In this document: positions 1 to 64,000 of the stretch, one piece after another
Layout of the letters: each line of letters begins with the position of its first letter
How positions within the stretch are numbered: position 1 is the first letter of the stretch
Assembly: GCA_024704765.1 (NCBI GenBank)
Contig: JAKMXF010000088.1
Location: forward strand, 248,001 to 312,000
DNA from: Oopsacas minuta
Taxonomy: Eukaryota; Animalia; Porifera
Direction of reading: 5' to 3'
Length of the DNA stretch: 64,000 bases
Made by a program: the position numbers and the translations under genes
The notes under the pieces: generated by a model
Seen by the model: the letters and a program-made list of their open reading frames with translations, nothing else
Database searches by the model: none
Told to the model about the DNA's origin: nothing

Positions 1-229
1 TATGTTTTATAAGTTAATATACCTTTTAACTTATAAAACAGATCAATAAATTCAGAGCATTAAAGTGGCACTAGTAATTGGAGGCAAATGTTAAATCTAT
101 ATTATTAAACTCAATTATTGTTTGTTTGTCTACTTTGTATTATAATAATAGTGGAAGATGATCTGTGTATATAATATATGGAATAACATATCATTCTGTT
201 GACGATATAGGAAATAGTAAACAGATACA

Positions 230-410
230 TTGGGGTAATCGAGTATGCTGATTCCGATTTTCACACTTTCGAATTAATCATATGTAAATCTAGTTGTTGT
301 GTTTATTGTATAAAGTAAACAAATAGTTTTAAAATATACGTAGAGACTTGCTCTTAACAGATACAATGGGGTAACAGAGTAAGCTGAATCCGCATTTTCA
401 AGATTCTCAT
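230..410. repeat. Representative of an abundant dispersed repeat family (ggggtaatcgagtatgctgaatccg.. / aaggtgtgaaaatatgattaatcatatg)
   Basis: Degenerate copies in both orientations at about 9370-9640, 11600-11740, 12240-12600, 16530-16570, 17910-17960, 34250-34500, 42850-42990 and 62640-62780. Confidence 0.75.
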
Positions 411-989
411 TTGTAAATATATTGTTGTTTTTATGTATATGAAGTAAACAAATTTCGCAAAACCACTTTAAACAAATTTAATTAATATACTAAGCTGTAG
501 ACACAGATTGTAATTTAGATTTTTATTGCAGTTCCTATAGGTAGATGCTCTAATGACATGGACAATGTGCGACGTCCGTTCGTGCACCTAATAGTTTGAA
601 AGTCATCTCATAAAAGTTGAATTTATGAATATACATAAAATACGAAACAAAATTGATTATAGGAATGTGTGTTTGGCTATAATCATTCTCGCATGTGGAT
701 AGAAGTATTTAATAGCTATAATCATTACCTTGAGTTATAGTGTAGGAGCTACAGGGCTACAGATATGATACAAAGCAATTATAGGAGCAATTATCTGATG
801 TTGTATTGTGGTCAAATAGTCAGGTAGTTGGAAATTGATAATAGAATTATATAAATCACATGCACACACATTGAGTTATAATAGATACTAAACCATAACG
901 AAATTACTAAAGATAGACCTCTATCAGTTTCTGTTTATTGAGAGATTGAAGCAATTTCTCCTTGTAGTGACGCTCTATTCCTTGCAGCT

Positions 990-1103
990 TAGGGTTGCCA
1001 GATTTTCAAGAGTCCAAACCCTGACAAAATTTCGTTTCGACAATCAGTGGTGTATTTTTGGGCAGGAAACTAGGGGGTCAAAACCGGACGTCTGGCAACC
1101 CTA
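990..1103. mobile_element. hAT-type MITE
   Basis: Perfect 13-bp TIR tagggttgccaga/tctggcaacccta; flanking 8-mers ttgcagct (982-989) and ttgaagct (1104-1111) match 7/8, as expected of an 8-bp hAT target duplication. Confidence 0.8.
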
Positions 1104-2123
1104 TTGAAGCTTAAACTAACCAAGGTTTGTTGACTTGTTAGTGTAAATCTAATCTAGAGAAACCCTTATGACAGGGCGATATGCGACGTTCGTCCGTCCG
1201 TCTGTACGCGCGGTCATGCGAAATCTAGCAGTCCGATTAACACCAATTGACCAACATTGATACTTATATACATTATACATTTGGGGTTTAAGTTTGCATC
1301 TGTGTGTGAAATTTTTGAAAGTGAATTTTCACACCTTTTTGGTAAATAATCATAATTTCTCACCTCTCTATGTAAATCCAAAAGCAAGCTGGAGATTTAA
1401 TTTCAATGTGTTAAGGGTAATTGGGTGCATAATGTCTCTTTTGAGAATTTAGGACCCAGAAAGCTTCAAATTCACAGACTTATTATGTCATTATTTATTA
1501 CTATATTTTAGAAATCCAGGGAATATTTTGGAAACCCCGGAATTCAAGATAAATATCCTGGGAAATATTTCGAAAGGGTTGAAGCGTTTCTTAGATGTCA
1601 TAGTTTTTCAAAAGAGCTATTTTCGGTCACCAGTGAGACTGGAAAATGCCATTGACAATGTTGCACCAATGACTGAACATCTGGGAATTGCAGATGATGT
1701 AGTTGCAATTAGCAAGTTATATTTGTCAATATATTCACATATGAGCTATAAAATAGTACGGTAAGTATGCAGATACCTGAGCTTCGCTCACATCCTGTTG
1801 GCGATCGGCTGGACATTTTTACGAGATTTGTTTATGAGATGAGATGTATTTACGACAATGTTCTACATTTCTTTCTGAGCATAGGCCCAACTAATGAGTG
1901 TTATCTTAGAGTAGATTCAGCAGCGAATTCGCAAACTTCACTTAAATGTAAATACCTCAAAAACTATGAGTTGTACATGAATAGTGATTACTTCATTGTG
2001 AGAGGAATTTGGCAATAATTCCATATATCATCCTAAAGTGTCAAAATTATTAACGATGACTTACCACTTTTGGATCAAATAGACCTCAGTTTTCCTTAAT
2101 AACTCTAAAATTATACATTATAT

Positions 2124-2919
2124 CAAACTTGAATCACATATCGTATAGAGGCTCAATATGTGTATAATTAGACAAAGGAAGATAGATGGGTGGAGTCGAA
2201 CAAGGGGTCACTCGATATGGTTATAAAGAGATTTGAGTATGGAATATTATTACATTCCTGGAAAATGTTTACATTGTTATGGAAAATGTTACTCAAGTGA
2301 CCACTCGACGAAGGGAAATTTATGCTAATTACGAATTTCGGTATAAAAATATGAGTACACTTACTTACTTGGAATTATTTTATTTTAACACCTTGTATAA
2401 TTTTTACCTCTATCGTGTTAAAATTCGAATATCTGTAGAACTCGGATAAGACCTACTCTCAGGAAACCAAAATTAGACGTACTAACCCAGTGTATAGACA
2501 TACAACTGAATAGATATTGTATTACAGTACATCTTATCCGAGTTCTACTGTAATTCCAGATATTTATGCAAATTTTTATCTGAATTTCGTAATCAACATA
2601 AATTTCCCTTCGTTTGAGTGGTCACTTGAGTAACATTTTCCATAGCAACGTAAAATTTCAAGGAATGTAGTAGTGGCGTAGCCAGCCTTGGCAGACTACT
2701 GGCAAACGGGTGGCGCGAATTGTGTTATGTTATGTGACATTACCTGGCGCAACGTAAACAAGAGGCGCAAATACACCACTGGAATGTAGTAACACTCCTT
2801 ACTCAAATCTCATTGTAACCCCAATACCATCTCAAGTGAGCCCTTGTTTGACTCCACTCATCTTCTTGAGTCTAACTAAACACATATCGATATTCTATAC
2901 GTTACGTTACTCAAGTTTG
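2124..2919. mobile_element. Foldback/long-TIR element with a nested MITE in its right arm
   Basis: Arms of about 220 bp (2124-2345 and 2580-2919) are imperfect reverse complements, e.g. ggaaaatgttactcaagtgaccactc vs gagtggtcacttgagtaacattttcc; ends are caaacttga/tcaagtttg. Confidence 0.65.
2671..2781. mobile_element. hAT-type MITE nested in the foldback element
   Basis: TIR tagtggcgta/tacaccactg; perfect 8-bp TSD gaatgtag at 2663-2670 and 2782-2789. Confidence 0.8.
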
Positions 2920-2993
2920 TTGAAATGGAGGCACACCGGTTGAGAACCACTGATCTAGTTAATACCTTCCAGGGCTAGATCGTTGCTGATAAC

Positions 2994-4217
2994 ATGGCTA
3001 GTAGATTTGATAACATACAAACTCCTGACCCATTTGATGAAGTTACTAAAAAGATAGAAGATGCATTTGATAAACTGGTTCAGCTTGTACATAGCAGAAA
3101 GATATCTCTATTAACTAAGCTCAGTGATTATCGGATTGAGTTTGATAATTTAGTAGCGAGTAGAATACAAACTGAGAAAGAGCTTCATTCAATGAAACAA
3201 CAAATTGAAAATGTGACAGCTAATGAATTGAAAAGTATGCAGGACAAGTTTTTGTCTGAAATTGAGGAGAAACTTCATAAACTAACTCTCTCTACTACAT
3301 CTTTTGAATTAGATTTCCAAATCAATTCTCACATTATTGAACAAGGGATTAGCAAGTTAGGTAAAATCATTAAAGTTAGTGAACTGATAGTACCTAATTA
3401 TTCTTTAATGAAGATGCCTGTTGTAGCTGTAGGGAAGAGAGGTAGAAGAAGAGATGAGCTTGATGGACCAAGAAGTATTGCCTATGAAGAAGAATCAGGA
3501 TTAATATTTATATGTGATATGGGTAATGCTCTTGTTAAGATATTCAATTCAGCTGGTGAGTTTGTTAGTGATTTTGGATCTAAGGAGTTATACAAACCAT
3601 GGGGTATTCTTCTTCATGGATCTTATATTTATGTGACTGACGTGAGGAATTGCTCAATTCTTAAATATGAAAGATCTAATTATCAGCTTTTAAAGAGAGT
3701 AGGGAACAAGAGTTCAACTATAAATGAATATAAGTATCCAAGACAACTAGCTAAAGGTCCAGATGGATATCTGTACTATGCACCAGAGGATAGGAACAAT
3801 AGAATATCTGTACTGGATACTGATCTTATTCTCATACGCTATATTCAACATGAAAGAGTTGTTAATCCAGTTGCTGTCAAGTTTACTAAAGACAACATGT
3901 TTGTTTTGAGTAATGAATCAACTGATAGAGTTCATTTGTTCAATATGGATAGAGAATATATTGAATGTATAATCTCACTGGAAGCTGAGAAGATAACATG
4001 GTTCTTTACTATAGATATTATTGGTAACATTCTTATTTCAAACTACACTAATGGTATTATTCTTGTGTACAACAGTTTAGGTGTATTATTACATTCAGTG
4101 GGGAAACAAGGTGATAATAAAGGTGAATTTGATAATCTTACCGGTATATGTACTACAAGAAGTGGAAGGTTGATAATAGCGTCAAGTAACGAGAATTATG
4201 GCCTACAAATTTTCTAG
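2994..4217 (+). CDS. Coiled-coil + NHL-repeat beta-propeller protein (TRIM71-like C-terminus, no RING/B-box seen)
   Basis: 407-aa ATG ORF; helical heptad-rich N-terminus, then NHL repeats (GPRSIAYEE..IFICDMGNALVKIF, KPWGI..IYVTD, YPRQLA, GEFDNLTGIC). Confidence 0.85.
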   Translation: MASRFDNIQTPDPFDEVTKKIEDAFDKLVQLVHSRKISLLTKLSDYRIEFDNLVASRIQTEKELHSMKQQIENVTANELKSMQDKFLSEIEEKLHKLTLSTTSFELDFQINSHIIEQGISKLGKIIKVSELIVPNYSLMKMPVVAVGKRGRRRDELDGPRSIAYEEESGLIFICDMGNALVKIFNSAGEFVSDFGSKELYKPWGILLHGSYIYVTDVRNCSILKYERSNYQLLKRVGNKSSTINEYKYPRQLAKGPDGYLYYAPEDRNNRISVLDTDLILIRYIQHERVVNPVAVKFTKDNMFVLSNESTDRVHLFNMDREYIECIISLEAEKITWFFTIDIIGNILISNYTNGIILVYNSLGVLLHSVGKQGDNKGEFDNLTGICTTRSGRLIIASSNENYGLQIF

Positions 4218-5098
4218 TATATTGTGTATGTTAATTTTATCCTTATATTTATCATAGTATAGTAGTTTATTCTTACATCATCATTTATTTGAATGTGTGT
4301 ACTCTCTCTAACCTCTGTAATCATTTATCATTTTTACTACTTTCACTAATTTATCATATTTATTCATTATATGATTATAAATATAAGTGCAGTTACTATA
4401 GGGGATGGCCTAATGGCATGATGTACATGACCGTAATTATCTGACCAGATTTTGCCTTGCCGTACAACTCTTGGTGCAGAGTTGGAATAGGGTCCACTTT
4501 CCAGGACCCGAACCCCGAAGTGTAAATAAGTCTAGAAAGGAAAATTTGTTCTTTCAATATTATGGGTTAATAATATCTATCCCGTAAATCATTGGTTCCC
4601 AACCTTAATTCTCCCGCGGACCTCTAGTTCATTTTATGGTTTCCGTGGATCCCAGGCCAATAAACATAACGAAAAACTTTTTAGGGCCGTGGACCCCAGG
4701 TTGAGAACCACTACCGTAAATGTCCTTTTGAGGCAATTTCATTATAATCTTTCAAAAAATAGATTTAAATCATTGAATTCAAAAATTACGCACAAAGTTC
4801 GAACTGATCAACTTCGAACCCGGACCCTATTCCAACTCTGCTATGGTGCAGGCATGAAAATTTCCAATTTTGGAATTTTGCCTAACCATTTTTAATTTGC
4901 TTCAACCGGGGTGTAAACTATAAAGCTTTTAATGTGAGATTACTTCCAAACTATTATCACAAAAATACTGGCCTAGAATACATATGAGTAGAATATATAC
5001 GAACAGTAGAAAACACAATAACAGACGCCTAGCTAAATATTATAATACGTAAACGTTAAAACTATCCGAATTAACTATTAGCTGATGACATTGCCAGT

Positions 5099-5907
5099 TC
5101 AGACGTTAAGGTTCTGTTCAACCTGAGGAGATATATAGCTCACTTTCATTGTCTCTACTCCTGATTCTGGAAGTGGGTTTTCTGCGACTTGAGATTCTGG
5201 CCCTTTCAGTTCGTCTAATTCAGCATTTCTAGGATAATTTCCTGTAATATATTTTGACCATTTATTAAAATAGAGACAGAGCAAGAGTATTGTGATCAGC
5301 AGGACTAGCAATATGATTAGAATGAAAACTATAATAGCGAACACGACGAGAATGATTTCAATCGCACCAAGGATTTGAGGACTTGCAGTCATGGATTTAG
5401 GGCAAACGAAACTACTACTATTGTATAAGGCACGTTCTGGTGGATAAGTACAATTACAACCAGTCTCTGTATCAACTCTATACCAATTATAACCCTGACA
5501 GACAATTGAATGGTCGAAACACTGATAATTGAGGTTAGTACATCCCCCATAGAGGCTGGGATCATTGACTTGGAGGTTTGGGTTTCCTGGACAAAAAATG
5601 TATGAGTCTAGTTCTATATAGACATTATATACGTCTTCTAGTATGTAGATCCATCCTGTTTCACAGGTGCAATCGAATGCAATGTATTCAAAAGACAAGT
5701 AACTTAATTGTGGAAATTGTTCAAATATTTCTGGACTCAAAAGTGCTGGATTATAATTGTCGAGGTGGATGTTTTCAATACTTTTGGCTAGTGTAAGGGT
5801 TGATAGTGGAAATGATGGATTAAGCCCCAGGCGAACATCTCTTAATGCATCCAAATCAATGAAAGTGTATTCTCCAACCGTAGTTATGTCATTATTCGAA
5901 AGATAAA
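5099..5907 (-). pseudogene. 5'-truncated duplicate of the LRR-EGF-TM receptor (last LRRs, LRRCT, Cys-rich segment, TM, tail; no cbEGF array)
   Basis: 5405-5907 is nearly identical to 7793-8294. Homology stops at about 5907, at a copy of the dispersed aaggtgtgaaaatat repeat. The frame is closed by TAA at about 5933-5935; no signal peptide, ATG or obvious acceptor AG. Confidence 0.7.
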
Positions 5908-6088
5908 ATACAAAGGTGTGAAAATATACACATTATAAAATTTTCAATAACCTTGTGCACATCTCTAAGGGTGTGAACAGGAGAGGGAAACATGTTGACA
6001 TAGGTCATTTCCTTGACATAATTAAACAATTTCTCAATTGGTTGAAAGGATTTTCATCTGTCCGCAAAATATTGTATTAGGTCATAGA

Positions 6089-6827
6089 CAGTGGCGTAAC
6101 AAAATGAAAATATTGGAGAGGGAGGAGGTAATTGGATCATTAATAGTGCTGACTTTTGTTTGTTTAAGTTCGAGCGAGAGCAGCGAGCTCGAAGTTATAG
6201 GGTCATCTTATTGGCAATTATATATTTATAGAATTTTATAGGATCAAGTATCAAGAGCTCGGTAAAATGTAGGGAATATTTTCCGTGTATCCTGCTATTT
6301 AACTGACAAGAATTGGAAATATCAAATTATTACTGGTAATTATTCAGTATGGCAATGGTGCATTAAATGTTATCATATCAGCTAACTGATAATGATTCCG
6401 TTTTGAGCTTAACAACTATATCTCACATTTATAATACTAGATTCATGATAATTACGTGCAAATATGACAAGAAATTATGTAAAATGAATTATTCCACAGC
6501 CCTGAGTAATACTGGATAGAATCGATTTCAACATTTCCATCTGTCCTCGAATAATGTTCTATTGTATTCAATACATATTACGAGCTATCGAAAATTTTAA
6601 GGTTCGACCACTCCAAGAAATATTAAGGGGGAAATTTCCCGAGTGCAGGGTATTCAAAAACAAGCGTAAAGATTCTAAATGGAGATTTCATAACAATAAT
6701 GGGGTAAGAATAAAAGGTTAATGATCCTATTAATTAGAATGTATCCTGTTCCAAATGGGAGGGCAAGAATGGACAAATGGGGGGCATTGCCTTCCCCACG
6801 CCCCCACCCCACACAGTTACAACACTG
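6089..6827. mobile_element. Non-autonomous hAT element between the two LRR copies
   Basis: Imperfect TIR cagtggcgtaac/gttacaacactg; flanks gtcataga (6081-6088) and gtcatata (6828-6835) match 7/8. Confidence 0.65.
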
Positions 6828-7131
6828 GTCATATATAAGTAAGCTCTTTATAAAATTTTTTAAGGAAATCTAAATACTACACACCTCAAAAAATACTTGT
6901 CATATGATTGAAACTGATTACAGAATTAGGCTACAAGAATTATTTACTGGCCTAGAATACAAATGAATAGTAAATACAGGACAGGGGAATAGATAGGAAC
7001 AGAAGTAAATACAACAATAGACACCTGACTAAACAATGTACCTGAGTAACATAAAAACATTATCCATACAATGAACTCAACAATCAGCTGATGATATTGC
7101 CATTCCAGTCTGGTCAGATGTTGAGGTTCTT

Positions 7132-9006
7132 TTACACCTGTGAAGATACATTAGCATCTTTCAAGGTTTCTACTTCTGATTCTGGAAGTTGATTCTCAAT
7201 TACCGATTCTGCCTCTTTCATATTGTCTAACTCAGCAATTGTAGGATTATATTCTGGAATATGTTTTTTATGTAACCCTCTGTTAAGATAGAGACAGAAC
7301 AAGATTACTACTATTAACAGGACTAATAATAGGATTAGAACGAAAACTATGACAGCAAACACGACTAAGATAAATTCAGTCTCACCAAAGTTCGAGATTT
7401 GAGGGCTTGTAGTGATGAATTCACAGTCACTATTGTCTGAAGTGGAGATGTTGTATCCGTCAAAACAGGAACAATAAAATGAACCGATTGTGTTTGTACA
7501 ATCCTGTGGACAACCTCCATTGTTTACCCCACACTCATTTACCTCATTACAAATACTATTATTGTATTTAACGAATCCCGCGGCACAATCACAAGTGTAT
7601 GAACCAAGTGTGTTAGTGCAGTAGCCTTCACATACTACACTACTCTCTTCACACTCATTCACGTCATAGCAGAAAGTTTCATTGAGATTAACGAATCCCT
7701 CATCACAGTCACATGTGTATGAACCAAGTGTGTTAGTGCAGTTACCTTGACATGTAATACTACTGTCTTCACACTCATCTATGTCTGAGCATACGAAACT
7801 ACTATTATTGTATAAGGCACGTTCTGGTGGATAAGTACAATTACAACCAGTCTCTGTATCAACTCTATACCAATTATAACCCTGACAGACTATTGAATGG
7901 TCGAAACACTGATAATTAGGGTTAGCACAGTTCACATAGAGGCTGGGATCCTTGACCTGGAGGTCTGGGTTTCCTGGACAAAAATTGTATGAGTCTAGTT
8001 CTATTTCGACATTATATACGTCTTCTAGTATGTAGATCCATTCTGTTTCACAGGTGCAATCGAATGCAATGTATTCAAAAGACAAGTAACTTAATTGTGG
8101 AAATTGTTCAAATATTTCTGGACTCAAAAGTGCTGGATTATAATTGTCGAGGTGGATGTTTTCAATACTTTTGGCTAGTGTAAGGGTTGATAGTGGAAAT
8201 GATGGATTAAGCCTCAGACGAACATCTTCTAATGCATCCAAATCAATGAAAGTGTATTCTCCAACCGTAGTTATGTCATTATTGGAAAGATAAATTTTCT
8301 CCAATTCATGTAAACCATCAAATATACAGTCATATAACTCATGGATTTCATTGTTATCTAAATTCAATCGTCTTAACTTGTATGTCCCATTAAATGAATC
8401 TGACATTAATTTTGTTATGCCTCCGGACTCCCAATACAACACCTCCAATTTATCCAACCCCCCGACTAAAGTCCGATCAATGACACGACTTGACTCTTCT
8501 CTTATAAACGAGCTATGGACTTCAATGTCTATGAGATGTATATTTTGTGAGAAAAATGGCATCAAATTCGATCCTAAAATATCAGCCTCGAAGTACTCCA
8601 AGTTCGGGAAATACGTAAAGAAGTCGTTATGATTAATAAACACTTCATAATCATAAAAAACTATTTGAGTCACGTTATAATTAATCGTGGAAGTTTCAAC
8701 AAAGACGGGTTCATAGAATTGATTTTCTATTTCCAAAGTTTCTATATTACTAGGAATATTTATATTCAACGTAGCACCAGCACCTCCCACCAGTATTTCA
8801 ATATCAAGATAGTAATAACTCCCCTGAGAACATTCATAGATTTTTTCCTGTATTGCTTCTGTATCTTGCCCGCGAACTTCACAGTCTAGCTCATCACCGT
8901 CCTCAAAGCATGTCACTATTGTATTCCCACATTCACCACTGCCAAAAACAACTGAATGTGTGAAAAAGAATAAGAATATGATAAGTTCCTTTCTTGTTGC
9001 TTTCAT
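7132..9006 (-). CDS. Type I membrane receptor: signal peptide, LRRs, LRRCT, 3 calcium-binding EGF repeats, TM, short tail without TIR
   Basis: 624 aa; LRR motifs LRRLNLDNNEI, LEKIYLSNNDI; LRRCT IAFDCTCETEW; cbEGF DIDEC/DVNEC/EVNEC..CTNTxGS; TM FILVVFAVIVFVLILLLVLLIVVILFCLYL. Confidence 0.88.
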   Translation of the reverse strand: MKATRKELIIFLFFFTHSVVFGSGECGNTIVTCFEDGDELDCEVRGQDTEAIQEKIYECSQGSYYYLDIEILVGGAGATLNINIPSNIETLEIENQFYEPVFVETSTINYNVTQIVFYDYEVFINHNDFFTYFPNLEYFEADILGSNLMPFFSQNIHLIDIEVHSSFIREESSRVIDRTLVGGLDKLEVLYWESGGITKLMSDSFNGTYKLRRLNLDNNEIHELYDCIFDGLHELEKIYLSNNDITTVGEYTFIDLDALEDVRLRLNPSFPLSTLTLAKSIENIHLDNYNPALLSPEIFEQFPQLSYLSFEYIAFDCTCETEWIYILEDVYNVEIELDSYNFCPGNPDLQVKDPSLYVNCANPNYQCFDHSIVCQGYNWYRVDTETGCNCTYPPERALYNNSSFVCSDIDECEDSSITCQGNCTNTLGSYTCDCDEGFVNLNETFCYDVNECEESSVVCEGYCTNTLGSYTCDCAAGFVKYNNSICNEVNECGVNNGGCPQDCTNTIGSFYCSCFDGYNISTSDNSDCEFITTSPQISNFGETEFILVVFAVIVFVLILLLVLLIVVILFCLYLNRGLHKKHIPEYNPTIAELDNMKEAESVIENQLPESEVETLKDANVSSQV

Positions 9007-10533
9007 CGCTCGTTTAAAATAGTAATATTTAAATCAATTCTCCTTATATATGTATATACAAATACTGAAGTTCCATTTCTAATCTATTATGTGGTAGTGT
9101 GAAATGATAAAATATTACTACATATAGGATATTATACCCACAAGCTAGGAATACTGAATCATTAATAGGGTTCTCAACCTTGGGTATATTATCTCTAACG
9201 GCATAACGATGTGATCTTGCCATGCCATAACTAACCCTGAGTACTTCCTACTATTATATAGTACTAGTTGCGTCGCTTTCTCGCGCTGCGAGGCTTGCGA
9301 GCACTCTGTGTTCGCATGTAACTCGGCACTTCATGCCTCAAATTTTTCATAAGAACAACACTATCATATACACATGAGTACTTTGAAAGTGCAAAATTCA
9401 GATTCAGTTTACTCGATTACTCCAGGTAAAACCGTTAAAACCAAGTTTCTAATACGATCCATAATTGTGTACTTTATTTGCCTAAACAACATCAAATATT
9501 GACAATAAGTTGTACTGTACCACCCTAGTATAACCGTTGAAACCATGTTACTATTTGTTTACTTTAGATTCATAAAAACAACAATATTTTTACATTTGAG
9601 AAACTTGAAAATGCGAAATTCGGATTCACCTTACTTTGGTGCCCTTTGTAGCCGTTAAGAACAAGTCTCTACGTATATTTTAAGATTTCAACTATTTATT
9701 TACATTATACTGATAACAAATATATTTACATATGACCAAAATTTGTACTCTTAGTGACCTCGAGAAGTGCACCTGTATTTGAAATTTTCTAAATGTGTAT
9801 ATTTTTCACACCTTTACACACACCTTTTCATTTTATCCCATTCAGATTGTAGGTTTTGCAATTAGATATAAAGACATAAATTGGTTCTTGTAGACTCTTT
9901 GTAATTGTATCAGCTCTGAAATGTATTTGTATTGATTGTAGAGTGTAATTCTAATGGTCAATACATTCACTTTCAATACATCATCTTCCAAAGTGTTGGT
10001 ATAGTAACCACTGGACTAGAAATGTGAAGCAAGAACGAATTTAGATCATATTTTGCTCGAATACATTAATTAGGGGAAGGATTCGCCTGTAAACAAGTAT
10101 CATACGCCAATTGTTTATAGGACATCAACAGATCTATATATGTTTTCATAATATTATAACGAAAAATATTGTTGTCCACAGCAGGGGCGTAGACTCAGGC
10201 AGTCGATTGGTAAGCCCTTGGAGCCATAGTGACAGCATTGGTAGGGAACACATACCCACATTTTATTAGCATCTATGGAGAGAGCAGAATTATTGGTAGG
10301 GCCATAGCTTCACCAACCCTACCATTACCAATGCCCATGCACAGTAATAAAATTTTATATTTTCCACTTCACAACATAATTTATTTCGAAAGAATAAAGT
10401 GTACAAATCCGTCAAAATATTCAACGCTCTATCTCTTGAGTGGGGGAACTCGGCTCCCCACTCCCTCTACACTACAATGATTACACCCCTAGTCATTGCA
10501 AGATATATATACTCTCCTGACTTGACGTTTTTT

Positions 10534-10692
10534 CAAGGTTGAAACCGTTCTAACCGAATATCATTATTCATGAATAGTAGTCTACTCGAATACTGATAAT
10601 ATTCGGTTAAATCAACCGAATTCCAAATATTGAACTATTCGCCAAACAATATTTGGTTGAGCCGAGTATTGAACTATTCGGTTGAAACCTTG
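10534..10692. mobile_element. hAT-type MITE (caaggttgaaac family, copy 1)
   Basis: TIR caaggttgaaac/gttgaaaccttg, internal ccgaatat repeats; same family as 35588-35806. Confidence 0.65.
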
Positions 10693-12670
10693 CTTTTTTC
10701 CTAAGCGATCGAAGTCGAACCCTAAAATTTACGCACGCTCATAATGTTGATAGCCCATTTTACCATGTTATACATGCATTCAGGGAATCATTCCATTAAA
10801 TTGCTGTTGATCACAATACCAAGCGCATTTTGGCATACAATAAAGTAAAAATCCTTAAGGATTGTGATTCTGGAATACAGCAGTTGGGTTAGAAAAAATT
10901 CATTCATCCATGAACTGTTGGTAGGGAGAGCACAGACTAATATTTTATGTCGACCATTTCACAATGGAGTGTTAGCCAAGTTGTATTTGTATATCCTAAT
11001 GAATTTGTCTAGCTACCACTGATTAAATTATTTGGAAGTAACATGGTTTTATTAATTTTGCATATTCAACACTCTGTTTGTTCTTGTGATCATAAAAATC
11101 TATACTCGTTAAAATGTAGTGTCTTCAAGATTTTGAGCATGTGATCTACTTTCTTCGACTAGGACATATTTCAAATCCTTGCGATAATATACCTAATTTT
11201 AAATGCTTTTGTTGTCCAAAATAATTTATATAAAATGTATTAAATACGCCAATTAAAGAGGGTTATCTATCCGTGGAGTATTATTTAAATTGACACTCTT
11301 AGAACAGAGTACTCATATACAATTATAACAGACCTATGGAGTATAATGAACAAATAGAAATTACACTATCAACTATTCCAGTAGTGGTGCTCTTATTAAT
11401 AATACTGACATATTGAATCTATGTTATTAAAACTCTATTGTTGTGTGTGTGTGTGTGTTTGTTTGTTTATCCGTTGTCAAGGAAAGTATTTATGGGATGT
11501 TGTATTCAATTCGAATATCTCAATTATGAGATGTCACATAACTATGAATTTATCATGTTTATCAAGAATGTAAACAGAATTCTATATAACTTGAATAAAT
11601 ATATCAAATATGCTGAATCTGATTTTCACACTTTTGAATTTATCATATGAAAATATATTGTTTTTATGAATATAAGTAAACAAATAGTTGAAATCTCAAA
11701 ATATATGTTGACTTGCTCTTAACAGCTATACATGGGTATTTGAGTACACTCTCTCTGGACTTAGGAACATCTAGCTTGAAGATCAAGAATTCTGTGTGAG
11801 ACTGTATCACCGTATCTATCCGCTACTATTACGTTTTTTCAACCACAATTACATCAGCTAATTGGTGACCAGCAACTCCACTTCTATCAACACTAGATGC
11901 TATGGGACCGTATAGGTAATATAGGGAATGTTCTGCTAGAGTCCTCTCTATATAGTAGAGGCTGTCTTTGATTTCAATAGGGAGGTTGTTATCAATGACT
12001 AGTAGGGTTATTGTAGAATGTAGATGCTTGTCATCTCGTTTGGTTACTGAATTTTGAGAGGGACAGAGAGTGTTTCAGTTTTATTAGTTTCGTAATCTTT
12101 CTATAGAGGTGATAGCTTGTTTAGTTCTTGTTGTCGTGTATTCCCTACTTCACGTTTTTACTAAATAATTCCCTGCTATTACACCCTGTCTAACCTTTTA
12201 AACGACTCTTTGCATCAATTTATAATATGTCTGCAAAAAGGTGTGAAAATATTATTAATCATATGATTAATCACTGAGTAAGAGATTTGAAAATGTCAAT
12301 ATTGGAATCTACATACTTGATTACCCCTGACTAGCAGTTAAAATGAAATCTCTAGCATGATTTTAAATAATATACAAAAGGTGTAAAATATGATTAATCA
12401 ATTGATAAATCATGTAGGTGTAGATTTGAAAGTGTGAAATATAAAATCTACATACTCGATTACCCCCTTTGATAAATTTATAATAATGATTCCTATTATT
12501 TACACATGAGTACCTTGAAAGTGCTAAATTCTAAATCAGGGTATTTAGTCACCCCATTGCAGCCGTTAAGCAAGTCTCCATGATTTTTTGAAATTTCAAC
12601 TATTTATTTACTTTACTCGAAACTTCTCACTGTTTTATGACCAGGGTTAAATAGTATAGTCTACTCTATA

Positions 12671-13062
12671 CAGTTAAACTTGTCAATAACGGACTGGCCA
12701 AAAACCTTTGATGCTTACTCTCACGGCTTACCCAACTTTATATTAATGGAAGTAATATGGAGAAATTAGCCTTTAAGACAAGTGACAGATATTTAAGATA
12801 ATTTAGTGGGAGTAGTTAATGATAGCCTCCCAAGGGAATTGTCAAAGGTATACTATTTGAGAGGCTACAACTATATATAGTGGCCGTAAGATAAAAGGAA
12901 GTGACCGTTATACGTATAGAGTAGTGGCCGTTATAGACAGGTTTAGCGTCAGTAAGGGACCAAAAATGGTGGCCGCTATACATATTGGTAAATCGGAGGG
13001 GACTGCTTTTAGGTAGCTGCTATGACCGTTCTACAGAGGTGGCCGTTAAACAGGTTTAATTG
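12671..13062. mobile_element. TA-flanked Tc1/mariner-type MITE (inverted relative of 49319-49705)
   Basis: TA|cagttaaac ... gtttaattg|TA; the internal caagggaattgtcaaaggtatac is the reverse complement of sequence near 49505-49527. Confidence 0.7.
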
Positions 13063-13451
13063 TAGTTGTTATGGGATCATATCGGGACAAGTCGATTTTG
13101 ACCCGATTAAACGGAATAAAGGTGTTGGAACGAATAACTGAGTAATTTAGCATTGTTTGTATAGTTCTGTTTCTGGCCAATGACAGAATTAACCAGGCTG
13201 ACTGATAATTCTTTCTCTGTTAAGCAGTGTATATTGAAATTTTCTAGTAGTGCAGTTATTGATAATTGACTATGGTACTAGTGAGGGGAAATTGTTTAAT
13301 CAAATAACAAGATAAATATTATCACTCAAAACAGGATAATACAGATAATACAGCTGTACATAAATCTAATACACATATTATAATCTACCAATAATACAAG
13401 CGCTTATGTATTTAAGGAGAATACTTTCACATATGAATTATGATAAATCAC

Positions 13452-16205
13452 TCACATAGAGTGATCGTTAGGAGAAGAAATTTCCAAAGGACTTTTTTCT
13501 ATTCCAAGGTCAATTTTTTTCTCAGGAGAATATGCAATGTTTACGTTTACATCTTGGTGATATGTTTCATTAGCAGGAAGTTCAAAAAGACGGGGGTTAG
13601 TCTGCGAGGTTGCTGTTTTATTCGAAGCATGTCTCTGTACAAGGCAACAGACAATTATTGCAATTATGGAAACCAACAGTAATAAACTTATAATGATGAC
13701 TATCCCTATCACTATGACGTAATAGATTGGAGGACTATTTGTAGGATTAATCACAGGGTTACCTGTAGACTGAGTAATGTTATTTGTTGGTGTTGTGACT
13801 ACAATTGGTTCGAGAAAATGATAAGTAGTTGCTGAAACGGTCTCTGTTGAGAAAGGGATCTCGAATTCTACTCGAATCGTGTAATTTAGGTCCCCTTGTA
13901 AATCATCTATTTCATAATATAGAAATGTTGTAATACCAGCGAGAGTATCGAAACCTGCAATTCCCAAATAGATTGAGAATACTATTCCTGAGTAACTCAA
14001 ATAGGTTTCTGACAAGCCCCAAACTACGAGTATCGAATTTTCGCCTGAATTTTCCGTTCTTAAATTCGTCAAACTTAGGGTAGATTCTAAAGAAATAAAA
14101 CGTTTTAATACTGTATTCGCTCTAATACAGGCGCCGTTTTGGATTTATTTCGTGCTCCAAGGCGCCCTTATTTTTTTTGTAATCAACTACAAAATATGAT
14201 TGGTTCCTGACGGCGCTTAACGGCGCCTAACGATTAGAACTCTCCTAGGTAAATTCATGGTAGAGCAATAGAAGTTAATAAATAATTCAACATACACTTG
14301 GCTATATAGTAGTACAGACAACTACTAGATATTCTAACTACTATTCCAGCTTTTTGTATCTGTAAGCTCAAATTGTGTAAACGCCCAAAAAATAATAATA
14401 GTTCCGTCTGGTGCGACATTTAATAGGGCAGGGAAAATTTTTACTGTGTTAAATCCCCAATCCCCTACAAATTACACTAGTAGGTATAATATAGAAAATG
14501 AATTTTCTTACCAACTGCAGTGATGTATATCTGAATTGCAAGCGTCTCACTTCCTCCCCAATTAGTAACATATAACTTGTACAATCCTTCATCAGACTGT
14601 TGGAAAATATCGAAAATCAAAGAGCTTTGTGTGCCATAAGTACCATTTGGTCTCTGCCATCTTCCTACCAGGTTTGTAGTCAGAACTACAACTTCTGACA
14701 GTACTGTAACATCTGCTCTGTTAATATTAGGAGGCAATAGAGAGAAAGAGTTGATTATTTCGTTGCCCAATTGAATTAGAGGAGAACCTATTGGAGTAAT
14801 AAGTATTTATTGATTGATGGAATAAACACTTTGCTATATCATACGAACTCAAAAATAATATAGTAAATAATATGTATCATGTCATAAAGTAGCCAAGTAA
14901 GTGAAGCATAGATGCAGAAATTGCGGATACAAGGCCAGTCAGGCAATTGCCTGTCCACTCCTTGCCTTGGGCTGTACATATCAATGGGCAGATTTGACCA
15001 CTTTTAACTTGCTTCCCCGGGCCTGGAATATAATAATCTACACATTTGGCTAAGGATAAAACAAACCTTGAACGGAGAGTGCAACACTGATAAAAATATT
15101 TCCAGATTCTATATCATAACAGTATAGGGTGACGAAGTTCGCATCTCCAATATAAGACGTTAGAGAGTTTATGTTGAGTGGATTGGTGAATAATCCAGAT
15201 AGACCTTGTATCCTCCAGTAAATATCAGTAAGAAGTACTGAGTTATCAGTAGGTATATAATTCAGATAGATATCCTCACTATCTACCCCAACAGTGTAAC
15301 TGTAGTTGTATCCATTTACAGCTTCAAAAAATGAATTAGATAAGCTAATCACTCAAATATTAGATCTACGAAATATCAATGTGTAACATAATCTACCTGC
15401 ATACAAATTCTGGCTGAGCATTATAGCTGTATAAGTTCTACTCATCCCTCCACTCTCAGTTACATCACAGCTGTGGTAACCTGGTTGAGTAGTGTATACT
15501 TGTATAGTACTAACTCCTGTATTAGGATCAGTTGTAGAACTGAGATCAGTTCTTATACCAGATAGATCTACATAACTCCACATCACTTCTGGTGTGTTCA
15601 GATTCTCTGTAACACAGTAGAGAGTAGTGTCTGATGTTAGAATTGCATTGTTTGATAAGGCTGAGTATGTTGATGCAATTAATTCCCCAAATACGTTCAC
15701 TAAAACATAGTATGATGAATCAAAAAATATACCAAAAACACTACAAGTGTAAATGAAACCATTTCAAATCAACCTAGTTTCAATATCTCGACGATTGGAT
15801 GAATTTTTCGCCAATAACTTACCATCAGTGCTGCAGAAGTAGCAGGGCAGTAATACTACACATGATAGATCATTCCAACTGTCAAAGCCATCGCTAGTGT
15901 GTACACAGTTTTCCGTGGTTCCACCGTTTGGTTCACCGCTATTATAGTATCTAAAAGTATCACTACTACCATCTACCCAAACAAATGTCCCTTCATTGTC
16001 TATATCATTGAGTCCTATCCAACAATTTATTGCTCCCGTAGCTATGCTCATCCGCAATGTATTCTCTTCTAGTGATGATATTGTAGCTAGATCGAAGCCT
16101 CTGCAATACACTCTTGCCTAGAATCTTCCCAGTCAATTCCAGGGCTAGTGAAATATCCGAAACATGTACTTTCACTTGATATACCATCACAGCCGCTTGG
16201 AGGCA
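13452..16205 (-). CDS. Spliced receptor: C-type lectin domain, three Ig-like domains, short exon, FN3, TM, tail; one frameshift; first exon not identified
   Basis: GT-AG exons 16205-15823 (CTL: CFGYF..W..C, CWIGLND, WVDGS, EPN, ENCV, WNDLSC), 15699-15397 (Ig C..W..GYxSC), 15321-15067, 14787-14512 (DEGLY), 14464-about 14342 (donor uncertain), 14086-13452 (FN3, TM IYYVIVIGIVIIISLLLLVSIIAIIVCCLV). All introns are phase 1. A 1-nt deletion lies at about 16101-16104. Confidence 0.72.
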
Positions 16206-19137
16206 CTACAAACATTGAATATATGTCAATGGAAATTATGTACTAGAGTATATGCCAAATTTGATATCTTAATCTCTAAAGGTGTCATCAGGAGAGCGAA
16301 TACATACAAAAAATCTCACATCACCGTCTGTGTCAACTTAAATTTCACCAAATTCATTTCATTGGATTATTGAAACTATATTATTCTACTAAATATCCCT
16401 TTTAGCAACGAAAATTTCAAATTCTATATACTTAATCATGATGTATAGTTGAGAATCAGAATCGAATTTTTATACCCAAAATTTCGCCTAATTAGCAGGA
16501 AGCTAGTCTCTAGGAGAATTTTGAAATATTGATAAAAAGTTGTGAAAATATGATTAATCATATGCTTAATAAGTGTATGTACACTAAAGTGAATGTATTT
16601 CTCAATAGAGTTTCAGCACGATCAATACAAATATATTACAGCGCTAATTTTATTACATGCAGTCCACCAGAACCAATTGTATGCATTTATGCATAATCGT
16701 CAAGACCCTATAATCTGATTTCGCTAAAATGAAAGAGCGTGAAAAGGTGTGAAAATATACACATAAGAAAAATTTCGAATGTCAGGTGCTCATATCGAGG
16801 TCACTACGACTACACATGCCAAATCTTGACCTGTAGAGGTGTGAACAAGATAGCGAACCTTTTAGTAATAACTAGAAATATATCAATCATTTGGCCAATG
16901 AAAATGAAAATTAGGAGAAAGAATCAATTGCAAGGAGGCAGATTCCGATTGTATACGTGTAAAATTATTGAAATTATTATCGCAACTTTTGAGTAAAAAT
17001 ATGATCGCGATCTTCACTCGATTATTGTTACAAGAAGATCTTCAATCATCATCCGATCGTCAAAAATATTTCCCAATCGCGATCAAGCGATCAATGATCG
17101 CACAATATTAATGTCCTATTTATCGGTTTAGTATCTCCGATACGATACGATATATCGGAAAATTATACAAAAACTATCGGTTCGCTATTTCTAAAATAGA
17201 AAACATATCGAAATATCTGAATTATTTGTAAAATACCAGAAAAATATAGAAAGAATCGGAATTAAATTTTGAAATTTTCGATATTTTTTGGAAATCCAGA
17301 TATCGATATTTGTATATTTTTCATAACCTAATTATCAGGACCAAACCTTGCTACAAGTTCAAATTAAGCTTAGATCTATCGATTCATATTGCTTTAACAC
17401 CTTTTGGTGAAATGGTCCATATTTCGTGCCGTGCGGTTTGCGAACACTTTGTGTTCAAAAGTGTGAAAATCAGATTCATTCGATATATTTAGTCAAGTTT
17501 TATTGAATTATAATTACATATGTTCACTTCTTAGTTAAACACGATTGCGTATAACTACTAGTATAGTCGCCTAGTGCAACTTTGAATTTTAATGTTTAGT
17601 ATACATATACGTACAGTTAACTACATAGTTTACGACATCGAGCAGACCTCACAGAAGCGGTACAAACCTATCCATTGGTTGATTTTCTACGTTAATAACA
17701 TTGTATATGAAACCTCCGATAACCGAGAAATATATAAATACAGTGGAACCTTGCAATACGAATTTTCGGATGTGACGAACATATATATAGACATAACCAG
17801 ATACCTATAGTGTTGGTATTACTCGGTTTACTACGACTTCCTGACAATGCGAACAAATTTTGACGTCTGATCTAGGTTCCACAGTAATAATCACTAGTTC
17901 CTAAGTGTCGTTAATTCGAAAGTGTGAAAATCGGAATCAGCATACTCGATTACCCCAATGTATCTGTTTACTATTTTCTATATCGTCAACAGAATGATAT
18001 GTTATTCCATATATTATATACGCAGATCATCTTCCACTATTATTATAATACAAAGTAAACAAACAAACAAACAATAATTGAGTTTAATAATATAGATTTA
18101 ACATTTGCCTCCAATTACTAGTGTCACTTTAAGACGTAGAAAACAACAATATGATGAAACATACGCGATAGTCTCTCGACATATTTTTCCTCTCAGAGCA
18201 ACGTGTCAACAGAAATGCACTCCCTTACTAACCCGCTTTATATCAGCCCCTATGGAGACTCATCGTTATTTGATAAACCTCCTTCGTTAAACTATGAGTC
18301 ACAAGAGCTAACCATGGAGTTGTTTACCCAGGATTTCGAAAGTTTAGGCGGTCAATTGTCAGTTGTGGATTTGTTTGAGGACCATGGGAACAGTCTATTT
18401 GGGTCTGTAGGGGGCCTCATCTGATGAGGTGTTAATGGTTCTGGTGGATTATGAGTGTGAAGATAGTTCTGGCATATCTGTTAGATAATTAAATTATTTG
18501 TTTGTTTTCATATTTTAGTTTGTATTTGTTTTATTAATAAATCCTTTATTGTGTTCATCTTTTAGGGAATAAACAATATTCCTATATTCCTAATTTGGGG
18601 AATTGGAACTACAACTGTGGAATGGGAACTGTCAGTGGCGGCGGTGCTAACACGATCTCATGAATTTATTAAGTTGTCAAAACTAGCTCCTATGGACACG
18701 CCAGAACTGACTATGCTACTTGTGCCTATATTGACCTCCATTCGTGTATGGAAACATTGCATCCGTCTGTCAGAACAAAAGGGAAAACTTTCTCAGATAA
18801 AGTCTACTTGCTTGAATAATACAAACACACATTTAACAAAAAAGACAAAATATGACGAAATATTTATAAAATTGGTTAAATTCAAAGTTAACTAATTCGC
18901 TTGATAATAATATAATTGCTTATTAATAAGCTGATTATACCTGATACCTGATATAACAAATAAAATATTACATCATATTAATATTCATAATCTCAAAGTG
19001 TAATATAATCTCAACAGATAAATAGATAGTTACCTAAAATTATGTGTCTTAAGAAAGCTATATTTTTGTTTTATTTCTGTTTTTATTTCTGTTCATCTTT
19101 TCAAAATTATCACGGAATAATATCCTAAAATACACGA

Positions 19138-19165
19138 ATGGCGCAGAAGAGTACTCCTACACAAG
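19138..19165 (+). CDS. Probable first coding exon (MAQKSTPTQ/G) of the giant ankyrin-TRP gene
   Basis: ATG + 9 codons + G, then GTTTGT (the same donor is used at 15066). Phase 1 matches the acceptor ctaatctacAG at 21277 and gives G/GA in frame with the long ORF. Confidence 0.5.
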
Positions 19166-19287
19166 GTTTGTTAATTATGATTATCATTTTCTACAATATC
19201 TTCGCAATTTAGTATACATGCAATCTCTATTAGCGGGCAATTTTGGTCCAGCTTCATTCATTTCCATAGAAACGAACCTCTGTAAGC

Positions 19288-19346
19288 GGGGAATGGGGAA
19301 TGGGGAATGGGGAATGGGGAATGGGGAATGGGGAATGGGGAATGGG
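19288..19346 (+). repeat. (GGGGAAT)8 tandem repeat
   Basis: Eight perfect 7-bp units plus GGG. Confidence 0.95.
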
Positions 19347-21277
19347 TGATACTTTAGAGAAAATTATGCCTCAAACTATTAAATTTTACCTCTATAAGTG
19401 GGGAATTCTACGATAAAATTTTGAATATTCAATTTTTGAACAATTTGGAGAATTCCATGTGTTTATCGCTATGATGAATTGATATCTTTGAGCTCTCAAG
19501 AAAATTTCTTACAATTTTGTATATTCAACCAACAACCTTAGGGCATATTATAATAATCGATTATCTGTGAAAAGAGAGTCGTTGGAGCAAGTGGCTGATA
19601 GATATTTTGATTCAAATATCTCTCATTCAAGGACAAATACTTTTGAAATTATCATTAGGGAATGGGGAGGTTATTAAGAGATTCGCCGGCCCGATGTCCC
19701 CCACTTATAGAGGTTCTACTATACTACTAAGGGTGGAAACTGCATATGTGCCTATTGAAACAAGGGGGTAGAAAATGGGGCAACGGATCCTGGCGCTCCC
19801 AACATCTTTCAGATATCTTTGAAGTTTTGTGTATTAATATAGTGTTTTGTATGTTTGTATGGTAGCTATAAATATACAAACGATCATAAAATCAGCTGAC
19901 CCAGAGCTCGTCTAGTATAATTTTAGCATTTATTAATATTGCATAATAAACAGTCGTCAATCTGACATACACTGATCCAGACCGACCTAATTTGCGGTAT
20001 GTTATATAAAAGAAATCATATGTCCCATCAGGCTCCGCATAAATATCATCTTCCTACCCTCCCCCTGTAGATAATCGAATTTTGCAGGAAATTCCTTGCA
20101 ACGTGTATTTGCAATAATTAGTAGTAAGCCCCTGGCGTTTTGCTTGTGATTAGAATAAGCACGAATTAGGAAATTCTATATATTTGTTTGCTATTCAGGA
20201 TATTCATCCCATAGAATAATAAATCAACAATTATAATCTTTTAAGATAGTATCAGTCGAATGTAATCATATACAGGGTTACAAGCTATAGAAGTATAACG
20301 ATATATCGATTAATACATATGCACACTATCATTAAGCAAAATTTACTGTTCCTAATTCCTATGATATTACTAAACAGGAGCGTAGGAAGCCCATAAATGA
20401 TGGAACTTCCCTTGTTGGCATAGCAATGAAGGGTTAACACACACATATGTTGTCTAATTATATAGTGCTGTAGCCAAATCAGGAGGGCTTACGGTCCTGT
20501 CACCCCCTCGGGTTTGGAGCCAATTCAATCAATTCAAGTTGATAATGATTCGGGTGAGAGGTTACAATCCGCTTACAAAGAACCATAGACTCTATGCAAA
20601 GAACAAAATGATATATTATAATGTATTCGAAGTACGTACGTACATCTAAGTAGTTTAATACGTCTTTCAATGAAGACGTAATTTATAATACTTTCAATCT
20701 GCAATTTTTGGTGACGTAACATCGATTAGGCTGATTTCTGCAATAAATATTTTGGTTCAAAACAGTACTCGAATTGTTAATGAGAAATCTCAGCATAGTT
20801 GACCAAATAATATAAACACTTACTTGATAATAATGTGACTTATACAAATCTATCAAAGTCAAAATCTGATATTTCGATGTTAACCTAGACGTATAATACG
20901 TTATAATAGATCTCGTATAAAGTATAATAACTTATACGCGAATTATATAACTTAAGTCTATATATACCAAACATAGTGGTTTTGAGACAATGATATGGTT
21001 GCATAATGGCCAGACACAGTGCCCTAAATGAGAAGTGTTGAGTTAACAATAATTATGTAAGTGTAAATGCATTGTCTTACAAAAGTACAAAATATGTAAA
21101 TTTAGAATAAGGAATTACTCAGCTGAGTGGCTCGAATAATCACTTCCTCAGAGAGTGTTGTTGTTAAAATAGTTTAGCGCAAAATGTTTCGGAGCTCAGG
21201 CGACCCTCAGGCCCTATGACTACCCCACTGACTGTAATAAGGAATAATACACACTGACTAATCTCCCTAATCTACAG

Positions 21278-24200
21278 GAGGACTACGTGAACAGATATTG
21301 AAAGAAGGAAAACTTTGCATATCAAAGAATGATAAACTATACATTGGAATACCGAGTACCACTTTCAATAAACCTGAACATGTAGTTGAATATAACAATA
21401 TTAAAGGAAGAATTCTCGAATCATTCGTTTCTTTTACCAAACCACTTAAAATGCCAGATGAAGGGATTTTTGTTGACATACTAAAACCATTTTCGAATCC
21501 TTCAGCAATGAATACTTCTGTTGATTACTTCGATTGCATCAAAGACTTCATTAGCATAGAGATACTCTTCATGTTTGTTCTAAAGCATAAATTTTGGGAA
21601 GATTATTCTGAATTTATGAATTTGTGTTATCAAAACCGCCACAAAATACAATGGGGCACTGAAGATAAAGAGGGCAATACTATGCTACATTATGTAAGTA
21701 TTATGAGTCAATATCCTGAACATGCATGTGATATTATTCAATACATCAAGAGTATTACTGGATATAATTACCTGATCAATAAAACCAACAAAGATGGAAT
21801 TATACCTCTAGCATCATCATTGCATGACAAATTTATTTGCGATAATGCAAAGAAAGTTCATCATGTAGGAATTATCAATGAGTTGGTTCAAGCTGGAGCA
21901 AATCTTCTATTGAAGACACAGAATTCAAACGATTATGTTTGGAAAGGAGGGGATGACAGTATATTCTGTGTTTTGAATGTAGATCCTTCAATATTAGTAG
22001 CGACAAAATCTTTTGCAACTAATGAAGGCAAAAAATCCAGGATATGTTGTAACCTCAAAGAACCACCTGAGTGTGGAATACATTGTGTAACAACACTCAA
22101 TACCATTGATCTCTTTCCAAATTACCTAGGACAAGTCATAAACTTTCCTTGTACTCAAATTGCAAAAACACTATTTACTAAAAGACATTGCAAATTTGAT
22201 ACCAAAATGCCAGATGGTACAATGGTGCTTCATCATATTATACAGTTCGGGAGTGAAGAATTGGTAAATTATATGTTTGAGCAAAAACTTAATTTGTTGC
22301 CCTTGGTCAAAAATACCAATACTATCTTACACCTCGCTATTCTCACCAAGAACGAGAAAAGAGCAATCCTTATACTTAAACTATTATCAAACCCAATCCT
22401 CATTCAGATGTTAGACTATCAAAACAAATACAATCAAACCCCTCTGGATTTGATTTTGGTAGCAAACTTGCCTAATCTGATAGATGTACTTAATACACGT
22501 ATTCCTTCTTTCATTAGTAGAACTGATGGAAACCGTAATTTTTTGTTACACAGAGCTGTCATAGGGAAGTGTACAGATGTGTTAAAGTATTTAGCAGAAC
22601 AGAAAGAGATTGGAGATATTGTGAATGAAAAGAATTCAAATGGAGATACAGCCATAATGCTTTGTATACAAAACAAATTTGTTGATGGATTTCCTATTAT
22701 TCTAAATATAACACAATGCATTGCGGATGAAACCGACTATAGAGGTTATACTCTTCTACATTTAGCCATTATTCATTTCGAGGAGACAATATTCTCACTA
22801 CTATTACAAGATCTTGTAAATACTAACCGGTCTGATGTCATCAATAGAGTAATTAGACCAACACAATCAACTTCTGATAAGTTCGCAGCATTACTATTAA
22901 CTCCACTTTTAATTTGCATGTATCACGAGCATTTCTCAGCAGCTAGACTACTCATACAGCAAGGAGCTACAATTGATACGCCAGATTGTGAAGGTAATTC
23001 ATTCAATCAATACCTCATTAAACATTGTCGCAATCCAGCCGAATTGGAAGAATTCTTCAAAGTTAAACTCAGAAAGTGTAATTTTAAATACAAATCTCCA
23101 TCTAATATTCCCGATATACAAGATGACATTAGTTTACTATCTTTGTCTATTCAATGTAATAATGAAGGAGCATTCGTCTTATTACTATCAAATTGTAGCA
23201 TAACGATGATTGCATATCAAGATCGGTCTCCGAACAATGTTTTGCATATACTTCTTTCTGATAAGAAATACAGCCATTTTCTGAACCCACTGCTAGACAG
23301 GTTAGCTCAACTGAAGACCGATAAAATACGAAGTTCAGAAGTATATCAAGTGGTCAATAAAAGTAATTGTGAAAATCGAACACCATTGATTCTTTCGATC
23401 CATTTACAAGATTCTGTAATTGTCAATAAACTTTTGGAACTAGGTTGTGACGCACACAAAAATATTGAGACATTACATTTCGCAGCCAAATATGGTGACA
23501 TAAAAATGATAACATATATTCTGGATAGAATTCAAAACTCCGAAATACTGAATACAATGTTCTCACATCACAACCAAGAAGATGAAACCCCCCTACATAT
23601 CGCTATTCATAGAGAAGATTTAAGTATGGTAGAAATTTTATATCATTACGTAGATTTGACAAAACAAGATAAGAAAGGTATTACTCTTTTAAATTATGCG
23701 ATAGAACATGGAGAGAAAATATTTCAAGTTATATTTGAGAAGTTTAAAACTTGTAATGTAAAACTTCTCAATGTTTCTATAGCAAATGAACTGCCAGAAC
23801 ATTGTGTTATCCATTCTATTTCTTACAGAAACTTGCTAGCACTCAAAACTCTCATCAATTACAGTAAAGATGCGATAAATATTTCTTCTGTACATCTACC
23901 AATACTACATTATGCTATTTGTAAGCAGTTTGATGAAGGAGTCAAATTCTTACTTTCACTGGGTCTACCCTTGGCAATCAAGAAAACAGAACGAAATTTT
24001 ACTCTTCACAAAGATCGTCTTCAGAAACAAAACATAAGTTTAGAGTTCACTGAATCTAAAGTATGCTATAGATTGTCGAATGGCTATGTAATGACAGATA
24101 TTCCTGGCTTTACAAAAACTGAGTATTGTGGGATGATCAATTTACCTAATGTAGTTAACAAGAATGCTCTTTTAGAAAATCTTGTTTTATGTGGATCAAT

Positions 24201-27200
24201 AGAACCAATTGAAAGCTATCTTTGTACTAATACACCTCCACTATCCGTAAATGACAAAGCTCAATTATCTCTTATTTCGTCACAATTTGCAACACAAGAG
24301 ATCATGTTATATCTACTCGATGAGAATTGTCCTAGTTTTAGTTTTGATTGGAGCGCAAAGAATTCTTCAGGAAACACTGTAGTGCATGTTGGCGTATTTA
24401 ACACATGTATTGGCACATTTCTATCTATGTTAGAAGGTCTACGCGTATATCAATCTAAACAATGGAGTTACTTATCAAGTGATATACGTAATATTCGAAA
24501 TATGAAGGATAAGACTGCATTGGAGTTAGCTATCTTTGCAAACAATTCAGAAGCATTCGATGCTCTGATTAAACATGGAGCTTCTTTAGTTACAAAGGAT
24601 GGATACCAGAATAACATTCTACACAACTTTTGTACCTGTAAAAATGCAGAGATCTCCTATTTCGACAGAATACTAGTTGAAATAACTAAGCTTAAGAAGG
24701 ATCTCATTAATGAATATAACAACATTGGTTACACACCTTTACATACAGCTGTGAGCACTTGTAATATACAAGCATATAGAAAGTCTATAGCATTACCGTC
24801 GTGTAGATACGATGCAGTCACTAAATATGAGAGTAATAATATCGTACATCTTGCTATCATAAATGGGAGTCCTGGATTGTTGAAACAAATAATTGAAGAT
24901 CTCAAAAATCGTGAAAATATGAAAGATGTAGAAAACAAATTGATAAACAAAACTAACAAGAAATCACTTTCCCCTCAGTTCCTTGCAGTGGAATGTGGGA
25001 ATATTGACCTTATTCTTGAAATGCCTGAATTCTCAGGGGTAGACGCAGCCGGAGCTAGTCTCCTCCATTCTGCTGTTAAATACTCAAACAAATCAAACGA
25101 ACATTTAAAGATGATCAATGTGATACTTTCTAAACGAAAGGAAATGTTGAATACAAAAGATAACTCAAATGAAACACCACTTCATTATGCAGTTAAACTG
25201 AAAATGGAAAAAGCCTTGCATTTATTGCTTGCATGCAATTCCATTGATCTTAGTTGTCAAAATGATGCAGACATGACAGCACTACACCTTGCTATTCAAA
25301 GTACCACAAATATTCTTAGAGCAATCCTCACTAAAATCGATACACCTCAATCAGCTCATTTAATCAATACTCAAGATTATACCCTCAAAACAGCACTCCA
25401 TCATTGTATTGAACAAACTAAGAATAGTGAAGATGAGTTGAGTCTGTTATTATCAAAAAATCCAGATTTATCTGTAGTTGATAAATACTCAAATAATGTA
25501 CTTCATTATGCTGCAATGAAGAAGTCAAGAATCAAATATCTTCAAACATTATTACGTCACATTAATGAAAATCGTCCTGATCTCCTTCAAGTGTTGTTAT
25601 CAAAGCTGAACCAACAAATCAATACACCTCTATACTGTGCTATTCAGAACAGCAATGTTAATGGTGTTGATGAACTTCTAAAAGTTAACGCCTCCCTCCC
25701 TGTAGTGGACAAAGAGGGAACAATTACACTTTGTAACAGAAAACCATTTCCTCATATTGATGTGCCGATACGTATTTATGAAGTGAGAATCACAAATAAA
25801 CCAGAACTCTGTATATGTGTAGGTTTTAAGTTATCAGTGCAACAATGGATTCTATCAGATTTACCAAATCTGAGTATCACGTATCTCACACACAAAAATC
25901 CCTCATATTCATCTCATGAAGTTGTAGAAATTCAAACGATTACTGAGACTGTCTTAACATCTTATCTACTTCCTTGTCAGTGTTGTGAACCTTTAGAAAT
26001 CTTTATAAATGAAGTAAAGAATCAAATTTTTAACAAAAATGCTAAATTAATGCATTTAGCTGCAGCACATGGTTCAATACAGATTGTAAAGTTTCTAATG
26101 GAGTATTTTGGAGCAAACATTCCATTCCTTGATGAAGATCAGGCTGGATATTCTATAATACATTATTCTATTGAGAATAAAGACTCGGAGATATTACGAT
26201 TACTATGTGATAGAATGAAGAATAACTTTCCAGAAGAATTCACTAAATTGTCAAGCAAATTGCTACATTTTTGTATCACTAAGGGTTCACGTATTGAATC
26301 ATTTACCATTCTGCTCGAAGAACAGTATGAAGCTAACCTTAGTTACACTGATGAGCATGACGATACTCTCCTTCACTTGATTGTTTTACACCAACAACAA
26401 GATTCTTACACAAAAGAGCTACTGAATTGTTCTTGGCTGTCTACTCGTTACTGTAATTTGCTAAATAAGAACAGAAATACTGCACTACATTTAGCAATTA
26501 AGAAGAATCAGCTGAATAATATCACAGAGATACTCAAATGTAACCCAGATATTTCCATTCAGGATTCAGATGGGAATATGCCTCTACATTTAGCAGTGCA
26601 ATACTCAACCAATGTGATTATAAGAAAAATAATTGTATTTATAGATGTATTACCTAACAAACTGCAACTCTTTAACGCACCAAATGTCACAGATTCTAAA
26701 AGCATGCCTATACATCTGGCTACATCACAAGGATTATGGGAAGTTGTGGAATTGTTACTTAAGCACGGAGCTGAGTTATATTCGATTGATTCTTCAGGGA
26801 AAACTATATTACATTTAGCTGTACAACTAGATGGTCCAAATCGTTTGGACATGATTACAAAAATCCTCAATTACGAGCAAAATACAGGTAATGATACTCA
26901 ATTCATTTTTGTAAGGGACAAAGAAGGAAGAACTCCATTACATCTTGCCATTGAAAATGGAATTATTGATTTCGTCAGAGAACTTCTGAAACATCCAATT
27001 GATCTCCAAATAGTTGATGATAAAGGAGAAACAGTGCTACATTATGCTATTCGGAAGTGCACGAACGAGCTATTTGATATAATTTTCGATTCAATCTTGC
27101 CGCTCGCTACACAACCTTGTCAAGAAAGAAATAATCATCCTCTCTGTAGCCAAAATATACACGGTCTAACTCCATTACACTTAAGCATCGAACTACAGTA

Positions 27201-30200
27201 TGAATATGCTATAGGAAAACTTATCTCTCAATCTACCTGTGTAGATATACGAGACAACAATGGGATGACTATATTACATTATGCTGCGTATTTTCAAAAA
27301 GAGCAATCAATAGTTATTGAACAAATAATAGAATTCACAAAGAATATTTCTATCACTTGCCTTACAGACAATACTACAACTGAATATATTCTAAATTCTA
27401 CAGATAAATTCGGAAGAACACCACTATTACTCGCAATCGAATCCACAAACTTATTTGCTGTAAATTCAATCTTGGCATGCGGTCCTGATATCTTTATGAA
27501 GGATCATAAAGGAAATGGAGTTATCAGTTACGCTGCTTTGAATCCGGATTCATTAGAAATATTAGAAATTATTTTATCAAGATTCAAGCGGGACATTTCT
27601 AATGAGAAATATGTTACATTGATAAATGAATTAAATAGCAGTGGCCTATCAGCTTTACATGTGTCTATTTATTCGAAAAACCTGCAAGGAGCTAAATTGT
27701 TAGTAGAAAATGGTGCAAAACTAGTTCTAACTCAAACCAGCAGTTTAATTCAAACTATAGGCAAAGAAAGTATGTCTGCAAATAATGTCTCTTTGGAGAT
27801 AGGAACTTTGAGCAGACCAGAGAAAGAGGTGAATATTATTTGTTATCAATTTCTATCTGGTGAAATTATATATTCGACTCTCCCAAGTCTTGTTGACGTT
27901 GGTTTTGCTGAGGAGATAGATTTTGAAAGCAAATTATGCGAAACTCAATTAATCCAAGAAATCTTACAGTCTAATTGTACAGAAATTATTGAAGCTATCC
28001 ATGAAAAAGATCCTAATTATATCAATGAGGAATTTAATAACATTCCCTTCCTCCATCTAGCTGCACAGTATGCTACTCTACCAATCATGCAATATATTTG
28101 TCAAAAAAAAGACAGTTTTAAATTTGAAAGAGTGGATAGTTCAGAACGTCAAGAAACAGCTATACATTATTCAGTTGATAACACATGCCCAGATGTGGTG
28201 GATTGCTTACTGAATGAGGTAGAACAATATGAGAAGAAGAATAGTTTGGCAGTAAAGATTATTGATACCGGTGATAGTTCTGATTGCAGTCCCCTACAGA
28301 AATCAACCAAGGAAAAACAATGGAAAAATTTTATGATATTAATTGAGCACGGTGCAGACTTCACGAAAAAGGATAGCAACGGTACGATCCTACACGCAAT
28401 GATATCCAAGGATGATTCCCAGTCATCTGAACCGCTTGACTGTCTCATAAAGGCAATAAACAAATCCAATCTTACTTCAGAAAAGAAGCAATCTTTTTTC
28501 AACATAACACATTCTGGCTTGACAGCAGTTCATCTAGCCGTATCTTTATGTAATACTACTGCTGTAAAACAACTAATCAATGCAGAGGTAGACCTTTCTA
28601 ATTCTAACAACAGTAATAATGGCTTTACAATAGTTCATACTTGTGTGGATAACCCTCATACTCAAGCAAACTTATATTTATTGAGTGTTCTATGCAAAGC
28701 AGTAGCTAAGCAAGATCTACCGATGTTAAGAATGTATAAAATAATGCATAAGAAGGATCAGAGAGGAAACACGTCACTACACCACACTCTTAAGATGGAA
28801 AAGAGTGTAGAAGGGCTAGAAATCTTGTTGAATAACGGTGCACCTTTTAATGTTGGTGATACTCACGGGAATACTCCTTTACATTTAGGAGCTAAACATA
28901 ACTTACTATTACATGTGAAATCTATTCTTTTTTCTATACAAAACGATGCACGAGAGAGAGGATATGGACCAAGCAGTAGAAAAGAACGTTGTATAGCGGA
29001 GATCATGAAGAAAAATAATAAAAAACAATTGCCCATGCTTCTGACGAAAGACAAAGATATTCTACTCTGTATGCTGAAATACTGGGATAATGATACTTTG
29101 TTGGATCTTGACTTGTATCGGAGAGGGAATTTAATCCATTTCGCTGTATATAATCAAGAAATTGAGTTAATTGAAGCAATCCTAGCTTCGCAATCATCAA
29201 CTAAAAGATATGATATGCTAAGAAGTAGAGATTCTGATAATTATTCACCATTGCATATAGCTGCTGAGAAAAATAACTCTGTAATTGGGAAACTGCTAAT
29301 TGATCATGGCGTTGATGTTAACATCCGAAGCGTACGAGGCACTCCTATTGAAGTAGCTATAAAATGTGAAGCAGTTGAATTCGCTACGAAATTAATAAAC
29401 GAAGGGGCAGACATTAAACGGTATGTATTCCTGCTAGCCAATGATCTGATTAGTGAAAAGAATATTTCACGTATCCTTGACGATAGACATCTCAGCATAG
29501 ATGACAGATACTCAACTGCTTATTGCTCTGTTATACACTATGCAGCTAGACAGAGTAATACAAAGAGAATTGCATTCTTGTTGAGAAAGAATGCTGATCT
29601 GCTTTCAAAAGACCGTGATGGGAGGGGAGCAATTCACCATGTAATCTCTTGTCGTAGAGACCCAAAAATATTACGTGCTATTCTGGATGAAGCTTATCGA
29701 CTTGATCTAAATGACCCAAATTCTCCAAATTTGGATTCTCTCCTTGATTGTGACTATTCAGCGCTAACTCCTGGTATGCATGCTGCACAATTGGATTATC
29801 TTGAGTTCTTTGAAGTAATCTGCACTGGAAAGTATAAATTTCACCTAGAAACATTCCATTACACAGATCCACAAGGAGACAACTTACTGCACCATCTGAT
29901 TAAATGTAACTCCATGCGATGTATTAGATTCCTCCTACCCTACCTAGCCAGCAACTTACCAGAAGGATTTTCACATATCGTGAATGGAAGGAATGTATTA
30001 GGACTGTCACCAATGGGTCTAGCCAGGAAGAAAGATCAGTATGAAACAGTAAATCTTTTGATAAAACTATGTGATGCTGAATTCTTTGAAGCATGCCCTG
30101 ATGTCGTGCATAAGATTGCTAACGAAGAAGACAATAAAACTCTGAGTAGTATCTTAGATAAAATGGTAATATGTGATGTCGAAAAGGCATGCTTATCCAC

Positions 30201-31782
30201 CAAAATAATGGATGCTAATGACGAAGGTGGCTACCCCAATTTCGCAATATTCAACTATAATCTGGCACCATTATGGCACAAGATGTACAATTCACAGAAT
30301 AATCGAATAAAATATCATCCTTTGCTTAAATTTACAGTTGATGCTAAAATCAAGCTTTATCAGTGGTGGTATTTACTAATGCTATTTCTGTATCTGTTAT
30401 TCTACATCCCAATGGTCACTGCTCTGCTTATTGCATCTACACACACTGACGATATGCTTTTCTACTATTACTCCCATTTAGATCATCTACGATTGATGCT
30501 GGAGATATATATTATATTAATAACTATGCTCTATATGGCAAACGAAGCAATTGAAGTGTTTGGTAAATGGAAATACCTGCAGAACCTGCCTAGCTCCTCG
30601 CGTAACTTAATATACAAACCTCCAGATCAGATCAGGTATTATGGGTTAGGAAATTTAGAAGGAATGGTATTCCATTCTGTGTTGAAAGTTTTCATTGAAA
30701 TTCCACATATTATCAGATATAAAATACACGTTTTTGACCGTAAAAACACTGATTATTTCCTTCGTGCAGTTTGTACACATATATCCACTTCCTACAGTAT
30801 TCTTGAGTTAGCTAGTGTAATTCTATTATTGTCCATGTTTTATTGTCGGCTCTTACTCTTCTTTACAACTTCGCCTTCCATCAGTGCTTTACACTGGACA
30901 ATATCTGCATTGACTTTCATTGCATTCACATTCAAATTTTTCAAGTTTACCAAGATATTCCCAACCCTCGGGATTTATATTGAAACTATTTTCCAAGTTC
31001 TCAAGAAAGACGTACCTAGATTTATGATTATAATTCTATTGGTTCTGGTTGGCTATGCTGGTGGTGCACACTTGGTAGCAAGGAAGTTTGGAAGTACCAG
31101 TGAGGATTGTGGCAGTCTTAATGAATGTTCGCCATCAAGTTGGCTCAGTGATGATTTTGATTCAGTTTACTCATTGATAACTCCGCTATTGTCTGGTCTT
31201 TTGTTTCTTGTTGGAGGTGGACCTGCAAATTTTGAATTAGAGCTATACCAGATTGATATAATATTCTCGATATTCTATCTGACATTCGCTTTAGGGATAA
31301 TAGTCGTTTTGTTGAACATTTTTATTGCTCAACTCTCGCAAACATACTCTGACATCCACAGCGAGAAACACATACTAGATTATAAGGCTGATTTAGCTTT
31401 GCATTACGAGAAACAATCAAATTTAGCTTTCATCTTTGAATGGTTTTTCAGTAAAGCTCTTAGACGTATAATGGTAGAAACAGTAACCATCCCAATTAGT
31501 GAATGGAAATCTTATCTTAAATTTTATTCTTACCGTATTGACTCTGATGATGAAATCCTGTTCCAAGATTTGGCAAAATCAACTTACAAAACCGAAACAA
31601 AAGAATCAAGCAATGAAAATAATAAAATAATTGACCTGAAAGAATCAATGGACGCACAATTCACAAAACTTCAGCAAATGATTACTCAGATTCAATTTGC
31701 ACAGCAACCAGGAGAACAAAAGGATACTACTCATACTGCTGCTTCAAGTATTAAATCCAATTCCTTGAATAATCAGAGTTAA
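21278..31782 (+). CDS. Giant ankyrin-repeat TRP-type cation channel (TRPA/TRPV/TRPN-like), about 3,500 aa
   Basis: Single open frame of 10.5 kb; roughly 60 ankyrin-like motifs (GxTPLHxA variants); C-terminal six-TM region with pre-S1 HPLLKFTVDAK, S4-S5 LGIYIETIFQVLKKDVPRF, S6 VLLNIFIAQLSQTY and TRP-like helix. The annotated TTG start at 21298 is better explained by the acceptor at 21277. Confidence 0.88.
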
Positions 31783-32465
31783 TCTGAGGATGTATTGTGA
31801 ATTTCTCTACATTTTAATTGTTACTTATAGTTTCTACATATTCTTACCATAGTCCTAATGGATTAGTTGTTTTGCTCTATAAATATTTGTACTGCTCTGA
31901 TTGTATTACGGTATTGACTTTCCTGCTAAATCTTTAGAAGTAGTAATGAAGATAGTGCATGAGTTCCATCTGATAGTTCTCAGTATTGAACTAAATACTC
32001 TTTTGTCCCTGGCCAAGCGCGTAGAAACGAGATATAACAATTTTGGCTAACTCATGCAAACTCAATGGACGGTGTATGCGCCATTTGTGAAACAGCTTCG
32101 TAAGTTGCACGGGACATTTAGTAAACATCTCAATAATGCAAAATATATTTGTAAGGTTGCACATGCTTGTAGCACTACTAACTCTATAATCAACGATATT
32201 TGGCATACCAACAGATTGAAAAGACCTTAGGTAATTTAATCACACATAAAACAAACAAATATTGAATATTGTACTTTCCAACTCACTCGAAAATCTCAAT
32301 ACACAAATTGTATGCATTTATAATATGGTATCTAACCATTTATATGTCACGTACTATTAAATATACTGAAAAAATTATATTTACATTATTCAATTTGAAG
32401 TCAGAAGTATCTTTGATAAACGCTGACTTCGTTTCTGATATCCTATTTGCTTTATCCCATCAATA

Positions 32466-33605
32466 CTATATTAAGGATTCCTGCATAGAATACTTTTCAG
32501 TATAGTTCCTTTTGAAACAGAATTCTCCTGTCTTCTTAACTCTAAATATTTTGTACACCAGCCGATTAATCCAAATATTTATAGTGATTACTATGAAGGG
32601 AGCTCCAAAAATAACTATCCCAATACAAGCAATCAAATCTGATAATGAACAGATATGAACAAGCGCCTGGATAACATTTGTAGCATTATATTCCGTGTAA
32701 GTAGTATGCATGAAATATCCTGAGAAAAAACTGAAAGGAAAGTAGCAGTCTGCAAAAAATAGAGCACAAATTATGGCACGAATTATATTCGCTAAATATG
32801 AACTAATTATCATGAAAAAGTATCCAACACATATACAATTCATGCTATATGAGAATTTTGTATATTCTTTCATCTCAATACTGTTTGATCCGTGTTGTGC
32901 TAGACGCTGTATTGCAGCCTGTAACAATGCTTGTTTGAATCTCTTAACATGTTTCACGAATATAATGAAGTATGTCGTTATTGCTGTCTCAAAAATTAAC
33001 TTACTCAAGTTGATATAGAATGTGAAGTATGACGTCAGAATAAGTACTACGCTAATAATCGACAAAATACAGAGATGACTTATGTTTTTGATAATACTGT
33101 GTGAGTATTCAAGATTTTTCATTCGAATTATCAAATAATTCATCAAATAAATCCCCAATCCATGCACACACATTTCACCTACATTTCCTAAGGCTCTTAT
33201 CGTGGTTATTAATGGAGAAGCAGATGTTTGAATTTGATATTCAATTAGAAATGTGTAATTCAAATGTGTACAATTCTCTAAATTCCTTACTAAACTGCTA
33301 TTTGTTGCATTAATTGGATAATAACCGTATGTTTCTAGAATCAAAAGTATGTAGAAAGAAAGAGCAGTTAAGATCTCTCCAAAGTTAATCATAAGGAAAA
33401 TAGCATTCTTTCTTATTTCCGTTTGATAGTGATAACAAAATTGCTGACAAATATAACCTGAATTATCATCTGTGATATTTCTAGCTGCTCCTTTCATATA
33501 TTTCCTTGATAAATAGATATTTTTACTACAGATTATCGTCCAGTATACACTTACTGCAGTGAATATTGTGAAAAATATTGAAATGAATATTGTAAGTATT
33601 AACAT
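32466..33605 (-). CDS. Orphan multi-pass (about 7 TM) membrane protein, paralog of 46576-47706
   Basis: 379-aa ATG ORF with about seven hydrophobic segments; shares YHYxTEI, MNYLIxR, ALLQxA, EMKEY and DCYFPF with the second copy. Confidence 0.8.
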   Translation of the reverse strand: MLILTIFISIFFTIFTAVSVYWTIICSKNIYLSRKYMKGAARNITDDNSGYICQQFCYHYQTEIRKNAIFLMINFGEILTALSFYILLILETYGYYPINATNSSLVRNLENCTHLNYTFLIEYQIQTSASPLITTIRALGNVGEMCVHGLGIYLMNYLIIRMKNLEYSHSIIKNISHLCILSIISVVLILTSYFTFYINLSKLIFETAITTYFIIFVKHVKRFKQALLQAAIQRLAQHGSNSIEMKEYTKFSYSMNCICVGYFFMIISSYLANIIRAIICALFFADCYFPFSFFSGYFMHTTYTEYNATNVIQALVHICSLSDLIACIGIVIFGAPFIVITINIWINRLVYKIFRVKKTGEFCFKRNYTEKYSMQESLI

Positions 33606-34515
33606 TTTTGCGATTAATATTTAATTTACTAATTTGTAGTGTTCATATTTATAATAGCAGATATATTCGGGGTTTTACACTAATACAAATACTTTTGAAT
33701 CTTTTCTCATGATATATCGTATTTGATAGTTACAGAGAATATTTGATGAAAATCAATCAAAAATACTGATAAATATTTGATAGTTCAAACTGATTGTAAT
33801 TTCAGGTAGAATTATTTTGCATTGGTGTTTTATTTTAGTTGTTTGTTTCATCTTTCAAGGAATAGATATATTGAATATTACATATTTGCAGTTTACACTA
33901 AGCACAAGTTGTGCTGCCTAATCAGTTACTTGCCAAATATGGCCAATTTATTGTAGATTTAAGAAATTTTCGTAGAATCATTATCTGTGTATAATTGTGC
34001 TTTCTTGTATTTTCATTTTAACTTATAAAACAGATCGGCAAATTCATACCATTGTACGCTCTAAATTTACAAAACTCGCTTTTTACCCGATCATCGAATA
34101 TTGAGAGTGCTAGCACTCCTTTTTAGTGCAGCTCCTATAGAGAGATGCCATAATGGCATGGGCGATGTGCTATGTCCGTCCTCGCGACTGTGCGAAGTCT
34201 AGCGGTCCGATCATATATATTTTGGGTCGAAGATTTGGACCTTGATATGAATTGTTTTAAGTGAAAATGTCACTTTTTGGTGATTAATTATATTTCACAC
34301 CTTTCTATGAATATTTGTTTGGGGTAATTGGGTGCGTAGAGTCCAACTTTGAGAATTTCAGAGCCTGTAGGTAACAAATTCACATTTTATCATATGATTA
34401 ATCATATTTTCACACCCTTTTGCATATTTTTCAAAATGATGCTAGAGATTTCGTTTCTACTGTTAATCGAGGGTTTAGATTTGAATTTTGACATTTTCAA
34501 ATCTCTCAATCAAAA

Positions 34516-34660
34516 TGATTAACCATATGATTAACCATATCATTAACCATATCATTAACCATATCATTAACCATATCATTAACCATATCATTAATCATAT
34601 CATTAATCATATCATTAACCATATCATTAACCATATCATTAACCATATCATTAATCATAT
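34516..34660. repeat. 12-bp tandem repeat (ATCATTAACCAT), about 12 units
   Basis: Directly visible; contiguous units with no spacers. Confidence 0.95.
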
Positions 34661-35587
34661 TTTCTCACATACGGTGCTGGAAATTTCATTTCGATAGTAG
34701 GCAGGGGAGGGGGTAATTACAGGATAATCATTTGTAATCATAAACATAGGATTTGGAGATAAAATATGAAGTACAGTAGAGGCCTAATAATATTGTACAT
34801 CATGATGGTCAACACAACTTTGTATATTATTTTCCTGAAATATCTCTCAGTAGTTACATTTTGGGGATGAAAGAGGTTGTGCGTATTAACCAAGTACCAT
34901 GGAGTAATTCTATTATTCTGAGTCTGAATGCTCAATACTATGGTTGTGGTTAGTTGGTGGCTAGTTACATTGAAATCTAGAGAGATGATAGAGAGATGTC
35001 TCCATCTTGATTGCAAAATAGAACTAGAATAAATCCTTTTTACCACAATGGGAATGCTAACAGCATATCAGAGTCGAATGTGATAATATAATAATAGATT
35101 CAAGTAAACATGCACTCTTGTTAGGAAAGTATCATATGTGCAGTTAGTAGTGTCTCAAACTTTCTATGATACTGCTGAGACATTGAGATAATATCTTCTA
35201 TAAAGAAATTTCATGATTCTGACATATGCAGGCGCCAAGTATTCGCACCCATAAATAGGTTATGAAAAATATCGAAAATATTGTACATTTTCACCGATTT
35301 TTCTGATATTTTGATATATTTTCTATTTTCGAAATTTCGAACCGATATTTATCGTATCGGGAAATTTCCCAAACGTATATCTTACCGTAAGGGAGAGTAT
35401 TAGCCGATATACTGCCACCAATCTTAGAGGTTACTCATAAATGTGGCCCACTCATCGTCTACCATCTGTCTAAACATATATCACCTAACTTACTGAAGTT
35501 TGTCCTGAAAGGTAATTCTCAAACAACCATTAATAGAGGTCTCAAATCAATCTGATAAATAATGAAGCCCGTTATATTGCATCACAT

Positions 35588-35806
35588 CAAGGTTGAAACC
35601 GATCGAACCGAATATCAGTATTCATGAATAGTTGCTTGACCGAATACTGATAATATTCGGTTACATCAACCGAATACTACTGATAATATTCGGTTAGGAC
35701 CAACCGCATACTGAATACTGATATTCGGTTAGTAAACTGAATATTAAACTTTCCGCCGAATATTATTCGCTTGAACCGAATTTTGAACTATTCAATTGCA
35801 ACCTTC
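35588..35806. mobile_element. hAT-type MITE (caaggttgaaac family, copy 2)
   Basis: TIR caaggttg../..gcaaccttc; perfect 8-bp TSD catcacat at 35580-35587 and 35807-35814. Confidence 0.8.
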
Positions 35807-36282
35807 CATCACATCAATATTTGCAATTTAACTGATATTGCAAACACAAATTTGTGGATATTTCTCACAAATCATAATAATGTCTGCCATTGTCATGATA
35901 GCTCAATTAATTAATCTGTTTGTATTCCTAAGTCTCAAACTGGTAGTTAAGTAACTGAGGCTATTTATTCTTCGCAAACCTCATCTTGATTCATTCAATT
36001 ATTAACAAAGAGCACTCAATCAATATTGGAAGCATTGAGGTAAAATTTCAAGATTCGCTAGAACCATACAGCACTAATTGGAATTTGGAGATTTGTTCCT
36101 TCGGAAATATCTCAGTCAGCTTACCATGAGTAACCCAGTCATTTCCAATTAGCATTTTGATATATATCTTGTGGATAAATAATGTATTCATGCTGTCAAT
36201 TTACAAATACAGTAGACTCGCTTCATGAGTCACGGTTAATCTGGGCACTTAATTAGCCAGAAACAGAACCATACAAATACTA

Positions 36283-37610
36283 CGGGCGTTCAATAATTAG
36301 CCGTTATTCCAAATTTTGTAAGTCGGATATTTCGATCCAGATCAAACTGAATTTTCTAATAACAATCCATCCATTGAGAATTCAATAATGCAAAGCTTTT
36401 TTGATTCTGATGTCTCGTTCTAATATTGTACATATTTATCTTTTGACAGTTTATTATAGTAACATTTTAATGGCTTCCAAAAGTACCGATTTCAAAATTG
36501 AGCAGAGAGCATATGTGAAGATCAGAACACTGCTCAAAGTTTCACTTACAGATGTCCAAAGATTTAGAGGAAGTTTATAAGGATACAGCACTTCCATATT
36601 CCACTGTTGTTGATTGGGCTAGACGCTTTCGTGAAGGTAGAGTGTCCATTGAAGATGAGGAAAGAATAGGGAGGCCAGTATCCAGCGCCAGTGACAAAAA
36701 TATCCTTGAGGTATCTGCGTTACTTGTTGAAGACCCTCATATCACGCTTGTGGAGATAGCTGATGCGGTTGGGATCTCAACGGGAACTGCTCAAGCTATT
36801 GTACATGATAATATGAAATTCCGAAAGATATGTGCTCGATGGGTGTCGCATTTACTAACTCAGGACCAGAAAGCAAAGAGGGTCCAATGGGCTACTAAAT
36901 TGCTCTCTGAGTTTGATCGAGCTGACTCCAGAAGGTTATTTGAGATAGTAACAGGTGACGAGACTTGGGTACGTTATTCTGAGCCTTTATCAAAAGAAGT
37001 AAACAAAGTATGGGTCGCAAAAGGACAGGACCCACCAATGATCCCTCGATATGACTTTCGGGACTCGAAAGTTATGTACTGTATATTTTTCTATTCTAAT
37101 GGTCCAGTGTGCTAGATTTGTGTCCCAAAATACCAAACAATAACAGGCTCCTTCTACACCAATGAGTGTCTAACAGAGGTTGAAAAATTCTACCAAAATT
37201 GATCGCCAAGGACTGGAACTCGTGGATTGCGAATATTGCATGATAACGCCCGACCGCACAAGACAAAGCTGGTTAGAGAAAAGTTGGAAGCTATGAAGCT
37301 TGTGGAGCTAGATCACCCTCTCTACTCGCCAGATCTAGCTCCCTGTGACTTTTGGTTGTTTCCAAAGTTAAATAAACATCTATCAGGCAGGAAATTCGAG
37401 AGTCGAGCTCAGATGGGATTAGTGATTTTCCAGTATATGAAAGGTGTACCAACCGAAGACTACAAAAAGTATTTTTCGATTGGATAAAAAGGCTGAAATT
37501 GGTTTTACAGCACGAAGGGGAATCCTATGAGAAACTCCATCACTGACTACACAATTATGCTAGAATAATTTAGAATTACAATGTAATAACGACTACTAAT
37601 TAAACGCCCG
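36283..37610 (+). mobile_element. Full-length (1,328 bp) but defective mariner transposon
   Basis: TA target duplication; imperfect TIR of about 30 bp cgggcgttcaataattagccgttatt / aataacgactactaattaaacgcccg; contains a DD34D transposase. Confidence 0.92.
36470..37548 (+). pseudogene. Mariner DD34D transposase pseudogene
   Basis: Motifs WVSHLL (WVPHEL-like), IVTGDETWV, LHDNARPH, YSPDLAPCDF. Frameshift near 36555, in-frame stops at 37113 (TAG) and about 37200 (TGA), second frameshift near 37470. Confidence 0.9.
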
Positions 37611-38301
37611 TAGTAATACTGTTAAATACGATTAATCAGACAAATACCTTTATTCCGCTTATTCGGTTAAATATTGGATTTGCATAGTGATAATATGGCA
37701 AAAATCATTATGTTATTATATTACACATGTGCTTCTAATATAGCTTTTGTTGTTAATTAATATACTTATTCTACCTCAAATCTTACTTGCTTGTATAATT
37801 ATTGATGCAATATAGAATTGTTAATAATATTACCAGTGTTATTAACGTATATTAATTTCACATCACTTATTACTACTAGCTGCTTTGTTCGGAATGCTTA
37901 CACCAAAAATCTTCACACTCCCAAAAGGTCGAATACAACATAGAATTTGTCCCTGATTAATATCTGATCTCACCGCTAAAACCTCTGAATATTTCAGTAT
38001 CCGTATTTACATATATTGGTGACATAAAATCAGTAACTTAATTAATAACATTTTACCTTATCTTAATAAGCTTAGTAAACTGCTGCTATAAATATATAAT
38101 TACTTATAAGATTCAGTTGAATTTGGTATATTTATTGAATATATAAATCAGCTGATAATTAGCACCACTCAGACATCAGAGTTCAAATAGTGGTTTCGTG
38201 GATGAACTCTCTATTGTGACAGATTGACCAGTAGAATATATGTATGTATGTATATAAATACCATTCAATTCACATAGTCATTCAATTTCACCTATCGGAA
38301 A

Positions 38302-40071
38302 ATGTCACAAACGAATGATACTAAATTTCTCTCAGAATTATCGCCTGAACATCTATTGATACTACAACAGCTGAATACTCACAGACTCGAATCAATGGAC
38401 ATAACGACCGGACAGATCTGTACACCGAAACCTCCTGGTGCCCCAAAGAAGGGCTATAAGCGCTTGAGCATGAGGAGAAGCAAACCAGTCTCACAGGTAT
38501 TCGGACGTAATCTCACTAAGATCTCTACTTCATATGTGAAGACTTCTATCCTAGACAACCACATTGCCTTCAAGGAATGGCTACAGAGTGAACAAGATGA
38601 ACCCTCACTTACTGACACTGATTCGATCCCTGCGTTTGTACGTAACACACCATTACGTAGGTCATGCCCAGGACGTGCTCGCGGTACATTACAACGCCGT
38701 CCACACACTAACTCATCTCTGTCCATAGCTGATTTAGAATTTGGCGAGGAAGCACAACGCACAGGCGCACCGTTGCCTTGTTTCGCTCTTGAAGCGGTTA
38801 GACACATCGTTGCATGCGGTCTACGAGCGGAAGGGGTGTTCAGGAAATCTGGGAGTCATGTGCGGATGCGACAACTACGCGAACAGTGGGAGAGTGGAAT
38901 TATGTCTGATCTACAGGCTCGAGATCAACTGCCGGGACATTACCGCTTCTCAATAGAGTTACATCGTACTCATGATATAGCCGGATTATTGAAAGAGTTC
39001 TTACGAGAACTCCCAGAGCCTTTATTAACTCGAGAACTGTTACCTACGTTTCTATCTTTATCAGATTCTACTACGCCTATTTTACCCGCTTTACGAGGAC
39101 TTGTGTGTTTACTTCCGGAGAGGAATAGGTGTCTGTTACAGCTGTTACTCTTCCTATGTAGTGAAGTGTTGGAAAATAGTCAGTTTAATAAAATGGATAC
39201 TCATTCGTTAGCAACCGTATTAGCGCCAGGAATGTTACCTAACCTAACTAATCAAAAGGATTTTACGCTCGCTAGTGTTTCAGTAGTGAGACAACTCATT
39301 GAGGCGTCGAATGACTTATTTTCAGTTTCAGAATCAGATTGGTCGATTTTGAATCTTAAATCTATTCTATTATCGAACACTAATGAAAACTCTCCTTTGT
39401 CAGCCAGCTGTCAATACCCGTCGCCATCTCCTCTGTTAGCTAGTGAGAGTTATGAGTTTGGAGGTAGAGTTAAGCGTTTCTTTAAGCGAGCTCTTCTCAG
39501 CCCTTTCGATTCTCCGAATTCTGTTCCTAAACTAAAGCTTGGTAGAATTCCTAACACAGATATGTCTACAGGGCTATATAGGTCTAATAATATAGGAGTA
39601 ATACATTGTTCTGATAATTCAATAAGCTCCAGTCCAGATTCATTCAGAGAAAGGTCTAGAACGTATGGAGAGCTGAAGTTAAGGGTGTCAGACAGAGAAA
39701 GGATATCACCGGGCCTGATTCATCCACGGCTCTTAACTGGACCCCCTCTTATCTTCAGCCCATCTGAGAATATAATGCGAATTAATTCCACTTCGAAACG
39801 ACAGTTTATTATTCGACCGATTAACTCAAGTCCTCTTAATGATATAGGCCCTAATCCTAAAATATTAACTACTAATATTCATCCTGAGATCAACCGCGAT
39901 ATTCCAAAGCCTTTCTCAAAATACACCACTCACGTAACTTACAACAAACTGCCACTTAAACCACTTCACACCTCGCAGATTGAAAATACGCGTTATATTT
40001 CAAGTCCTGCCAGTCAGTCAAATGATCATTTGTTTGATATTAAGAAGATAACAGTTTTAACAGATAACTGA
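38302..40071 (+). CDS. Rho GTPase-activating protein
   Basis: 589 aa; arginine finger EGVFRKSG, HDIAGLLKEFLRELPEPLLT, NKMDTHSLATVLAP; Ser/Pro-rich C-terminus. Confidence 0.9.
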   Translation: MSQTNDTKFLSELSPEHLLILQQLNTHRLESMDITTGQICTPKPPGAPKKGYKRLSMRRSKPVSQVFGRNLTKISTSYVKTSILDNHIAFKEWLQSEQDEPSLTDTDSIPAFVRNTPLRRSCPGRARGTLQRRPHTNSSLSIADLEFGEEAQRTGAPLPCFALEAVRHIVACGLRAEGVFRKSGSHVRMRQLREQWESGIMSDLQARDQLPGHYRFSIELHRTHDIAGLLKEFLRELPEPLLTRELLPTFLSLSDSTTPILPALRGLVCLLPERNRCLLQLLLFLCSEVLENSQFNKMDTHSLATVLAPGMLPNLTNQKDFTLASVSVVRQLIEASNDLFSVSESDWSILNLKSILLSNTNENSPLSASCQYPSPSPLLASESYEFGGRVKRFFKRALLSPFDSPNSVPKLKLGRIPNTDMSTGLYRSNNIGVIHCSDNSISSSPDSFRERSRTYGELKLRVSDRERISPGLIHPRLLTGPPLIFSPSENIMRINSTSKRQFIIRPINSSPLNDIGPNPKILTTNIHPEINRDIPKPFSKYTTHVTYNKLPLKPLHTSQIENTRYISSPASQSNDHLFDIKKITVLTDN

Positions 40072-41324
40072 TTCACTTACTTTTGACTTGTAATTATTTT
40101 TGTAAATAAGGTTTATATGTTTATGCTCTATTAATATAAGTTATACTGGTAATCGGAGTATTTACGAGTGATTGGAGTTTACATAAGTGCGAAAGTTTCA
40201 GATTTAGAGAGTTGTCGCGAGTTATACTCGGGTTTTCGTCATTAAATAATGACAACATTCAAGTAAGAATAGTGAAAACTCTATAATCCACACAAAATTA
40301 CGTAGCACCTGGTAGCTGGTATTTCATTGTATCCAAGGTATGTACCAAGGATGCTCAAGTGTCGAATAATACTATTTCAGTGGAGTTCTAAGAGGTAGGA
40401 GTATATCAAGCCACGTATTATGTATTAATCTAATTTAAGCCAATTCTCCTTGTTTTAGATTCGAAAGTTATTCTGAAATAATCTCTCATTGATTTTGTGA
40501 CTAATTCCAGCGTTTTTATTGATTTATTTATAAAAACAAACGATTATGAGGGTGTTCCATTGCATATGCGTATAATCCTGGGGTGCCGGGGGGGGGTTCT
40601 TGATGTATTCCTAGTATTTGAGGTTCCTGATTTGGGTTTGCTTCTTGATTGATTCTTAGCATTTGTAGCTGTTGAATTAGTATTAATTCTTCTTTAATTG
40701 TGGCAGATGTTTGATATTGCTGTTGTTTCTCTAGCTGTCGACGTAGACGCCGTTTTTGTCGGTATCGTTTTCGTTTTGCTTGTTTTCTACTTTTACTTTT
40801 AGGCTGAGGTTGTGTCACAAGGTCTAACCTCTTAACGAAACAGGACACGTATTAAAGTATTGTACAGATAAAAACTTATACAGAGTTTCTATTTAGACAG
40901 ATTTCTTCCAACTTAATGCATATCATGTACTGTCGGATAGATACTGTAGTAAGTATTACCTAGAATAGTTCCTTCTGCCTCAAAATTTGTCATATGTGTT
41001 GTTGAAAAATAAAAATGTTAATATTTCGGAACAGTTCAGGTTATAACCATAAATCGTGTCCTTCCGGCGAAAACATTTTCTGATCGCATAGCCCACAGGC
41101 TGATATGAAAGTCTACCGCATGTAACTCTGAATCGCCTCCCTCGCTTTATGAAAACTATTCTTTGAGTTATATAATTGTATGATACATGCGTATATAGTA
41201 ATGATTTGTATATTCCCCAGTAGCCAGTATTATTCGCGGTAACTTGTTATCTTTCATACCTACAGGGGCGGCAGGTCTTGCGAGCAGTACCTCATTATCC
41301 GATCAATTTGCCAAATTTGCTGTT

Positions 41325-41326
<2 letters not shown>

Positions 41327-41355
<29 letters not shown>
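41327..41355. repeat. (AAT)n microsatellite
   Basis: Directly visible. Confidence 0.9.
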
Positions 41356-41357
<2 letters not shown>

Positions 41358-43237
41358 GTTGGCTTTTAATGCTAGAGTGAAATTTAATAGAGCAATTGGT
41401 AAATATGACCGGTTATATTATAGGCACTGCGTTACCGACCACTTTTTGAAACGATCCGACGCGGCTGTACCTTCTTCAATATTTTCAACATCTGTAATGC
41501 ACTAGAAATAGCCTAACAACTCAAGTCACTTTAATAAAATATATATTTACAAAAACACAGAGAGTTAGGGGGCTTCTTTGATATCCTCATACCGCAATGG
41601 ATGCTCATGGTTTAAAGAAAATGTTTGGCCGGAAGGTTTGGCCTGTTTATACACATTTTTGTTTGATAATTAAATAATAAAATTATTCAAATAACGATTA
41701 AACTGAAGAATACGTAAACGATCAAGTGCTGAAAAATAATTAATTGCTGAATATGCAAAAGTATTTTATTACTAACTTTAGTGCTGACATGATTTGTTAA
41801 CTATAGAAAATCACGGTTATTTAATTAAGAACATACATGTGTATCCACCATCGTTACTAATCCGCTAACAGCAGTACGAAGTTGTCGTCCCTGTTTGATC
41901 CTTGGCATCTCTTCAGCCGAGCTTTATTACTATTATTAATCTAATCACAATATGATAAATACTATACTATTAGCATACAGTAGGGACAGCAGTACCACGT
42001 GTTAGAAAGAAACTAAGTCATGTTTGATATTTCCATAGTAATTGCGTATAGAACCCCTCATATATTAAATAGCCTTATCAGTTATTCGAACTGTTAGTCC
42101 TTGCCTCTTTGGAGGGGGATATCTCTAGAAAACCTTGAAAACCCATATTCAACTGTCGAACAAGGCTTCTAATACCTCCCCTCTATATGATTATCAAATA
42201 TTTAACCATGGATATTGGATTTCGTATATCTGCTTGAATGTTTGTTTTAAGGTATTTTTAAGCATTCTCCTTGTTAATTTGGGTATTTCTTCTGGATTAG
42301 TTACTATATATGCTTGGATGTTGTCAAGGGTTTTTAATGCAGGATTAAAGGGTGATTTCTATAAAAGATAAAATATATTGAAATCTACCATCCATGGTTA
42401 ATTATCTAATCAGCATATAGGGGGACTACTTTTGTCAAAACAGTGCGAGTGGCTAAATCTCGAGAATGATTTGATACGACTTGATACAGGGCGCTCAACC
42501 TGGAAACCTTCACAATCGTGCAATTTAGTATTAGTATTATATGAAAGACCAGGGATTCTGCAGAATTTGTAGACCCGAAATAGTGAGACTCATGAGATAG
42601 TGAGAGTTGAGAGCCCTGCTTGATACAATGATACATTTTGATTGGAAAAGTAAATATTTGAATTGAATTCATTTCAATTCGTAAACGATTAGATTTGATT
42701 ATATATTATTTTAGCTGAATACACTTATTTTATTATAAAACTTACTGATTTGATTTCAAATGCTAATTGGAATTTAGTGGGTAGAAAAATGATCACGATC
42801 TGCCTTTCGGTCTTTTCCTAGACTTTGGGACACTCCATAAATTGAGAAATTTGTATACTCATATATTTAGGGGTGGAGATTGCGTCTGGAAATTGTCAAA
42901 AGTGAAATTTTATCACCTTTATGGTAATTAATCACATTATCACACCTCTCACTACTGTAAATTCAATAGGATGCTAGAGATTAGGTTACTACATCTTACA
43001 AGGTGAATGAATACACAGAGCCTGACCTAGCCTGACCAGCATACTCTATATGTGGGTGATGTTTGTTGAAAAATTTTTGAAATATATTAAATAAGCTATT
43101 GTCAAATCGATTTTACATGATTATCAATGTATTTTACCTATTAATTATTCCTGAATTTTATGAAAAGTCGAATTTTTTGCATTTCATGGCTTTGTAATTT
43201 CTAATAGATCTCATACCCTTCTAGCTACGATTCTTAG

Positions 43238-43639
43238 ATGGCAAAATTTACATCTGCTAAACACCAGCACCTTATTCAAGACAGTCTCTTCCAAAAGTCT
43301 TTTCTAAGCTTCACTGGGAAATTCAATTGGCTTCATTTCGCTAAAGATTGTATGATTACTATTGTATTTCCAGCTGGTTTGAGGGAGAATCAACATGTAT
43401 TGGCTTATTGGCAATGGGATGTGGACGCTAAGGGTATGCATTCTAAGGCGGAACCTAAAGGTGTTATTGATGTTTTAGGGAAGTCCACTAAGCCTCCTTA
43501 TATTCGCTTTTTTAAAGATAATTACTATTGGTTTGAAGGAGAAATTCTAGATTCTGAAAAGGTGATAAACCTTACAATGTGGGATAAAACTCAAAAAACA
43601 CGAAGTAGCTTTCAAGTTGCTTTAAGCTTTTCTAAATAA
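43238..43639 (+). CDS. Orphan 133-aa aromatic, beta-rich protein
   Basis: Clean ATG-to-TAA ORF in very AT-rich surroundings, globular composition with alternating hydrophobic patterns (FTGKFNW, YWQWDVD, YYWFEGE); no family I can name. Confidence 0.65.
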   Translation: MAKFTSAKHQHLIQDSLFQKSFLSFTGKFNWLHFAKDCMITIVFPAGLRENQHVLAYWQWDVDAKGMHSKAEPKGVIDVLGKSTKPPYIRFFKDNYYWFEGEILDSEKVINLTMWDKTQKTRSSFQVALSFSK

Positions 43640-43711
43640 TTTATAAGTTAATTGAGATATTATATTTCCTTATTTATTCCCTCTAATGGGATATTAGGTT
43701 TCTCTTATTTT

Positions 43712-43712
<1 letters not shown>

Positions 43713-43741
<29 letters not shown>
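43713..43741. repeat. (CT)n microsatellite
   Basis: Directly visible. Confidence 0.9.
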
Positions 43742-43746
<5 letters not shown>

Positions 43747-44738
43747 ATATTATTTATATGAATTATTCAATGAGCACCAATATGACATATATTTCAAATG
43801 TTCTTATCTAGTACTTGTTGGAGATTAGTCGATCACCAAATTCTTGAATGTGATCACGATCGTTCATTAAAAACTGATCGGAGATCGTGATCACATTAAC
43901 GATCTTTTATCCGATCACTTTTCTGAAATTTACAAATTTATAAGCATCTCTTATATGCCATAGGGAGTTCTCTATTGCGTTTGTCCGTCGCCGTACACGC
44001 GGTCATGCGAAATCTACCAGTCTTATTGCCATGAAATTATTACACGTACATTCATTTTGATATACATTTTGGTTCTATATTCGGAAATATTCAATTAATG
44101 TCTGCCTAGAACGATCGAAAATATGATCGAATGGTTTTTGGCGGGAAAAAGATCGCGATCTTCCATTCGATCACTGTTAATAGAATTATCGGCAATCATG
44201 TCCCGATCATCAAAAATAGATCACGCTACTAATGTCATAAGTATTTGTAAGTTATAATTGTTCTTGTCTAGCCAAATCAGAAGTTCTTATAACCGGCATC
44301 CGCTGTATTTTTGGCCCTTAATCACTTGACTATATTGACATTCTGCATGCTCTACTTAATACATTGCCGTATATGTCACCGAGAATGAATAGTTTTTACA
44401 GTGTCGGTGTCAGAAGGGGATAGGGGAGGCAGCTGCCCCTCTTGGTTTGAATCCTCCCAAACTTTGTAAACTCTATCACTGAACGGAGCTCACATATTCC
44501 CTTGGACTTTGGTGAAAACTATGTATTGATATTTCAATTTTAGTCACACACTTCATTGATTTAATCAAATTATGGCTTACTTGCATGTAACCAAATATTT
44601 CTTGCTTTCAATCCTCAGAATTGAGATTTTCCTTTGCTTTTGAATTAGCTGAAAAAATTGATATTTCGTTAGTATTACAATATTCTTAACTAATATACGT
44701 ACTTGCTAATTCGCTGTAGATTCTTTTTAGTTATATAA

Positions 44739-45845
44739 ATGGCAGTTGAATTTCCTCCAAAATTGGAAGCGAATTTAGATTTGACAACTGATCAGAATTC
44801 TCTTACATTCCAAGAAGCTAGAGATTCCATCAAAGCACAATTTGTTATTTATCGTAACTTATTGGATAAAAAGGAGTTGGACCTATTATCCGAAATTGAT
44901 CAGCTGGAGGAGAATAACAAACCAGAATTAATTCATGTTAAACATGATCTGACCAGACTCCATGGGGTAATTGGTACTTTAGGTGAATCATTAGGAACTG
45001 ACACTTTGAAATTATTCCTGGAAGAGCAAAAAACAGTTTGGCAAAAGCAAATTTTAGATTTTCAGAGATCAGAAAAACTTTTATCCCGCGTGATCTTGAA
45101 GAATTCTGACTTTGAGAATTTTGTACAGAATGTGAATCAAATTGTTCCTTTTTGGTCAAAAGCTAAATTTAGAATAGAATTGGAACCTATTTTGGAAGTA
45201 AAACCAAAGATTGGAGAAGATTGGTATATCGTATCTAAAAAGTGGTTTTCAGATTTCACAGATTCGATAAATCTAACCGCTCCAAAACCTAATGACAGCT
45301 GGGAGTTCCCAGAGAGAATTCCAATTGACCATTCTAGAATCTATGCAAATGGACTATTGTGTGATGTTAACGATTGTAAGGTGTTACATTCCAAAGCTTG
45401 GAAGTTGTTGCTAGAGTTTAATGGTCTCTCGCTTAATACTATCCCAATAAAAAGACGGTCCTATCCACATTCAATTACTCATATTCGGGTCCCAATAAGC
45501 CCGACCATACACAAATGTACCTTAGGACATAATAGTAAAAACAGCAAATTTAGTATTGAATGTGAGATAAGAACATTTCCATACGAAACATATAATAATA
45601 TTCTAAAGAAATTGTCACCATTCTGTTCATTATTTACAACTCATATACCTATACTGTATTCTATTGGAGGGACATATAATATATCATGTAATCCACCTCA
45701 GTATACTCAGTACAATATTAGCAAGCCTTCTAATCAAGTTCTTGTTCAACCTGCACCTGAATCACCAGTTGGCATAATACCTCAAACACTCTTATTGATT
45801 ATCCCTGACGCTATGGGGGTAAACTATTTTCAAGTTCCCTTATAA
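44739..45845 (+). CDS. Coiled-coil + DUSP-domain protein without a USP catalytic domain
   Basis: 368 aa; helical N-terminus, then DUSP signature GEDWYIVSKKWF..PIDHS..AWKLLLEFNG..PIKR; no Cys-box/His-box. Confidence 0.75.
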   Translation: MAVEFPPKLEANLDLTTDQNSLTFQEARDSIKAQFVIYRNLLDKKELDLLSEIDQLEENNKPELIHVKHDLTRLHGVIGTLGESLGTDTLKLFLEEQKTVWQKQILDFQRSEKLLSRVILKNSDFENFVQNVNQIVPFWSKAKFRIELEPILEVKPKIGEDWYIVSKKWFSDFTDSINLTAPKPNDSWEFPERIPIDHSRIYANGLLCDVNDCKVLHSKAWKLLLEFNGLSLNTIPIKRRSYPHSITHIRVPISPTIHKCTLGHNSKNSKFSIECEIRTFPYETYNNILKKLSPFCSLFTTHIPILYSIGGTYNISCNPPQYTQYNISKPSNQVLVQPAPESPVGIIPQTLLLIIPDAMGVNYFQVPL

Positions 45846-46575
45846 TTGAGTATTTTATTTATTGCTAGATTCAATAACTAACTTTTCTAATATTGAAGCG
45901 GATATGTAAAATGTAAATAAATCGTTGGATTTGTCATAAAAGCATGCAATTTGGCACAGTCATTAATTTATGACACATCCCACATTTTATTGAATTTACT
46001 CGACTTATCCCCCCCAATATAAAGCTAAATATTGATATTAATCTTGTCTTTGCTAATGAATTATTAGTGGAAAATTATAGATGCTAACACCCACTAGTTA
46101 ATTAAATGAAATTTCGTCGGCACAGGTGGTGATTTGACATTTTATCCTATTCTAGCTTCGTATGATTTACTTATGTGCTCGTTTGTCCGATAGAGGATTA
46201 TGAATCGGTCCCGACCACACTTGAGAATAAGCAAACCAGGACCGACCTGAAACCAGTCGGTCCGTTCTGGTCCGGTCTGAAACGCGGTCCACTACATCTC
46301 TGCTATAAACCTCTTTCAATAGCCCTAAGAACGCACTAAAAGACACTGAGACAACACCCAGGGGGGTAACTTTAAATTTCATTGTATCTGTAATTCTATA
46401 CCCAAACGTCTCAATTTTATTACAATATGTGAATATTTCCCATTTTGATGTAATTAAAATAATATTAGTATATTAACAGAATATGAAACATTATACAATA
46501 GTGTAGAGTATAACAGGAGAATTTATAGTTTGTAAATGTATATAATATGGAAAATTGATGAATTGTTAATTAAGG

Positions 46576-47706
46576 ATGATTGATAATATTAATAATATAA
46601 TAATATACTTGAGTGCTATTATTTTGTGTATTTTCTTGCTATTCAGTATTTACTGGCTACTGGTGTTCACAAGAAGAATATATTGCTTCAAAAAGTATAA
46701 GAGAGGAGCAACTAGATGTGCGTCAGAGGAATCAGGTTATTTGAATAATCAATGGCTCTATCATTATGAGACTGAAATTATGAAATATAAGCTTCTGGGG
46801 ATAATAAGTGTACTCGAGATGTGTTCAGGTACTCTATATATGGTCACGCTTTTAATCCCAATCGTGGCTATGCATAATGAAAAGTATCATGATCATATTC
46901 GAATTATCCTCCCGTTCAGTGAGTGCATTAATTCTAATATATCTGTAGCTCAGAATGATACAAGTAGAACTGCATATTCAATAGTATATAAATTCATTCA
47001 CGGGGTTGCAATATCAACTCAGTTGTTTATTATGGTAACGTGTATATGTTTGATGAATTATCTCATTGTTCGTATTAAGAGGATCAATAATACTTCAAAT
47101 CCTCGTCAATTCATAATATTTTCTACTTTGTTAAGTTCATTCTTCATCTGTACAAACGTTATTCCAGAATTACACATTATATATCTGTTGAATTGCAGTT
47201 TCTTTCCAATTATTTACATTTATATATTTGTTAAAACTTCTAATAAATTCACACGTGCCTTGCTTCAGAGAGCTCTGGAGAGTCTCACTCAATACGGATG
47301 TAATAAGGAAGAAATGAAAGAATACAAATACTTCAAATACACCATTAATTTTGTGTGTTGTGGATATCTATTTCTTCTAATTGGAGAGGATGTTACGCAT
47401 ATTTCATCAATTACTATGGGTGTACTTATCTACCACGATTGTTATTTCCCATTTAACATGTTATCACAATTCAAATGGGTAGAACTTTCTCAAAAAAACA
47501 TAGAATTCTCTTTCCAAGTTTCCCGATACATAATATTTTCAGGTAGATTAGTTTGTCATATTGGACTGATAATTGGCTTAACTCCACTTGTATTTGTTAC
47601 AATTACAATTTGGATTAATTCAATTCTGAAGTGCTTTAGAAGTAACCGAAAGATAAAGTATACTACAGCACACTCTACTATTGTAGCACCTTTGTTAATT
47701 CCATGA
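46576..47706 (+). CDS. Orphan multi-pass (about 7 TM) membrane protein, paralog of 32466-33605
   Basis: 376-aa ATG ORF with seven hydrophobic segments and the shared motifs listed for the paralog. Confidence 0.8.
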   Translation: MIDNINNIIIYLSAIILCIFLLFSIYWLLVFTRRIYCFKKYKRGATRCASEESGYLNNQWLYHYETEIMKYKLLGIISVLEMCSGTLYMVTLLIPIVAMHNEKYHDHIRIILPFSECINSNISVAQNDTSRTAYSIVYKFIHGVAISTQLFIMVTCICLMNYLIVRIKRINNTSNPRQFIIFSTLLSSFFICTNVIPELHIIYLLNCSFFPIIYIYIFVKTSNKFTRALLQRALESLTQYGCNKEEMKEYKYFKYTINFVCCGYLFLLIGEDVTHISSITMGVLIYHDCYFPFNMLSQFKWVELSQKNIEFSFQVSRYIIFSGRLVCHIGLIIGLTPLVFVTITIWINSILKCFRSNRKIKYTTAHSTIVAPLLIP

Positions 47707-47875
47707 GTATTTTAAACTATTTTCTATGTAAAATTATATGTTTATATTTTTCTTAATCTCATATTATACTTCCTTCTCTAAATAATTCACCAGGACTAAG
47801 ATTCTCTTTGAACAGAGAAAATTAGTTATTTGAGTGTACATCTAAGAATTAGAGGGGAACACTGGTGCTTATGCC

Positions 47876-48039
47876 CAGAGGTATAGCCAGGGTGCGGAAC
47901 ACACGGCACATGACGAACCCAAAATTGCGTGGCTACCAAAATTTACATAGAAAATCAAATGTATTACATTGTGGCATTTCCGCGCTTGTGCCCACTTCTT
48001 TCACACTCCCCACTATCGTGTGGTCCTAGCTAGCCTCTG
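47876..48039. mobile_element. hAT-type MITE
   Basis: TIR cagaggtatagc/gctagcctctg; flanks cttatgcc and cttatacc match 7/8. Confidence 0.7.
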
Positions 48040-48204
48040 CTTATACCAATCAATGTTTATTATCATTTTTGTAAGCGCTTGCTTAACCTGAAACTGGCTG
48101 TGGGCTTTTACTATAAATAGAAAAAATCAATTTTCAGTTTCAATTTCAAATTGACATTCTAGTAACTTTCACTTTCAGTTTCGGTAGCCAGATTGGGGTT
48201 AATT

Positions 48205-49248
48205 ATGCAAGATAGTAATATTGAAGCTGAACTTGTCTTTACACCAAATCTGTATGTTGGCATTAGACAGATGAAAGAGAATCTCTTCAATGAGTTAACC
48301 CGTGATGTGACAGATCTGAGAGAGAGAGCATTAATACTAGAAGTTATTTGTCAGTTTTGTGAAGATATCCGTTGTGAATTGGATAAATGTAGTCAAGAGT
48401 TATTTTCTATTCTAGATCTAGATAATATATATTGGAGGAGAAGACCTAAATACATGAACAAAAGTTTAACTGCATTTGATCAGTTCTTTCATCAACAAAT
48501 ATACACAATATTACCGAAAAATCCAGGAAATCATTGTCTTAACATTTGTATAGTTAATACCTTGGATGGGAATCACCCTTACTTCTACTTAAGACACCCT
48601 TTGCCTGATCTTAAAGTACAACATGAACGAATTGAGCGACTGAAAAAGGACAGATTTATTGTGGGAGAATATTGTTATCTTTTGAATAGAGATTGGTATT
48701 CTAAATGGTTGAATCATGTTAAAACATATAACAGCAATGTATTACAAGATAATTTGAAGGAAATTGGTCCGATTAGCAACGAAATTTCTAATTCAGTTTC
48801 TATACAAGATATTGTATACTGTCAAACGAATTTGTTTATTCAATTATCTGAACCAGTTTGGATATTGTTACTGTCTTGGTATGGATTATCTAACAGATCG
48901 ATTGTTTTCAGAAGACAGATATTATCATGTGAGGATGGTCAGGTAGAACTTGAGAATACATTAATTCACTTACCCTGTTATTCTGATCCAGACACGGATA
49001 GATATGAAGTATTGGGATTTAGATATGAAGAGACAATAGAAAGTGTTTTAAGTAAGATTAGAGTTGTTTTTAGAATTCCAATACAATCACAGTTATTGCT
49101 ATACACACGTCCCAATGAATGGACGGAATGGGTACATATCAGTGGAGAAATTATCTCAGCAAAAGATCTATTCGATAGAGTACAGTTGCTGATTATTAAG
49201 AAAACTGTTAATGATTGGTCTCTTTCCATATCTCCATGCTATCTTTGA
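48205..49248 (+). CDS. DUSP + ubiquitin-like (USP4/11/15-type DU module) protein without a catalytic domain
   Basis: First ATG at 48205; DUSP GEYCYLLNRDWY..GPISN..VWILLLSWYG; UBL-like EETIESVLSKIRVVFRIP..LLLY..QLLIIKK..DWS, then stop. Confidence 0.78.
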   Translation: MQDSNIEAELVFTPNLYVGIRQMKENLFNELTRDVTDLRERALILEVICQFCEDIRCELDKCSQELFSILDLDNIYWRRRPKYMNKSLTAFDQFFHQQIYTILPKNPGNHCLNICIVNTLDGNHPYFYLRHPLPDLKVQHERIERLKKDRFIVGEYCYLLNRDWYSKWLNHVKTYNSNVLQDNLKEIGPISNEISNSVSIQDIVYCQTNLFIQLSEPVWILLLSWYGLSNRSIVFRRQILSCEDGQVELENTLIHLPCYSDPDTDRYEVLGFRYEETIESVLSKIRVVFRIPIQSQLLLYTRPNEWTEWVHISGEIISAKDLFDRVQLLIIKKTVNDWSLSISPCYL

Positions 49249-49318
49249 TAGTGTGTGTGTTTGTATATATTTATTGATTTGAGAAATTTATAAGTAAGTT
49301 CGGCACTGTTATTAAATA

Positions 49319-49705
49319 CAGTCAAACCAGCTATCGGTCACCTGCACATAGCGGCCACCTAAAAACAGTCCCCTCCGATTTCCCATTATAATGATCTCTC
49401 TACAGTCACCTGCTCAACGCGGCCAGTAGCCACCATTTTTGGTCCCTTAGTTGCGCTAAACCTGTCAATAACGGCCACATTATATAGTGGTCGCCTCCCA
49501 TAAGGTATACCTTTGACAATTCCCTTGAGTGGCCATCATTAACTACTTCCACTTAATTATCTTAAATATTGGCCAATTGTCTTAAAGGATAAATTCTCTA
49601 TATCACCACCATTAATATACAGTTACTACCATAACTAGTGGATAGCGGTTAGTCTCTCTATAACGGGCACTTGCATATAAGGGCCACTTTTGGCCAGTTT
49701 GACTG
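49319..49705. mobile_element. TA-flanked Tc1/mariner(pogo)-type MITE
   Basis: TA|cagtcaaac ... gtttgactg|TA, perfect 9-bp TIR; inverted relative at 12671-13062. Confidence 0.8.
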
Positions 49706-50439
49706 TATTTTAAAAGCAATGATTTTGTTTCGAGATTATGTGACAGTAGATTAAGAAAGCTAATTAATGTGATACCAATTATATAGCTTATCGTCTTCTG
49801 GTTCCGGCCCTAGCCCTGAATTGGGGACTTATAGTGCCTGCATACCCTCTGCTTGTTGGTTATCCCTCGCCAGAACTTCTGGTATCCGTCAGTGGCCCCA
49901 ACCCTTAGGATGCCCCACCGTTTGGGAGCCTGCACCTCTTTGGGGCTTACAAGGCTGGGTGTACTACGTTACTGCCTTACTGGCCGTAAATACAGTATCA
50001 AATATTCGCAATTAGTATTCATGAATTCATATGAACATGTTACGAACATACAAATTGTGATGGTTGCCCCACCGAATCATTGGACTAAGGTCCTCCAATT
50101 CTCTTAATATAACCCTGGGTATTTACTGTCAATATATTCGCCACTCTCCTGACCCCAGTGGCTTAGCTAAAATAATGCTACTCTCATTGGACAGTATACA
50201 TAATGCCCATAGGGCAGAGGCAATATGCAGCCCTTTGGTCCCGGTCAATTCTTGACTGGAATTCTCAGGTAACCTTTGCTAGGTTATCTAATAACATTTT
50301 ACTCTAACATTGAAATCAATATGTATATATATCCAACAAGAATTCTATGGTACTATTGTTGTTTAGGCTATTGTTCCATGTAGCATGTAAGAACTGTAGT
50401 AGAGTTAGAAATTGAAACTAATATTGGGTATACTGTAAT

Positions 50440-51255
50440 ATGGGAGGAAAACAATCAAATCTGGGAAGGAAATGGCCTTACATAAAGAAGAAATCTCCTG
50501 TGACTACATTCGGGGTGAAAGGAGTTGGGAGAGGGGAATTTAGAGTGAACAGGGGTATCACTATAGATGAAGAACAAAGATTGTATGTAGTAGATAGGAA
50601 CAACCAGAGAATTCAGATATTCACAGATGAAGGTGAATATGTAACTGAAATACACCCAAACTTTAATACAAATTATCCCAATGATATAGCAGTTGGTGAT
50701 GGATGTATATTTGTGAGTAGTGTCCCTAACCTAATATACACATTTCAAGCTACTACAACGAATAATCTAATTAAGACTTATCTTTGGGAGATTAAAACAC
50801 CAAGAGGATTAACAGTAGACACCAATGGAGAATTGTATGTAGCTGATACATACGCTAATAGAGTTGTAGTTTTGAATTTAGAGCTAGAATGTATTCGGAA
50901 AATTGGGGAAGGATCACTTGATCGACCAACAGATGTCAAAATCCTTATGGATATAATATTTGTAGCTGATAACAATACTAGCAATACTATACATCTATTT
51001 TCCAAACTGGGAGATTTGGTGAATAGTTTTCTAAATATCAAAACTAATCCTATTATTCAAGATACATATATATGTTTCGATCTAGAGTATAATTTGATTG
51101 TGTGTTCTGTATTTAACGCATCAATAATGGTATTATCAAGTGAAGGAGTATTGATACATAAAATCAAATTAGAGGATAGTCCAAGAGGGATAGCTGTAAC
51201 AGATAATTTTCGTATTATTTGCTCAAATAACCAGAATAGTATTGTAATATTTTGA
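50440..51255 (+). CDS. Stand-alone NHL-repeat protein with an N-myristoylation-type start
   Basis: 271 aa; starts MGGKQS; NHL repeats GEF..NRGITID..LYVVDRNNQRIQIF, YPNDIAV, TPRGLTVD..LYVADT, RPTDV, SPRGIAV. Confidence 0.85.
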   Translation: MGGKQSNLGRKWPYIKKKSPVTTFGVKGVGRGEFRVNRGITIDEEQRLYVVDRNNQRIQIFTDEGEYVTEIHPNFNTNYPNDIAVGDGCIFVSSVPNLIYTFQATTTNNLIKTYLWEIKTPRGLTVDTNGELYVADTYANRVVVLNLELECIRKIGEGSLDRPTDVKILMDIIFVADNNTSNTIHLFSKLGDLVNSFLNIKTNPIIQDTYICFDLEYNLIVCSVFNASIMVLSSEGVLIHKIKLEDSPRGIAVTDNFRIICSNNQNSIVIF

Positions 51256-51699
51256 TTATCGCATCTTGTATGAGTTGTATTTGTACGAATGTATTATTTA
51301 AATTTTCCATTCTCCAGTATATTTATATTGATACATTTTCCTGTGACGACTGCCGACTACGTATACTTGTCCTGTTTTGAAATGGGTCCTATATTTTTTC
51401 TATATTTATCCGTAGAAGGTGCAGAACCAAATATTGTTTATTAAGTGCCGAAACTTTCAGAGTACAAGAACAAATACAGTAAGGTGTGCGTTAACGATTA
51501 ATTATCTAACACAATTTGCCACATTTGTGCCACTTCTTCACACCTTTTTGACCACTTGCAAATATTTTAGGTAAATATCAATATCATACTTAAAACAGTA
51601 CACTTGTATCAACTTCTTGAACAATAACTAATAATAAATTACTTACGAATCATTATTTACGAGCTATTATTGTTTATAGTCTCAATCCTCAACTAACAG

Positions 51700-54600
51700 A
51701 TGTCTAAATCGGCGGGGAAGTCTAAGAAAACAACTAGATCTGTTTTCGGAAAATTAGCCGCTAAAGTTAAAAGTCCCGATTTTTCTAGTCCTGAGCTAAA
51801 GAGTTCACACAGTGGTGGTGGTAAACTGACATCTTTCACAGGACAGAAGACTTCTCCAGGATGGGGTGGGGGTGCTAACAAAGCTCCTGCTCCTAGAAGC
51901 AAGAAGATGGAAGCTTTTTATGGTCAGGATGAACTTTGGGAAGCGAAAACTGAGCATCTAGATAACTTCAGTTATATGAATGATGATTTAGGAATGTTTG
52001 AATCTGTATCCAATGATTCAAACTTGGAAGGCGTAGACTTGACTATTCCAACGAAAGAATCTAAATTGATGTACAAACAAATGTCAATTGATGTTAACGA
52101 ACAACTACATGATAGTGGTATAAGTACGAATAGAAGGGCTACTCTACTAAATAGAGGTCTGAAGAAATTCGTTCAATCCGTTGCTCCGCCCTCACTTAAT
52201 ATTCCCTATAATCTAGACCTGAATGAGAATGTTCCTGTTAGAGGAGTTGCTATTGTTATTTCATTACACTGGACTATACCTGACATTGAAGGAGAGATTA
52301 AACCACTGAAAGAAGCACTACGAGCATTGAAGTATGACGTCATAGGCACATACGGAGTGAGTAAACAAGATCTCCTTGATATGAAGAAAGATTGGATGAG
52401 GCAATTGCAGTCATTGAAGTATCCGTCTTTTGTTTGTGTTGTTATTGGTTCCAGTGATATAGAACAAAACTTTGTTACTACAGACAATCAACTGTTATCA
52501 CGTGATGAAATTCTACAGGGTTTGGATTCTGGATTCCCACAGTATTTACCGAAATTATTTTTCTTCAATTCACTGCTCCCTCCAACCGCTACGAATATCA
52601 CCAAAGAATTACCAAATAACACATTGTATATGCATACCTATTTCGATACACGTATCTATGGTTCAAAGGCTGTTGTTACTCATCCTTTCTTAGAAACTTT
52701 CTATGACATCATACGTACCAGAGGTAATAAAGACGAATTTCAGGAAATGGTGCGTAGAGCTAAACACGTCTGTTTATCTTCTGTCAACGATTACAAAGCA
52801 TTGAACATACGTCAACACTCCACGCTTCAACGTCCTCTTTTCCTATTGCCTGATAATCTGATCGAAGCAGAAACGAATGTTTTACAGAGCTACTTTTCAT
52901 TGAAACAAGCTTATCCTATGTCAAACACATCGAACCATGGATTAGTTGTCCTCGGACTGATTGAAGATGCTTCCTGGACACAAACAGCTAAATACCAGAA
53001 GTCTACGCGGTCTATTTATAACAACTTAAAGACTACTTTACAGTTCTACAATCTTAAAGTGTCTACATTCGAGTTGCGCAGCAAATTAGATTATAAAAAC
53101 GAGCTTTTGAGGGAAGTACGTAGAAAAAATAATCAATACGATTTGGTTATTATTATACTGCTAGGGAGTAGTACGAATGAAAATCATATCAAGTTTCGTA
53201 CAGGACCAGAGATTCTATTGATCGGTGAAGTATTGGATGATTTGCAAGTTATTGGCCCTGATATCCCCAAACTACTTTTCATATCACAACTACTCCATCT
53301 TGACTCTAGAGAGAATGTGCCATCTCTGTTACGAAATAACAAGATGCAGAGTGAAGAAAAGGCTCCATTTATCCACAATTCGTATGTATTCCATGCTAAG
53401 AATAAAATGACGTCAAATTTAGAAGGAACATTTTTGAGCTCTCTAACTGAAGCTCTTAAGTGTAAATTCCGTAAGTTGGAATTCACGAAAATAGCAAGTT
53501 ACATGCGACTGAATTCTGCGGAAAAGAATTTGCTACCCCACTTTCTAGAAATGAATAATCTAGAAAGTCCTTTGTATCTTCTTCCAGAAGAGCTAAAAAT
53601 ATCAGCTGAGCTACTGTCTCGTGGGGAGGAGTTCGCTTCCCTCTATCAAGAGGCCTTGGACGATGGGTTAGAATTGTTAAGGTTCTATCGACTAATGGTT
53701 GTCGGACCTGAGGGTGTCGGGAAGACCTCCCTTCTCCGTGCTTTGACAGGACAGCCTTTTGAAGCCAACCAGACGAGCACTCCTTTCATTGACAAGTTTG
53801 ACGTGCAGATTCATAAAATCAGCAAAGATTGGAAACAGAATGAAGATCTTGATAGCTATGCTGACAGGCTCTTAGATACGAAGGAACAGATGGCAGTGAA
53901 CTATGTAGTAGGTAAGTTGAAAGAGAATATACGAAAAGAATCAACATCAACTCTAATAGAACCTGACATGTGTCCATTAGACCTGTATGAGTTCTGTATC
54001 GATGATCCTAGTGTTTTCACTACAGAACCTAGCATTCCTATGTCCACTACCAATAACCTTGACAACCAAATCAGTGGTAATGCTGGACTGGCTACCTTAG
54101 ATAGCATTCCATCTTCCTCTAACAGTATCCTAGCTACTCAGGATAGTATGGATGTAACAAAGAGCTTTACACAGGTCTACACTACCCCTATTGTAGAAGG
54201 AGAGAAGCCTGCTATGAATCAGGAATTTGAAATTCCTCCTGACGATATAATACCTGATGAACAGTGTTCTAGGTCAAGTGTTAATAAATCACCTCCACTT
54301 CTTCCTATTGAAAGCGAAGATACCCCTCCTGTCACTTCAGTAGGTGCCGTAGTTCCACCACCATTTCCTGAGGTAAATCCCGCAGTTCTCCCTCCAGTTC
54401 ATTCTGTTAATCCTGCAATTCTTCCTCCCAATCCTTCAACAAAACCAGTAGTTTCCCCTCCTGTTCCTCCTGTAAAAGCAGCAGCTACCACTCTAGCAAT
54501 TTCGGGACTCATTCCACCTCCACCTGCTGACATGCCACCAGAATTCTTACCAAAAATTTCCCATAAGTCAATTGATTCAAACGCAACGCCTAATGATGAC

Positions 54601-57510
54601 GTAATTAAACTCGAGACTCTTGACTTAAAAGAGAACTTAATCGATATTCCAATAAACAAGATATACTCTACACTGAATCAGGACGCTGAATCTAAGAACG
54701 TAGAGCATCCAGATTTCCTAACTGCGTGGGATTTCGCTGGACAGAATTATCTCTATTGCTTCCATTCTCTATTTCTCTCTCCACGAGCTATCTACTTGTT
54801 ACTCATAGATTTAGCTGTTGAAGATTTGAACGCAGATATAAACATCCGCGAGGAACGTAAAGATAGGTTATCTCAAAGAAGTTATGCTGGTGTACCCAAA
54901 ACCTATTTAGAAGCAATCGAATTTTGGTTGAATGCGATCTACTCTGTAGCTCGTATGCCATTGTCTGAGCATTATTCACGTCATTCTAAAGTTGTATTTA
55001 TATTTTCACGAGCTGATAAGTGTGAAGAACCGAAAGCAAGAGCAATCGAACACTTTGAAACGATACAAGATTATATGATAGGTAAGAGTAATGCATTTTC
55101 TATCGTCCATATGAATATAGATGATCCAATTGTTATAAGCTGTAAGCCAGGTAGTCCATATCTCCAGAATATTAACCAAATTAAAGATCTATTGGAAGGT
55201 ATTTCAGATACAGTAGCATTTAGACAGGAAATACCGATTAGGTGGTTAGAGCTAGCAAGAGCTATTCTACATGAGAGAAGCCCATTTATAAGTCATAGAC
55301 GTTTAGAGCTTTTGTGTGAGAAACACGGCTGTACAAAAGATTTTAGCCCTCTCATTTCTCTTTTTCATGATATTGGATTCTTTTTCTACCAGAAAGGGAT
55401 TGTTATACGAGACATACAGACCTTCCTCAACATAATCTATCATGTCATTTCACCTCAATATGGTGATAAGATTGTTGAAAAGGCAAAGGATTTTGATAGA
55501 GCATTTTTAAAGCAAGATTTGCTTGATTGTCAAAACGCAGGTAGAATTACCAATAAACTTCTTAACCATATTCTGTTGTTAGATGATGATATATCTCATG
55601 TAAGAGAAGAAGTAGTACAGTTGTTGCTTACTTATGGAGTTATAATAGATTCACAAGCAGAAACTAGAAACCCATTCTACTATGTGCCTTACCTTATGAC
55701 AGGGAATTTGGAGGAATTATCAGCTGTTGATGATGATATAAATACAGCTTATATATCTGTTGATGATAAATCAAGTCAAACATTCTATCTCTACTTTCCT
55801 GATGGATTTATCCCAGCAGCTGTTTACTTCAGTCTCCTGAGTCAATGTCTTAAATTCAATAAGTTGAAAGGTCAGCCACAACCTCTTCTTGGTTTTGACT
55901 GTGCACGCTTTCAGTTGTCACACGACCATTCTTTCATCCTAGACTTTTGCTCCAATAAATGTTACATTCGTGTGTTATTCAACAGTGCATTGACTCACTC
56001 TTACCATTTAACAGAGCGATTAAATTTCTTACATTTTATACAGACTCACATATCTGAAATACAAGGCAATATCATACCGTGTGGTAACGCAGCTAAGATA
56101 GCTGTTGAGTGTAGATGCAGAGAATTGTATTTAATGAAGAAACTTGTACAACCTTGTGTATTTCTTGATCAACTGCTTTCCACACCCACAGGTTATCGTA
56201 CTTCATGGTGTCATACCTCACAAAAATACGAAGAATGGAATCATCTGTTCATTGATAAGGATTTTTACTATGACATGTTACGAAGGCAGTTTAATAGCGA
56301 TGAGTTGGCCAAATTCATTTTCGACAATATTGATGTGTTTGAGGAACATTTGAATATATTGACACTGTCGAGACAGTTGTATTTCGGTGGCCTATTCACA
56401 GCTATTGATCTGTCAATGTTGCTGTCAAAAGAGAAGAATGAAATGACAGCTGAAGGCATTCTTGCTCAGCTGCTGCATCAATCGAATAATTGGGCTCTCA
56501 GGTTCTATCTGTGTTTACAGAGAGAGACTTCACATTCTGGTCATTTGTTCTTAGTTCAATTCGTTGATTCGTTTCTGTTTCAAAAGCATTTAGAACAACA
56601 ACAGCAACAACAACAACTGGCAGCAGAAAATTCTGGTGAGGGAAAGCGAAAACGTTTCGCAGACATAAGGGGGAGTATTATGCCATCAGAAGATGAGTTT
56701 GACAGATATAAAATGAACTGTAATCCACACGGTATAGCAATGATTGTGAATATTGAAACATTTAAAGACGATGTCTCTATGACTAGGAAAGGCTCTCATC
56801 ACGATTTTATCCAACTCCGTGAGACTTTTGAGCAGCTACAGTATGTTGTATTAGGTTTTGAAGATTTGACGAAACGCCAGTTTAAGAAACAGCTTTTGAA
56901 TGTACGAAAAATGGACCATCATAAATATGATTCGTTCATATGTGTAATCATGTCCCATGGTGATGAGAAAGATAACGTTATAACTCATGACAAACTAAAG
57001 ATTAGTAAACAGGAAATACTCAATGAGTTTAAACCTGAGTACTGTCCTGGGTTGATTAAGAAGCCGAAAATATTTATTTTTCAAGCATGCAGAGGATCGA
57101 AAAATGAATTTGAGCCAGCAATTGGAGATGATGTTGATGGTGTAGAACACACAGAACCAGATCTCACAAACGAAGGAGAAGACGACTTGATTCTGACTGA
57201 TGAACTATTCTTGACCCGAGAAGATCCTTCAGTCAAACTAATTACCAACTACGACAGATCAATCACAGTCCACCACCAGAGTGATACCTTCATTGGCAAT
57301 TCTACTGTACAAAACTATGTATCATATCGTGATCCATCAAAAGGATCGATGTTCATACAATCTTTCTGTAAAGTTATACAATACACACGATATGAGGAGT
57401 TCCAACATATCATGAATGAAGTTCGTCGACGTGTATCAATGCTTTCCAAGAAGTATGTACAGTGCACTGAGGATATAAACCATCTTACTGCTAAATTGTA
57501 TTTCTTCTAA
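51700..57510 (+). CDS. ROCO-caspase fusion: two degenerate caspase domains, Roc, COR, death-fold-like segment, intact caspase (1,936 aa)
   Basis: P-loop GPEGVGKTS (53704), WDFAGQ (54727), EAIEFWLNAI, COR start EIPIRWLELAR (55228); caspase SHG (56953) and QACRG (57082), ending LYFF. The N-terminal repeats have caspase-fold framework motifs but no catalytic residues. Confidence 0.9.
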   Translation: MSKSAGKSKKTTRSVFGKLAAKVKSPDFSSPELKSSHSGGGKLTSFTGQKTSPGWGGGANKAPAPRSKKMEAFYGQDELWEAKTEHLDNFSYMNDDLGMFESVSNDSNLEGVDLTIPTKESKLMYKQMSIDVNEQLHDSGISTNRRATLLNRGLKKFVQSVAPPSLNIPYNLDLNENVPVRGVAIVISLHWTIPDIEGEIKPLKEALRALKYDVIGTYGVSKQDLLDMKKDWMRQLQSLKYPSFVCVVIGSSDIEQNFVTTDNQLLSRDEILQGLDSGFPQYLPKLFFFNSLLPPTATNITKELPNNTLYMHTYFDTRIYGSKAVVTHPFLETFYDIIRTRGNKDEFQEMVRRAKHVCLSSVNDYKALNIRQHSTLQRPLFLLPDNLIEAETNVLQSYFSLKQAYPMSNTSNHGLVVLGLIEDASWTQTAKYQKSTRSIYNNLKTTLQFYNLKVSTFELRSKLDYKNELLREVRRKNNQYDLVIIILLGSSTNENHIKFRTGPEILLIGEVLDDLQVIGPDIPKLLFISQLLHLDSRENVPSLLRNNKMQSEEKAPFIHNSYVFHAKNKMTSNLEGTFLSSLTEALKCKFRKLEFTKIASYMRLNSAEKNLLPHFLEMNNLESPLYLLPEELKISAELLSRGEEFASLYQEALDDGLELLRFYRLMVVGPEGVGKTSLLRALTGQPFEANQTSTPFIDKFDVQIHKISKDWKQNEDLDSYADRLLDTKEQMAVNYVVGKLKENIRKESTSTLIEPDMCPLDLYEFCIDDPSVFTTEPSIPMSTTNNLDNQISGNAGLATLDSIPSSSNSILATQDSMDVTKSFTQVYTTPIVEGEKPAMNQEFEIPPDDIIPDEQCSRSSVNKSPPLLPIESEDTPPVTSVGAVVPPPFPEVNPAVLPPVHSVNPAILPPNPSTKPVVSPPVPPVKAAATTLAISGLIPPPPADMPPEFLPKISHKSIDSNATPNDDVIKLETLDLKENLIDIPINKIYSTLNQDAESKNVEHPDFLTAWDFAGQNYLYCFHSLFLSPRAIYLLLIDLAVEDLNADINIREERKDRLSQRSYAGVPKTYLEAIEFWLNAIYSVARMPLSEHYSRHSKVVFIFSRADKCEEPKARAIEHFETIQDYMIGKSNAFSIVHMNIDDPIVISCKPGSPYLQNINQIKDLLEGISDTVAFRQEIPIRWLELARAILHERSPFISHRRLELLCEKHGCTKDFSPLISLFHDIGFFFYQKGIVIRDIQTFLNIIYHVISPQYGDKIVEKAKDFDRAFLKQDLLDCQNAGRITNKLLNHILLLDDDISHVREEVVQLLLTYGVIIDSQAETRNPFYYVPYLMTGNLEELSAVDDDINTAYISVDDKSSQTFYLYFPDGFIPAAVYFSLLSQCLKFNKLKGQPQPLLGFDCARFQLSHDHSFILDFCSNKCYIRVLFNSALTHSYHLTERLNFLHFIQTHISEIQGNIIPCGNAAKIAVECRCRELYLMKKLVQPCVFLDQLLSTPTGYRTSWCHTSQKYEEWNHLFIDKDFYYDMLRRQFNSDELAKFIFDNIDVFEEHLNILTLSRQLYFGGLFTAIDLSMLLSKEKNEMTAEGILAQLLHQSNNWALRFYLCLQRETSHSGHLFLVQFVDSFLFQKHLEQQQQQQQLAAENSGEGKRKRFADIRGSIMPSEDEFDRYKMNCNPHGIAMIVNIETFKDDVSMTRKGSHHDFIQLRETFEQLQYVVLGFEDLTKRQFKKQLLNVRKMDHHKYDSFICVIMSHGDEKDNVITHDKLKISKQEILNEFKPEYCPGLIKKPKIFIFQACRGSKNEFEPAIGDDVDGVEHTEPDLTNEGEDDLILTDELFLTREDPSVKLITNYDRSITVHHQSDTFIGNSTVQNYVSYRDPSKGSMFIQSFCKVIQYTRYEEFQHIMNEVRRRVSMLSKKYVQCTEDINHLTAKLYFF

Positions 57511-58181
57511 TAGCGGTATCCTGAGTTTTGTGTTTGTACTCAGCATAGAGAGATTTGTTATTTATTTATTTCGATACATTTGTGAATTCAGGTTTTTAGC
57601 ATTACCCCCCATATACAAATTCCAATTACTATAATTTGTAATCTAGTGCATATAATATGTATTATGTGTATTGAGTTATACTAAATTCAAAAGATGGAAT
57701 TTCAATTGTGTATAGACCCAACCGTTCTTTGTGTGTAATTCGAAAGTTACTTCCTTTTCGCAACAGTGATCTAACTGATCTTCTTTCAATCGTAAATTTG
57801 TTCTCTAATTCTGTCTAAAGAGGAGGGTGGACATTTCCCAGGCTGACACGATGGACGAACTTCGGTTATTGGCATTGTCTATACCTTAAATGTAAATTGA
57901 GTTTATCATGTGGCCCCGTGTTTAAATCAAAATCTGTAATTAGCCCGTAATTTGAAGAAATCACACCACAAAATATATAACTAATCTCATACAAAAGATA
58001 CAATATTAATAAACTACAGTTTACTCCACTAAATAGCAACTTCAAATACAATAATTAAAATACAATTACAATTACTTATAATGTTGTTTTTTGCGAATGT
58101 TTTGACTTACAATTTTAATGGAATATACTCTCATGCACACTTATACTTACAGTTACAACTAAAATAATTACATTTGATTTA

Positions 58182-60497
58182 TTACACATCCAATTGTGGG
58201 TTCTCATAGAAATTCCCAGTACAATTTGCATCATCTAACTCCCCATACACGATAGTAGGGAAAGCAGGTTGTTCTTCATTCCGTACCAATGTATTACCAG
58301 TAGACACGTATTCGTAGAATGGATTTAGACTCTCCACTTTGTCATCTCTACCTTTACCTGGTATTTTGTGTGGATTAGGTATATCATCATCCATGGGAGA
58401 CATTTCAACGTATGTAGCTTCATTGAGTTTGTTTGTATAGGGCAATTGTTGTGAAGTAGATGTGTAATGATGTACAACTTCTCCAGGACAATTATTCGAA
58501 CTAGTAACATCTGCAGATTTTTTCTGTTTAAAACAGATGCATAAAATCAAACAGATTATCGATTGGATTACCAACAACAAAATGAGTACAATTATGATAC
58601 AAATAGTAGCGATTGATGTGCTCGGGTTTGATAAAATGGAATCAAACATTTCAAGTGGAAACTCAGTAGTTTGAACATTCACTGACTGGCAATGATGGAA
58701 ATCAGGAGCTGTAAAATTGAATCCTTCGTAACATGAGCAGAAATAGTTACCTATAGTGTTGTAACATATCTGGTCGCAACCTGCATTCGCCACACTACAC
58801 TCGTCAATGTCAATACAACTAATATTGCTAATCTGTGAAAACCCAGGCCAGCAATAGCAGTTGTAGCTGCCAATGTTATTTTCACAATACCCATTGCATG
58901 TTATTCCAGGCTCCTCACATTCGTTGACGTCACTACAATGTGTAAAATTCTCTAATGCATATCCGGGGATGCAAGAACAGGAATAAGAGCCTATCGAGTT
59001 CTCACAATTCTGTTCACATTCTCCATTATCTTGCTGACATTCATTAATATCAACGCATTGTGAGAAATCTACCCAATCAAACCCGGAGTAGCAAGAGCAT
59101 TCGTAAGAGCCTATCGAGTTCTCACAATTCTGTTGACAGCCTCCATTGTCTATCTCGCATTCATTAATGTCGATGCATTTCGTACAAGTTTCTGACATTT
59201 GCAGGCCTAAATTACATCCACATCCAGACAGATCATCTGTTATGCTTACAGTAGAATTCTGACAGTGTTGCTCTACTACACATTCCCCTGTTGCTATCAT
59301 TCTGTGATCTTCTGGACAGCAACAGAATTGTGATAGATAACTGTTCTGACAAACTTGATTGTATGGACACACTATTGAATTGTTGAAACACTCAAACTCT
59401 ACCAAAGGACTACAACTACTGTATGTTACGGGTAAACTAGCATTATTACCATTCAATCCAGCAGGAGACGAACAAATAGCATCTTGTATTACTATCCCAT
59501 ACATAGATACGAAAGAGAGCCATTGTAGTTCGCAGTCACATGTAAAAGGATTATTGGTTAGTTCTAAGTACGTGAGGCTATTTAATTGTTGGAATGGAAA
59601 TGGATTCAATGTTGTATAGCCATTATTTCTCAAGAACAGAATTCTCAACATGTTTAACGTTCTTAAAACGTTCACTGGAAAGTATTGGTTCTCATCTACA
59701 ATCAAAAGCGTAAGATTATCCAGTCCATAGAATGAATCCGGAGAAGCAGTTGTAATAGTATTATTAGCTAAAATTAGATTATCCAAGTTGGTTAAGTTCC
59801 CAAAGACGCGAGCAGGCAAATGTTGAATTTGGTTATCTTCTAAATTTAATGATGTTAACTCACTCATTCCGTTGAAAGCTTCTTGTTCGATGGATATTAT
59901 TCCTGAATTCGTCAACCACAAACGGCTCATAGAACTGAATGCTTCTGTAAAAGACTCATTCAATGCGAATTCTTGTCCAATATCAATCGATATCGATAGA
60001 GATATTAATTTATTACTGAAAGATGGCAAGGAGTTGAAGATTAGCTTCACTTTGCTAGTAACAGTAGTGACATTAGGAAAAAACTCGAAAAAGTTTGGTT
60101 GAAGTAGGATAAAATCATCATCCAAAAACCATATATAATTTACTGAAGGGTGGGATTTGACTGAGCTAACCTGGAAAATGTTACCAGGAAAAGCAAAAAT
60201 GAATAGTATCCTTGTAATGTATGGGCCAATGTCTAACTCTACCGTCAGAGGAACATCGAAAGAAGCGTATTTGTAAATCTGGAGTACTGTTTTATGACTG
60301 TATTCCTCGCTTGTACAATTTCTAATTACATTTCTTATTAATTCTGTATTCTCTCCCTCGAATATATCACACCACCAATAGTCAGTGGGTGTGCTTGAAA
60401 GATCTCCGCAAGATATGATGGGGGTTGAATACGAACAAGTCTCAAGCCTGCAAACCGTAAAGAACCCCAGAAGAACTACTAGATGAAACAAATTCAT
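58182..60497 (-). CDS. Type I membrane receptor: signal peptide, LRRs, LRRCT, EGF array (4 clear cbEGF), TM, Tyr-rich tail without TIR
   Basis: 771 aa; LTSLNLEDNQI, LDNLILANNTI, NPFTCDCELQWL; DINEC/DVNEC/DIDEC repeats; TM IATICIIIVLILLLVIQSIICLILCICF. Confidence 0.9.
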   Translation of the reverse strand: MNLFHLVVLLGFFTVCRLETCSYSTPIISCGDLSSTPTDYWWCDIFEGENTELIRNVIRNCTSEEYSHKTVLQIYKYASFDVPLTVELDIGPYITRILFIFAFPGNIFQVSSVKSHPSVNYIWFLDDDFILLQPNFFEFFPNVTTVTSKVKLIFNSLPSFSNKLISLSISIDIGQEFALNESFTEAFSSMSRLWLTNSGIISIEQEAFNGMSELTSLNLEDNQIQHLPARVFGNLTNLDNLILANNTITTASPDSFYGLDNLTLLIVDENQYFPVNVLRTLNMLRILFLRNNGYTTLNPFPFQQLNSLTYLELTNNPFTCDCELQWLSFVSMYGIVIQDAICSSPAGLNGNNASLPVTYSSCSPLVEFECFNNSIVCPYNQVCQNSYLSQFCCCPEDHRMIATGECVVEQHCQNSTVSITDDLSGCGCNLGLQMSETCTKCIDINECEIDNGGCQQNCENSIGSYECSCYSGFDWVDFSQCVDINECQQDNGECEQNCENSIGSYSCSCIPGYALENFTHCSDVNECEEPGITCNGYCENNIGSYNCYCWPGFSQISNISCIDIDECSVANAGCDQICYNTIGNYFCSCYEGFNFTAPDFHHCQSVNVQTTEFPLEMFDSILSNPSTSIATICIIIVLILLLVIQSIICLILCICFKQKKSADVTSSNNCPGEVVHHYTSTSQQLPYTNKLNEATYVEMSPMDDDIPNPHKIPGKGRDDKVESLNPFYEYVSTGNTLVRNEEQPAFPTIVYGELDDANCTGNFYENPQLDV

Positions 60498-60727
60498 TGC
60501 AAATTGATTAACTCAATAGACTTTCAATGTAGAAGATACTCAGAAGAATTCAGGGAAAGATCATGAGTTATTGGATAATTTTGAACTTAAGCTTGTATAT
60601 ACTATCATACACAGGCTCATATTTCAGTAGGTGTGTGTCACTATACTTCTATAGAACACATTATCTGCTTATTATACACATCTGGGACTTATTCACTAAC
60701 AGAACTTAATCCGGTCTTGCTTATAAC

Positions 60728-62318
60728 CAGGGGTGTAGTGCTCGAATATCTAGTGGGGGAGTGCATATAAAAGAATGTATTATGCAAAAATTGGTAAAAC
60801 AAGGCTATTTTTATCTACGAAACATGTTGTAATCAGGGACGTCACAACAGGGGAGGCATAGGCGGGCAATGCCCACCTGGTAAATTCGTGCCCTGGGCAT
60901 GCCACCGGACCCCTTGGCTTAAATTACAAACTGGAAAATTTCGGCTCTCTTCGCTCGCATCAAACCCTCAATATTATTTAATCTAACCCATAAATAAGGG
61001 ATATAGCTTGTATTGATCTACTGAACTAGTTAATATTTTCTAGTGTTTATACCCTGAGTAAATGCGGTGTTTTCCCCAGAGCCGTTTTGGCGTACTGGGT
61101 CGGCATCCCCTCAGATGTTAAAAATATATAGGCACCAATACTGGGCCACTATACTAAAGTATAGTCGGCACAGTTAAAAGTAGAATTGACCATGCAAGTT
61201 ATAATATCAAGGATTATCGTACGATTTTTCCGGTCGATGCCTCTATTGATATAATAATTATTGATAACTTCTCGTTGTTTTTATCCCAAATATAGAACTG
61301 AGAAATTGTTTCAAAATTCAAACCTACGTAGCAGTACAAAGTTAATTAATGTAGTAGCTATTATAGCTTATTGTCTAAGGGCTACGCCCCGTCACGACTA
61401 GAAGACCTACAGCACCCCAGACCCTCAACTGCAGTAGCGTCGTGCATATGTGACTGGGGGCCCACCAAATATTCTCCGAGCTACACATCATTACTCGACC
61501 AGAAAAACAACTTTCTGGGGCAATTGCAGACTATCAGTGCGGGTTTTAGGTTTGTGGGGGGCCCTGAATCCAATTCAAAGCAGTCACGGTTCGCGGACCT
61601 GTCCCCATTCCTCTACTTAGAATGCTTGTGTATATTGTATTACAATATGGAATATATTTAATTCAACCCTATAAGTAGTACCGCCCTAGCTGAAGGCCTA
61701 TTTCGCCCAGTGGTAGCATGGCAGGACTTCTCATGACCTCTAATTATTTAGTTGCTAAAATATATAACTATCATTACTCTATAAGATCAGCGTGATTTTC
61801 TGGACGCAAAATCATAAATAAGGTCAGAAAAGTCAATAGGACGCATTATTTCGCATTCAATACTCATCAGAGACAACCAGACGAGTCTATACTGACTAAT
61901 GACGTTGAGTTGTGGGGCCAGTTTGGTTGCGCACTCCTAAATCCGGTACTGCAGACCATACATTATTTCTTTCAATTGTTTGGCTTTTGGACCTTACTTA
62001 TTGTTTACAGCGCCCATAGGCTTTGAAATCTAGGTTGCACAAATTCAGTCTGGTAGGAAACATCTAGAAATTGTTGACAACCAGATTGAATTTGTGCCCC
62101 CCATATATCAAAGCCACACGACGCAATAATGTTGTCCTTCTTCGGTGCAGATGTTACCCCATTAAGCGGAGTTGACTAGAGTACGAAAGAAGGGCAACTC
62201 CGGAAAACTTAATATACCTTTATCATAATACAATGCCAATAATAGTTAAAGTGATGGAGCGCCTCTCCCCCTTGAATATATAGTGGGGGAGCGCGGCTCC
62301 CCCTACACTACACCCCTG
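60728..62318 (-). mobile_element. Internally deleted hAT element with transposase remnants
   Basis: Perfect 13-bp TIR caggggtgtagtg/cactacacccctg and perfect 8-bp TSD cttataac (60720-60727, 62319-62326). Minus-strand remnants: HKFNLVVNN (about 62068-62100) and the hAT C-terminal motif RLVWLSLMSIECE..IDFSDLIYDFASRKSR* (about 61787-61900). Confidence 0.85.
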
Positions 62319-62417
62319 CTTATAACCCTCACCTTAGGTCTGGATTGTATCATAAGCTCATGTACAGATAAGCCTTGTGCTCAGCTTGCACTCACAGTGA
62401 TGAACGTTCCTCTAGAA

Positions 62418-62538
62418 CAGCGGTTCCCACCCTTTTTCACCCGTGGACCCTCCCATATACTGCAATAGATCCTGTGCACCCCCTGCTGTCGTTCGTGGAC
62501 TACCAAATGGTCCATGGACCCCGGGTTGGGAACCGCTG
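62418..62538. mobile_element. Charlie-like hAT MITE
   Basis: TIR cagcggttccca/tgggaaccgctg; a related element lies at about 4590-4715; TSD poorly conserved. Confidence 0.6.
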
Positions 62539-63119
62539 CTCTTCTAAGCTGCTGAATATTCAGCTTAGAAACACAGGTTCTACCACAATTTTGGAATTTG
62601 TTTACTTTATATTAATAAAAACAACAATAAATTTACATATGATAAACTTGAGAAATCGGATTCAGCATACTTAGTTACCCCTGGGTAGTCGTTTGGAGCA
62701 AGCCTGTACGTATATTTTGAGATTTGGATAATTTGTTTACTTTATATTCATAAAAAAAACAATAATTTACATATGATTAATGATGAGCTTGCATTTGGCC
62801 AAGATCCTGACGTCAGAACATTTGGCCCATTGAGGGGCACCTGTGATTCAATTTTCAAACTTCTATCATGTATACTGACTGAGCAATGGTTAATACTGTG
62901 ATTTTCGAAATCCCAAAAGGTGACAATCGTCATAGGTGTGAATTTTGTCCAAGACTCGACTTGTCCGAGCCCTGCCAGAATACCCCTGCATGCTAAAAAT
63001 CGGCTGGGGCCAATTTGTGATTACACTTCCGGATTGCCCACACCTGACGATATTATCCAAATAGGAATTATGTTAAATGAATCGGCACTATTTTTTCTTA
63101 GTATAGTGTATTGTCATCT

Positions 63120-63929
63120 ATGGGGTGTTGTCCATCTAACTCATTCAATCAACCTCTTCCCATTCCCCCTCTCCAAACAAATTCTAACACCTCAGCTCAG
63201 TTCCATCCTTCTAATTCCATCTCCTGCTCGCCTGACAATCCCCCTCCTTATTCCGTACAACCATTATCAGGGCACAAATCGATATCATTACCTCAATCTA
63301 ACGGTATGATACCATTAAGAGGATGGGGTGAGCGACCAGTGGATAGTGCATGGCCTGCTACTAGTCATCCTAATGAAGTAGGTAGGGAACAACAGTTACA
63401 AACACAGGTTCAATTTCTCCAGCAATTCATCAACATACTACAACAGGAATCAACTGATCGTGTAAATCCACTAGGAGCTATTGAAGCAGTAGAATCTATA
63501 GGAGACATTGACGAGTTAGATCAGTTACCTCCGCTAAACCAGTTTCTTAATACAAATACGTCACAACAAATACACAGTCATAATAATGTCCTGCTTCCCC
63601 CTGCACTCCCTGATTCCCCTATCCTCCCATCTTTCCCTGCTCCAGTTACTTCTCTAACTCATACTGATTTGACACCTGTCAGACTTCCTCCTATAGACAC
63701 GCATGATTTGGATCTTGTCCCTGAGAGCACACATGATCAAGAAGAATCTCACTCTCTAAGACCTCCTTCTAGAAAGAAGAGAAAAAAGAAGAGACGTAGA
63801 CGTGCTACTGTCGCTCCTCTCCCTCACTCCCCAGAATATCCAATACTCACTCTACAGAGACCTTTCACTTCTCCCAACCTCAGGGCTACGCTAGCTAGTC
63901 CTCTTGGCTCTGATCAAACATTTTTCTAA
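63120..63929 (+). CDS. Low-complexity Pro-rich protein with MGCC start, PPPY motif and polybasic tract
   Basis: Open frame of 269 codons from ATG 63120 (MGCCPS), NPPPYS, RKKRKKKRRRR. An acceptor-like ttttttcttAG at 63101 means this could be a last exon instead. Confidence 0.6.
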   Translation: MGCCPSNSFNQPLPIPPLQTNSNTSAQFHPSNSISCSPDNPPPYSVQPLSGHKSISLPQSNGMIPLRGWGERPVDSAWPATSHPNEVGREQQLQTQVQFLQQFINILQQESTDRVNPLGAIEAVESIGDIDELDQLPPLNQFLNTNTSQQIHSHNNVLLPPALPDSPILPSFPAPVTSLTHTDLTPVRLPPIDTHDLDLVPESTHDQEESHSLRPPSRKKRKKKRRRRATVAPLPHSPEYPILTLQRPFTSPNLRATLASPLGSDQTFF

Positions 63930-64000
63930 TCATGATGTCACTTTTTGTAACATTCCTTCTGTTCGAAAATGTTTATTTATTTATTATATTTCGAATTTTT

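Follow-up and report, generated by a model that had tools for sequence, protein, structure and literature searches.

The gene at 19138–31782 on the forward strand of the analysed window, a 64,000-nucleotide stretch of the genome of the glass sponge Oopsacas minuta, is labelled at NCBI only as ‘Ankyrin repeat protein’ (3510 aa; model P0001). It consists of a very short first exon, an intron and one giant exon (Table 1). Residues 1–10 of P0001 map to exon 1, where the sequence reads atggcgcagaagagtactcctacacaag up to the splice junction and gtttgt beyond it. The open reading frame of exon 2 (21298–31782, +) runs for 3494 codons with no internal stop, in agreement with the single 10.5-kb exon proposed in an earlier, sequence-only reading of this DNA, whose start position (21278) is exactly the base that follows the AG acceptor. 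The translation of exon 2 is identical to P0001 at 3493 of 3494 residues, the sole mismatch being the TTG start codon, which appears as L in P0001 and as M in the ORF translation. Residues are numbered here from the codon at 21298 (aa 1), i.e. on exon 2 alone. Our searches, alignments, folds and selection tests also used exon 2 alone, with exon 1 not joined; the spliced model P0001 was included in the alignment of orthologues, in the scans for repeats and, for its transmembrane (TM) part only, in the tree.

Table 1. Features of the giant ankyrin-TRP gene, in window coordinates.
Feature	Position	Strand	Basis or remarks
Exon 1	19138..19165	+	28 nt; opens with ATG, codes for MAQKSTPTQ (nine codons) plus one further base, G; then GT donor
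Intron	19166..21277	+	GT...AG, about 2.1 kb; donor at 19166, acceptor AG ends at 21277
Giant exon 2	21278..31782	+	10.5 kb; stop-free frame from 21298; stop codon 31780-31782
Distal N-terminal region (aa 1-270)	21298..22107	+	AlphaFold, alignment A2, identity, dN/dS
Ankyrin block 0 (aa 274-887)	22117..23958	+	17 helix pairs, AlphaFold DSSP
Insert module 1 (aa 888-954)	23959..24159	+	non-ankyrin, beta hairpin; pLDDT <50, strands 921-934
Ankyrin block 1 (aa 955-1465)	24160..25692	+	about 14 repeats
Insert module 2 (aa 1468-1585)	25699..26052	+	homologous to insert 1
Ankyrin block 2 (aa 1586-2140)	26053..27717	+	about 15 repeats, most canonical
Insert module 3 (aa 2141-2245)	27718..28032	+	matched by insert HMM
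Ankyrin block 3 (aa 2246-2955)	28033..30162	+	18-19 helix pairs, AlphaFold DSSP; membrane-proximal
Linker before S1	30163..30318	+	beta hairpin and short helices; model strands 728-730, 734-738, helices 740-776
Transmembrane domain S1-S6 with S4-S5 linker (aa 3008-3356)	30319..31365	+	AlphaFold, hydropathy, Pfam Ion_trans
Pore helix and putative selectivity filter VGGGPAN (aa 3305-3311)	31177..31257	+	alignment A3 columns 385-400; positions from hydropathy scan
TRP helix (aa 3359-3373)	31372..31416	+	model helix 1130-1144, after S6
C-terminal tail	31417..31779	+	model strand E1166-1170, helix H1171-1189, then poorly conserved end

The last ~490 residues form a TRP-type six-helix pore domain. 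Pfam Ion_trans matches residues 3162–3357 of the whole translation at E 5e-6, just above the curated cut-off, and the C-terminal piece alone at E 5e-7. S1–S6, the pore helix and the TRP helix are all present in the AlphaFold model, and five of the six membrane helices, together with the pore helix, were recovered by a hydropathy scan. TRP channels were the only proteins among the best 60 of 99 and the best 60 of 105 matches in PDB sequence and profile searches. A PDB profile that included the last repeats was swamped by ankyrin proteins, and a TM-only alignment was used instead. This ranked crTRP1 first, then TRPV2, TRPV1 and TRPV4, then TRPM4 and TRPC; the pore domains of NOMPC and TRPA1 were absent from its best 60 PDB matches. 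The ESM Atlas returned generic TRP, Ion_trans and YVC1_C clusters and no subfamily. In the TRP helix, DYKADL aligns with the IWKLQK box of TRPV2, with a tyrosine replacing the tryptophan (HMMER). The residues P, H, K, H and P of the pre-S1 linker are invariant across the family, and the family-invariant TM residues are all retained; the last 94 residues of the protein are 45% identical among orthologues. The Pfam, PDB and AlphaFold results uphold the earlier identification of a TRP-type channel. With a pore-loop six-helix domain homologous to known TRP channels and a TRP helix directly after S6, the protein belongs to the TRP superfamily (group 1, cytoplasmic ankyrin type), and is presumably a subunit of a cation channel that is tetrameric like other TRPs. 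As judged from profile ranking, its pore domain resembles those of crTRP1 and TRPV, not those of TRPN or TRPA1.

The pore domain is preceded by an arm of ~2,950 residues, most of it ankyrin repeats (Pfam Ank_2, E 7e-149, 22 stretches). In 300-residue slices, Pfam found significant ankyrin matches in each slice from 301 to 3000 and none in slice 1–300. The number of repeats varies with the method of counting: 16 stretches are matched by the Pfam single-repeat model PF00023; 41 repeats by a self-trained HMM at E<1; about 51 result when these 41 are merged by hand with the 46 positions that HMM scans of six orthologues yielded; and about 62–68 are obtained from helix pairs in two AlphaFold models plus HMM matches for the unmodelled middle. 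Counting with hhalign was dropped, as even with many alternative alignments it gave only about 30 repeats and skipped the neighbours of strong matches. The earlier estimate of roughly 60 repeats is fair, since the merged and the model-based counts are ~51 and ~62–68, with about 50 repeats having sequence support.

The sequence-only reading took the arm to be one array of about twice the NOMPC length, and this did not hold up. From the models and HMM matches, the arm is made of four long ankyrin blocks (17, 14, 15 and 18–19 repeats) and 3–4 weak distal repeats, split by three homologous inserts. The distal region (aa 1–270), which has no Pfam match, is modelled by AlphaFold as about 86 disordered residues, 3–4 weak ankyrin-like helix pairs and a low-confidence beta-rich piece (aa 204–263). 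Its C250, C251 and C259 are invariant (alignment A2), and a fourth cysteine, C285, lies just beyond it (22150–22152); the region is 47–56% identical among orthologues, with a dN/dS of 0.23. In block 0, 14 of the 17 helix pairs coincide with HMM repeat matches. The count for block 1 is based on seven modelled helix pairs and seven HMM or inspected repeats at aa 1231–1449. Block 2 has HMM matches at 1589–2124 in five to six of the six orthologues, and Pfam Ank matches 4 stretches within slice 1801–2100. Within the arm, conservation is highest in block 3 (60–76% identity, dN/dS 0.13).

The inserts are related to one another. An HMM of insert 1 matches two further places in the same protein; hhalign pairs insert 1 with insert 2 (probability 92%, E 6e-7), BLASTP aligns insert 3 with insert 1 over its full length (E 1e-4), and insert 2 has no ankyrin HMM matches in either the own-sequence or the six-orthologue scan. 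A ~100-aa non-ankyrin insert followed by 14–19 repeats makes up a super-repeat of ~600 aa that is present in three copies, which align in register (E 5e-48 and 5e-32). In the AlphaFold models, built from a six-row alignment, the inserts and the distal tip have a pLDDT below 50.

Five collinear orthologues of 3412–3525 aa (48–58% identity) were found as single ORFs on long contigs of four other assemblies, ERZ25071281, ERZ25072730, ERZ25766962 and ERZ20067936. Along its length the gene has a dN/dS of 0.12–0.39 at a dS of 0.5–0.7, with the exception of the weakly constrained insert 1 (about 0.8); values are lowest in the TM domain (0.05–0.12), followed by the proximal arm (0.13) and the distal arm (0.23–0.39). 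No DNA tandem or long direct repeats occur inside the ORF, so the repeat number was not inflated by assembly, which the sequence-only reading had named as a possible refutation. The broader suspicion, that the locus is an artefact of inflated repeats or of an ankyrin gene wrongly joined to a channel gene, draws some substance from clade II of the family, in which the channel gene has a separate giant ankyrin gene immediately upstream; fusion or fission therefore does occur in this family. Against it stand the unbroken frame free of DNA-level repeats, five further single-ORF genes on long contigs that agree in length and order, and coding-type conservation across the full length, and this explanation is close to refuted. 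The gene is almost certainly real and selectively maintained, and its identity as a channel is equally secure.

The giant proteins form one clade (100% SH-aLRT), which splits into two subclades and lies within a set of small sponge channels, in a tree that included the Sycon channels and crTRP1 and was built under LG+G4 with a quick search and SH-aLRT support only. This topology shows that the giant arm arose once, within an expansion of channels specific to sponges; the O. minuta genome itself yields some 40 matches to related TM domains. In both giant clades the insert HMM finds matches spaced ~600 aa apart, with several copies at about that spacing in most clade II proteins, and it finds none in the small relatives scanned. 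An ankyrin arm of >1,600 residues with ~100-residue inserts at ~600-residue spacing, ahead of a TM domain of the sponge clade, is the trait of this glass-sponge giant family, and it is present here. We found no description of such a giant ankyrin-TRP family in the papers searched.

The putative selectivity filter differs between the clades: VGGGPAN in clade I, against DGGPGN in the small paralogues and clade II, which carry an aspartate at the position of the valine. The protein could on this account be a non-conducting or modulatory subunit that works only in heteromers with small paralogues or clade II giants and brings its arm to a pore built mainly by others; the ~40 matches to related TM domains in the same genome also speak for this. 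Yet the altered filter is conserved in all clade I orthologues, the acidic residues just after it (FELEL) are kept, the family-invariant S4–S6 residues are all retained and the TM domain is under the strong constraint given above, which makes such a role very unlikely.

The obvious comparison is with NOMPC of Drosophila (PDB 5vkq), whose six-helix TRP pore likewise follows a very long ankyrin arm at the N-terminus. In a Foldseek search with the model of the C-terminal 1200 residues, NOMPC was the best match (E 6e-19, 1367 aligned columns), and the top matches were NOMPC and the 17-repeat Drosophila TRPA1. The linker before S1 is helical in NOMPC, whereas that of the sponge protein is a beta hairpin. 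TRPN channels have about 28–29 contiguous repeats forming one spring, as opposed to about 60 here in blocks with inserts. The motif at the end of S6, VLLNIFIAQLSQTYSDIH, matches the published TRPN motif at 9 of 18 residues by our own count (PMC4494053). A paper on TRPN evolution puts its ~28 repeats above the number in any other TRP protein, treats that number as fixed by a one-turn gating spring and reports TRPN to be absent from Porifera (PMC4494053). TRPN identity is not supported: NOMPC lies outside the best 60 PDB matches of the TM-only profile, and 50–68 repeats in split blocks stand against 28–29 contiguous ones.

Among solved structures, crTRP1 of Chlamydomonas (PDB 6pw4) is the best match (E 2e-12 for the sequence alone, 6e-16 for the profile), but only S3–S6 align, no ankyrin repeats were detected in it with the sponge-trained repeat HMM, and it is very distant in the tree (end branch 2.0). 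In a search of 1.84 billion proteins, crTRP1 and chytrid TRP-like proteins were the closest non-sponge relatives among the matches whose sources were looked up. TRPV1, TRPV2 and TRPV4 come after crTRP1 in the TM-profile ranking (E 1e-9 to 3e-7), with alignments that extend from S3 to the TRP helix. The model has a beta hairpin in the linker and a beta strand after the TRP helix, two elements that resemble the coupling sheet of TRPV and TRPA1. TRPV differs in its 6 ankyrin repeats and in the tryptophan of its TRP box, and the identity is low; by profile scores TRPV is a candidate family. TRPA, the name that depositors gave to Sycon relatives, has 14–17 repeats, far fewer than here, and the TRPA1 pores are outside the best 60 PDB matches of the TM profile. 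TRPVL is a live candidate for family membership because it has been reported in choanoflagellates, filastereans and one ichthyosporean.

In the PDB, the arm is matched best, by sequence and by fold, by the membrane-binding domains of ankyrin-R, -B and -G, similarly long solenoids of canonical repeats. This domain has 24 repeats and acts as a binding platform; the ankyrins are soluble adaptors with no pore, and theirs is one solenoid without ~100-residue inserts. The arm may be an adaptor platform of the ankyrin type and no force-bearing tether, in which case it would recruit or cluster membrane or signalling proteins or fix the channel at sites in the syncytium; the gate would respond, like those of TRPV and crTRP1, to chemicals, temperature, voltage or lipids. 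Consistent with this are the TM profile closest to crTRP1 and TRPV, the division of the arm into blocks of 14–19 repeats by poorly constrained, low-confidence inserts, a block size near that of the 24-repeat ankyrin domain, and ankyrin-1 and ankyrin-2 as the best PDB matches of the arm. Purifying selection strongest on the gate-adjacent repeats and a conserved distal tip fit a mechanical path, yet are also compatible with a scaffold. A pure platform is possible, if short of probable.

Our preferred reading, a modular giant-armed TRP channel encoded by a real gene and serving a tether or scaffold role, is given as a whole a probability of about 0.55. From its tip, the arm comprises the four-cysteine piece, the 17-repeat block and three ~600-residue super-repeats, and leads through the beta-hairpin linker into S1–S6 and the TRP helix. 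Such an arm could be a long, jointed tether or scaffold by which the channel is anchored to the cytoskeleton or to partner proteins in syncytial tissue. Displacement, or the binding of a partner, would then act on the gate by way of the rigidly conserved proximal repeats. The resulting action would be NOMPC-like in a channel that is not a TRPN. The mechanosensory tether or scaffold suggested by the sequence-only reading is a plausible hypothesis, and the tether-gating part of our own reading is rather doubtful. Given the low confidence of the predicted fold in the inserts and the tip, and the weak constraint on insert 1, force might not be transmitted over the full length of the arm; the loss in the clade I filter of the aspartate that relatives keep, and a TM domain that does not look TRPN-like, also count against our reading. 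The strongest version of the idea, that glass sponges independently evolved a NOMPC-like tethered mechanoreceptor, its jointed arm of >60 repeats hinged by inserts and anchored by the cysteine tip, as the transducer of feeding-current arrests, is unlikely.

Glass sponges have no neurons and conduct calcium action potentials through their syncytium. The sequence-only reading had held the arm to be of note if the host lacked neurons, as O. minuta, being a glass sponge, does. The genome paper of this species reports no Nav channel and no obvious Kv channel, and gives TRPs one sentence (PMC10280926). Because the animal nonetheless fires action potentials, the channel is a concrete candidate sensor for setting off feeding arrests. 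The arm has about twice as many repeats as the longest known for TRP channels: the ~28-repeat maximum (PMC4494053) is broken by a conserved channel whose repeats lie in jointed blocks, which offers a natural experiment on the function of long ankyrin arms. New here are the block and insert design with its four-cysteine tip, the crTRP1/TRPV-like pore and the placement of the giants as one clade among small sponge channels.

Outside the giants and their small paralogues, the nearest named matches are ‘TRPA’ channels of Sycon coactum and Sycon ciliatum, which belong to the same TM family and differ in their length (950–1270 aa), in the 150–510 residues before their TM domain and in having no insert modules. 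The names ‘TRPA’ and ‘TRPV4’ in Sycon are depositor or automatic-pipeline labels. In O. minuta, the public label ‘Ankyrin repeat protein’ conceals a channel family.

The glass sponge (hexactinellid) Oopsacas minuta carries, in the window (C88:248001-312000 of its assembly), a giant gene in which a long ankyrin arm precedes a TRP channel pore domain. Its principal frame stays open for 3494 codons, a length that cannot have arisen by chance at the 33-36% G+C of the window DNA. The spliced NCBI product, P0001 ('Ankyrin repeat protein [Oopsacas minuta]', 3510 aa), is identical to the ORF translation at 3493 of 3494 positions, the sole mismatch being the TTG start codon. P0001 is longer by 16 residues, 10 from exon 1 and the remainder from exon 2, whose first base past the AG acceptor coincides exactly with the start chosen in the sequence-only reading. 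Searches, alignments, folds and selection tests were run on exon 2 alone; the spliced P0001 was included when orthologues were aligned and repeats scanned and, for its TM (S1-S6) domain, in the tree.

Features of the giant channel gene and its neighbours (window positions unless marked aa; aa numbering from 21298)
Feature	Position	Strand	Remark
NHL-repeat ORF	2994-4217	+
LRR/EGF ORF, first	7132-9006	-
Exon 1	19138-19165	+	28 nt, GT donor
Exon 2	21278-31782	+
Open frame	21298-31782	+
Four-cysteine piece	22045-22161		CC-x7-C ... FPC, near distal arm end
Insert 1	aa 888-954
Insert 2	aa 1468-1585
Insert 3	aa 2141-2245
Putative selectivity filter	31210-31230
RhoGAP-domain ORF	38302-40071	+
Tandem ORF, first	44739-45845	+
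Tandem ORF, middle	46576-47706	+
Tandem ORF, last	48193-49248	+
Roc/COR-A/caspase ORF	51700-57510	+	1936 aa
LRR/EGF ORF, second	58182-60497	-

Two groups of proteins emerged from a word search, the orthologues (3412-3525 aa) and a second set of 2585-3939 aa; every member has ankyrin repeats and shares the C-terminal domain of the window protein. Aligned over more than 3,300 columns, the five orthologues (with the window gene, clade I) are collinear with the window protein and 48-58% identical to it. All five are uninterrupted single ORFs on long contigs (ENA assemblies ERZ25071281, ERZ25072730, ERZ25766962 and ERZ20067936), and the 'LKEGKLC'-type start of exon 2 recurs at the start of several of their ORFs. 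No DNA-level repetition was found inside the window ORF by Tandem Repeats Finder and a repeat finder, so the ankyrin repeats are old and diverged. This result and the collinear, single-ORF orthologues argue against a repeat number inflated by assembly, a possibility raised with the original count. ERZ25071281 carries two clade I copies, P0002 (3433 aa) and P0003 (3525 aa), on L013 and L016 (dS 0.05-0.2), which may be haplotypes, recent duplicates or genes of two close species.

The arm comprises 50-68 ankyrin repeats. Pfam matched Ank_2 to the whole protein at E 7e-149 in 22 stretches; a scan of ten 300-residue slices gave 31 stretches of Ank_2 and 16 of PF00023. Ankyrin was significant in every slice across residues 301-3000, and slice 1-300 gave no ankyrin match. 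An HMM built from repeats of the protein itself found 41 at E<1, projection of its hits over six aligned orthologues gave 46 positions, and a manual merge of the two gave about 51. Helix pairs were also counted by eye from DSSP strings of AlphaFold models. In the model of aa 1-1200 (mean pLDDT 67), 3-4 weak pairs (aa 75-198) are followed by 17 pairs between aa 274 and 887 and by 7 between aa 955 and 1200; that of aa 2230-3429 (mean pLDDT 74) has 18-19, ending at about aa 2955. Most of these pairs are matched by HMM hits, and the stretch between the two models contributes another 22 repeats, recognised by HMM or inspection, for a total of about 62-68 units. The 'roughly 60' repeats first estimated by eye thus stand within the range of 50-68. 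The approximately 28 repeats of TRPN have been described by Schuler et al. as the most of any TRP, and Porifera as being without TRPN (PMC4494053).

The C-terminal domain is that of a TRP channel, as originally proposed. The last 545 residues of the protein matched only TRP channels among the best 60 of 99 PDB matches (crTRP1, E 2e-12; TRPV2, 8e-7; TRPV1, 2e-6), and the AlphaFold model contains S1-S6, an S4-S5 linker, a pore helix and a TRP helix, with a beta hairpin ahead of S1 and a beta strand past the TRP helix. A TM-only profile built from 18 family members matched crTRP1 (E 6e-16), TRPV2 (1e-9), TRPV1 (5e-9), TRPV4 (3e-7), TRPM4 (1e-5), TRP-gamma (1e-5) and TRPC5 (4e-4) in the PDB, and the pore domains of NOMPC and TRPA1 were absent among its best 60 of 105 matches. 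The top global matches in Foldseek were two long-armed channels, NOMPC (6e-19) and the 17-repeat TRPA1 of Drosophila (2e-18). Sequence similarity points to the crTRP1/TRPV side, away from TRPN; the channel is possibly a member of TRPVL. All family-invariant TM residues are retained in the window protein. In its TRP box, Y replaces W. The putative selectivity filter reads VGGGPAN or a close variant in six of six orthologues, whereas the small paralogues lacking the giant arm and the paralogous giants (clade II) have DGGPGN, keeping an aspartate there, a change that may alter calcium selectivity.

An exhaustive HMMER search of 1.84 billion representatives returned 510 proteins at E<=1e-3, 64 of them at E<=1e-30. 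Among these relatives, arms exceeding 1,600 residues are confined to the top clade; P0161, a weak hit of 1857 aa (E 4e-9), has a stretch of about 1,400 residues ahead of the domain with a single repeat hit, and the remainder have at most about 680 ahead of the TM domain. The relatives with a named source are Sycon proteins, annotated as 'TRP A', 'TRPA1' or 'TRPV4', followed by chytrid fungi and crTRP1. In the tree (LG+G4, quick search, SH-aLRT), the giants are monophyletic (SH-aLRT 100%) and split into two subclades, one with the window orthologues and the other with O. minuta P0012. They are nested among small channels, to which the other O. minuta loci belong, with Sycon outside both and chytrids and crTRP1 at the root. 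Only two of about 40 TM-domain matches in the O. minuta genome are giants. The clade II channel gene has a separate giant ankyrin gene directly upstream; in ERZ25072730 (L015:1-14820), an ankyrin-only gene of 3935 aa stops about 670 bp short of a channel gene of 3939 aa. No such upstream neighbour was found within the window around the clade I gene.

Ankyrin hits are missing from three stretches of the arm, inserts 1-3, which are mutually homologous by BLASTP and hhalign. Inserts 1 and 3 align over their full length (BLASTP, E 1e-4), inserts 1 and 2 give an hhalign probability of 92% (E 6e-7), and the remaining two pairs score weaker. Each insert opens a unit of about 600 residues, and the three units align in register in hhalign (1 vs 2, E 5e-48; 1 vs 3, 5e-32; 2 vs 3, 2e-27). 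The insert 1 HMM hits the window protein three times and most clade II giants 2-4 times, in the latter about 600 aa apart; no small relative is hit. The fold of the inserts is not resolved by AlphaFold (pLDDT <50), and constraint on insert 1 is weak (dN/dS about 0.8, 64 codons). Near the arm tip, a beta-rich region of low model confidence contains four invariant cysteines, C250, C251, C259 and C285. This four-cysteine piece has no Pfam match and may be a small module for metal binding or docking.

Orthologues are 37-56% identical in the distal arm and 60-76% identical in the proximal arm; in the pore domain, identity reaches 82%. Nei-Gojobori estimates for the pair P0004/P0006, which is unsaturated (dS 0.5-0.7), put dN/dS at 0.23-0.39 for the distal blocks, 0.13 for the proximal one and 0.12 for the TM domain; purifying selection acts along the entire length of the protein. 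By analogy with NOMPC, and given the conservation gradient and conserved tip, the arm may serve as a gate-coupled tether or scaffold. The O. minuta genome paper, which refers to TRPs in a single sentence, notes action potentials in glass sponges and reports finding neither Nav nor obvious Kv genes; 'Ankyrin repeat protein' entries appear among the weak ion-channel hits of its supplementary table (PMC10280926). The giant channel is undescribed in the literature searched that combines hexactinellids, TRP and ankyrin.

Elsewhere in the window, two ORFs 50 kb apart share an architecture of LRR and calcium-binding EGF domains. Three tandem ORFs of similar size (351-376 aa) look like a local tandem family; a DUSP domain sits at a matching position in two of the three, and the middle ORF gave no Pfam hit. 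A further ORF combines Roc, COR-A and C-terminal caspase domains, and the RhoGAP-domain and NHL-repeat ORFs are apparently ordinary neighbours.

What the first reader, a model, noticed from the sequence alone, without database searches (positions are those of the whole stretch)
51700..57510. Single-chain ROCO-caspase: a GTPase switch fused to an intact caspase
Seen: one uninterrupted ORF carries Roc motifs (GPEGVGKTS, STPFID, WDFAGQ, SRADK, ISCK), a COR-like region, and a C-terminal caspase with H1753 (SHG), C1797 (QACRG) and the Asp-binding arginines (TRKGS, SYRDPSKGSMFIQ). Established: Roc-COR units in LRRK2, DAPK1 and MFHAS1 are dimerisation-linked nucleotide switches, and initiator caspases are activated by induced proximity, usually through a separate platform such as APAF-1 or an NLR. 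Inference: this protein could be a self-contained death or defence platform in which the Roc-COR nucleotide state controls caspase dimerisation. I know of no characterised animal protein with this domain order. Roc-COR fused to effector domains does occur in bacteria and basal animals, so novelty needs checking.
Basis: partly seen in the sequence, partly recalled or inferred. Interest (0 to 1): 0.92.

Follow-up and report, generated by a model that had tools for sequence, protein, structure and literature searches.

The report
Glass-sponge Roc-COR GTPase fused to caspase
A glass-sponge gene encodes one 1936-residue protein that joins two dead caspase domains, an LRRK2-type Roc-COR GTPase, a CARD and an intact caspase. 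It is real and expressed, but it belongs to an uncharacterised architecture that recurs in several marine invertebrates and has a studied bacterial counterpart.

Summary

- two catalytically dead caspase-fold domains in tandem at the N-terminus;
- a disordered, proline-rich insert of about 250-290 aa inside Roc;
- a CARD between COR and the caspase.

Roc-COR is supported by sequence and by predicted fold (Z about 25 to LRRK1, LRRK2 and prokaryotic Roco, COR-B included). The caspase active-site residues are invariant in all 30 relatives.

An RNA run covers the whole ORF without splice joints. It shows one GT..AG intron in the 5'UTR, and an in-frame stop lies just before the ATG. A Vazella pourtalesii transcript encodes the full-length orthologue.

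The family is confined to glass sponges (about 15 clusters, several paralogues per genome, one subfamily with NACHT at the N-terminus). Other Roc-COR-caspase fusions exist as unnamed predictions in a sea anemone, a brachiopod, an annelid and amphioxus. A bacterial Roc-COR-CHAT protease that cleaves gasdermin has been studied.

GTP control of caspase activation is plausible but untested. Verdict: a new variant of a known kind. The scan also flagged a paralogue elsewhere in this genome (s1-293460).

The parts
50927..51570 (+). Stretch covered by the RNA contig that ends at the splice donor. It holds the 5'UTR exon of the gene and runs back into the 3' end of the upstream NHL ORF (50440-51255). 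The transcription start is not defined.
   Evidence: X4 record 11 (672 nt) covers 50927-51567 and continues across the joint.
51571..51679 (+). 109-nt GT..AG intron in the 5'UTR
   Evidence: Joint 51567->51677 'skips 109, GT..AG (cut +3)' in X4. X4 depth is 0 in the 51588-51641 bin inside the intron, against 166 in the DNA run X1. The sequence reads ...TTTTAG|GTAAAT ... TTTATAG|TCTCAAT.
51694..51696 (+). In-frame TAA inside exon 2, one codon before the ATG. It fixes M1 as the N-terminus and rules out an in-frame upstream coding exon.
   Evidence: Read directly from the sequence.
51700..52224 (+). aa 1-175: N-terminal region with no recognisable domain and variable length among relatives (low-confidence in the model only for aa 160-175)
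   Evidence: No Pfam hit. Length ranges from 0 to 233 aa across relatives.
52225..52914 (+). aa 176-405: pseudo-caspase domain 1. It has the caspase fold but lacks the His and Cys.
   Evidence: hhalign against the family's active caspase gives 94.6%, E 7e-8. Pfam C14 E 0.0025. AF2 plus VIA gives Z about 20 to caspase-7/-3/-8 and c-FLIP_L. Motif columns.
52915..53634 (+). aa 406-645: pseudo-caspase domain 2. It has the caspase fold but lacks the His and Cys.
   Evidence: hhalign 97.8%, E 7e-13. AF2/VIA. Motif columns.
53668..55233 (+). aa 657-1178: Roc GTPase with G1-G5 intact, split by an insert between strand beta-2 and the DxxG motif
   Evidence: Pfam Roc in two stretches. Invariant G1-G5 residues. 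Family profile hits LRRK2 and CtRoco Roc. Fold match.
53947..54699 (+). aa ~750-1000: proline-rich insert inside Roc, predicted disordered, variable in length and sequence between relatives
   Evidence: pLDDT below 50 for model residues 106-334. The Roc region varies from 338 to 631 aa. The insert is present in the Vazella transcript, and no splice joint is seen there.
55234..56259 (+). aa 1179-1520: COR (COR-A plus COR-B)
   Evidence: Pfam COR-A is weak. Profile alignment to LRRK2 COR-A. VIA: the COR-only structure 3dpt_B aligns model 534-875, 278 of 299 residues, Z 13.6. The whole Roc-COR gives Z 25 to LRRK1, MbRoco2 and LRRK2.
56263..56634 (+). aa ~1522-1645: CARD (death-fold helical bundle)
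   Evidence: 14 of 31 aligned family members hit Pfam CARD, best 1e-11, although the window's own copy does not. The family profile hits Apaf-1 CARD structures at E 1e-3. The AF2 helices have pLDDT 84-96.
56704..57507 (+). aa 1669-1936: catalytically intact caspase (Peptidase C14A) with an acidic intersubunit linker of about 60 aa
   Evidence: Pfam E 6e-50. Best solved relatives are caspase-3 (E 7e-33), then caspase-8 and caspase-6. R1696, H1753, Q1795, C1797 and R1877 are invariant in 30 of 30 relatives.

Best explanation
Shown: this is a real, expressed glass-sponge gene for one multidomain protein. The order is: N-terminal region with no recognisable domain, two dead caspase-fold domains, Roc GTPase with an insert predicted disordered, COR-A/COR-B, CARD, active caspase.

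Inferred: the protein works as a self-contained sensor-switch-effector device, laid out like an NLR or apoptosome but with a Roc-COR GTPase where the STAND ATPase would be. The fast-evolving dead-caspase pair is the input or regulatory module. It probably binds peptide or protein. The AF2 model has the two dead domains paired with each other as one closed caspase-like pseudo-dimer.

Roc-COR is the nucleotide-dependent dimerisation and conformation switch, as in LRRK2 and C. tepidum Roco. Its state sets how close two C-terminal CARD-caspase units come to each other. This allows proximity-induced dimerisation, and probably self-cleavage in the acidic linker. The likely setting is cell death or innate defence.

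The CARD can strengthen self-association or recruit further CARD proteins.
For: One gene, one protein:
- The ORF is uninterrupted.
- RNA run X4 covers it end to end with no joints. X4 carries a spliced 5'UTR, and its depth in the intron is zero while the DNA run keeps full depth.
- An in-frame stop lies just before the ATG.
- The full-length 1899-aa orthologue comes from a Vazella pourtalesii Trinity transcript, 73% identical end to end.

Domains:
- Pfam.
- Roc-COR profile against LRRK2 and CtRoco.
- AF2 pTM 0.66, with Foldseek and VIA top hits LRRK1, LRRK2, CtRoco and MbRoco2 at Z about 25, and COR-only at Z 13.6.
- CARD.
- Caspase-3-like catalytic domain.
- Dead caspase pair.

Constraint:
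- The GTPase motifs and the caspase dyad and Arg residues are invariant across the family.
- Roc-COR is the most conserved part, 88-92% identical to the close orthologues. The dead-caspase domains are only 62-75% identical.

Conflict-gene signature:
- Several paralogues occur per genome, some on one contig.
- One subfamily carries a NACHT at the N-terminus where the dead-caspase module sits.
- The Roc insert varies in length.

Precedent:
- The Runella Roc-COR-CHAT protease cleaves bacterial gasdermin.
- Roc-COR followed by a death-fold domain is the DAPK1 layout, and DAPK1-like proteins score close to this family's Roc-COR profile.
Against: - No biochemistry exists. GTP binding, hydrolysis, dimerisation and protease activity are all inferred from motifs and predicted folds.
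- The insert of about 250-290 aa in the Roc beta2-beta3 region could impair normal switching.
- In C. tepidum Roco, GTP binding drives the protein to monomers. The sign of any regulation is therefore unknown.
- A retained CARD argues that an external CARD platform may still be needed.
- The window's own CARD does not reach a Pfam hit; the call rests on the family profile.
- COR-A is below the Pfam gathering score for the single sequence.
- The kind of run X4 is not on record. It is taken as RNA only because of the spliced contig and the empty intron.
Confidence: 0.5

Rival explanations
1. It is a conventional initiator caspase with a giant prodomain. The CARD recruits the protein to a separate platform (an Apaf-1-like, NLR-like or CARD-filament assembly), and that platform does the activating. 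Roc-COR is only a constitutive dimer or scaffold, or it controls localisation as in LRRK2, rather than controlling the protease.
For: A CARD sits directly before the caspase, as in caspase-9, caspase-2 and CED-3. COR-B is a constitutive dimer interface in several Roco structures (established knowledge; fold match). The proline-rich insert looks like a docking region.
Against: Every GTPase motif is invariant across about 30 diverged paralogues, which argues for a working nucleotide cycle and not a passive scaffold. The fusion is kept in nearly all family members; only P0032 lacks the CARD-caspase.
Confidence: 0.25
2. FLIP-like internal control. One or both dead caspase domains pair with the active C-terminal caspase domain through the normal caspase dimer interface. 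This holds the active domain off, or activates it as c-FLIP_L does to procaspase-8. Roc-COR movement makes or breaks this contact within one chain.
For: The dead domains have the caspase fold, and the c-FLIP_L protease-like domain is among their structural matches at Z 19.5. They sit in the same chain as an active caspase.
Against: In the AF2 model (pTM 0.84) the two dead domains satisfy each other and form one closed, interdigitated pseudo-dimer. Ordinary caspases align to model 9..470, that is the large-subunit part of domain 1 plus the small-subunit part of domain 2. Circularly permuted caspase-2 aligns to model 140..376. This leaves no free dimer edge. The NACHT subfamily works without the dead pair.
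Confidence: 0.12
3. It is not a working single protein: a pseudogene, an assembly chimera, or two genes read together.
For: Only the general caution that a long ORF in an animal genome is not proof of a gene. The RNA contig also links the upstream NHL gene to this gene's 5'UTR, so contigs in this compact genome can bridge genes.
Against: The 5.8-kb frame is open. The same architecture occurs in about 15 clusters from several assemblies and in two named species. A full-length transcript exists in Vazella. Catalytic residues are invariant. The DNA runs agree with the window with no differences.
Confidence: 0.03

Closest known systems
ROCO proteins (LRRK1/LRRK2, C. tepidum and M. barkeri Roco)
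   Same: A Roc GTPase is followed directly by COR-A/COR-B. The G1-G5 motifs are present. The predicted fold superposes on the solved Roc-COR tandems at Z about 25. As in those proteins, an N-terminal interaction module precedes Roc-COR and an effector follows it.
   Different: The effector is a CARD-caspase, not a kinase. The N-terminal module is a pair of dead caspases, not LRR, ankyrin or armadillo repeats. Roc carries a disordered insert of about 250-290 aa.
DAPK1 and invertebrate DAPK1-like proteins (ankyrin - Roc - COR - death domain)
   Same: Roc-COR is followed by a death-fold domain and linked to cell death. DAPK1-like proteins of hemichordates, molluscs and Lingula match this family's Roc-COR profile over nearly its whole length at 100-120 bits.
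   Different: There is no kinase, no calmodulin site and no ankyrin repeats. The death-fold domain is a CARD, and a caspase follows it.
Runella zeae Roc-COR-CHAT protease of the bacterial gasdermin system (bioRxiv 10.1101/2021.06.07.447441)
   Same: Roc-COR is fused N-terminal to a caspase-superfamily cysteine protease that executes a death or defence programme.
   Different: The bacterial protease is a CHAT domain that cuts after Leu, whereas this one is a classical animal caspase with the Asp-binding arginines. There is no CARD and no dead-caspase pair in the bacterial protein. No gasdermin gene lies beside the sponge gene; its neighbours are NHL and LRR-EGF genes. The fusions are most likely independent.
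Apoptosome and NLR inflammasome (Apaf-1/CED-4/NLRC4 with CARD-caspases)
   Same: The logic is the same: sensor, then nucleotide switch, then CARD, then caspase activated by proximity.
   Different: The switch is a Ras-like GTPase with COR, not a STAND ATPase, and all parts are in one chain. No NB-ARC or NACHT is detected in this protein, although a sister subfamily adds a NACHT.
Other animal Roc-COR-caspase predictions: Exaiptasia KXJ13106.1 and XP_020902336.1, Lingula XP_013407220.1, XP_013412607.1 and XP_013401300.1, Owenia CAH1786849.1, Branchiostoma XP_035660786.1
   Same: The domain order is Roc, COR-A, caspase, in one predicted protein.
   Different: Their N-termini differ (HEPN_DZIP3 plus a P-loop, a Bcl-2 domain, or none). 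Pfam detects no CARD and no dead-caspase pair. Their caspase domains do not group with the sponge family in a quick tree. None has been characterised.
c-FLIP_L and other pseudo-caspases
   Same: The N-terminal domains have the caspase fold but lack the catalytic His and Cys.
   Different: There are two of them in tandem, predicted to pair with each other. They have no DEDs and lie in the same chain as an active caspase.

Membership tests
ROCO (Roc-COR) proteins | Ras-like Roc GTPase with G1-G5 nucleotide-binding motifs | tested here: met
   Pfam Roc E 9e-11, above the gathering score. GxxxxGKT, switch-I Thr, DxxG, xxxD and SxK are invariant in 32 relatives.
ROCO (Roc-COR) proteins | COR domain (COR-A plus COR-B) directly after Roc | tested here: met
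   Single-sequence Pfam COR-A is below threshold (E 1e-3 to 2e-4). The family profile aligns to LRRK2 COR-A. The AF2 model matches Roc-COR tandems at Z 25 and the COR-only structure 3dpt_B over 278 of 299 residues at Z 13.6.
ROCO (Roc-COR) proteins | GTP binding and hydrolysis, and nucleotide-linked dimerisation | not testable with these tools
   Needs purified protein.
Caspases (Peptidase C14A) | Caspase fold with the His-Cys dyad (SHG, QACRG) and the Arg/Gln residues that bind P1 Asp | tested here: met
   Pfam E 6e-50. Alignment to caspase-3 at E 7e-33. R1696, H1753, Q1795, C1797 and R1877 are invariant in 30 of 30 relatives.
Caspases (Peptidase C14A) | Asp-specific proteolytic activity and self-processing | not testable with these tools
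   Asp-rich linker sites (for example DDVD-G) are only candidates read from the sequence.
CARD-caspases (initiator type) | CARD death-fold domain N-terminal to the caspase | tested here: met
   This holds at family level. 14 of 31 aligned members hit Pfam CARD, best 1e-11. The profile hits Apaf-1 CARD structures at E 1e-3. A confident helical bundle is modelled at aa 1522-1644. The window's own sequence alone gives no Pfam CARD hit.
Pseudo-caspases (c-FLIP_L-like) | Caspase fold without the catalytic dyad | tested here: met
   hhalign 94.6% and 97.8%. VIA Z about 20. His and Cys are absent in all members.
Pseudo-caspases (c-FLIP_L-like) | Heterodimerisation with an active caspase | not testable with these tools
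   The AF2 model instead pairs the two dead domains with each other. This is a prediction only.
STAND / NLR / apoptosome ATPases | NB-ARC or NACHT ATPase as the central switch | tested here: not met
   No NACHT or NB-ARC hit. The weak AAA_16-type hits sit on the Roc P-loop. The paralogous subfamily P0026-P0031 does have a NACHT at aa 95-245.
DAPK1 | Ser/Thr kinase, calmodulin site and ankyrin repeats before Roc-COR; death domain after it | tested here: not met
   No kinase or ankyrin hits. Only the order Roc, COR, death-fold is shared.
Bacterial gasdermin-activating Roc-COR-CHAT proteases | CHAT protease and an adjacent gasdermin gene | tested here: not met
   The protease is C14A, not CHAT. 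The neighbours are NHL and LRR-EGF genes.

The most novel reading that the evidence does not exclude
Glass sponges, and independently several other marine invertebrates, run a caspase-activation route that needs no apoptosome. In this route an LRRK2-type Roc-COR GTPase in the same chain gates the dimerisation of a CARD-caspase. In sponges a closed pair of dead caspases serves as the sensing module. This would be an animal counterpart of the bacterial Roc-COR-CHAT defence proteases. It would also be a natural system in which Roc-COR switching has a simple protease read-out.
Probability: 0.35. Interest if true: 0.8.

Novelty: new variant of a known kind. Interest (0 to 1): 0.62.

Why it matters
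How Roc-COR nucleotide state is passed to an effector domain is still debated for LRRK2, the Parkinson's disease kinase. A natural Roc-COR joined to a caspase would give an all-or-none protease read-out for that coupling.

For the evolution of cell death, it would show that early animals wired caspases to a GTPase switch as well as to STAND ATPases. It would also show that this wiring arose more than once, matching a bacterial defence design.

The dead-caspase pair, predicted to fold into a single-chain caspase dimer, is a new use of the caspase fold as a possible sensor.

The caveat is that everything beyond architecture and expression is inference.

Tried and rejected
- **Single-sequence Pfam.** Scans of the N-terminal pieces and of the CARD region gave little or nothing. 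Family profiles and structure prediction were needed.
- **First dead-caspase alignments.** The first profile alignments for the dead caspase domains unknowingly included six sequences whose N-terminus is a NACHT, not a caspase fold. This was recognised and the comparisons were repeated without them.
- **Literature.** Seven of the eight searches looked for an animal Roc-COR-caspase description and found none (one search followed up the bacterial protease); the first was swamped by ROCK/miRNA-sponge papers. The library lacks most subscription journals, so absence is weak evidence.
- **Sequencing runs.** The look-up of sequencing runs failed twice as busy before working. The run kinds are not on record. 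X1-X3 behave as DNA and X4 as RNA.
- **Caspase-domain tree.** The quick tree was meant to test one origin against several origins of Roc-COR-caspase fusions. It keeps the sponge family together (98) and scatters the others. However, it is a FastTree with many long branches and open deep forks, so it only fails to support a single origin.
- **Bacterial contamination or transfer.** Rejected because G+C matches the flanks, the 5'UTR is spliced, and the CARD and caspase are of animal type.
- **Not done.**
  - A scan of bacterial genomes for relatives.
  - A search for Apaf-1 or CARD partners in glass sponges, because no trusted query sequence was available.
  - A Roc-COR tree with LRRK, MFHAS1 and DAPK outgroups.
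Full report
**Observation**

The window holds one open reading frame at 51700..57510 on the + strand, 1936 aa. Pfam finds Peptidase_C14 at aa 1678-1934 (E 6e-50) and Roc in two stretches (E 9e-11). It also finds a weak COR-A at aa 1179-1257 (E 1e-3, below the gathering score).

**Organism and context**

The only named relatives are 'Caspase-3' and 'Caspase-3-like' of the glass sponge Oopsacas minuta (44% and 31% identity). A 73%-identical full-length orthologue comes from the transcriptome of Vazella pourtalesii. The window therefore comes from a hexactinellid sponge.

Neighbouring ORFs are animal-type and mostly intronless: NHL propellers, LRR plus calcium-binding EGF, RhoGAP and DUSP-domain proteins. 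G+C is even across the region.

**Is it one gene and one protein?**

Four runs from one sample hold the stretch.

- X1 has contigs up to 107 kb and full depth everywhere, so it is DNA.
- X4 covers the whole ORF with overlapping contigs and no joints.
- X4 also has one contig that skips 109 nt with GT..AG ends just upstream of the ATG. X4 depth inside that intron is 0, while X1 keeps 166. X4 is therefore RNA, although its kind is not on record.

The intron is 51571-51679. Exon 2 starts at 51680 and carries an in-frame TAA at 51694-51696, one codon before the ATG at 51700. This fixes the N-terminus, and no upstream coding exon can be joined in frame.

The spliced contig runs back to 50927, into the 3' end of the upstream NHL ORF. 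The 5'UTR therefore overlaps that gene's 3' end, or there is read-through. A contig cannot decide which.

**Domain anatomy**

I aligned the 32 relatives, cut the alignment by region and tested each region separately.

1. **aa 176-405 and aa 406-645 are two caspase-fold domains.**
   - Profile-profile comparison with the family's own active caspase domain gives 94.6% (E 7e-8) and 97.8% (E 7e-13) over almost the full domain.
   - An AF2 model of aa 160-660 is confident (pLDDT 82, pTM 0.84). It matches caspase-7, -3, -8, -9, CED-3 and the c-FLIP_L protease-like domain at Z about 19-21.
   - Neither domain has the His or the Cys in any family member.
   - Ordinary caspases align to model residues 9..470 with only about 190 residues aligned. 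Circularly permuted caspase-2 aligns contiguously to 140..376.
   - The model therefore pairs the large-subunit part of domain 1 with the small-subunit part of domain 2, and the reverse. The result is a closed, interdigitated, single-chain pseudo-dimer. This is a prediction only.
2. **aa 657-1178 is Roc.** The P-loop, switch-I Thr, DxxG, the G4 Asp and the G5 Ser are invariant. Between strand beta-2 and DxxG lie a conserved long helix and then a proline-rich stretch of about 250 aa with pLDDT below 50. The Roc region varies from 338 to 631 aa among relatives.
3. **aa 1179-1520 is COR.**
   - The family profile aligns to LRRK2 Roc and the start of COR-A, and to C. tepidum and M. barkeri Roco.
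   - The AF2 model of aa 646-1668 (pTM 0.66) has Roc-COR tandems as its top matches, by Foldseek and by VIA. By VIA these are LRRK1 (Z 25.5), MbRoco2 (Z 25.4, 309 of 323 residues), LRRK2 (Z 25.1) and CtRoco (Z 19.4).
   - The COR-only structure 3dpt_B matches model 534-875 at Z 13.6 with 278 of 299 residues, so COR-B is present.
4. **aa ~1522-1645 is a CARD.**
   - 14 of 31 aligned members hit Pfam CARD, best 1e-11.
   - The profile's best solved matches are all Apaf-1 CARD at E 1e-3, followed by ASC, cIAP1 and MDA5 CARDs.
   - The model shows a confident helical bundle there.
   - The window's own copy alone gives no Pfam hit.
5. **aa 1669-1936 is a caspase.** It is closest to caspase-3 (E 7e-33), then caspase-8 and caspase-6. 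R1696, H1753, Q1795-A-C1797-R-G and R1877 are invariant in 30 of 30 relatives. The intersubunit linker is about 60 aa and Asp-rich. Self-cleavage sites in it are only candidates.

**Family and spread**

An exhaustive profile search of 1.84 billion representatives was run with the Roc(G3)-COR-CARD-caspase profile. About 15 clusters match the whole profile, all from this family. After them come plain caspases.

Several paralogues lie on single contigs in other assemblies. The scan flagged another paralogue elsewhere in this genome (s1-293460; not checked here).

One subfamily (P0026-P0031, including the Oopsacas 'Caspase-3-like') carries a NACHT at aa 95-245 where the first dead caspase sits in the window's protein. 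Its order is NACHT, Roc, COR, CARD, caspase. One member (P0032) lacks the CARD-caspase.

Identity between the window's protein and its close orthologues differs by region:

| Region | Identity to close orthologues |
|---|---|
| Roc-COR | 88-92% |
| Caspase | 77-85% |
| CARD | 74-81% |
| Dead caspase domains | 62-75% |

The putative input module therefore evolves fastest.

**The architecture outside sponges**

Among the long caspase hits, several have Roc plus COR-A plus caspase:

- Exaiptasia KXJ13106.1 ('Caspase-8') and XP_020902336.1, the latter with an HEPN_DZIP3 domain and an extra P-loop in front;
- three Lingula proteins;
- Owenia CAH1786849.1, which also has a Bcl-2 domain;
- Branchiostoma XP_035660786.1.

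All are unnamed or auto-named. The sponge Roc-COR profile matches these proteins, and DAPK1-like Roc-COR-death-domain proteins, over nearly its whole length at similar scores.

A quick tree of caspase domains keeps the sponge family together (support 98) and scatters the other Roc-COR-caspases among plain caspases. It gives no support for a single origin, but the deep branches are weak. Repeated independent fusion is the simpler reading.

**Literature**

No searched paper describes an animal Roc-COR-caspase. The related facts found are:

- the Runella protease that cleaves bacterial gasdermin is labelled Roc-COR-CHAT (bioRxiv 10.1101/2021.06.07.447441);
- Trichoplax has ROC-COR proteins with CARD or TIR (PMC4104024);
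- sea anemones have LRR-Roc-COR-TIR proteins (PMC5094078);
- a Dysidea NLR paper lists COR and caspase domains among NACHT proteins (PMC12909245);
- amphioxus has many caspase fusions, but none with Roc is mentioned (PMC2575513).

**Mechanism**

Shown: the architecture, its expression, and strong constraint on both the GTPase and the protease motifs.

Inferred from established knowledge:

- Roc-COR proteins are nucleotide-linked dimerisation devices (LRRK2, CtRoco).
- CARD-caspases are activated by induced proximity.

The best reading is a one-chain sensor-switch-effector. The dead-caspase pair is the input, Roc-COR is the switch that sets how close two chains come, and the CARD-caspase is the output. 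The likely setting is death or defence.

The sign of regulation is unknown, because CtRoco becomes monomeric on binding GTP. The retained CARD keeps open a rival in which an outside CARD platform does the activating. A FLIP-like internal pairing is less likely if the predicted closed dead-caspase pair is right.

**Verdict**

This is a real, expressed and well-conserved gene. It is a new variant within known kinds: ROCO proteins with swapped effectors, and NTPase-caspase death platforms. It is not a unique invention. The same core fusion recurs in other invertebrates and has a studied bacterial analogue. It is interesting mainly as an untested, apoptosome-independent way to gate a caspase, and as a possible model for Roc-COR signalling.

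Noticed in passing
window 50927-51680: An RNA contig (X4) runs from inside the upstream NHL ORF (50440-51255), through its stop codon, to the splice donor at 51570 and on into the ROCO-caspase exon. Either the 5'UTR overlaps the NHL gene's 3' end or there is read-through transcription. Depth drops from about 885 to 313 at around 50940.
   Followed up: partly
P0026-P0031 (other glass-sponge assemblies; P0030 is the Oopsacas minuta 'Caspase-3-like'): This sister subfamily has a NACHT domain (aa 95-245) where the first dead caspase sits. It gives a double-NTPase chain: NACHT, Roc, COR, CARD, caspase.
   Followed up: partly
model of P0001 aa 160-660 (window 52177-53679): AF2 predicts that the two dead caspase domains interdigitate. 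The large-subunit part of one packs with the small-subunit part of the other, forming a single-chain caspase-like dimer. This is a prediction only.
   Followed up: partly
P0056 (Owenia fusiformis CAH1786849.1) and P0185 (Exaiptasia XP_020902336.1): Other unnamed fusions: Bcl-2 domain, Roc, COR, caspase in an annelid, and HEPN_DZIP3, P-loop, Roc, COR, caspase in a sea anemone.
   Followed up: partly
P0032 (1192 aa, other assembly): This family member has the dead-caspase pair and Roc-COR but no CARD or caspase. It is either a truncated model or a natural regulator-only paralogue.
   Followed up: no
P0018, P0020 and P0025 on one 577,490-bp contig; P0028 with P0039; P0022 with P0040: Several paralogues share contigs in other glass-sponge assemblies, which suggests local gene clusters.
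   Followed up: no
window 44739-45845 and 48193-49248 (+); 7132-9006 and 58182-60497 (-): There are two similar DUSP-domain ORFs in tandem and two similar LRR plus calcium-binding-EGF ORFs. NHL-repeat ORFs lie at 2994-4217 and 50440-51255. The region holds locally duplicated, mostly intronless genes.
   Followed up: no
window 53947-54699: The Roc insert is rich in PPxP-type proline motifs and short near-repeats. It differs strongly from the Vazella orthologue while its flanks are nearly identical.
   Followed up: no

Follow-up and report, generated by a model that had tools for sequence, protein, structure and literature searches.

Two dead caspase domains share a polypeptide with a GTPase and an intact caspase in the glass sponge Oopsacas minuta

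Introduction

The locus described here raises the question of what two caspase-like segments, each without the residues needed for catalysis, are doing in the same polypeptide as an intact caspase. Whether a caspase becomes active is decided by the partner with which its caspase-fold domain pairs: the domains pair via β6 and α5, and initiator caspases are switched on by such pairing. Dead caspase paralogues such as c-FLIP_L are key regulators in vertebrates. A preliminary description of the locus, made from the sequence alone, placed a tandem pair of inactivated caspase domains in the N-terminal part of a long open reading frame (ORF) and suggested several roles for it. Our literature search found nothing matching ROCO-caspase fusions, tandem pseudo-caspases or O. 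minuta caspases, and caspases are not mentioned in the O. minuta genome paper.

We have analyzed the homology, predicted fold, active sites, phylogeny, and evolutionary constraint of the two segments, referred to as D1 and D2. Positions are those of the window, i.e. the whole 64,000-nucleotide stretch of DNA that was analyzed.

Results

Domain organization

D1 and D2 lie where the preliminary description had placed them, in frame within a single ORF encoding the protein P0001. From the N- to the C-terminus, P0001 consists of a probably disordered N-terminus, D1, D2, a split Roc domain, a COR-like stretch, and the C-terminal caspase:

51700..57510, + strand: single uninterrupted ORF, P0001, 1936 aa (Oopsacas minuta, glass sponge; contig JAKMXF010000088.1)
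51700..52194, + strand: N-terminal region, aa 1-165; low complexity; identity 0.25, 15% gaps, dN 0.61
52195..52854, + strand: D1, first pseudo-caspase domain, aa 166-385, from homology to the protein's own caspase, fold, and constraint
52855..52896, + strand: D1-D2 linker, aa 386-399, short and variable (identity 0.32)
52897..53595, + strand: D2, second pseudo-caspase domain, aa 400-632, from the D1-D2 profile match, AF2 model, and structure searches
53689..53832, + strand: N-terminal part of the Roc GTPase, with the P-loop GPEGVGKT (aa 669-676), from Pfam and motif
53980..54729, + strand: Pro/Ser-rich insert inside Roc, aa ~761-1010, poorly conserved (identity 0.33)
54727-54744, + strand: Roc DxxG motif WDFAGQ, overlapping the last residue of the insert
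55234..55470, + strand: COR-A-like stretch, aa 1179-1257, from a Pfam match below the cut-off
56704..57507, + strand: intact C-terminal caspase, aa 1669-1936, from Pfam and motifs, with a long acidic intersubunit linker
56956-56958, + strand: catalytic H1753 of the C-terminal caspase
57088-57090, + strand: catalytic C1797 of the C-terminal caspase

The C-terminal caspase is matched by Pfam Peptidase_C14 over aa 1678-1934 (E 6e-50). Roc (PF08477) scores 42.5-45.7 bits against a cut-off of 27 bits, with both the P-loop and DxxG present, while the COR-A match that follows it reaches 19.5-22.7 bits, under the Pfam cut-off of 35.3 bits. P0001 carries inactive caspase-like domains N-terminal to an active caspase in one polypeptide. 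D1 and D2 adjoin each other and neither adjoins the live caspase: from the end of D2 (aa 632) to the first residue of the caspase (aa 1669) there are ~1030 aa, which contain Roc-COR. The first 165 residues, which are probably disordered, match no Pfam family, and neither a DED nor any other family of the death fold came up in Pfam scans of this region and of the whole protein. For aa 1499-1668, which lie between COR and the caspase, a CARD or death fold found no PDB, Pfam, or Atlas support, and no kinase, LRR, or ankyrin repeats were detected in P0001.

Homology of D1 and D2 to caspases

All motifs quoted in the preliminary description are present in the two domains. In D1 they are PYNLDL (aa 169-174), VRGVAIVISL (180-189), FVCVVIGSSD (244-253), PKLFFFNSLL (284-293), and RPLFLLP (378-384), and in D2 AYPMSN (aa 404-409), HGLVVLGLIE (413-422), VIIILLGSST (483-492), PKLLFISQLL (523-532), and SPLYLLP (623-629). 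The LFLLP and LYLLP segments, described earlier as the ends of the domains, correspond to the C-terminal LYF tail of caspases, and the true β6 lies just before them, as NIRQHSTL (aa 369-376) in D1 and HFLEMNNL (aa 614-621) in D2.

By BLASTP, D1 matches the protein's own C-terminal caspase (E 2e-11) and D2 (E 9e-7), and D2 matches the caspase with an E of 0.002. Profile-profile comparison with hhalign gives 97.7% (E 1.9e-12) for D1 and the caspase, 96.8% (E 2.8e-10) for D1 and D2, which align end to end over 196 columns, and 54% (E 1.3e-4) for D2 and the caspase. A search of 1.84 billion proteins with a combined D1 and D2 profile returned 14 matches; ten of these, checked by Pfam or by sequence, belong to the family or to Peptidase_C14, and the remaining four match a caspase HMM built from the own caspase domains of the P0001 family. 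The profile thus matched only relatives of P0001 and true caspases among all 1.84e9 proteins. By these measures, the resemblance of D1 and D2 to caspases is far beyond chance. Pfam C14 reaches 18.4 bits on D1 (E 0.0018), below its 21.4-bit gathering cut-off, Pfam gives no caspase match for D2 alone, and a PDB sequence search with aa 151-647 produced only matches at E 0.1, of D1 to caspase-3 p17. When drawn directly from sequence, the link between D2 and caspases is weak, and it runs mainly through D1 and the predicted fold.

Predicted fold

In the caspase (MEROPS C14A) fold, the six strands of the sheet and the five helices follow one another as β1-α1-β2-α2-β3-α3-β4-β5-α4-α5-β6. The AF2 model of D2 (pLDDT 76.7, pTM 0.80) has the order β1-α1-β2-α2-β3-hairpin-α3-β4-β5-α4-α5-β6, and all 50 of the 50 best Foldseek matches listed for it are caspases or c-FLIP_L (E 4e-9). 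In a second structure search, independent of Foldseek and covering 48,161 PDB representatives, the best match was the protease-like domain of c-FLIP_L (Z 19.7, rmsd 2.6, 191 of 208 residues), followed by Dronc (Z 19.6) and CED-3 (18.9), with caspase-8, caspase-4, and caspase-9 within Z 18-19.6; lower scores went to MALT1 (15.7), metacaspase (14.6), and legumain (13). The D1 model aligns with procaspase-8, -3, -6, and -7 at Z 14 and rmsd 3.0-3.5 over 165-180 residues (model residues 8-199). Its p20-like half is confident, and its p10-like half has low pLDDT, with β6 not modelled. The alignments behind both models were free of true caspases. Folding the D1-D2 tandem as one chain from seq­uences of seven proteins gave a pLDDT of 53 and a pTM of 0.38, too poor to judge pairing. 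Both models thus match caspases, as the preliminary description anticipated, and neither gave a non-caspase fold. Homology and predicted structure together support the reading of D1 and D2 as true caspase-fold (C14A-type) domains without the dyad.

Active sites

The loss of both catalytic residues from both copies, proposed in the preliminary description, is borne out by alignment to the C-terminal caspase, which pairs H1753 with S251 and S490, and C1797 with L292 and either L531 or L532:

52450..52452, + strand: S251 at the catalytic His position of D1 (GSS where caspases have SHG)
52573..52575, + strand: L292 at the catalytic Cys position of D1 (NSLLP where caspases have QACRG)
53167..53169, + strand: S490 at the catalytic His position of D2, aligned to H1753
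53290..53295, + strand: L531-L532 of D2, one or the other at the catalytic Cys position, depending on the alignment

The set of S1 pocket residues equivalent to Arg179, Gln283, and Arg341 was looked for in D1 and D2 and found in neither. The Arg179 and Arg341 equivalents of the C-terminal caspase (R of TRKGS and R of SYRD, respectively) are missing from both: D1 has lost the Arg179 loop by deletion and D2 carries Gln there, and the Arg341 position is held by a non-conserved Lys in D1 and by Thr in D2. With dyad and S1 arginines lost, D1 and D2 can neither cleave nor bind Asp substrates in the canonical manner. The His-Cys dyad is missing in all seven orthologues and in the divergent P0008, and the N-terminal region of P0009, read by eye, is likewise without it.

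Origin and constraint

In an unrooted tree, D1 and D2 group together on one side of a 96/97 branch. Within this side, the D1 and D2 groups each contain one copy per protein for all eight proteins sampled, including the divergent P0008, so the duplication predates an old paralogue split. D1 and D2 trace back to one caspase-like domain that had already diverged before it was duplicated. Two old paralogue lineages have retained the layout of dead D1 and D2, GTPase, and live caspase. The sole hint of expression is that the sources of P0007 and P0008 are 5.7 kb Logan contigs with little beyond the ORF.

Among orthologues, mean identity is 0.62 for D1 and 0.63 for D2, with 1% gaps; the N-terminus reaches only 0.25 and the Roc insert 0.33. 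The dN values of D1 and D2 are 0.15 and 0.17, respectively; owing to saturation at synonymous sites (pS 0.7-0.9), the usable measures are dN itself and the bound that dN is much smaller than dS. D1 and D2 evolve 1.5-4 times faster than the catalytic parts. Motifs of both are invariant down to an orthologue of 38% identity, and many are still found in a paralogue of 22% identity. These comparisons indicate that purifying selection maintains D1 and D2 in the glass-sponge "ROCO-caspases", a small family, and such conservation and constraint make a function likely.

Conservation is unevenly distributed. β6 and the tail rank with the best conserved elements of D1 and D2 (0.73-0.88). In D1, conservation peaks in two loops of the former active site, GSSDxEQNF and PKLFFFNS (0.83-0.94), with GSSD invariant, while the counterpart of the GSSD loop in D2 is poorly conserved (0.48). 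The pattern in D1 points to a conserved binding surface other than β6.

Discussion

Our results are probably best explained by two duplicated dead caspase domains that are held under selection and most likely act as built-in dimer partners. D1 and D2 may pair together, or they may cover the face through which the C-terminal caspase dimerizes, in either case presumably through β6. Both arrangements would set whether the active domain can dimerize upon a change of state or dimerization of Roc-COR, and would amount to a cis version of the c-FLIP_L:procaspase-8 pair and of the dead-plus-live pairs in caspase-X and caspase-16. The conserved β6 and tail count in favor of built-in partners because β6 is the dimer face of caspases (PMC4715348). 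On the other hand, D2 lies ~1030 residues away from the active caspase, while dead and live domains are adjacent in caspase-X and caspase-16, and a β6-centered view has to contend with the fact that the most conserved parts of D1 are its former active-site loops. By analogy with coral caspase-X, caspase-16, and c-FLIP_L, which provide good precedent, it is plausible that D1 and D2 are cis regulators of the C-terminal caspase. A more specific version, which we hold only tentatively and consider doubtful as it stands, is that a D1:D2 pseudo-dimer forms a c-FLIP-like gate on a GTPase-switched caspase, so that sensor or switch (Roc-COR), regulator, and executioner would be united in one chain.

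The same loops lend themselves to another reading, in which D1:D2 is a self-contained pseudo-dimer that serves as an N-terminal input or ligand-binding module, recognizing its partner through a remodelled cleft and making no contact with the caspase. ROCO proteins usually carry interaction repeats at the position held here by D1 and D2, which would then replace the LRR or ankyrin repeats of other members. Two adjacent caspase folds with a ~15-30 residue linker could pair together, and the conserved D1 loops are rich in invariant polar residues (GSSDxEQNF...DN). However, with the S1 pocket destroyed, a canonical Asp peptide is not to be expected as the ligand, and we consider this reading unlikely, if worth keeping in mind. 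The loss of the pocket also tells against the decoy role suggested in the preliminary description, in which the dead domains would soak up or sense pathogen inhibitors aimed at the active caspase. Mechanism-based caspase inhibitors of the p35 and serpin types need a nucleophile and Asp recognition, and the catalytic Cys and His and both S1 arginines are gone; the idea is weakened because D1 and D2 have lost the very features that such inhibitors require. In its favor are only the way in which immune receptors in general make use of built-in decoys and the faster evolution of D1 and D2. Even so, dN remains well under dS and we saw no hypervariable surface; we consider a decoy role highly improbable.

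Loss of the catalytic residues and the invisibility of D2 to Pfam would also be expected of functionless, decaying relics of old internal duplications, or of chance resemblance. Both are contradicted by the BLASTP, profile-profile, and 1.84e9-protein searches, by nearly indel-free sequences with 62-63% identity across orthologues despite synonymous saturation, by the motifs retained in distant relatives, and by the confident D2 model; we therefore reject them, the chance of either being very slim. We likewise reject, as scarcely credible, a non-canonical catalysis by the Ser that replaces SHG. The invariant GSSD of D1 might suggest it, but Leu occupies the nucleophile position, the loop is without any His, the S1 pocket is lost, and the D2 loop is poorly conserved. 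We know of no Ser-based chemistry of this kind in the caspase fold.

Comparison with known systems shows how the preferred reading of D1 and D2 as built-in dimer partners relates to established examples. c-FLIP_L (CFLAR; PDB 3H13 / 3H11), the closest structure to D2 in our search, has a caspase fold from which the catalytic Cys is missing, and works by β6 pairing with an active caspase (PMC4715348, PMC12198278). It acts in trans, however, as a protein of its own that combines one dead domain with two DEDs, whereas P0001 has two dead domains, no DED, and the active caspase and a GTPase in the same chain; at a sequence identity of only ~14%, orthology is not implied. The nearest functional precedent for the P0001 layout is Acropora caspase-X (AmCaspase Xa-Xd; Moya et al. 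2016), which has an N-terminal domain without His and Cys followed by an active caspase, and in which removal of the dead domain increased killing of HeLa cells (PMC4715348). Compared by its published description, caspase-X is a 721-aa protein with one dead domain adjoining the live one and no GTPase, whereas P0001 has two and places ~1030 aa of Roc-COR before the caspase. In mammalian caspase-16 (Eckhart et al. 2025), the prodomain is a duplicated caspase domain that has lost its catalytic site, and an intramolecular pseudo-dimer has been proposed (PMC12198278). This single dead domain adjoins the live one and is confined to mammals, and the duplication is clearly independent of that of D1 and D2. 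What is new in P0001 relative to the coral caspase-X and caspase-16 proteins is thus the presence of two dead domains instead of one.

Like ROCO proteins such as LRRK2, DAPK1, MFHAS1, and bacterial Roco, P0001 has a Roc GTPase, and the stretch after it resembles COR at a score below the Pfam cut-off. P0001 differs from them in having a dead caspase pair as its N-terminal module, a caspase as its output, and an insert of ~250 aa in Roc. Multi-caspase proteins, such as A. digitifera Casp4 with four domains and the proteins P0010-P0012 retrieved here, also contain caspase arrays with some degenerate copies; these have no GTPase module, and their domains lie apart from D1 and D2 in the tree.

Should D1 and D2 prove to gate the live caspase, P0001 would offer a compact and experimentally tractable model for the control of a cell-death protease by pseudo-enzymes. 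It would place regulation by dead paralogues, independent of c-FLIP, in one of the earliest-branching animal lineages, and would mean that such control arose repeatedly, in sponge, coral, and mammal.

Organization of the ROCO-caspase gene

The ROCO-caspase is encoded by an uninterrupted ORF with two dead caspase-like domains, D1 and D2, near its N-terminus and a live caspase at its C-terminus. In assembly GCA_024704765.1, the Oopsacas minuta (Hexactinellida) genome of Santini et al. 2023, contig JAKMXF010000088.1 encodes an identical protein.

Features of the ROCO-caspase (window positions and residues)
51700-57510, + strand: ROCO-caspase ORF, 1936 aa
52195-52854, + strand: D1, aa 166-385, limits set in this analysis
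52897-53595, + strand: D2, aa 400-632, limits set in this analysis
from aa 664, + strand: Roc GTPase, Pfam, above cut-off
aa 1179-1257, + strand: COR-A, Pfam, weak
56704-57507, + strand: C-terminal caspase, intact, aa 1669-1936; Pfam match at aa 1678-1934, E 6e-50

The Roc domain is split, with ~330 residues separating the P-loop GPEGVGKT from the DxxG motif WDFAGQ (window 53704-54744, aa 669-1015); the insert (aa ~761-1010) is Pro/Ser-rich and indel-rich, with an identity of 0.33 and 24% gaps. Between COR and the caspase lies a conserved helical stretch (aa ~1531-1632, window 56290-56595) with a death-fold-like pattern by eye, for which Pfam, PDB-sequence and Atlas searches gave no support as a death fold or CARD. 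Seven consecutive Gln residues (aa 1633-1639, window 56596-56616) immediately precede the caspase domain. The live caspase has a long intersubunit linker (~60-70 residues, aa 1800-1865) that is very acidic, Asp-rich and weakly conserved, with an identity of 0.41 over aa 1801-1840; these properties are compatible with auto-processing sites.

The gene is flanked upstream by an NHL-repeat ORF (window 50440-51255, + strand) and downstream by a 771-aa LRR/EGF protein (58182-60497, − strand). The same order, NHL upstream and a ~771-aa LRR + EGF gene downstream, is found at L004, the locus of a relative, so the ROCO-caspase locus is stable, syntenic and single-copy, not a mobile insertion.

D1 and D2 are homologous to caspases

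The motifs from which the preliminary description recognized two caspase-like segments are all present in D1 and D2. D1 matches the protein's own C-terminal caspase by BLASTP (E 2e-11, 28% over 119 aa) and by hhalign of family alignments (97.7%, E 1.9e-12), and it matches D2 by BLASTP (E 9e-7) and, end to end, by hhalign (96.8%, E 2.8e-10, 196 columns). The direct match of D2 to the C-terminal caspase is weaker (BLASTP E 0.002; hhalign 54%, E 1.3e-4). When the caspase domains of the family were used to build an HMM, D1 scored at i-E 1e-6 to 4e-12 in all orthologues and D2 only weakly. Against Pfam, D1 alone reaches Peptidase_C14 slightly below the gathering score (E 0.0018) and D2 alone has no match. 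The strongest statistical test was a search of 1.84 billion representative proteins with a D1+D2 profile (E <= 1e-3), which returned 14 matches: four are the relatives P0004, P0007, P0008 and P0009, and the others are Peptidase_C14 proteins aligned at the p20 region, with four of the 14 assigned through the family caspase HMM. A language-model search with aa 160-640, which we count as a lead only, gave caspase clusters in 29 of 30 matches.

Structure prediction points the same way. Neither model was built from an alignment containing a true caspase. The tandem model, from seven family sequences, is poor overall (pLDDT 53), but the p20-like halves of both domains reach pLDDT 70-88 with strands and helices ordered as in caspases. 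The best 50 PDB matches listed by Foldseek are caspase-family chains (E from 6e-7), and VIA-align of model residues 8-199, corresponding to D1, gives Z ~14 (rmsd 3.0-3.5, 165-180 residues aligned). A D2-only model from 16 rows (eight D2 and eight D1 sequences) has pLDDT 76.7, pTM 0.80 and the full order b1-a1-b2-a2-b3-hairpin-a3-b4-b5-a4-a5-b6. The 50 best matches that Foldseek lists for it all come from caspases or c-FLIP_L, with TM reaching 0.75 (E 4e-9), and a search independent of Foldseek against 48,161 PDB representatives ranked c-FLIP_L at the top.

Similarity of the D2 model to known structures
c-FLIP_L protease-like domain (3H13): Z 19.7, rmsd 2.6, 191/208 residues
Dronc: Z 19.6
Caspase-8: Z 18.9
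CED-3: Z 18.9
Caspase-4: Z 18.8
Caspase-9: Z 18.0
MALT1: Z 15.7
Metacaspase: Z 14.6
GPI8 / legumain: Z about 13

Shape search of the ESM Atlas returned caspase-6-like, caspase-8 and CFLAR clusters. From these comparisons, D1 and D2 both have caspase-type folds and resemble caspases proper more than para- or metacaspases. The result that would have refuted the preliminary description, predicted structures without a caspase/hemoglobinase fold, was thus not obtained.

The active sites are lost

D1 and D2 were aligned together with the C-terminal caspases to obtain residue equivalences, and this three-way alignment agrees with the pairwise profile alignments.

Active-site positions
SHG loop: live caspase SHG, catalytic H1753; D1 GSS, S251; D2 GSS, S490
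QACRG loop: live caspase QACRG, catalytic C1797; D1 NSLLP, L292; D2 SQLLH or QLL, L531/L532
Arg179 equivalent (R of TRKGS): live caspase present; D1 loop deleted; D2 Gln
Arg341 equivalent (R of SYRD): live caspase present; D1 non-conserved Lys; D2 Thr

As the preliminary description proposed, both catalytic residues are lost in both copies; His is replaced by Ser and Cys by Leu. In D1 and D2, none of the seven orthologues keeps the dyad, nor does the distant member P0008, and the N-terminal region of P0009, read by eye, has none either. The intersubunit linker is about 15 residues in D1 and about 28 in D2, compared to about 60-70 in the live domain, and the p10 signature GSxFIQ is retained as HPFLET (D1) and GTFLSS (D2). 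The motifs LFLLP and LYLLP, previously regarded as domain ends, are present and correspond to the C-terminal LYF tail of caspases; β6 proper is NIRQHSTL in D1 and HFLEMNNL in D2, as placed by the D2 model and the three-way alignment.

Family history and constraint

The family is small, comprising seven proteins (38-100% identity) together with P0008 (1814 aa) and P0009 (1689 aa), and every member has Roc and a C-terminal caspase. The N-terminal region of P0008 matches the D1+D2 profile with E 1.8e-19 and that of P0009 matches D1+D2 by hhalign (82%, E 1e-5); P0009 carries an N-terminal pair of dead caspase-like domains more diverged than D1 and D2. P0009 is also encoded in this O. minuta assembly, on a different contig (L005:2001-7070, JAKMXF010000099.1), and P0007 and P0008, both from the single run SRR2064712, form a matching paralogue pair in one other sample. 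There are therefore two old paralogue lineages, with the tandem in both. In an unrooted maximum-likelihood tree of 36 domains, a 96/97 branch sets D1 and D2 apart from the other domains, and the C-terminal caspases make up a 99/98 group. The D1 (74/39) and D2 (89/74) groups each contain a copy from all eight proteins sampled, including P0008, which fits a D1/D2 duplication older than the paralogue split, on a tree whose long branches may attract among fast-evolving dead domains.

Among seven orthologues, which share 38-73% of residues with the query over this region, mean identity is 0.62 in D1 and 0.63 in D2 (1% gaps each), compared to 0.25 in the N-terminus, 0.33 in the Roc insert, 0.85 in Roc/COR and 0.78 in the caspase. 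Synonymous sites are saturated (pS 0.7-0.9), whereas dN is only 0.15 in D1 and 0.17 in D2 (caspase 0.10, Roc 0.04, N-terminus 0.61); D1 and D2 are therefore under clear purifying selection, somewhat weaker than that on the catalytic parts. In D1, conservation peaks at the old active-site loops (GSSDxEQ 0.83; b4 and the former Cys site 0.94); in D2, it peaks at b4 (0.93) and from β6 through the tail to the linker leading into Roc (0.88-0.94), and the counterpart of the His loop is not conserved (0.48).

Possible roles of the dead domains

Caspase domains dimerize via β6/α5, and initiator caspases are activated by dimerization. c-FLIP is a dead caspase acting in trans; c-FLIP_L pairs with procaspase-8 through the same β6/α5 face.

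In Acropora caspase-X, described in 2016, one dead caspase domain immediately precedes the live one; it was modelled on the dimer face, and deleting it raised killing (PMC4715348). Mammalian caspase-16, described in 2025, has the same arrangement, and its dead domain is proposed to work likewise (PMC12198278). The glass sponge protein differs from these coral and mammalian proteins in having two dead domains in tandem instead of one, ~1030 aa of Roc-COR away from the live caspase. We found no description of a tandem dead-caspase ROCO protein in the literature searched, and the O. minuta genome paper (Santini et al. 2023) does not mention caspases. Four proteins from another animal or animals, P0010 (L008:1001-3355, GCA_040412425.1 CM080530.1), P0011, P0012 and P0018, have two or three Peptidase_C14 domains in tandem. 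In P0010, His and Cys are both kept in the first domain only (second GCG/NSCCS, third GYA/FHMTV), so that tandem combinations of live with dead domains seem to recur.

Among the roles proposed in the preliminary description, that of a decoy is weakened, because D1 and D2 have lost the nucleophile and the S1 pocket. The main rival to a role in dimerization is that D1:D2 serves as a ligand-binding input module using the conserved, remodelled cleft of D1. The D1 loops GSSDxEQNF and PKLFFFNS (window 52450-52470 and 52549-52575, aa 250-256 and 284-292) contain many invariant polar residues, and their conservation hints at a new binding surface at the old active site. The data establish the fold and homology of D1 and D2, their loss of catalysis, the constraint on them and how old their duplication is. 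A mechanism is inferred by analogy with the known systems, and on this basis the most likely role of the two domains is that of dimer partners built into the protein, either for one another or, as a cap, for the live caspase domain. Such pairing or capping would set whether the C-terminal caspase can dimerize upon a switch in the state of Roc-COR.
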